A stretch of DNA of 20,000 nt from an uncultured virus (IMG/VR IMGVR_UViG_3300015371_000018) (taxonomy: Duplodnaviria > Heunggongvirae > Uroviricota > Caudoviricetes): the IMG/VR virus record IMGVR_UViG_3300015371_000018, one strand, 5' to 3'. The notes beneath the pieces were generated by a model. That model had not been told where the DNA came from, ran no database searches, and was given only the letters and a program-made list of their open reading frames with translations. This document shows, in pieces, positions 1 through 20,000 of this stretch (its first letter is position 1; every line of letters begins with the position of its first letter). Both the position numbers and the translations under genes were made by a program.

Positions 1-457
1 GCCACGAGAGATACAGGAACGGCTGCGCCCTTTGCCCTCGTGTGAACCTAACGAACCTACGTGGCTCGCCTTTCTTCTGGAAAGTCATTACTCGTCCTGG
101 CTTGGCACGAATTAAAGAAGGTGCATTAACTCGGTAAAGACCTGTACCGCTATTAACGTAAATAGGGTAGCGGCCTCCACCTTGCTGAACGCCCGTGACG
201 ACTTCCCATTCTCCGCCCCCACCTAGACCACCCGGACGCCATTGAGAACCACTTGATTTAATCCTGCTAGTTAGGCTCCGGCCACCGGCAAAAGCAGTTT
301 CTCCATCTGGTGCATAGAAACGCATCCAATATGCACCGGTCTGGCCGACACGCTCAATGTAATTACGCAAGACTCGGCTGCTGCGGTTACCAACACGGTC
401 AATCGCCAATAAAATATGGCCAAGTCCTTCGAATGTAATTTCTATTTCCTGTGCCAT
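1..457 (-). CDS. HK97 gp10-like neck/tail-completion protein (3' end outside window)
   Basis: Not in the ORF track. Manual translation from ATG 457 stays open to the window edge: MAQEIEITFEGLGHILLAIDRV...YPIYVNSGTGLY...RFTRGQRAQPFLYLSW. YVxxGT and GxxAQPFL are typical of the HK97 gp10 family. Confidence 0.75.
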   Translation of the reverse strand, partial: MAQEIEITFEGLGHILLAIDRVGNRSSRVLRNYIERVGQTGAYWMRFYAPDGETAFAGGRSLTSRIKSSGSQWRPGGLGGGGEWEVVTGVQQGGGRYPIYVNSGTGLYRVNAPSLIRAKPGRVMTFQKKGEPRRFVRFTRGQRAQPFLYLSW

Positions 458-471
458 CTGCTTTTAGACGC

Positions 472-501
472 AGAGAAGGGAGCGCATTGGCCCCCTTCTC
501 T
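472..501 (-). terminator. Hairpin downstream of major tail gene (terminator/attenuator without U tract)
   Basis: Minus strand AGAGAAGGGGGC-caatgc-GCTCCCTTCTCT, 12 bp with one G-U pair. Confidence 0.5.
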
Positions 502-591
502 TGTCATAGCTCCCGTGCTTCATCAATCGCCTCTATTGGTCTGGATCTGAAGCGAGAGCCGTCCTAATGACTGACCCTCTTATTTAATTTA

Positions 592-1248
592 TTACTCAGG
601 AATCTGTTCGAAAATCTCACCGAAGCGAGTATCTTCGTCAGTCACAGCGGTATCAGCGAGAGCACGCCAACGGGTCGGAAGCGAAACCTGCTCGCCAGTC
701 TTCTGATAAGTGAAGCCCGACTCTTGTGGCATGCGCTGGCAGACGCGGAAAACAAATGCGCGAATCCAGCCGCCTGGGAATTGGAAGAGCACCGCCACGC
801 GCTTCTGCACGTAACTAATTGGTGCGCCCATACCCACGTGACGCTCATCCGGCTGAGGATCGGTCTTGGTGACCGTAGAAATTGGTCCAAGCTCCCACGC
901 CATTTTATAAGTCTCAAGCGTGGCCTCTGCAAGCTGGGTACCAACGTTCATATCCCAGTTCGTCGGGCGAGAAGAAACCGCCGTCGGAATTTGGTCAACG
1001 TCGTACTCTTCCTCAGCGTTGTTACGGACGATGTTGATGCCGGTTTTAGTGAAACCGCCCTCATCCCATCCAGTAACGGGATCGTACTGCGTCCCCGCTG
1101 GTGAATCGACTAATTTAATGATATCTTCGATGCCATCAGGCCAAGCCTGATCGACAGGAGCGATAAGAAGTCGCGCCGGTCCCTGGACGAATCCAAGGGA
1201 ATCCTCGTCGATATAGTTAACAGTCTGAGCACCCCTAAGAAATGCCAT
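592..1248 (-). CDS. Major tail (tube) protein
   Basis: 218 aa, strong SD (GGAGGTG). Motifs GPARLLIAP, GFTKTGI, YDVDQ and TQLAEATLE resemble siphophage tail tube proteins. Located after the tail terminator. Confidence 0.8.
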   Translation of the reverse strand: MAFLRGAQTVNYIDEDSLGFVQGPARLLIAPVDQAWPDGIEDIIKLVDSPAGTQYDPVTGWDEGGFTKTGINIVRNNAEEEYDVDQIPTAVSSRPTNWDMNVGTQLAEATLETYKMAWELGPISTVTKTDPQPDERHVGMGAPISYVQKRVAVLFQFPGGWIRAFVFRVCQRMPQESGFTYQKTGEQVSLPTRWRALADTAVTDEDTRFGEIFEQIPE

Positions 1249-1267
1249 CTATTGATTCACCTCCCTA

Positions 1268-1510
1268 TTAATTCCGTCCGCGACCACTCGCGGGCTTTTC
1301 TTCTGCCTCAGCAGAAGCGGCTGATTTGCTCTGTTCATCGACCTGGGTTAAGCGATGATGCTTATTAAGCTGCTGAACTTCCTTATCACTTAATTCAATC
1401 TCGCCACCAAGATCAACGTAGCGCTTGGGGTCAGACGACGATCCTTCAAGAATGATTCGCGTAGTCTGGTCATCCGCACGCTTGTTGCTGGTGTACCGAT
1501 AATTAGCCAT
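1268..1510 (-). CDS. Small hypothetical virion-module protein
   Basis: GGAGGTG SD upstream favours the ATG at 1510 (ORF track starts at 1516). Charged C-terminal tail. Confidence 0.7.
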   Translation of the reverse strand: MANYRYTSNKRADDQTTRIILEGSSSDPKRYVDLGGEIELSDKEVQQLNKHHRLTQVDEQSKSAASAEAEEKPASGRGRN

Positions 1511-1519
1511 ATGCACCTC

Positions 1520-2116
1520 CTAAAAACTCGGCTGCTTGTAGCTCTTAATTAAATAGCGAATGCGCGCTGCCCGCCACCACCACTTTTCCCCGTGGCCGCC
1601 AGGCTCCCAATCAAAAGGAGGCGATTGCTGAACTATTTGAGGGTTGGATACCCCGCGTAGCTTCGCCGACAGCTTCCTGTCGCTCGAAATTAATAGATCG
1701 AGCGCTTCGGCTGTCCTTACCGCGCGCCAATAAGTGTAATTTGCCCCCTCGGTTGAATCAGCCTTGACCAGTGCATGAATGTCTACAGCATTTTGTAAAA
1801 CATCGTACTGATCAATGGACGGGTCTTCGGGATCAGGTTGCGTGGTGTCAGGAATCACGCAGACGTTTGGGTAATGAGTCGTTGGAAGATCTTCTTGGAC
1901 TAAAGAAGGAATATCACCAGTAACTATATTCTCTGGCAATACATGCTCGACTAGATGATTTACAATTGGAATTCCTAAACGAGTAGCACGAGCACTATCC
2001 CGTGCATCCCATATCGGTTGCAATTCATCTATCTTGTCATTAATTCCTTCGGCTATAGCGAAAATTATTTCGTCTATAACCTGCTCTAATCCGATTCCAT
2101 CTTGCAACGTGGGCAT
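1520..2116 (-). CDS. Putative tail terminator / head-tail joining protein
   Basis: 198 aa with YPNVCVIP and terminal beta strand WRAARIRY. Sits between adaptor and tail tube; TAATG overlap with the upstream gene. Confidence 0.55.
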   Translation of the reverse strand: MPTLQDGIGLEQVIDEIIFAIAEGINDKIDELQPIWDARDSARATRLGIPIVNHLVEHVLPENIVTGDIPSLVQEDLPTTHYPNVCVIPDTTQPDPEDPSIDQYDVLQNAVDIHALVKADSTEGANYTYWRAVRTAEALDLLISSDRKLSAKLRGVSNPQIVQQSPPFDWEPGGHGEKWWWRAARIRYLIKSYKQPSF

Positions 2117-2628
2117 TATTGAGGCACCTCTGTCGGATCTGCATAGGGGCGCTCAAAGTCATACGGGTTAGGCGTCGTGTGTCCACTATCCAGAAGCGCT
2201 ACCTGGGGGACACTTCCATGATGAGTACGCCTAACGGGAAGCAACTGTTCGACTTCCGGCCAAAGTTCTGCCTTTTTATCAACGAGTAATTTCCTTAATT
2301 CTCGAAGCTCAGCAGCGCGATTGGCCCAGGTCTTTACTTCTTCCCTACCACGAGCCGCAGTAGAAAGTGTCGCTTCGTTTGCCCAATAATCAAGCCCCGG
2401 AGTTACTACCTCAAGGGCTAAACAAATACCTGCATATTCCTTAACAAGGGGATCTAATTGGCTTTCTTCGGTGTCAGTGAGATTGATATCACCGAATAAA
2501 CTCAGAGCTACGTTGTCACGAAGCTGCTGTAGATAATCGGTGCCGTAGAAGGAAGCGCTTTCTAGAGCACGCCAAGTCGAGGGCAAATAAGCCCTGGCAT
2601 TCTTGGCAATTATTCCTTCTACTGGCAC
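2116..2628 (-). CDS. Putative head-tail adaptor
   Basis: 170 aa, helical, downstream of the capsid genes, GTG start with GGGGAAAGG SD. Function assigned from synteny. Confidence 0.5.
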   Translation of the reverse strand: MPVEGIIAKNARAYLPSTWRALESASFYGTDYLQQLRDNVALSLFGDINLTDTEESQLDPLVKEYAGICLALEVVTPGLDYWANEATLSTAARGREEVKTWANRAAELRELRKLLVDKKAELWPEVEQLLPVRRTHHGSVPQVALLDSGHTTPNPYDFERPYADPTEVPQ

Positions 2629-2657
2629 CGATTAACCTTTCCCCCTTGCTCCGCGAA

Positions 2658-3377
2658 TTAATTGTCCGCGGAGTCGCCAGACGAGGACTCCCCATCCCCG
2701 CCAGCTTTACGGCCACGCGACGATCCGCCAGAGCTAGAGCGCGTGCGACGGCCACGCCGCTTAGCACTCTTCTTTGGCTTATCCTCTTCGGATTCTCCGT
2801 AGGGGACTTGTGGATCGCCAGTGCCGGTATAGCCCTCGCCTGCCTCAACTTCCGTATCGGTCACGCGGCGAGTTTTAATTCGGCTGACGGCCTTATCTTC
2901 ACCTTCTCCGTCTTCAACGTCGGAGCCAACGTTGCCATCCACAAAATCATCGTTATTAATTCCATAGCCGATGTTGTAGGTGACAATGCTGTCGCGGTTT
3001 TCGTTCTGCCTCTCGTAGGTCTGAATTGCAACAACCGTAGGAGATGGCAGCACGCGCATGGCGTCGAGAATATCTTCCTCGTCCATGTCATCGTAACCGT
3101 CGAATGGCAGACCAAGGCGAACAGCCAGATTCTCGTGAGCATCGCCCGAGCCGAGCTTGAGCTTTTTGCTTAAAGAATCATGGTTGCGGTGGTCACTGTC
3201 TTCAAGAGCCTCAAGGACCGGTGGCGAAACCTCGTCAGTCGGAACCTTGTCTCCCTTGAAATAAGTAGTGCCGACTTGCTGGTGATAAGTATTACCATCA
3301 TCCTGAGTCAGTGTACGCACCGACTTAGGGATAGTAATTTCATCAACCAGCACTTCGACAACTTTACCCTTAGCCAT
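2658..3377 (-). CDS. Acidic capsid-associated hypothetical protein with basic low-complexity tail
   Basis: 239 aa, strong SD, directly after the major capsid gene. Contains LPFDGYDDMDEEDI...YERQNENRDSIV. Confidence 0.75.
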   Translation of the reverse strand: MAKGKVVEVLVDEITIPKSVRTLTQDDGNTYHQQVGTTYFKGDKVPTDEVSPPVLEALEDSDHRNHDSLSKKLKLGSGDAHENLAVRLGLPFDGYDDMDEEDILDAMRVLPSPTVVAIQTYERQNENRDSIVTYNIGYGINNDDFVDGNVGSDVEDGEGEDKAVSRIKTRRVTDTEVEAGEGYTGTGDPQVPYGESEEDKPKKSAKRRGRRTRSSSGGSSRGRKAGGDGESSSGDSADN

Positions 3378-3394
3378 TAATTAATTCACCTCCC

Positions 3395-4456
3395 CTACGG
3401 CAGAATGTCGGCGTAAAGGAAAGCCTCCGGCCGACGCAGGCGGACAATTCGACGGGACGCCTGACGCAGCATGCGCTGGTAGGCACCCTCGCCCTTCATG
3501 ATCACTTCCGACTGCGGACCCTTCAGCAGAGCGGTGGTGTTGTAGCCCGTGGCAATTTCCACATCACCGTTCGGCGTATCAGCAATCGGAACTCCATCCA
3601 GCGTGTAGGCGGTCGTAACTAATACCTTGCCCACAGGCAGGTAGCGCGTGTGATCGGCGGGAGCCTTAGCGGCACCAACCGACTCGGCGCGATACGCAGC
3701 GTCCTGCTGCACGATGGAGCTACCCGGCGGCAGAAGACGTTCAACATCTTCCTGAGTCGGGAGGAACGGCTGCCCAGCCTCAACATTAAAGTAAAGGCGG
3801 AGCTTTTCGTTATTAATTACATTCTCAAGGTCATCACCAGTCATATGGAAAATCGTGCCTGGCGTGCCACTTGAATTACCGATCTGCCTCGACCAAGCGC
3901 GCATATCTGCAACCGGGTCGGAGTCAGTTAAATCGTCCCAGCCTGTAGTCACGGTCGGCTTGTGACCGGACGGCAGCGGGTAATCAATAACGAGAGCGGT
4001 ATTGCGCTCCTGATACTCAATGGTTAATTGGCCACTAAATGCCTGCCAACGCATCCATTCAGTCAGGCGCTCATTACGACGCTCAAGGATCTGGCCGATT
4101 TCAATGAGGCGGCGGGCTTCTTTCGAAACAACCGCTTCGTCCGTCGAATTAAGCCGCTCCCACCTAATTGGAGAAATGCGGTGCATTTCGTCCAGGTGCG
4201 CAAGCTCAATGACTTCCTCGCGCTCTTCTCGACCAGTGATATCCATCAGGGGCGGCGTTGCTTCCGGTGCCCTGAATTGACCAATACCGAATGCATGCAG
4301 GTCTTCGACTCGCATAGAAACGTACTGGCCGTCGATATCTTGAATAGGAGCGATCTGATCCCCAAGCCGGGGAGCAGTCTCCATCTCAGTCTCAAGCGGA
4401 CCAACAATTGCGTCGGTCAGGTTGGACTGTTCGAGAATATCGTCAATAAATGCCAT
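3395..4456 (-). CDS. Major capsid protein (lambda gpE / Phage_cap_E-like)
   Basis: 353 aa, strong SD. ERLTEWMRWQAFSG, IDYPLP, WDDLTDSDPVADM and RPEAFLYA match the gpE-like pattern. Follows a decoration gene. Confidence 0.88.
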   Translation of the reverse strand: MAFIDDILEQSNLTDAIVGPLETEMETAPRLGDQIAPIQDIDGQYVSMRVEDLHAFGIGQFRAPEATPPLMDITGREEREEVIELAHLDEMHRISPIRWERLNSTDEAVVSKEARRLIEIGQILERRNERLTEWMRWQAFSGQLTIEYQERNTALVIDYPLPSGHKPTVTTGWDDLTDSDPVADMRAWSRQIGNSSGTPGTIFHMTGDDLENVINNEKLRLYFNVEAGQPFLPTQEDVERLLPPGSSIVQQDAAYRAESVGAAKAPADHTRYLPVGKVLVTTAYTLDGVPIADTPNGDVEIATGYNTTALLKGPQSEVIMKGEGAYQRMLRQASRRIVRLRRPEAFLYADILP

Positions 4457-4476
4457 ATCGGGAATTCACCTCCCCT

Positions 4477-4857
4477 CTACTGGAATAAGCACGTGGGCAG
4501 ATCTGTACGAATATCTGTACCAAGCGTGCCATAGTCAACAATACGGTTCGCACGGAAAACCTCTCCGTGGAATGCAAGCGCAGCCGGAAGGTCGGAAGCA
4601 GAGGTACCGTCAGGAACCTCAACATCGTGAGCGAGAATACCCGCGCACGTTTCCGTACCAACAGTCATACGCTTAAACTGGTTCGTCACTCCATCTTTAG
4701 TTAATGGAGTACCGGCGACCAGCTTGCGAACGCCTGAAACCGCAGTAATTGCGGTCGCATCGATCACGATTGAATCAAAGCCCTGAGCATTCGGTGGCTT
4801 CTTGAAAATCTCAAGGCTAGGAGTAACAACACGCGAAGTGCGAATATTCCATGCCAT
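4477..4857 (-). CDS. Head decoration protein (lambda gpD-like)
   Basis: 126 aa with LVAGTPL, CAGILAHDV and HGEVFRANRI, immediately upstream of the major capsid gene. Confidence 0.8.
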   Translation of the reverse strand: MAWNIRTSRVVTPSLEIFKKPPNAQGFDSIVIDATAITAVSGVRKLVAGTPLTKDGVTNQFKRMTVGTETCAGILAHDVEVPDGTSASDLPAALAFHGEVFRANRIVDYGTLGTDIRTDLPTCLFQ

Positions 4858-5402
4858 TAGGCGTCTTCACCTCCCCGGCCCTTGCGAGTGATCGGACGGC
4901 CAATAAGCTTCGAAGCGCGCTTACGCGATTCAGCCTTAGCCTTTTCTTCGTCCGCTCCCTCTTCTTCCTCGGGCTTTTCCTCAATGTCATCCGAAGCAAG
5001 GATCTGGTCGCTGAGCGCCAGCTTGCCATCGTCATCACGAGGAATCAAGGAAATGAATTTACGGAGCACATCGGCCGTGGAGACTTCCTCACGGGATTTA
5101 GCTCCAATTTGTTCATCCTTGTCAAGCTCAAGATCACCATCGCTGAGCAGGACGATACCCGGCTCCTGATCATCCGAGAGAAAAACTCGACGCGCATACT
5201 TGAGCATCCCTGGTTGATCGGAAAAACCGAGCTTGCCTAATTCCTCAATTTCCTTATCGACGGCTGCCCTCCGCGCCTGAGCGGCGGAAAGACGCTGAGC
5301 CTCCTGAAGAGGGGTTAATTCCTCATCATGCCCCTGACGAAGCTGTTCCTTCTGCTCGTCAGTAAGCTCAAGAGCGTCGAGGGTTTCAAGAAATCCGGCC
5401 AT
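4857..5402 (-). CDS. Putative capsid scaffolding protein
   Basis: 181 aa, acidic, helical/coiled, located between protease and decoration genes. Confidence 0.6.
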   Translation of the reverse strand: MAGFLETLDALELTDEQKEQLRQGHDEELTPLQEAQRLSAAQARRAAVDKEIEELGKLGFSDQPGMLKYARRVFLSDDQEPGIVLLSDGDLELDKDEQIGAKSREEVSTADVLRKFISLIPRDDDGKLALSDQILASDDIEEKPEEEEGADEEKAKAESRKRASKLIGRPITRKGRGGEDA

Positions 5403-5420
5403 TAGCTACACCTCCTTCAA

Positions 5421-6671
5421 TTAAATAGTGCGGCCCATTAATTGAGCACGTTTGCGGCGAGCCTCAGCAAGAGTCCCACCAACTTTGGGTTTACTGACTG
5501 AGGGCTCGCGGGGCTTATCGCTAAGCTCGAACTTCTTGCCCTCTGAGATTTTATGCCAGTTAGCGGAGGGAGAAATACGGACTTCCTCATCACTTGCATA
5601 AAACCGTGCCAGCCAGGCAGCATCCGTAACCTTGCTGACAATTTTTACGCGGTCATCATGAGTTACATCATCAATTCGATAACCGCTCGCTTCTTTGCCG
5701 ACGACCGATTCAAGTGCATCTGTAAGCTTAAGCCTCAGATCATTCGAATAAATAGGATCGTCGTCCGAAGCTGCAACCATCGCCTGATGAACCTCAGTCC
5801 ATCGGATCGGCGGTGCAAGCCTCACTTCCCCACCTTCAATGGAGTAGGGAACTATGAAGCGATTAACTTCTCCCTGCCCCTCCTGGGAAATTAATGCAGA
5901 ATCCTCAGCGATATCTTCAACGAAGATCATGAAGGGACTAGGCGCATCGTCTTCTCCACGCTGAGGTTCAAGGATCGACCGAATTTGATCACGACGCCAA
6001 TTCATAGATTGGGTTTCATCCCAAACTAATTCGGCCGTCTTGCCGTCCCCTCCACCTTCCTCTTCAGCGAAGGTGTACGCCTCAACATCGATATCTTCTG
6101 CATCGATGCCGTCGCTAGCCGCAATGGCCGGGAACGGATCAAGGTTATTGATAAAAGGAGTGTTGGTCAGACAAACGTGCTTGAGAGCGGCACGGAATTT
6201 CTTCGCATCAGCTTTGCGAGTGAAATTAGTGAAAATACCGCTAGACACATTCGGAATGGTCCCGCGTTCTACCTTGCCTTTTACATCTGGCTCAGTGAAC
6301 TCAAGACCGGCCTGCAATACGGTGCGAGGTACACCGCCGATTTGCTTGGTGACCCGGCGAAGTCCTTTTACAAAACCCGTATTGTCAAGTTCTTTGTCTT
6401 TGTGGTTGAGCGGAATAGTTACATGCTCGAACGAGCGATTCTTAAACGAATCCTCGATATCGGCCATGGAGATGATCTTATTGGCCGGATCAGTCTCACC
6501 ATCCGCTACCACAGTGAAGGGCTGTTTAATTGCGCCGCCCGGTGTGGGCGTCATCGCAAACGTCCCCTCACGTAAACAATCCTTCCAAATGAGGCCGTTG
6601 TCATCAGGTTCCGAGACAGCGCCATCATCTGAAAGGAATAATTCAAAAAGCTCTATGCGCTCATGCTCCAC
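5421..6671 (-). CDS. Prohead protease (Mu gpI-like) with C-terminal extension
   Basis: PLNH, VSSGI and LKHVCLTNTPFINNLDP resemble the Mu-like protease signature. The C-terminal half carries two similar ~50-aa segments. Confidence 0.78.
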   Translation of the reverse strand: MEHERIELFELFLSDDGAVSEPDDNGLIWKDCLREGTFAMTPTPGGAIKQPFTVVADGETDPANKIISMADIEDSFKNRSFEHVTIPLNHKDKELDNTGFVKGLRRVTKQIGGVPRTVLQAGLEFTEPDVKGKVERGTIPNVSSGIFTNFTRKADAKKFRAALKHVCLTNTPFINNLDPFPAIAASDGIDAEDIDVEAYTFAEEEGGGDGKTAELVWDETQSMNWRRDQIRSILEPQRGEDDAPSPFMIFVEDIAEDSALISQEGQGEVNRFIVPYSIEGGEVRLAPPIRWTEVHQAMVAASDDDPIYSNDLRLKLTDALESVVGKEASGYRIDDVTHDDRVKIVSKVTDAAWLARFYASDEEVRISPSANWHKISEGKKFELSDKPREPSVSKPKVGGTLAEARRKRAQLMGRTI

Positions 6672-6951
6672 TAGCCGCTACCTCCTGAGGCTTCCCATTT
6701 GATTGAGGTGGCGCTAGTACGGAGAGCAACAGGGAGTGATCGCCGGGGGAGAAAATGTGACCGCAGCCTGTCGGCTTGTAGTGCGGGCATTGAAGGATTG
6801 GATTTGTCTCCATGGCGTACTTCTCGATCTGCTCCAAGCGCTTGTACCACATCAAGTGCCTGGGGATTTCACAATTGGGACAGGTCACCCTGCCACGAGC
6901 GTCAATTAGTGAAGATCCATCAGAGGATTGATTGCCTGTTGCGGCCACCAC
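6661..6951 (-). CDS. Small zinc-ribbon protein
   Basis: CPNC...CPHYKPTGCGHIF; overlaps the protease start. Confidence 0.6.
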   Translation of the reverse strand: MVAATGNQSSDGSSLIDARGRVTCPNCEIPRHLMWYKRLEQIEKYAMETNPILQCPHYKPTGCGHIFSPGDHSLLLSVLAPPQSNGKPQEVAASGA

Positions 6952-7021
6952 GGGCTAGCTTACGGCAAATACAGGCAATCAAATGGAAGTCAAGTAACAA
7001 AATATAGTAGAATTCTGCAAA

Positions 7022-7055
7022 TGTGGCTTGAATAAGCCACAGAACCAGATATGAT
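7022..7055 (+). promoter_or_regulatory. Palindromic operator overlapping a putative promoter
   Basis: TGTGGCTT-gaat-AAGCCACA (7022-7041) overlaps TTGAAT(7028)-N16-TATGAT(7050), upstream of the HTH gene. Confidence 0.55.
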
Positions 7056-7076
7056 CCCGCTGTGAAAGGAGGAATC

Positions 7077-7313
7077 ATGTCACAGGCACTTGACACCCTC
7101 ACGATGCTCTCTCATGGGCTCATTCGAGCGGAAGTGATGACCGCTGGTAAGCGCTCCATGCTTGAGCAGGCGGCTATTTCGATGGTCCGCGACTCGGGCT
7201 ACTCGATTGACGAAGTGTCTGCGGCCTCTGGCCTGACTCCTTCTGAAATCAAGGAATTACTGACTCAGCCGAAGCCCATCGAAAGCCTCGCTGAGCTAAT
7301 GGGTTTAGTTTAA
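7077..7313 (+). CDS. Small HTH DNA-binding protein
   Basis: AAAGGAGG SD before ATG 7077; GYSIDEVSAASGLTPSEIKELL is a helix-turn-helix. Confidence 0.75.
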   Translation: MSQALDTLTMLSHGLIRAEVMTAGKRSMLEQAAISMVRDSGYSIDEVSAASGLTPSEIKELLTQPKPIESLAELMGLV

Positions 7314-7333
7314 GCGGTTGCCCGTGAAGTGTG

Positions 7334-7360
7334 GAAGGCCTGTCCTAGTGGCGGGTCTTC
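7334..7360. terminator. Hairpin between convergent genes
   Basis: GAAGGCCTGTC...GGCGGGTCTTC, 11 bp with G-U pairs on the plus strand. Confidence 0.5.
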
Positions 7361-7364
7361 TGCA

Positions 7365-7538
7365 TTAATAGCCGCCGTTGTAGTGCGACCAGATCCGGGC
7401 GCGCTCGTATTCCTCTTGCTCAGCCTCGGTAAGCGGCGACTTGTGACGCTTGGCGATCCAATACATCAGCGCAGTCCATACGACTCCACCAATGATTAAA
7501 TGTATAAAAGCTACAAGCGTGCTAGTTGCTATCAGCAT
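7365..7538 (-). CDS. Small membrane protein
   Basis: ATG 7538 with GAGGGG SD; hydrophobic N-terminus MLIATSTLVAFIHLIIGGVVWTALMYWI. Confidence 0.6.
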   Translation of the reverse strand: MLIATSTLVAFIHLIIGGVVWTALMYWIAKRHKSPLTEAEQEEYERARIWSHYNGGY

Positions 7539-7770
7539 CAGGTACCCCTCTCGTGGACTTGTCTTCATTCCATTCAAGAGCGCCACTGGCGATCACAATG
7601 CTGACGAGGTGAGGGAGAGTCTTCGCGCTCGCGCGGGTGCGAGCTTTGTCTAGTGTCTGCTGCACAGAGCTTTGAGACAAATGCATATGTTCCGCTATCT
7701 CAGCGGTCGTTAAGCCATTGGCCACATGCACGACCATCTCAAGCTGGCGGAACGTGAGCATTTCGTTCAA
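7522..7770 (-). CDS. LuxR/GerE-type HTH regulator
   Basis: LTFRQLEMVVHVANGLTTAEIAEHMHLSQSSVQQTL matches the LuxR HTH pattern. Start may be the ATG at 7761. Confidence 0.85.
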   Translation of the reverse strand: MNEMLTFRQLEMVVHVANGLTTAEIAEHMHLSQSSVQQTLDKARTRASAKTLPHLVSIVIASGALEWNEDKSTRGVPDADSN

Positions 7771-8074
7771 AAATCTTTCTGGCTATATACGCCGATTCTT
7801 CTTTTATATCCTGCACGATTCTGATCATCACACGGTTGGTTGCATCGGAGACTGCACCGTGGGAATCCTTCTCGTGACCGATCATGCGCCTACAACGTGC
7901 TCGCTTGCCACGTAACTGTTGAAGCCTATCCGTGGTGTAATTAATGTCGCGCTCCATGCGACACATATTGCACCGAATAAATTCCCGCTTAATTCCCTCG
8001 CCCATGTCTTCTGTGCGGAGAGGGAAACGCTGTTTAGATCCGCAGCGCGGGCAACTAGTCTTCGGCTGCTTCAT
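7739..8074 (-). CDS. Zinc-ribbon hypothetical protein
   Basis: CPRC...CNMC followed by a basic helix. Confidence 0.65.
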   Translation of the reverse strand: MKQPKTSCPRCGSKQRFPLRTEDMGEGIKREFIRCNMCRMERDINYTTDRLQQLRGKRARCRRMIGHEKDSHGAVSDATNRVMIRIVQDIKEESAYIARKIFERNAHVPPA

Positions 8075-8339
8075 AGGTTCCTGACTCGAAACACCAAATC
8101 AGCATCCCAAGCCATTCCTCATCTTCAAGGTTCTTTGGCAAATAAATAGAGCAATCTGCCAGACCTTCATCGGTAGCGATTATGATTCTCGCTTCCGACC
8201 AGTTGTCAGGATTATTAAATTCGCAGGCTGCCTCGACTTCGGCCCATCGGTCGAAAACAAAATCCCTAAGAGCCACGGAATTGGAGGCGGCGGCGCGGTG
8301 GCGAGCTTCACAATCCTCCCACAAAGCAAAGTCGATCAC
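8055..8339 (-). CDS. Hypothetical protein
   Basis: GTGA overlap with the upstream stop; GGAGAGG SD. Confidence 0.6.
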   Translation of the reverse strand: MIDFALWEDCEARHRAAASNSVALRDFVFDRWAEVEAACEFNNPDNWSEARIIIATDEGLADCSIYLPKNLEDEEWLGMLIWCFESGTYEAAED

Positions 8340-9274
8340 CTCTTCCTCTCCTTCTTTATGTCGCGTATCAGGCGTGCCATTGCATCCAGCGTTTGCGTGT
8401 TGGCAGCCTTCATTCTACCGCGCATCAGATCCTTCGTGGAGAGGCCGAATTCTTCCCTGGTTTGGTCGAGCTTGATTAATTCTTCATCCTCTTGCTTCTT
8501 AACCTCTTCCCAAGCCTCATAATCAAAGAATTCGTCCAGCGCTTCCTTGTAAAGACCGCGCATAGTTTCAGGTGGAAGTGCATCTAATTCAACCTGCATT
8601 AGCTCGCCATATTGAGCCATGAAGCTTTCTGCTCGTGAATCCCACTCTTTACCAGGCAACGGAGGTAAATTATATTTCTCAAGCTGGTCTTCTCTTAACG
8701 CGACTCGCCTAACATCAGTGAAAATACCCGTGCGATCCAAAAAATCACGGTCGATATCCACTCCGCTTGGATCAAAGTCGCCAGCGTAGAGCAGAACACT
8801 GTTGCGGCCTTGATTAATTACGTCATCCGCGACAACATCAACAAAAGTTTGCGACGAATAACCTCCGAGCGCCAGGATAGGTAAACCATAATCACCAAAC
8901 CAATCTTGTAGCTGGACAACCATACCGTGCTTTTCAACGCCGAGATAAACAGACCATTCTTGATTTTCTGTTCGATCACGACGATAGATTTTCCAAAGCC
9001 AGTACAGCGCATCGTTAGGGTCATCAAATGATTGATTAACTTCAATGGCGCGTGTTCTATCGATGAGCGATGGAAACCATCCCTCTCGGCGAGCCTCTGC
9101 GGTTTTGCGAGACAAAACCTTGTACGCGCTCACGGAGTTAGGAATCATCTGCTCCGAAACAAGCCTGTAGAAAAGCTGGCGCAGCGTCACGCCAGTATCG
9201 TAGGACTTGACAATCGCGCTGGCCGACAGCAGCACGTTCTGCCAATTAATTTGCGTATTCGCCTTGGTCGGCAT
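8336..9274 (-). CDS. Topo VI-A/Spo11-like WHD+TOPRIM protein (Mini-A-like)
   Basis: TLRQLFYRLV (catalytic Tyr region), GVEK (TOPRIM Glu), GDFDPSG (DxD) and VELDAL. Start uncertain (ATG 9274 or TTG 9307). Confidence 0.8.
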   Translation of the reverse strand: MPTKANTQINWQNVLLSASAIVKSYDTGVTLRQLFYRLVSEQMIPNSVSAYKVLSRKTAEARREGWFPSLIDRTRAIEVNQSFDDPNDALYWLWKIYRRDRTENQEWSVYLGVEKHGMVVQLQDWFGDYGLPILALGGYSSQTFVDVVADDVINQGRNSVLLYAGDFDPSGVDIDRDFLDRTGIFTDVRRVALREDQLEKYNLPPLPGKEWDSRAESFMAQYGELMQVELDALPPETMRGLYKEALDEFFDYEAWEEVKKQEDEELIKLDQTREEFGLSTKDLMRGRMKAANTQTLDAMARLIRDIKKERKR

Positions 9275-9653
9275 AGTGCTCGCCAACTGCTTTCGTAAGA
9301 GCGCCAATCACGACTTCACGATTAGACATTTGACTAATTTGGCTATAAGATTCCCGTGTAATGTCAGTAGGTTTATGCCGAATGATGACTCCACGTGGTT
9401 CTTCTTTAATAGTTTGTCCCGGCGCTCTGTAAAAAGTAATTTCTAAATCGTCTTCGTGAAGCTCCCCATTCCAGGGTGAACGCCGGGGAGCTATCTTAAT
9501 TAACTCACGAAGCTGCTCAACTTCTGCCAGCAAACCATCCTTCCAGACCGGATTTTCTACTTTGTCTGAAAAGACCACGGCCGTAGCACACAGTTTCTCC
9601 GCTTGCTCCGCGAGCGCAGCATAGTTTCTCTGCATCTGTTCTGCACTAGGCAT
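9246..9653 (-). CDS. Protein with class I release factor (RF-1) domain-like region, GGQ degenerate
   Basis: DDLEITFYRAPGQ...GVIIRHKPTDITRESYSQISQMSNREVVIGAL aligns by eye with the RF pattern DLRIDTYRASGAGGQ..SAVRITHLPTGIVV.CQ.ERSQ..NK..AM..L. Confidence 0.68.
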   Translation of the reverse strand: MPSAEQMQRNYAALAEQAEKLCATAVVFSDKVENPVWKDGLLAEVEQLRELIKIAPRRSPWNGELHEDDLEITFYRAPGQTIKEEPRGVIIRHKPTDITRESYSQISQMSNREVVIGALTKAVGEHYADQGEYAN

Positions 9654-10497
9654 CTCTATCGCCCTTCAATATATTCATCGCATCAACAGCGAGAGTATTG
9701 ACTTTATCCCAATCATCATTGATATCGGCAGTGTTATCAGCAGATATATTACGAATTCGCTTAATATAACTAAAAGCATTGCCGCGATCAATAGCGTCTG
9801 CCGCTGCATCTATAACAGGAGCGGTTACATCGCCCTCATCAGATACATCGATATCAATTACGTTCTCGCGCTCATCAGGAAGATCAAGCCAAAGTTTGCC
9901 GTCTGCATCATGCCTGTATGTCCAACCGTCTGGAACGCCTTTGAAATCAGGATAATCGTCCCGTTTAATTGTTCTGCCATCGGCAGGAAGCGTAAATGCA
10001 GCAGCTTGAGGCGGAAAAATATCCACAGTCCCGACAGGAACAAGCTGATCTGAAGCGTTACCAGCTTTTTTGACTTTCACACTCGGCATGCTAGGCCACG
10101 TGAGCCTAGTAGTACCAGGCGTCCAATGCCGTCCTTCAGTGTGATCATGAACAAAATCATCGATCTTCTCGCCCTTGAGCAGAGAAGAAACTTGCTGAAG
10201 ACAATCACGCAAAGTAACGAGCCGTCGCATCTGACTCGAATCATCATCAGCGATAACGTGCTCGAACTTTAATGCTTCGTTTGCGAGCTTAGAAGCATTT
10301 TCAATAATACTAGGCAAGCGACCATCTAGCATCGCCTGACGTACAAGGTATTCGGTTTCTACATCTTCAGGAGCCGGGTAAGGCTTCGTGGTTCTATCTA
10401 ATTTATCGTAGGCACCCCGAACGAGTGGGGACCGCAGAAGATCTTCCACGGCCCCCAGCACATTCGATGCCACCTTATCGAATGGCGGCAGTTCCAT
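9646..10497 (-). CDS. Hypothetical protein with internal tail-collar-like segment
   Basis: 283 aa; residues ~153-209 read VPVGTV...ADGRTIKRDDYPDF...LDLPD. Confidence 0.6.
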   Translation of the reverse strand: MELPPFDKVASNVLGAVEDLLRSPLVRGAYDKLDRTTKPYPAPEDVETEYLVRQAMLDGRLPSIIENASKLANEALKFEHVIADDDSSQMRRLVTLRDCLQQVSSLLKGEKIDDFVHDHTEGRHWTPGTTRLTWPSMPSVKVKKAGNASDQLVPVGTVDIFPPQAAAFTLPADGRTIKRDDYPDFKGVPDGWTYRHDADGKLWLDLPDERENVIDIDVSDEGDVTAPVIDAAADAIDRGNAFSYIKRIRNISADNTADINDDWDKVNTLAVDAMNILKGDRDA

Positions 10498-10502
10498 TTT
10501 GT

Positions 10503-10733
10503 TTACTCTTCTTCGGCCTGATCGGTGCGAAGCGTAGAGTGAATCGCAATGACCTTATCGGGGTTAATCGAGATACGACCACCCTGCTCATCGTGAAACT
10601 GGAAATGAGTAAAAGGATCGTCTTCGTGCTCACCAGCCGCCAGATCGTTCAGACGCTTACGAACCTTATTGAACTTCTCATCGTCGCTAAGCTCAAACTC
10701 GCCGCCGCCCATCGTATAAATCGTAGTGCTCAT
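10503..10733 (-). CDS. Hypothetical protein
   Basis: AAGGAG SD, tight packing, ISINPDKVIAI beta motif. Confidence 0.7.
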   Translation of the reverse strand: MSTTIYTMGGGEFELSDDEKFNKVRKRLNDLAAGEHEDDPFTHFQFHDEQGGRISINPDKVIAIHSTLRTDQAEEE

Positions 10734-10735
10734 AT

Positions 10736-10966
10736 TTACTCCTTTACCTTGATATCTACATCTTGGTCAGCGCTGCAAATATCTTCAAACTGACCAATGC
10801 TGTTGGATGCCTGCCATTTAACTGTGTCTTCCCGATTCGGATCATCTGTCTGATCGGGAATTACTTCAACGCGATCTACTTCGAAATAATCATCCCCTCC
10901 TGCAAATCGCAGGTGGAGTTCATCCCCCACCTTAATGTCCCTGGCCTTGATCGTTTTATCGGCCAT
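10736..10966 (-). CDS. Small SH3/KOW-like beta protein
   Basis: IKARDIKVGDEL motif; TAATG overlap with the upstream gene. Confidence 0.6.
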   Translation of the reverse strand: MADKTIKARDIKVGDELHLRFAGGDDYFEVDRVEVIPDQTDDPNREDTVKWQASNSIGQFEDICSADQDVDIKVKE

Positions 10967-11214
10967 TAAATTAGCTCCAATTCCTTCGCTTTATCTGTGC
11001 TTTCGTATGCAATTTCTGTCTTGCCTACCCTCCTGACTAGACCCATATCGATAAGACTCCTAACAATAAATAACGCCGCAATGGTTGTCTTTGGCAATAC
11101 AGACCGAGATTCCTCTTGAGGAAACACAAACCGATCCAGCTTCACCGGCTCGCCCTTGGTCACAAGGAACCTCAAACATGCCTGCTGCCGCTCATTCAGA
11201 TCTGTTTTTAGCAT
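10966..11214 (-). CDS. Winged-helix domain protein
   Basis: LNERQQACLRFL...IVRSLIDMGLVRRV...YESTDKA. Confidence 0.65.
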   Translation of the reverse strand: MLKTDLNERQQACLRFLVTKGEPVKLDRFVFPQEESRSVLPKTTIAALFIVRSLIDMGLVRRVGKTEIAYESTDKAKELELI

Positions 11215-11392
11215 TTAGCTCTAAGTAATAACCTAAATCGCGCATTCGAGCTTGAAGCTCATGCCAACGATCAATCTCAAGAAATTTTTGAGCAGGATTT
11301 TCTACGGCTACTCGTCTTGCAGCTATATATTCATCAAAAGCGATATGTGCTCGCTCCGCTGAATTAACTAAGAGTTCCTGATTCTCACTCAT
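11192..11392 (-). CDS. Hypothetical protein
   Basis: ATGA overlap with the upstream gene. Confidence 0.6.
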   Translation of the reverse strand: MSENQELLVNSAERAHIAFDEYIAARRVAVENPAQKFLEIDRWHELQARMRDLGYYLELNAKNRSE

Positions 11393-11652
11393 GGCTGCGT
11401 CAGTGCTGGCCGTGCGCTAAGACGTAGATCCTCATCAAGTCCGCCGCCTGGGATAACGTCACCGCGCTCCATCGGCATTATATAACCAAATTCTAAGTGC
11501 ATGCCTAACTTCTCAGCCGTTTCAATCATACGTTCATAGACTTCAGTGAATTCAGCAAGATCTTCATCATCGACACTGACAGCCGCACTGAAGTTTAATT
11601 GCACTCGGAACGGTACACGAGTTTCTATTTGGTTATTAAGATCAGGTTCCAT
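11389..11652 (-). CDS. Hypothetical protein
   Basis: 87 aa, co-directional tight packing. Confidence 0.6.
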   Translation of the reverse strand: MEPDLNNQIETRVPFRVQLNFSAAVSVDDEDLAEFTEVYERMIETAEKLGMHLEFGYIMPMERGDVIPGGGLDEDLRLSARPALTQP

Positions 11653-11676
11653 CAGACACCAGGCATTTTCTTTTCT

Positions 11677-12162
11677 TTAGCCGTCTTCTCCCCCGGAATC
11701 GTCTTTTGCTTCGCCGCTATTTTCTCGGCTCGATCCGTTCTTTGGTTGTGCTTCTTCTTCGCTTGCCGTTCGTGGAAGGATAATTTGCGGAGCTTCCTCC
11801 CCTTGCGCCTCTTGCTCAATTGGCACCTCAAATTCCTGCTCGCGGGCTAAGATCGCTTGAATTGAATAAATCTTGGTGAGAATGGTGCCGTCACCGTTCG
11901 GCTTCTCGACGCGGCGGATGGTTTGATCATTAGTTCCACCCTGACACCAGACAACGTGCTCGCCCGGAACAGTCTCAAGCGTCATCTCACCGCCGAATAA
12001 AGGAAACTGGATCTGTGGCTGAGCATCAACCGGGCTGCTGGCGGGATCAACAAATTCGCGGGTCTGAAGGAAACGCTCTGCCATCTCGACCATGCGAAAG
12101 GTAATGGCAGTGACTCTGCGAGTCTTGATTTCCTTTTGTGGCATTCCTGCTTCGTCTGACAT
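11677..12162 (-). CDS. Hypothetical protein with acidic disordered C-terminus
   Basis: 161 aa ORF, AGGT upstream. Confidence 0.65.
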   Translation of the reverse strand: MSDEAGMPQKEIKTRRVTAITFRMVEMAERFLQTREFVDPASSPVDAQPQIQFPLFGGEMTLETVPGEHVVWCQGGTNDQTIRRVEKPNGDGTILTKIYSIQAILAREQEFEVPIEQEAQGEEAPQIILPRTASEEEAQPKNGSSRENSGEAKDDSGGEDG

Positions 12163-12168
12163 ATCTAC

Positions 12169-12360
12169 CTAACCTATTAGCTTTTTATTCTGAACGATGG
12201 TGATGTTCTCCCTCTTGATGGCTTGTTCGATCCAATCTTTCGTATTCCTCCTAAGCTCGCCCTCAAAGACTAGAACTAATTCGTGCCCATTGCCTTGAGT
12301 GATACGCGGGATACGTTCTATCTCGGTTATTTTACAAATAATCTTGTGTTCTAGAGGCAT
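12169..12360 (-). CDS. Hypothetical protein
   Basis: First gene of the leftward run; G-rich SD; start ATG 12360 or GTG 12366. Confidence 0.55.
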   Translation of the reverse strand: MPLEHKIICKITEIERIPRITQGNGHELVLVFEGELRRNTKDWIEQAIKRENITIVQNKKLIG

Positions 12361-12371
12361 GTCCACCCCCC

Positions 12372-12400
12372 TTGACAGCTTGCCGCTATCACAGTAGCAT
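12372..12400 (+). promoter_or_regulatory. Sigma70-type promoter for the rightward gene run
   Basis: TTGACA(12372)-N17-TAGCAT(12395) at the divergence point. Confidence 0.7.
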
Positions 12401-12429
12401 ACGGGGACTAGTCCATCAAGGGAGGTTCG

Positions 12430-12591
12430 ATGAAGAGGATTCTGCTGGTAGTGGCCTGTTTCTACATGGGGAGGCTATGGGAACGGGCGATTTGGAACGT
12501 GCAAATGGACAAGCTCAAGGCCGATCTGGCGGCTGACGCTGAGCAGGACGAAAACGAAGCTGTCATCACGCAGCCGATCAGCTTGAATTAA
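12430..12591 (+). CDS. Small protein with hydrophobic N-terminus (53 aa)
   Basis: Not in track. GGGAGG SD; MKRILLVVACFYMGRLWERAIWNVQMDKLK... Confidence 0.65.
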   Translation: MKRILLVVACFYMGRLWERAIWNVQMDKLKADLAADAEQDENEAVITQPISLN

Positions 12592-12674
12592 TGGAAGGGT
12601 GGATAGTTCTAGGGATATGCCTATGGATATCAAACAAAATGGTGCGATGGATTGGGCTACGGCTGAAGGAATAG
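12591..12674 (+). CDS. Putative 27-aa membrane peptide
   Basis: TAATG coupling to the upstream gene; MEGWIVLGICLWISNKMVRWIGLRLKE. Confidence 0.4.
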   Translation: MEGWIVLGICLWISNKMVRWIGLRLKE

Positions 12675-13393
12675 CCAAATATGCCGTCCGTGAACTTCAA
12701 GCGCTTCAGAAAGAGAAGGAGCTAGCCACGCTCCTACAGATTTTATCTATTCTGAAGCCGAAGATAGTTGTAGAAATCGGCCTGCATCGGGGCGGAACGA
12801 TGTGGGCTTGGATGCAAGCTTGCCCACAAGGGTCTTTATTTATTGGTATAGATGATCCCGGTGCTCCCGGTGGCGCATTTGATGTTCATGTTGCTACACA
12901 GCTAGAGATTTTTGCAGTTAATCGTAGCCAAGAATTTAGGATGCTGGTTGGTGATTCTCATTCAGCGGCTATGCTGGTTGCTTTGACAAATCAATTACAG
13001 GGGCACCAGATCGACTTTCTTTTTATCGACGGCGATCACAGCTATCCCGGTGTCACCCGAGACTGGATGATGTACGGTCCACTGTCTCGGTTTGTTGCAT
13101 TTCATGACATTCTTGATGTGCAATCTCAGGCAATGGGCGATATGGGCGTACATAAATTGTGGCGACAGCTTCGTACAACCAAACAAGCCTTTGAAATTTG
13201 TGAAGACTTGCACCTGCCAGAGCCATTAACTGAAACTGTTCCTTATGCGGGTATAGGATGCGTTGTCCCTGAAGGTAAATTTGTACCTGAATTTACTATC
13301 AAGGACAGTTGCATGGAGTGTTTCACGCTAGCTAGTTGCATAATCAAAGGTAGCTGTCGGCAGTATCACAGGCCAGATCACGAACCGGTATAG
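12647..13393 (+). CDS. Class I SAM-dependent methyltransferase (Methyltransf_24-like)
   Basis: VVEIGLHRGGT (motif I), GDS, IDFLFIDGDHSY and AFHD. Start uncertain (12599-12647). Confidence 0.85.
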   Translation: MDWATAEGIAKYAVRELQALQKEKELATLLQILSILKPKIVVEIGLHRGGTMWAWMQACPQGSLFIGIDDPGAPGGAFDVHVATQLEIFAVNRSQEFRMLVGDSHSAAMLVALTNQLQGHQIDFLFIDGDHSYPGVTRDWMMYGPLSRFVAFHDILDVQSQAMGDMGVHKLWRQLRTTKQAFEICEDLHLPEPLTETVPYAGIGCVVPEGKFVPEFTIKDSCMECFTLASCIIKGSCRQYHRPDHEPV

Positions 13394-13400
13394 GAGGGAT

Positions 13401-13781
13401 ATGCAAGAGATAATTAAATGTAGGGCTGGAATCTCAGAAGATTGCCTTGACGGCCATCTATTTTATGAAGATGAAGAACTTCTGAGTGACGATGCCACCT
13501 GGGATGGCGATACGATCATCTGTGATGCCTGCCATCTGGCGGCAATGCCATTTAGTAGCTCAGGAGCGATGCTCAATCATGAATTTAATGACGCAATCAG
13601 GATTTACAGGGAGAACCTTGAATTCGCTATGAACCATCCTCACCCGGCAGAGCTAGTCAAGCTTTCTCAAGAAACAGCAGACTTGGCTCTTGAAGGTACT
13701 CCGCGCCATCGCTCTGCGCTCGCCTGTAAGGAAATAGCTCTGCGCGAGATTGAAAGGAGAAAGATCAGTGGAAGAAAATAA
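13401..13781 (+). CDS. Hypothetical Cys-containing protein
   Basis: AGGAGG SD; CRAGISEDC...CDAC. Confidence 0.7.
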   Translation: MQEIIKCRAGISEDCLDGHLFYEDEELLSDDATWDGDTIICDACHLAAMPFSSSGAMLNHEFNDAIRIYRENLEFAMNHPHPAELVKLSQETADLALEGTPRHRSALACKEIALREIERRKISGRK

Positions 13782-13977
13782 TGAATCTCTGATTCGTGAG
13801 CTAGACGAATCGGTAAATACGGTCCAGAACTGTGAAAAGAAGCTGAAAAAGTCCCGCGATGACCGCGATGAAGTGATTAAAAGAATGGTCAATGCCGGAT
13901 TTACCTACAGAAAGATCGCTGTACGGGCCGGTGTCTCGCCCACGCACGTAGGAGATGTGGTGAATGGACAAAATTAG
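13768..13977 (+). CDS. HTH DNA-binding protein
   Basis: AAAGGAG SD before GTG 13768; coiled coil then GFTYRKIAVRAGVSPTHVGDVV. Confidence 0.75.
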   Translation: MEENNESLIRELDESVNTVQNCEKKLKKSRDDRDEVIKRMVNAGFTYRKIAVRAGVSPTHVGDVVNGQN

Positions 13978-14188
13978 GCCACTTACCAAGATCAAGCCGG
14001 GGCACTGGCAGACCAAAAACGGTGAATATGAATTCAAAGAGGGTCGTGGCAAGCGCTGGTTTGTCTATGGGCTTGGCGGGACGGTTGGCTTTCCTGAGAC
14101 AGCTATCACGCCTGTTGGTCATCGATCCTTAGAAACGGCCATCATTTTTATGGAAAAGTACGTACTGCCCTATGAGGATGAGAAATAA
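13964..14188 (+). CDS. Hypothetical protein
   Basis: GGAG SD; overlapping packing. Confidence 0.65.
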   Translation: MDKIRPLTKIKPGHWQTKNGEYEFKEGRGKRWFVYGLGGTVGFPETAITPVGHRSLETAIIFMEKYVLPYEDEK

Positions 14189-14385
14189 TGGGATATTCAG
14201 TTAAAGCTATTTACGATGAAGGCCAGAATCAAGCTATCGAGACTTTCCACTCTGGAATTTTCTCTGCGGTGGGCGATGTTCACGATAAGCTCGTGGGCTT
14301 ACCTGAGAAAATAGTGATCGAGCAGGTTGAATGGGAAACATGGTCTGCCATGAACCCAAGGGAGCGCACCAGTGACCGTACTTGA
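14188..14385 (+). CDS. Hypothetical protein
   Basis: TAATG coupling. Confidence 0.6.
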   Translation: MGYSVKAIYDEGQNQAIETFHSGIFSAVGDVHDKLVGLPEKIVIEQVEWETWSAMNPRERTSDRT

Positions 14386-14707
14386 GTATGTAAATAAGGA
14401 ACGCAGGGAGCGTAAGAAAAAGCCGCTCAAAAAGGGTCGGCTGCTCCGTTTATCGGCCCGGCGCATGGCCAAAAAGTTAAATAGGACGCATGTTCTGAAG
14501 CATGATGCTGTGATCCATGTCAATAAGAAATTCTGGTGGGCCGGTGAGGTACTTGGCGATGGCCAGAAAAGCTCTAAGCAAATCGTAGAAGAATGGATGG
14601 CAAGTCGCGCACACTACGACATAATCATGTCTGACAAAGCTAGGCGATTAGGCGCAGCGCACGTAGGCAAGTATTGGGTAGCTCACCTGGGCCGGATTGG
14701 GCCGTGA
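14372..14707 (+). CDS. CAP (SCP/PR-1, YkwD-like) domain protein
   Basis: VLEYVNKER..PL..L...AR, LKH, AGEVL, IVEEWMASRAHYDIIM and YWV match the CAP pattern. Confidence 0.85.
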   Translation: MTVLEYVNKERRERKKKPLKKGRLLRLSARRMAKKLNRTHVLKHDAVIHVNKKFWWAGEVLGDGQKSSKQIVEEWMASRAHYDIIMSDKARRLGAAHVGKYWVAHLGRIGP

Positions 14708-14781
14708 CTTACGCAATTACGGTAATAATAGCATTAATTTTACTAGCAATTATGTGTCGAATCTATTGGGGACGGTGGTAA
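14704..14781 (+). CDS. Putative 25-aa membrane peptide
   Basis: GTGA overlap upstream and TAATG overlap downstream; MTYAITVIIALILLAIMCRIYWGRW. Confidence 0.55.
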   Translation: MTYAITVIIALILLAIMCRIYWGRW

Positions 14782-14978
14782 TGACAAGCAAATGGAGAAT
14801 ATTAGCTAACGCACTAGCGTATGGAGCATTTCTAGTTGCTGTTTGGTATCTCGTCGGGGCAATTTTTGGAGATGTTCAAAGCGCAAAGACATATTTCTAC
14901 ACGGGCGCAGCCGCAGCAACAGGATTCTACGTAGGCGGATCTATTTGGGGGCCAATTTATGCCAGCAGAACCTATTGA
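14781..14978 (+). CDS. Small membrane protein
   Basis: ATG 14781; two hydrophobic segments. Confidence 0.6.
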   Translation: MTSKWRILANALAYGAFLVAVWYLVGAIFGDVQSAKTYFYTGAAAATGFYVGGSIWGPIYASRTY

Positions 14979-15240
14979 TCTAGCAAAGCAGAAGCAAATA
15001 GTTAAAAAAGAGATGATCGCGCTGGTAGAGCACTTCATGTATACCCGCGCGGGACTCCACCTACTTGCTGATGAAGCATTCGAAGACTGGCAAGATGAGC
15101 GCTACCAGGGAGCCGAGCAATGTCCGAATTGCCGCGACTGGTTCCAAAAAGGCGTTCGTAACAAAGGCAAGCGTTGTTTAGTTAATCATGCCGAAGGTGC
15201 CTGCTGCCATTATCACGATATTAGAGTGGAGGCAAACTGA
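14959..15240 (+). CDS. Cys/His-rich hypothetical protein
   Basis: CPNC...CLVNHAEGACCHYH. Confidence 0.65.
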   Translation: MPAEPIDLAKQKQIVKKEMIALVEHFMYTRAGLHLLADEAFEDWQDERYQGAEQCPNCRDWFQKGVRNKGKRCLVNHAEGACCHYHDIRVEAN

Positions 15241-15437
15241 TGGCCGACGTACAAATCTATGTCAACGCCGAATTTGATGAAGAAGGCGAAGAAAAGTATT
15301 GGGATCTACCATTCCGCGAGCAAAGCCGTCTAGACGACGCAATCAAAGCTCACGTTAAAGGGTTTGTTGCTGATCTGGATATGTCAACTGAAGAAATAGA
15401 AGGATTTAACGTCGATTTTAACGTGGAGGTGAGTTAA
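15240..15437 (+). CDS. Hypothetical acidic protein
   Basis: GGAGG SD; TGATG coupling. Confidence 0.7.
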   Translation: MADVQIYVNAEFDEEGEEKYWDLPFREQSRLDDAIKAHVKGFVADLDMSTEEIEGFNVDFNVEVS

Positions 15438-15637
15438 TGCCAGCATTCGAGGTGCATTTTGCGGATAGTTCTACGCTGAAATCACAATATATTGAAATAC
15501 AGAAATCTATCCTCATTATGGCCGAGAACTCAATCGAAGCGATCACCTTGGCCAGCGGCAAAGAAGAGATACGCAAATTCTACCGGCGCTATGACGGTGA
15601 GCTAGTTGCTAGCGCTCACCCCTATATACCAGACTGA
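15437..15637 (+). CDS. Hypothetical protein
   Basis: GGAGGTGA SD; TAATG coupling. Confidence 0.7.
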   Translation: MPAFEVHFADSSTLKSQYIEIQKSILIMAENSIEAITLASGKEEIRKFYRRYDGELVASAHPYIPD

Positions 15638-15649
15638 TTAGGATAATAA

Positions 15650-15832
15650 ATGAAGCTAGAAGCATTAATTTGTGTCGAGGTACCTGATCAGGTCGCCGAT
15701 GCGATGCTGGCCGAACGCAAAAGCATCCGATCCTCCTATCAGGTCGTATTTAAAGACGAAAACGACGATCAATACTCATATCGGGTCGAATTCAGGATGC
15801 CCTGGAAGAAAATCGATGCGGTGGAACAATAA
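15650..15832 (+). CDS. Hypothetical protein
   Basis: AGGA SD; 60 aa. Confidence 0.6.
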   Translation: MKLEALICVEVPDQVADAMLAERKSIRSSYQVVFKDENDDQYSYRVEFRMPWKKIDAVEQ

Positions 15833-16268
15833 CAATAAAATATTCGTAGACCCTGAGACATACGATGTAGATCAGATCATTACTTATCATTCGCCTTATC
15901 GTTCACCAGAAGAGCCAATTTACGACGATAGTAAACAGCCTGAAATCGTAAACTCCCTGCATCTGCCCGACCTGCGGCAGGAGTATTGGGTAGATGACTT
16001 TGCCGCTCGCGCGACTCTGATCGAGGCTCTGCCCAAACCTCCTAAGGTGCGCAAGTACCCATGGTATTTATCTCAGCACACCCGTTTTGTGCTGATCCTT
16101 TGTAGTATTTATATATTAGCCGTGATAGCGGTTCTATATATGGCCAACGAAAACTTCCACGAGCAGCAGGCACACAAAGACAAGATGGAACACAGAATCA
16201 AACAAGAACAACAGCACAGCAAAGAGATAGGAAGAATGCTAGATGGAATTAACCAAACAACAAGATAG
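15816..16268 (+). CDS. Single-pass membrane protein
   Basis: Probable start ATG 15816; TM segment FVLILCSIYILAVIAVLYMA followed by coiled coil. Confidence 0.6.
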   Translation: MRWNNNNKIFVDPETYDVDQIITYHSPYRSPEEPIYDDSKQPEIVNSLHLPDLRQEYWVDDFAARATLIEALPKPPKVRKYPWYLSQHTRFVLILCSIYILAVIAVLYMANENFHEQQAHKDKMEHRIKQEQQHSKEIGRMLDGINQTTR

Positions 16269-16476
16269 GGCTTTCTTTGAAGCGCTTCTAGCTGAGGGGT
16301 ATCAAGAAGAGGGCTTGATAGTTAAATTCCCACCGGGCGGCTGGCTGCGCGCGGGAACATACAAGCTGACCAAGGAAGATCCAGTAGAAGTAACCAAATT
16401 CGAGACAGATCCAACTACTCGCTGCTATTTATTTATTATGGACCACGTATTCAGGATGGAGCGCATAGATGATTGA
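16243..16476 (+). CDS. Hypothetical protein
   Basis: Overlapping packing. Confidence 0.6.
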   Translation: MELTKQQDRAFFEALLAEGYQEEGLIVKFPPGGWLRAGTYKLTKEDPVEVTKFETDPTTRCYLFIMDHVFRMERIDD

Positions 16477-16813
16477 ACTAAATGACGTATCACGAATCCT
16501 AGACCGGATCACCTATAAGCCTGGCTGGCTATTTAATGTCTACGATAAAGAATACCTGGGAGGGCTCTGGCCTGATCAGATCGTGGTGCTGATCCAAGTC
16601 ATTAAACCAACCGTCGAGCGCGACATAGGAACCTACTCAGCAGCGGTTCCTGTTGCTCTCCTGGCCACCAAGGATTTCGAGCCAGCTTTCCTCCGTTGGT
16701 TCGAAGAGAACATCGCGGAAGTAGAAAAACAAATGGCGCAAGAATATCTCAAGATCGACAACAAAAAATTCGCGGCCTACTTGCTTGAAAACTTCGTTAG
16801 TGAACCCAGCTAG
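16469..16813 (+). CDS. Hypothetical phage protein
   Basis: GGAG SD; ITYKPGW motif. Confidence 0.7.
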   Translation: MIELNDVSRILDRITYKPGWLFNVYDKEYLGGLWPDQIVVLIQVIKPTVERDIGTYSAAVPVALLATKDFEPAFLRWFEENIAEVEKQMAQEYLKIDNKKFAAYLLENFVSEPS

Positions 16814-16863
16814 CGGAAGCTATCGCTCGCAACTTAAATTTCAGGACAAGATCAGGAGGTTAT

Positions 16864-17013
16864 ATGGAGACACAGGTAACGGTCAGGGAATATTGGTTTT
16901 GTGGAACCTACTACCACATCGCAACCGAGCGGGTCGGGCTAGGAAATACGCGCATCTCGCATTTTATTCGAGCACGTGAAAACGAAGAATGGTGGACGGT
17001 GATCGTCATATGA
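16864..17013 (+). CDS. Hypothetical protein (49 aa)
   Basis: Not in track. AGGAGG SD; METQVTVREYWFCGTYYHIATERVG...; ATGA overlap with the next gene. Confidence 0.65.
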   Translation: METQVTVREYWFCGTYYHIATERVGLGNTRISHFIRARENEEWWTVIVI

Positions 17014-17264
17014 CAAATGTAGAAGAACTAGCAAAAGCAATCAACCCACCGGCGATCAGTATCATCTCTGCTGCTCTGTCTATCCCGCATATCGAGGAAG
17101 AACAACGCCGTATCAAGGGTTATATGAAAGAAAAAGACATAGGCCGTGAGGACTTTAAGCGTCTATATAACCGATATCAAGATGCTGACAACCTACGGCG
17201 CACTGCCTTAAAGTTAATTGGAATCGAAGACCCACTGTACGACCCGCCAGGATTAGATAAATGA
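17010..17264 (+). CDS. Hypothetical protein
   Basis: Start ATG 17010 inferred from ATGA coupling. Confidence 0.6.
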   Translation: MTNVEELAKAINPPAISIISAALSIPHIEEEQRRIKGYMKEKDIGREDFKRLYNRYQDADNLRRTALKLIGIEDPLYDPPGLDK

Positions 17265-17566
17265 AAATTGAACTAGATGAAAAAGAAGATGAGCTTGAGG
17301 TTGAATGGAACGAAGGCAAGTCGATAGTTGAACTCCTATTTAATCCAGATGAGACTCTGCTTTTCATAGGAAAACTGCGGCTGCGCGTGAGTTTCGAGAA
17401 GTGGATATTACAAGTAGAAGATAGAGGCAAATACTATCGGGACTGGCAGACCATCGCTGAAGGAACCAATGATGGCAAACTGCTGGTGCCTGATATCACT
17501 CGCCTAGCTGAGCGAGATGCTGAGGGAAGGTTATGGGTACCCGAACGCCCGCCGAAGATTGATTAA
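17261..17566 (+). CDS. Hypothetical protein
   Basis: ATGA coupling; last gene before the non-coding stretch. Confidence 0.65.
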   Translation: MKIELDEKEDELEVEWNEGKSIVELLFNPDETLLFIGKLRLRVSFEKWILQVEDRGKYYRDWQTIAEGTNDGKLLVPDITRLAERDAEGRLWVPERPPKID

Positions 17567-17771
17567 ATGAAGTACACCTCGCCCACCCGGATTGATTCAT
17601 GCCTCTTGTCACCATACTTCACCAAAATAATATTTCCCACAATTTTGGGAGTCTCGGCTACTACCGTAGGGGCCAGGATGCCAGGGTGGTCCTTGAGGAA
17701 TCAGGGTGCCCCGATTAATCAAAATCGTTTTATCAAATAGAGGATTTTGAGTAAATAGGACCTTTTGATTA

Positions 17772-17836
17772 ACTTTGTGACAATTGTTACATCTACGCGC
17801 GGGTATTAGTAGACCAGGGAGACTTTGTAACAATTG
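17772..17836. repeat. Direct repeat ACTTTGTRACAATTG; first copy forms a CRP-like palindrome
   Basis: Copies at 17772 and 17822; TGTGA-CAATTG-TTACA at 17776-17791. Confidence 0.55.
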
Positions 17837-18001
17837 ATTCAAATGCAATCTTTAGATTTCTTGTGCACGTGCCCATTGACCCTGGTCGCCAGGTTCGATA
17901 GTCTTCCTGGCAGAGATTGATTGAAGGGTCTAAGTGAGACCAGGGACATTCCGCCTCGTGCGTTGACCTCCCGGCTCAAAAAGAATTTTTCAAAAAGTCT
18001 C

Positions 18002-18031
18002 TTGACAAGTAGCATTGAAGTGTGATAGGCT
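18002..18031 (+). promoter_or_regulatory. Sigma70 promoter P1
   Basis: TTGACA-N18-TAGGCT with extended TG and A/T tracts upstream. Confidence 0.7.
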
Positions 18032-18040
18032 TCGCTGGAC

Positions 18041-18117
18041 AGTCAAGTTAAAGAAAAGGAATCGGACAGTCTCCCTAGTGAGCTACTTGATCCGCCAATC
18101 TTTTTCATAAATTGACT
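18041..18117 (+). ncRNA. Putative structured RNA A
   Basis: AGTCAAGTTA..GAAAAGGA..CGGA pairs imperfectly with TCCG..TCTTTTTC..TAAATTGACT; no ORF. Confidence 0.4.
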
Positions 18118-18145
18118 TGACAAGTAGCACGGCAGGTGATAGAGT
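18117..18145 (+). promoter_or_regulatory. Sigma70 promoter P2
   Basis: TTGACA-N17-TAGAGT with extended TG. Confidence 0.7.
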
Positions 18146-18154
18146 AGTAAAAGG

Positions 18155-18230
18155 TTGAGAGTAAATGAGAGGGATTCCGAAAAATGAATCCTGCAATATG
18201 AAGGGGCAGGCTATCCCTCTCTACTCTCGA
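18155..18230 (+). ncRNA. Putative structured RNA/leader B
   Basis: TTGAGAGTA-aat-GAGAGGGAT pairs with ATCCCTCTC-TACTCTCGA; inner CCTGC/GCAGG hairpin. Confidence 0.5.
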
Positions 18231-18258
18231 ATGTCATAAAATAAAATAGGAGCGACCG

Positions 18259-18627
18259 ATGCGTTATCCGCGACTGTCGCCCGATGCAAAGCTAACGATA
18301 GGTGTCATGCCTTCCGCCGTGGTCTGCACGGGTGACGGCTGGGATAACCTCACGGTTAGCAAGCGCAAGAGGGCTTCACGTAACCGGCGATCCAAGTCTG
18401 CTAGCAAGCGGATCAAGGATCAAGTCAATAACGAGCCTAGCGGCAGTCTGCTTGCCGCGCTCGATAAGGCACGGCAGGCATGGACCGATGCTGAGCCTGG
18501 CAAGGACAAGCAAGCTGCGCTCAAGGTTGTAGTACGCCTTGAGATGAGGGCAGGTATCCGCGACCGTGCGGGTAAGACTGTCACCCTGGACTACATGCCT
18601 GAGACATGGGCATCGGGGCAGAATTAA
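18259..18627 (+). CDS. Hypothetical basic protein
   Basis: AGGAG SD; 122 aa with an Arg/Lys-rich middle. Confidence 0.7.
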   Translation: MRYPRLSPDAKLTIGVMPSAVVCTGDGWDNLTVSKRKRASRNRRSKSASKRIKDQVNNEPSGSLLAALDKARQAWTDAEPGKDKQAALKVVVRLEMRAGIRDRAGKTVTLDYMPETWASGQN

Positions 18628-18641
18628 TTTAGAAAAAGGAC

Positions 18642-18670
18642 TTGACAATTGGCAAGGATGCCAGTAGGGT
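18642..18670 (+). promoter_or_regulatory. Sigma70 promoter P3
   Basis: TTGACA-N17-TAGGGT. Confidence 0.65.
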
Positions 18671-18677
18671 GTAATTA

Positions 18678-18836
18678 ATGAATGACCAAGAAAAACGCAT
18701 CATTTGGGTCTATGCAGATAAGGTCACGCAAGACTCAAATAACGGTAGCCTAGCTATCTATACGGCAGACGCTACCCTCCTGGTTCGCATGCCTGACGAA
18801 GGCATCACAAAGCCAGACTATGAAGACGAAGATTAA
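18678..18836 (+). CDS. Probable leaderless small protein (52 aa)
   Basis: Not in track. ATG 7 nt after the P3 -10, no SD; MNDQEKRIIWVYADKVTQDSNNGSLAIYT... Confidence 0.6.
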   Translation: MNDQEKRIIWVYADKVTQDSNNGSLAIYTADATLLVRMPDEGITKPDYEDED

Positions 18837-18852
18837 GTTTAGTCACGCGCTC

Positions 18853-18881
18853 TTGACACCTATTAATTAATTTGATAATAT
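18853..18881 (+). promoter_or_regulatory. Sigma70 promoter P4
   Basis: TTGACA-N17-TAATAT with extended TG. Confidence 0.75.
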
Positions 18882-18886
18882 GCCTT

Positions 18887-19105
18887 GAGTGTGCGCTAGA
18901 AGGACTACCATATCTGAGGATTATCTGAGGGTATAGGTAGAGTGTTCCACCATAGAAACTTTGCAGTATAATCGTGACAAGTGGCATATATGGCTTAGGT
19001 ATGCAGGATAAGGTGTAAAGCATCCTTTCCATATTGCTAAATAGAGTGTTGATTTAATGTCAAAGGAATGAGATAGGTATGGCTTTGTCCTGGCTAGTGT
19101 CATTC
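18887..19105 (+). ncRNA. Putative structured RNA C (~220 nt)
   Basis: 5' GAGTG/GCGCTAG/AGGAC pair with 3' GTCCT/CTAGTGT/CATTC using G-U pairs; no plus-strand ORF in the track. Confidence 0.45.
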
Positions 19106-19143
19106 TACTTTCACGGTATTCTTTCTTTCCAAAAACTTTTCAC

Positions 19144-19240
19144 GGATCGAGAGCTAGCTAACCTCTGGATCGAGCACTACTCTGACCGTGGGTATCGTAC
19201 TGAGATTCGTACTCTAGGTAAGTAGTCTCTCGCGCCACCA
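19144..19240 (+). ncRNA. Putative structured RNA E ending in ACCA
   Basis: CGAGAG-CTAGCTAACCT pairs with AGGTAAGTAG-T-CTCTCG; three short inner hairpins; followed by CGCCACCA. Confidence 0.4.
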
Positions 19241-19268
19241 TTAAATTTAAGGGAAGGTAATCTGACAA

Positions 19269-19454
19269 GTGGCAATTTCTGACCTTACAACCGAGCATTG
19301 GGCAGCTATCGCGGTTGCTCTCGATCATCGTATTGATGGGCTTGAGCAAATGCGGAATGATGCCACCAATCTGGCGACTGTCCGAGCTTTTGATAAAGGA
19401 ATCAAGTTTTACCAGGAGACTCGTGACCTGATTCCATTCCCCGATAGGGGTTGA
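19269..19454 (+). CDS. Hypothetical protein
   Basis: 61 aa, GTG start, fills the gap before P5. Confidence 0.55.
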   Translation: MAISDLTTEHWAAIAVALDHRIDGLEQMRNDATNLATVRAFDKGIKFYQETRDLIPFPDRG

Positions 19455-19479
19455 CAAGTAGCTTAGTATCTGCTATTTT
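19451..19479 (+). promoter_or_regulatory. Sigma70 promoter P5
   Basis: TTGACA-N17-TATTTT with extended TG. Confidence 0.65.
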
Positions 19480-19610
19480 CTTAAATGTCAGTCTGTCGGT
19501 ATTCTAACCGGGTAAAAGACCGGAATATCCGACCGGCCTCCCTATTTAGGGATGACGACTTCCCGAAGGGCTAAGCCCTGAGACAGTCTCCCGGCAGGCT
19601 GACATTTAAG
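19480..19610 (+). ncRNA. Putative structured RNA/leader D
   Basis: 20-bp terminal stem CTTAAATGTCAGTCTGTCGG / CCGGCAGGCTGACATTTAAG (two G-U pairs) enclosing several hairpins. Confidence 0.6.
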
Positions 19611-19625
19611 CAAATAAAGGATGAT

Positions 19626-19850
19626 ATGACTTACGTTATTCCCGTACATGCTGAGCTTCACGGTAAGCAATTCTCGATTTGGCGAGGCTCCACCTTCCTA
19701 GCTGAAGGCTATCTGACCAACTTTACCGGCCATATCGGAATTCATGTAACATCGGTGCGCGGCGGAATCATGAATGCCACCGATGCGCTACTGGACTTTT
19801 TCAAGGATGAGGTACGCAAGGAACTTGAGCGAGAGGCGCGTGAGGCTTAA
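19626..19850 (+). CDS. Hypothetical protein
   Basis: AAAGGA SD; 74 aa. Confidence 0.7.
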   Translation: MTYVIPVHAELHGKQFSIWRGSTFLAEGYLTNFTGHIGIHVTSVRGGIMNATDALLDFFKDEVRKELEREAREA

Positions 19851-20000
19851 ATGAATCCGCCCACCATAGAAGGTCTAACCTACTTTGAGCGGCATATCTT
19901 GAAAATCTGTATCGAGCGGTACATTCAAGATATTCGTAAGGCATGCCTTGAGGATCAGGGTAACGCGGATGGCGCAGAAGGTACGGTCGGCCGCGATATG
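19851..20000 (+). CDS. Hypothetical protein (partial)
   Basis: ATG directly after the previous stop, GAGG SD, open to the window end: MNPPTIEGLTYFERHILKICIERY... Confidence 0.6.
   Translation, partial: MNPPTIEGLTYFERHILKICIERYIQDIRKACLEDQGNADGAEGTVGRDM

Follow-up and report, generated by a model that had tools for sequence, protein, structure and literature searches.

Tandem host-type promoters, tiny orphan genes and two folded 5' leaders in an uncultured rhizosphere phage

Strong promoters packed among tiny genes raise the question of what they are there to make. We examined such a locus in a 20,000-nt stretch of DNA (hereafter the window, meaning the whole stretch analysed) from an uncultured soil (rhizosphere) phage whose genome measures roughly 113 kb. 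An earlier note had proposed that most of the promoters drive distinct RNAs with paired ends, to be read either as phage small RNAs or as processed leaders interleaved with the genes. We therefore asked whether the promoters stand out from the rest of the window, which of the RNA structures exceed chance, and whether those structures belong to free-standing RNAs or to the messages of the neighboring genes.

Promoters and small genes of the cluster

The earlier count of five strong promoters in 1.5 kb was borne out. The pattern TTGACA-N16-18-TANNNT matches the window at six positions (12372, 18002, 18117, 18642, 18853 and 19451), all on the + strand, compared with 0.49 expected on both strands (sd 0.68), and none of 200 shuffles of the window reached six. 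Five of these matches lie within 18002-19479, and all five have sigma-70 type spacing (-35 TTGACA and -10 TAnnnT, 16-18 nt apart). Four of the five carry TG one base upstream of the -10, and three are preceded by an AT-rich tract (at least 64%). In G002, a near-identical record of 94 kb, there are seven matches, four of them in its last 1.1 kb, which corresponds to 18002-18881 of the window. Transcription start sites are predicted throughout, at about 7 nt past the -10. The promoters and the genes behind them are as follows.

17986..18031, + strand: promoter P18002; AT-rich tract 17986-18001, -35 TTGACA 18002-18007, 18-nt spacer ending TG-n, -10 TAGGCT 18026-18031
18101..18145, + strand: promoter P18117; AT-rich tract, -35 18117-18122, 17-nt spacer with TG-n, -10 TAGAGT 18140-18145
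18259..18627, + strand: orphan gene of 122 aa, coding-like codon usage
18626..18670, + strand: promoter P18642; -35 18642-18647, -10 TAGGGT 18665-18670, without TG
18678..18836, + strand: gene of 52 aa, coding-like (0.31 per codon), ATG 8 nt past the P18642 -10
18853..18881, + strand: promoter P18853; TTGACA, 17 nt with TG-n, TAATAT
19079..19225, + strand: gene of 48 aa, coding-like codon usage, containing most of 19144-19240
19269..19454, + strand: gene of 61 aa with GTG start, stop TGA inside the P19451 -35
19451..19479, + strand: promoter P19451; TTGACA, 17 nt with TG-n, TATTTT
19626..19850, + strand: orphan gene of 74 aa, coding-like, ATG 19626

The promoters resemble one another beyond their hexamers. 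P18002 and P18117 have a 29-nt repeat in common, and an extended TTGACAAGTAGCA motif is common to all five. With up to two mismatches, TTGACAAGTAGCA occurs six times, always on the + strand and within 18002-19463; in the 94 kb of G002, its four copies all fall inside the promoter cluster and none elsewhere. A scan of viral contigs for TTGACAAGTAGCA-N6-9-TGATAG matched the same phage only. The -35 of P18642 sits within a near-palindrome, TTGACAATTGGCAA.

We also observed a 12-13-nt asymmetric motif, TGACAAGTRGCA, that includes the -35, keeps a single orientation and is present at 18975 and 19263 as well, both without a usable -10. Mycobacteriophage L5 has stoperators, which are 13-bp asymmetric repressor sites, one of them overlapping the -35 of an early promoter. 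TGACAAGTRGCA is like these in its asymmetry, its inclusion of the -35, its one orientation and its two copies lacking a usable -10. Unlike the stoperators, which are spread genome-wide, it is confined to 1.5 kb, and no repressor gene was identified; promoter duplication could explain part of the likeness. TGACAAGTRGCA and the ACTTTGTRACAATTG pair may be candidate sites for a phage or host factor that could switch the cluster off.

Six small ORFs downstream are all coding-like (0.18-0.32 per codon), and no coding-like ORF falls in its opening 690 nt (17567-18258). Because the ATG at 18678 lies so close behind the -10 of P18642, the mRNA from the start site inferred there is probably leaderless. 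Shine-Dalgarno (SD) sequences were found before the 18259 gene (AGGAG, 18248-18252) and before ATG 19626 (AAGGA, 19617-19621). The 122-aa protein has one relative at 71-72%, encoded on a 1.7-kb contig, and one weak one, with the C-terminal LDYMPETWASGQ in common; otherwise the search returned only the protein itself and weak matches, and a metagenome scan gave one identical contig and one weak locus. No relative of the 74-aa protein was found in the protein search, and PHROGs, Pfam and the ESM Atlas returned nothing on the function of the small proteins.

Two folded leaders

Five end-paired structures had been described for this locus, and we compared their folding with shuffled sequences and the pairing of predicted 5' ends with downstream segments against 1400 positions of the same window.

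18041..18117, + strand: element 1, weak rod-like fold, z -2.57 and -2.27
18155..18230, + strand: element 2, 76-nt leader structure, stems of 9 + 9 bp with a 3-nt bulge between
18887..19105, + strand: element 3, long-range pairing, z -2.04
19144..19240, + strand: element 4, the fifth structure of the earlier note, unstructured, z -0.59 and -0.73
19480..19610, + strand: element 5, 131-nt leader, 20-bp closing helix around a multi-hairpin interior

Element 5 was the clearest case. Its closing helix pairs 19480-19499 with 19591-19610 and can be extended to 26 nt at 88% complementarity (19474-19499 with 19591-19616), which ranks it first among the window's 11 inverted repeats. The fold (-56.7 kcal/mol; z -5.86 and -6.37) was equaled by none of 200 shuffles, and a z of -5 was reached by none of 133 131-nt windows from the rest of the window. 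In transcript context, the helix has a probability of 0.96-0.99. The 5'-end pairing behind P19451 (-29.5 kcal/mol) was reached by 0.14% of the null, with a 5' overhang of 0 nt from the predicted start, and the SD and ATG of the 74-aa gene follow directly 3'. Element 2 is smaller (-29.7 kcal/mol; z -3.91 and -3.99), with a z of -3.9 reached by 1 of 158 76-nt windows from the rest of the window and pair probabilities of 0.95-0.99 in transcript context. The P18117 5'-end pairing (-24.2 kcal/mol) was reached by 1.3% of the null; the structure spans from 2-4 nt past the predicted start to 17 nt short of its SD.

The pairings at the other two promoters were ordinary. At P18002 the 5'-end pairing (-16.6 kcal/mol) was reached by 40% of the null, and element 1 takes its 3' arm from the AT-rich tract upstream of P18117; it is probably not an independent RNA element. 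At P18853 the pairing (-18.8 kcal/mol) was reached by 19% of the null, and element 3 joins a non-coding leader of about 190 nt to the opening codons of ORF 19079. Thus two of four promoter-proximal end pairings beat chance. Element 4 lies mostly inside the coding-like ORF 19079-19225. The proposal of end-paired RNAs holds up for elements 5 and 2 and fails for the remaining three, all at chance level. An argument for RNA from G-U pairs proved weak: the two good stems contain three G-U pairs (by eye), and folding favors their + strand over the - strand by only about 1 kcal/mol (by 16.7 kcal/mol in element 3). We noted an 11-mer, GACAGTCTCCC, common to elements 1 and 5; by our own estimate, this is about what chance gives in a 2.6-kb stretch.

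Both good structures fill the interval from the predicted start to the SD, ending 6-18 nt before it, and the SD is unpaired in both predicted folds. No terminator-like site was found on the + strand in 17500-20000. Since no terminator lies behind either one, elements 2 and 5 are 5' leaders and not free-standing small RNAs, and no discrete RNA ends are predicted. The idea of phage small RNAs acting as decoys or in anti-defence found no support, given the missing terminators, the two of five elements above chance and the one located in a gene. The idea of RNase III-processed leaders among tiny genes fits the layout (structures 0-4 nt from the predicted starts, an SD and coding-like ORF behind, no terminator), with cleavage as its predicted part. 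P18642 is without any leader, so leader structure is not general to the module. Behind 17 such promoters in six related phage records, the initial 45 nt had a mean z of -0.59 compared with -0.11 for controls, a trend toward 5' hairpins that is not significant (Mann-Whitney p = 0.096).

The element 5 core and searches for relatives

Within element 5, a short core has counterparts elsewhere.

19506..19542, + strand: element 5 core, 37 nt; short contigs from two further rhizosphere runs contain it with 2-3 differences

In these contigs, which match with 30-letter flanks, GGGATGAC, CTTCC and CGGTA stay in register (by eye). A hairpin is apparently preserved despite a U-A to C-G change, with a loop that varies in sequence and length (also by eye). 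The centroid structure of element 5 defines the core poorly. Low-depth contigs from four DNA runs contained no variant within the stems of element 2 or element 5; the runs listed as containing the stretch included no RNA sequencing.

No named RNA family had been recognized here from the sequence, and Rfam agreed: at E values up to 10, there were three matches, all sub-threshold (best 21.2 bits vs 33), none sensible for a phage and all attributable to chance. ARAGORN predicted no tRNA or tmRNA gene, and no repeats resembling RNA antitoxins or CRISPR mimics were found in the region. By blastn, 17500-20000 had no match among phages, and 19474-19616 had none among phages and plasmids. No full-length homologue of either leader was found in the collections searched. 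A search with the capsid protein gave 30 related phage loci; G003, a complete relative of 112 kb, has structural genes in common with this phage and none of the + strand early genes, and the promoter cluster is absent from it.

A covariance model of element 5, applied to 28 of 29 related phage records, matched none of them. It gave no second copy within the window or within G002, and no homologue among the 80 genome loci listed, where the best match outside the window (L181, 16 bits) lies in a palindromic repeat array. Searches of viral contigs with pieces of the core gave chance matches only: nine for a 16-mer, 75 for a 15-mer (mostly in coding sequence) and three for a degenerate 23-mer. In genome contigs, a 21-mer had no match, and the degenerate 23-mer matched at least 120 stretches, from which the 80 genome loci above were listed.

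A probable early-gene design and its alternatives

The promoter cluster with its folded leaders is a familiar phage early-gene design, not a new RNA system, and on balance we favor, by somewhat better than even chances, a high-expression early module whose leaders serve 5' protection and/or processing. Five near-consensus promoters, in tandem on one strand, would be read by the host primary sigma factor, each heading one or two tiny orphan genes (122, 52, 48 + 61 and 74 aa). The first transcribed bases of both stable leaders would pair with a segment just upstream of the ribosome binding site (RBS). Such a leader would (a) bury the 5' end, blocking 5'-end-dependent decay by RppH with RNase E or by RNase J, and its 18-26 bp helix could (b) form an RNase III-type processing site, at which cutting would turn upstream read-through transcripts into gene-sized, defined mRNAs. 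We think that the leaders may act in one of these ways or in both; early timing, start sites and stabilization or cleavage are the parts of this account that we infer. Several observations count against it: two of the four promoter-proximal end pairings do not beat chance, P18642 has no leader, the wider set of 17 promoters gave only a trend, and the homologue searches returned no full-length relative of either leader. In addition, a stabilizer or an RNase III site would not call for so elaborate an interior as that of element 5, and the part of element 5 that recurs elsewhere is the core, not the closing helix.

The early region of phage T7 has tandem host promoters A1-A3 and RNase III sites R0.3 to R1.3 within a polycistronic transcript. 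The present locus is similar in its tandem strong host-type promoters heading small early genes, in its irregular helices, about 20 bp long, that sit between a promoter and its gene or between neighboring genes, and in the lack of terminators between units. The T7 promoters are stacked at one end, whereas here they are interleaved, one per gene or gene pair, and the T7 sites are simple hairpins with an internal loop, in contrast to the multi-branched 131-nt domain of element 5. No sequence likeness to the T7 early region was found with Rfam or blastn. PMC3867540 gives 22 bp as the ideal length of an E. coli RNase III substrate and describes five RNase III signals in the T7 early precursor of about 7000 nt. 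Both leaders agree with such sites in size (about 20-22 bp, bulges allowed; 20 bp in element 5 and 9 + 9 bp in element 2) and in placement within a longer transcript ahead of an SD and ORF, with cleavage as a prediction.

To our knowledge, structured leaders are not a noted feature of phage SPO1, and early RNA of its relative SP82 has RNase III sites. The SPO1 host-takeover genes are small and early, with strong promoters and RBSs (PMC6873191). Our locus is similar, with a dense run of small genes, a strong host-type promoter and RBS per unit, and orphan proteins that presumably act on the host. The SPO1 module sits in the terminal redundancy, which is a feature of SPO1; the likeness here is one of genes, promoters and RBSs, and no protein homology to the module was found. 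Stable stems near the predicted 5' end with an accessible SD also recall the E. coli ompA and papA and B. subtilis aprE leaders, 5' stem-loop stabilizers on which papers are cited in PMC3997798; that review states that RppH needs at least two unpaired 5' nucleotides. Known stabilizers are short hairpins, in contrast to the 76- and 131-nt domains here, whose 5' end pairs with the opposite end of the leader. The stem position, 0-4 nt from the 5' end, would fit only if the starts, which are predicted, lie 6-8 nt past the -10.

We give a small but real chance to element 5, and perhaps element 2, being a cis-regulatory RNA that binds a protein or small molecule, for example the downstream gene product, and sets translation or stability of the 74-aa gene; in that case it would represent a new family, riboswitch-like or operator-like. 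Several hairpins enclosed by a 20-bp helix that abuts the SD would suit such a role, as would a core that matches contigs of two other runs where the closing helix does not, and that is as ill-defined in the centroid as a binding pocket or tertiary contact is expected to be. However, Rfam gives no match, an expression platform is missing (the predicted fold leaves the SD unpaired, and a terminator is lacking), the core homologues are seen only as 30-letter flanks of short contigs, and the covariance model came back empty from the 28 related records and the 80 genome loci listed. It is similarly unlikely, though conceivable, that element 5 is the first member of an undescribed structured RNA family of soil phages or bacteria; the core would then persist in genomes that differ widely in G+C, with drifting helices around it, and the RNA would be a sensor, a protein-binding operator or a counter-defence RNA behind a strong early promoter instead of a generic stabilizer.

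Stand-alone small RNAs (decoy, anti-defence or regulatory) freed by processing instead of termination strike us as improbable. Each element would have its own strong promoter, the paired ends of elements 2 and 5 resemble those of many stable RNAs, an RNase III-cut helix could release a structured body, and 17567-18258 is free of coding-like ORFs; yet no terminator or U-tract follows any element, an SD and coding-like ORF lie 6-18 nt behind each good one, and Rfam families, tRNA, tmRNA and antitoxin- or CRISPR mimic-like repeats are all missing. We likewise doubt that only the promoters are functional and the folds are by-products of local sequence without a selected RNA function, arising from AT-rich upstream tracts that pair with A-rich leaders or from recent duplications. 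That reading accounts well for elements 1, 3 and 4 at chance level and for an element 1 arm that is the next promoter's upstream tract; coding windows of the same region reach z of about -4, and the homologue searches showed no conservation of the folds. It accounts poorly for element 5, whose z of -6.4 has no equal in the 133 background windows, whose inverted repeat is the best in 20 kb and whose core recurs in other samples, and for the span of both good stems from start site to SD. Very improbable, in our judgment, are DNA-level inverted repeats, as protein-binding sites or a MITE-like insert (143 bp with 26-nt terminal inverted repeats), or leaders that encode leaderless micro-peptides (29 aa from ATG 19485; 24 aa from ATG 18165). 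The 88% complementary 26-nt arms and the unlike flanks of the core in other contigs would fit an insert, but element 5 is single copy in the window and G002, no target-site duplication is visible by eye, and a cruciform is unlikely given the 91-nt spacer. ATG 19485, 6 nt past the -10, does resemble the probably leaderless 18678 gene; the micro-ORFs, however, are not coding-like (-0.04 and -0.09 per codon vs 0.18-0.32 for real genes), and single-base length changes in the variant contigs (by eye) would break the reading frame.

At the sequence level, the locus is a clean example of how a soil phage without cultured relatives lays out what would be high-level early expression: each tiny gene gets a near-perfect host promoter of its own, one message is probably leaderless and two leaders are heavily folded. 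The orphan proteins encoded downstream make good candidates for host-takeover or anti-defence factors. If the leaders protect or process mRNA, the T7/SPO1 design would extend to an unrelated phage lineage, and the leaders would provide compact promoter-plus-insulator parts; if the element 5 core is instead a conserved RNA family, it would represent a new cis-regulatory RNA.

Promoters and small genes of the cluster region

The window contains six matches to TTGACA-N16-18-TANNNT, all six on the + strand, where 0.49 would be expected; none of 200 shuffles gave that many. By these counts, the cluster of five strong promoters described in the earlier note is real.

Matches to TTGACA-N16-18-TANNNT, by start of the -35
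18002, + strand, cluster promoter (P18002)
18117, + strand, cluster promoter (P18117)
18642, + strand, cluster promoter (P18642)
18853, + strand, cluster promoter (P18853)
19451, + strand, cluster promoter (P19451)
12372, + strand, sixth promoter, head of the + strand block

In G002, a near-identical 94-kb record of the same phage, four of seven matches lie within the 1.1 kb equivalent to the cluster. TG stands one base ahead of the -10 in four of the five cluster promoters, three have AT-rich upstream tracts (64-76%), and P18002 and P18117 have a 29-nt block in common. The cluster -35 sits within a longer asymmetric motif, TTGACAAGTAGCA, with six copies at two or fewer mismatches (all + strand; 18002-19463); all four G002 copies at one or no mismatch fall in the cluster.

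Two of the motif copies, at 18975 and 19263, correspond to exact copies of TGACAAGTGGCA (18975-18986 and 19263-19274) that lie in promoter orientation without a usable -10; the 61-aa gene has its GTG start within the second. Both may bind a factor that occupies the promoter -35s as well, which would make them stoperator-like. Two + strand copies of ACTTTGTRACAATTG, each partly palindromic around AATT, lie 50 bp apart (17771-17841) in the 430 nt of non-coding sequence that precede the first promoter; this pair is the window's second-best inverted repeat, and its copies look like operators or a boxA-like signal. The P18642 -35 lies within a near-palindrome, TTGACAATTGGCAA, similar to ACTTTGTRACAATTG. 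Promoter 12372, where the - and + strand blocks diverge, is followed by a short leader, an SD (GGGAGG) and a 53-aa ORF (12430-12591) that codon usage supports weakly (0.07 per codon).

Using a codon-usage log-odds score trained on 36 long ORFs from the remainder of G002, six ORFs of the cluster region were coding-like at 0.18-0.32 per codon, as are other genes of the block. Low scores were obtained for 17567-17740 (-0.02) and 18015-18110 (-0.14), and the scores thus mark four stretches as non-coding.

Coding-like ORFs (codon score within 0.18-0.32) and non-coding stretches
18259-18627, + strand, gene, 122 aa
18678-18836, + strand, gene, 52 aa
19079-19225, + strand, gene, 48 aa
19269-19454, + strand, gene, 61 aa
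19626-19850, + strand, gene, 74 aa
from 19851, + strand, open ORF
17567-18258, non-coding, ~690 nt, with two promoters and elements 1 and 2
18628-18677, non-coding
18837-19078, non-coding
19455-19625, non-coding

In the 52-aa gene, the ATG comes 8 nt after the -10 TAGGGT of P18642 (18665-18680), so the mRNA from this promoter is probably leaderless; combined with -10 boxes of the TAGNNT type, this may point to an actinobacterial host. The 61-aa gene ends in a stop codon that falls within the P19451 -35. The 122-aa orphan protein and two relatives (P0002 and P0004) have an invariant C-terminal LDYMPETWASGQ, which may be a short docking motif, while the remainder diverges to 35% identity.

Folding and anatomy of the elements

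Five end-paired RNAs had been proposed here, and folding against shuffled controls upheld two of them: element 5 (19480-19610; z = -5.86 and -6.37 in two runs) and element 2 (18155-18230; -3.91 and -3.99). Element 1 (18041-18117; -2.57 and -2.27) and element 3 (18887-19105; -2.04, one run) were ordinary, and element 4 (19144-19240; only -0.59 and -0.73), within a coding-like gene, was unstructured. Among background windows, 1 of 158 reached -3.9 at 76 nt, and 0 of 133 reached -5 at 131 nt (minimum -4.58). End pairing was scored with RNAduplex between the first transcribed bases and the segment 40-260 nt downstream, relative to a null of 1400 positions from this window, with an identical choice of 14 start offsets at every one. 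It set apart the same two elements, at P19451 (-29.5 kcal/mol; 0.14% of null) and P18117 (-24.2 kcal/mol; 1.3%), with P18853 (-18.8 kcal/mol; 19%) and P18002 (-16.6 kcal/mol; 40%) unexceptional. The 26-nt arms of element 5, 88% complementary, rank first among the window's 11 local inverted repeats.

Element 2 consists of two 9-bp stems with a 3-nt bulge between them. It starts at 18155, 2-4 nt past the predicted transcription start (the P18117 -10 ends at 18145), and ends at 18230, 17 nt upstream of the SD AGGAG and 28 nt upstream of the ATG at 18259. In element 5, a 20-bp closing helix with two G-U pairs surrounds several short hairpins and three ACCGG words at 12-nt spacing, and the 3' arm stops 6 nt upstream of the SD AAGGA, followed by the ATG at 19626. 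The 5' arm already covers the predicted start (~19485), which would leave the 5' end completely base-paired, and only read-through transcripts from upstream promoters are predicted to contain the 20-26-bp helix in full. In transcript context, helix pair probabilities for both elements were 0.95-0.99 and both SDs were unpaired.

The phage, its relatives and the element 5 core

The window derives from an uncultured phage. Structural genes occupy the - strand from 1 to ~7000, among them those for a major head protein (phrog_29) and for protease-like and decoration-like proteins, and a long + strand block of small genes, mostly orphans, runs from 12430 to the window end. Early-block genes include a Methyltransf_24-type methyltransferase (12599-13393; E = 1.3e-8) and a CAP/SCP-domain protein (14372-14707; E = 2.3e-8). 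G002 (94.2 kb) matches window 1-19091 at 100%, and its CheckV completeness estimate of 83% implies a whole genome of ~113 kb. A second near-identical record (G001, 66.5 kb) ends at window 18424, and L047, a contig from a metagenome, spans 14259-19831 with a single mismatch. These three independent assemblies all stop within the promoter cluster (18424, 19091 and 19831), where Logan contigs are also fragmented; micro-diversity, low depth or nearness of a genome end could be the cause. Sequencing runs containing the stretch carry rhizosphere or soil metagenome labels. A search of 50,697 deposited phage records with the capsid protein gave no match, indicating a lineage without a cultured relative in that collection.

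Protein searches and a metagenome scan found almost no relatives of the flanking orphan proteins. The best complete relative (G003, 112 kb; capsid protein 65% identical) has only structural genes in common and no promoter cluster of this type. An element 5 covariance model had no match in 28 related records, blastn against phages and plasmids gave none, and pattern scans of viral and genome contigs returned chance hits only, among the matches listed. One chance match, in an uncultured bacterium MAG contig (L181 1-623), is a repeat array of palindromes centred on ATCCCGCGGGAT and separated by variable spacers. A distant relative with a 49% identical capsid (G007; L046 8850-9313, - strand) has three TTGACA promoters in 2.4 kb close to the end of its contig; ~400 nt that start with a 7-bp hairpin and contain no obvious ORF follow the first, and a tight 7-bp 5' hairpin (z = -3.5) follows the third.

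Aligning contigs of four DNA runs to window 17600-20000 gave one lead: two of the runs contained three short contigs in all that matched the 37-nt core of element 5 (19506-19542) with 2-3 differences and then diverged ("unlike"). By eye, their 30-letter flanks have CGGTA upstream and GGGATGAC..CTTCC.GA downstream, in register with the window, and the hairpin after the core is seemingly kept, with a changed loop one base longer and U-A replaced by C-G. From these short flanks and the eye alignment, we take these contigs to be diverged homologues whose genomes are richer in GC.

Proposed structured leaders of a probable early module

We lean towards reading the two upheld elements as structured 5' leaders that protect and/or process the mRNAs. 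T7 places RNase III helices behind tandem host promoters in one early transcript, a ~7000-nt precursor with five signals, and the ideal RNase III substrate is 22 bp (PMC3867540), while RppH requires at least 2 unpaired 5' nucleotides (PMC3997798). Given this requirement, mRNA whose 5' terminus is enclosed in a helix should be resistant to RppH and, in turn, to 5'-end-dependent decay.

A specific regulatory RNA is an unlikely alternative, though the least unlikely of those weighed. Slightly more doubtful are stand-alone sRNAs released by processing, with no + strand terminator-like site found in 17500-20000, and, to the same degree, folds that simply reflect local sequence; element 1, for instance, has as its 3' arm the AT-rich tract that precedes the following promoter. 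DNA-level or micro-ORF readings are improbable; codon usage in the micro-ORFs within the leaders (24 and 29 aa) is non-coding-like. The earlier observation is borne out in part, and of its two readings, RNase III-processed leaders interleaved with tiny genes is judged better than phage small RNAs serving as decoys or in anti-defence.

Leaders of this kind would belong to a layout that is, by analogy, a phage early high-expression module, in which promoters of the host type are combined with tiny orphan genes and strong ribosome-binding sites. The same kind of layout is described for the SPO1 host-takeover module (PMC6873191).
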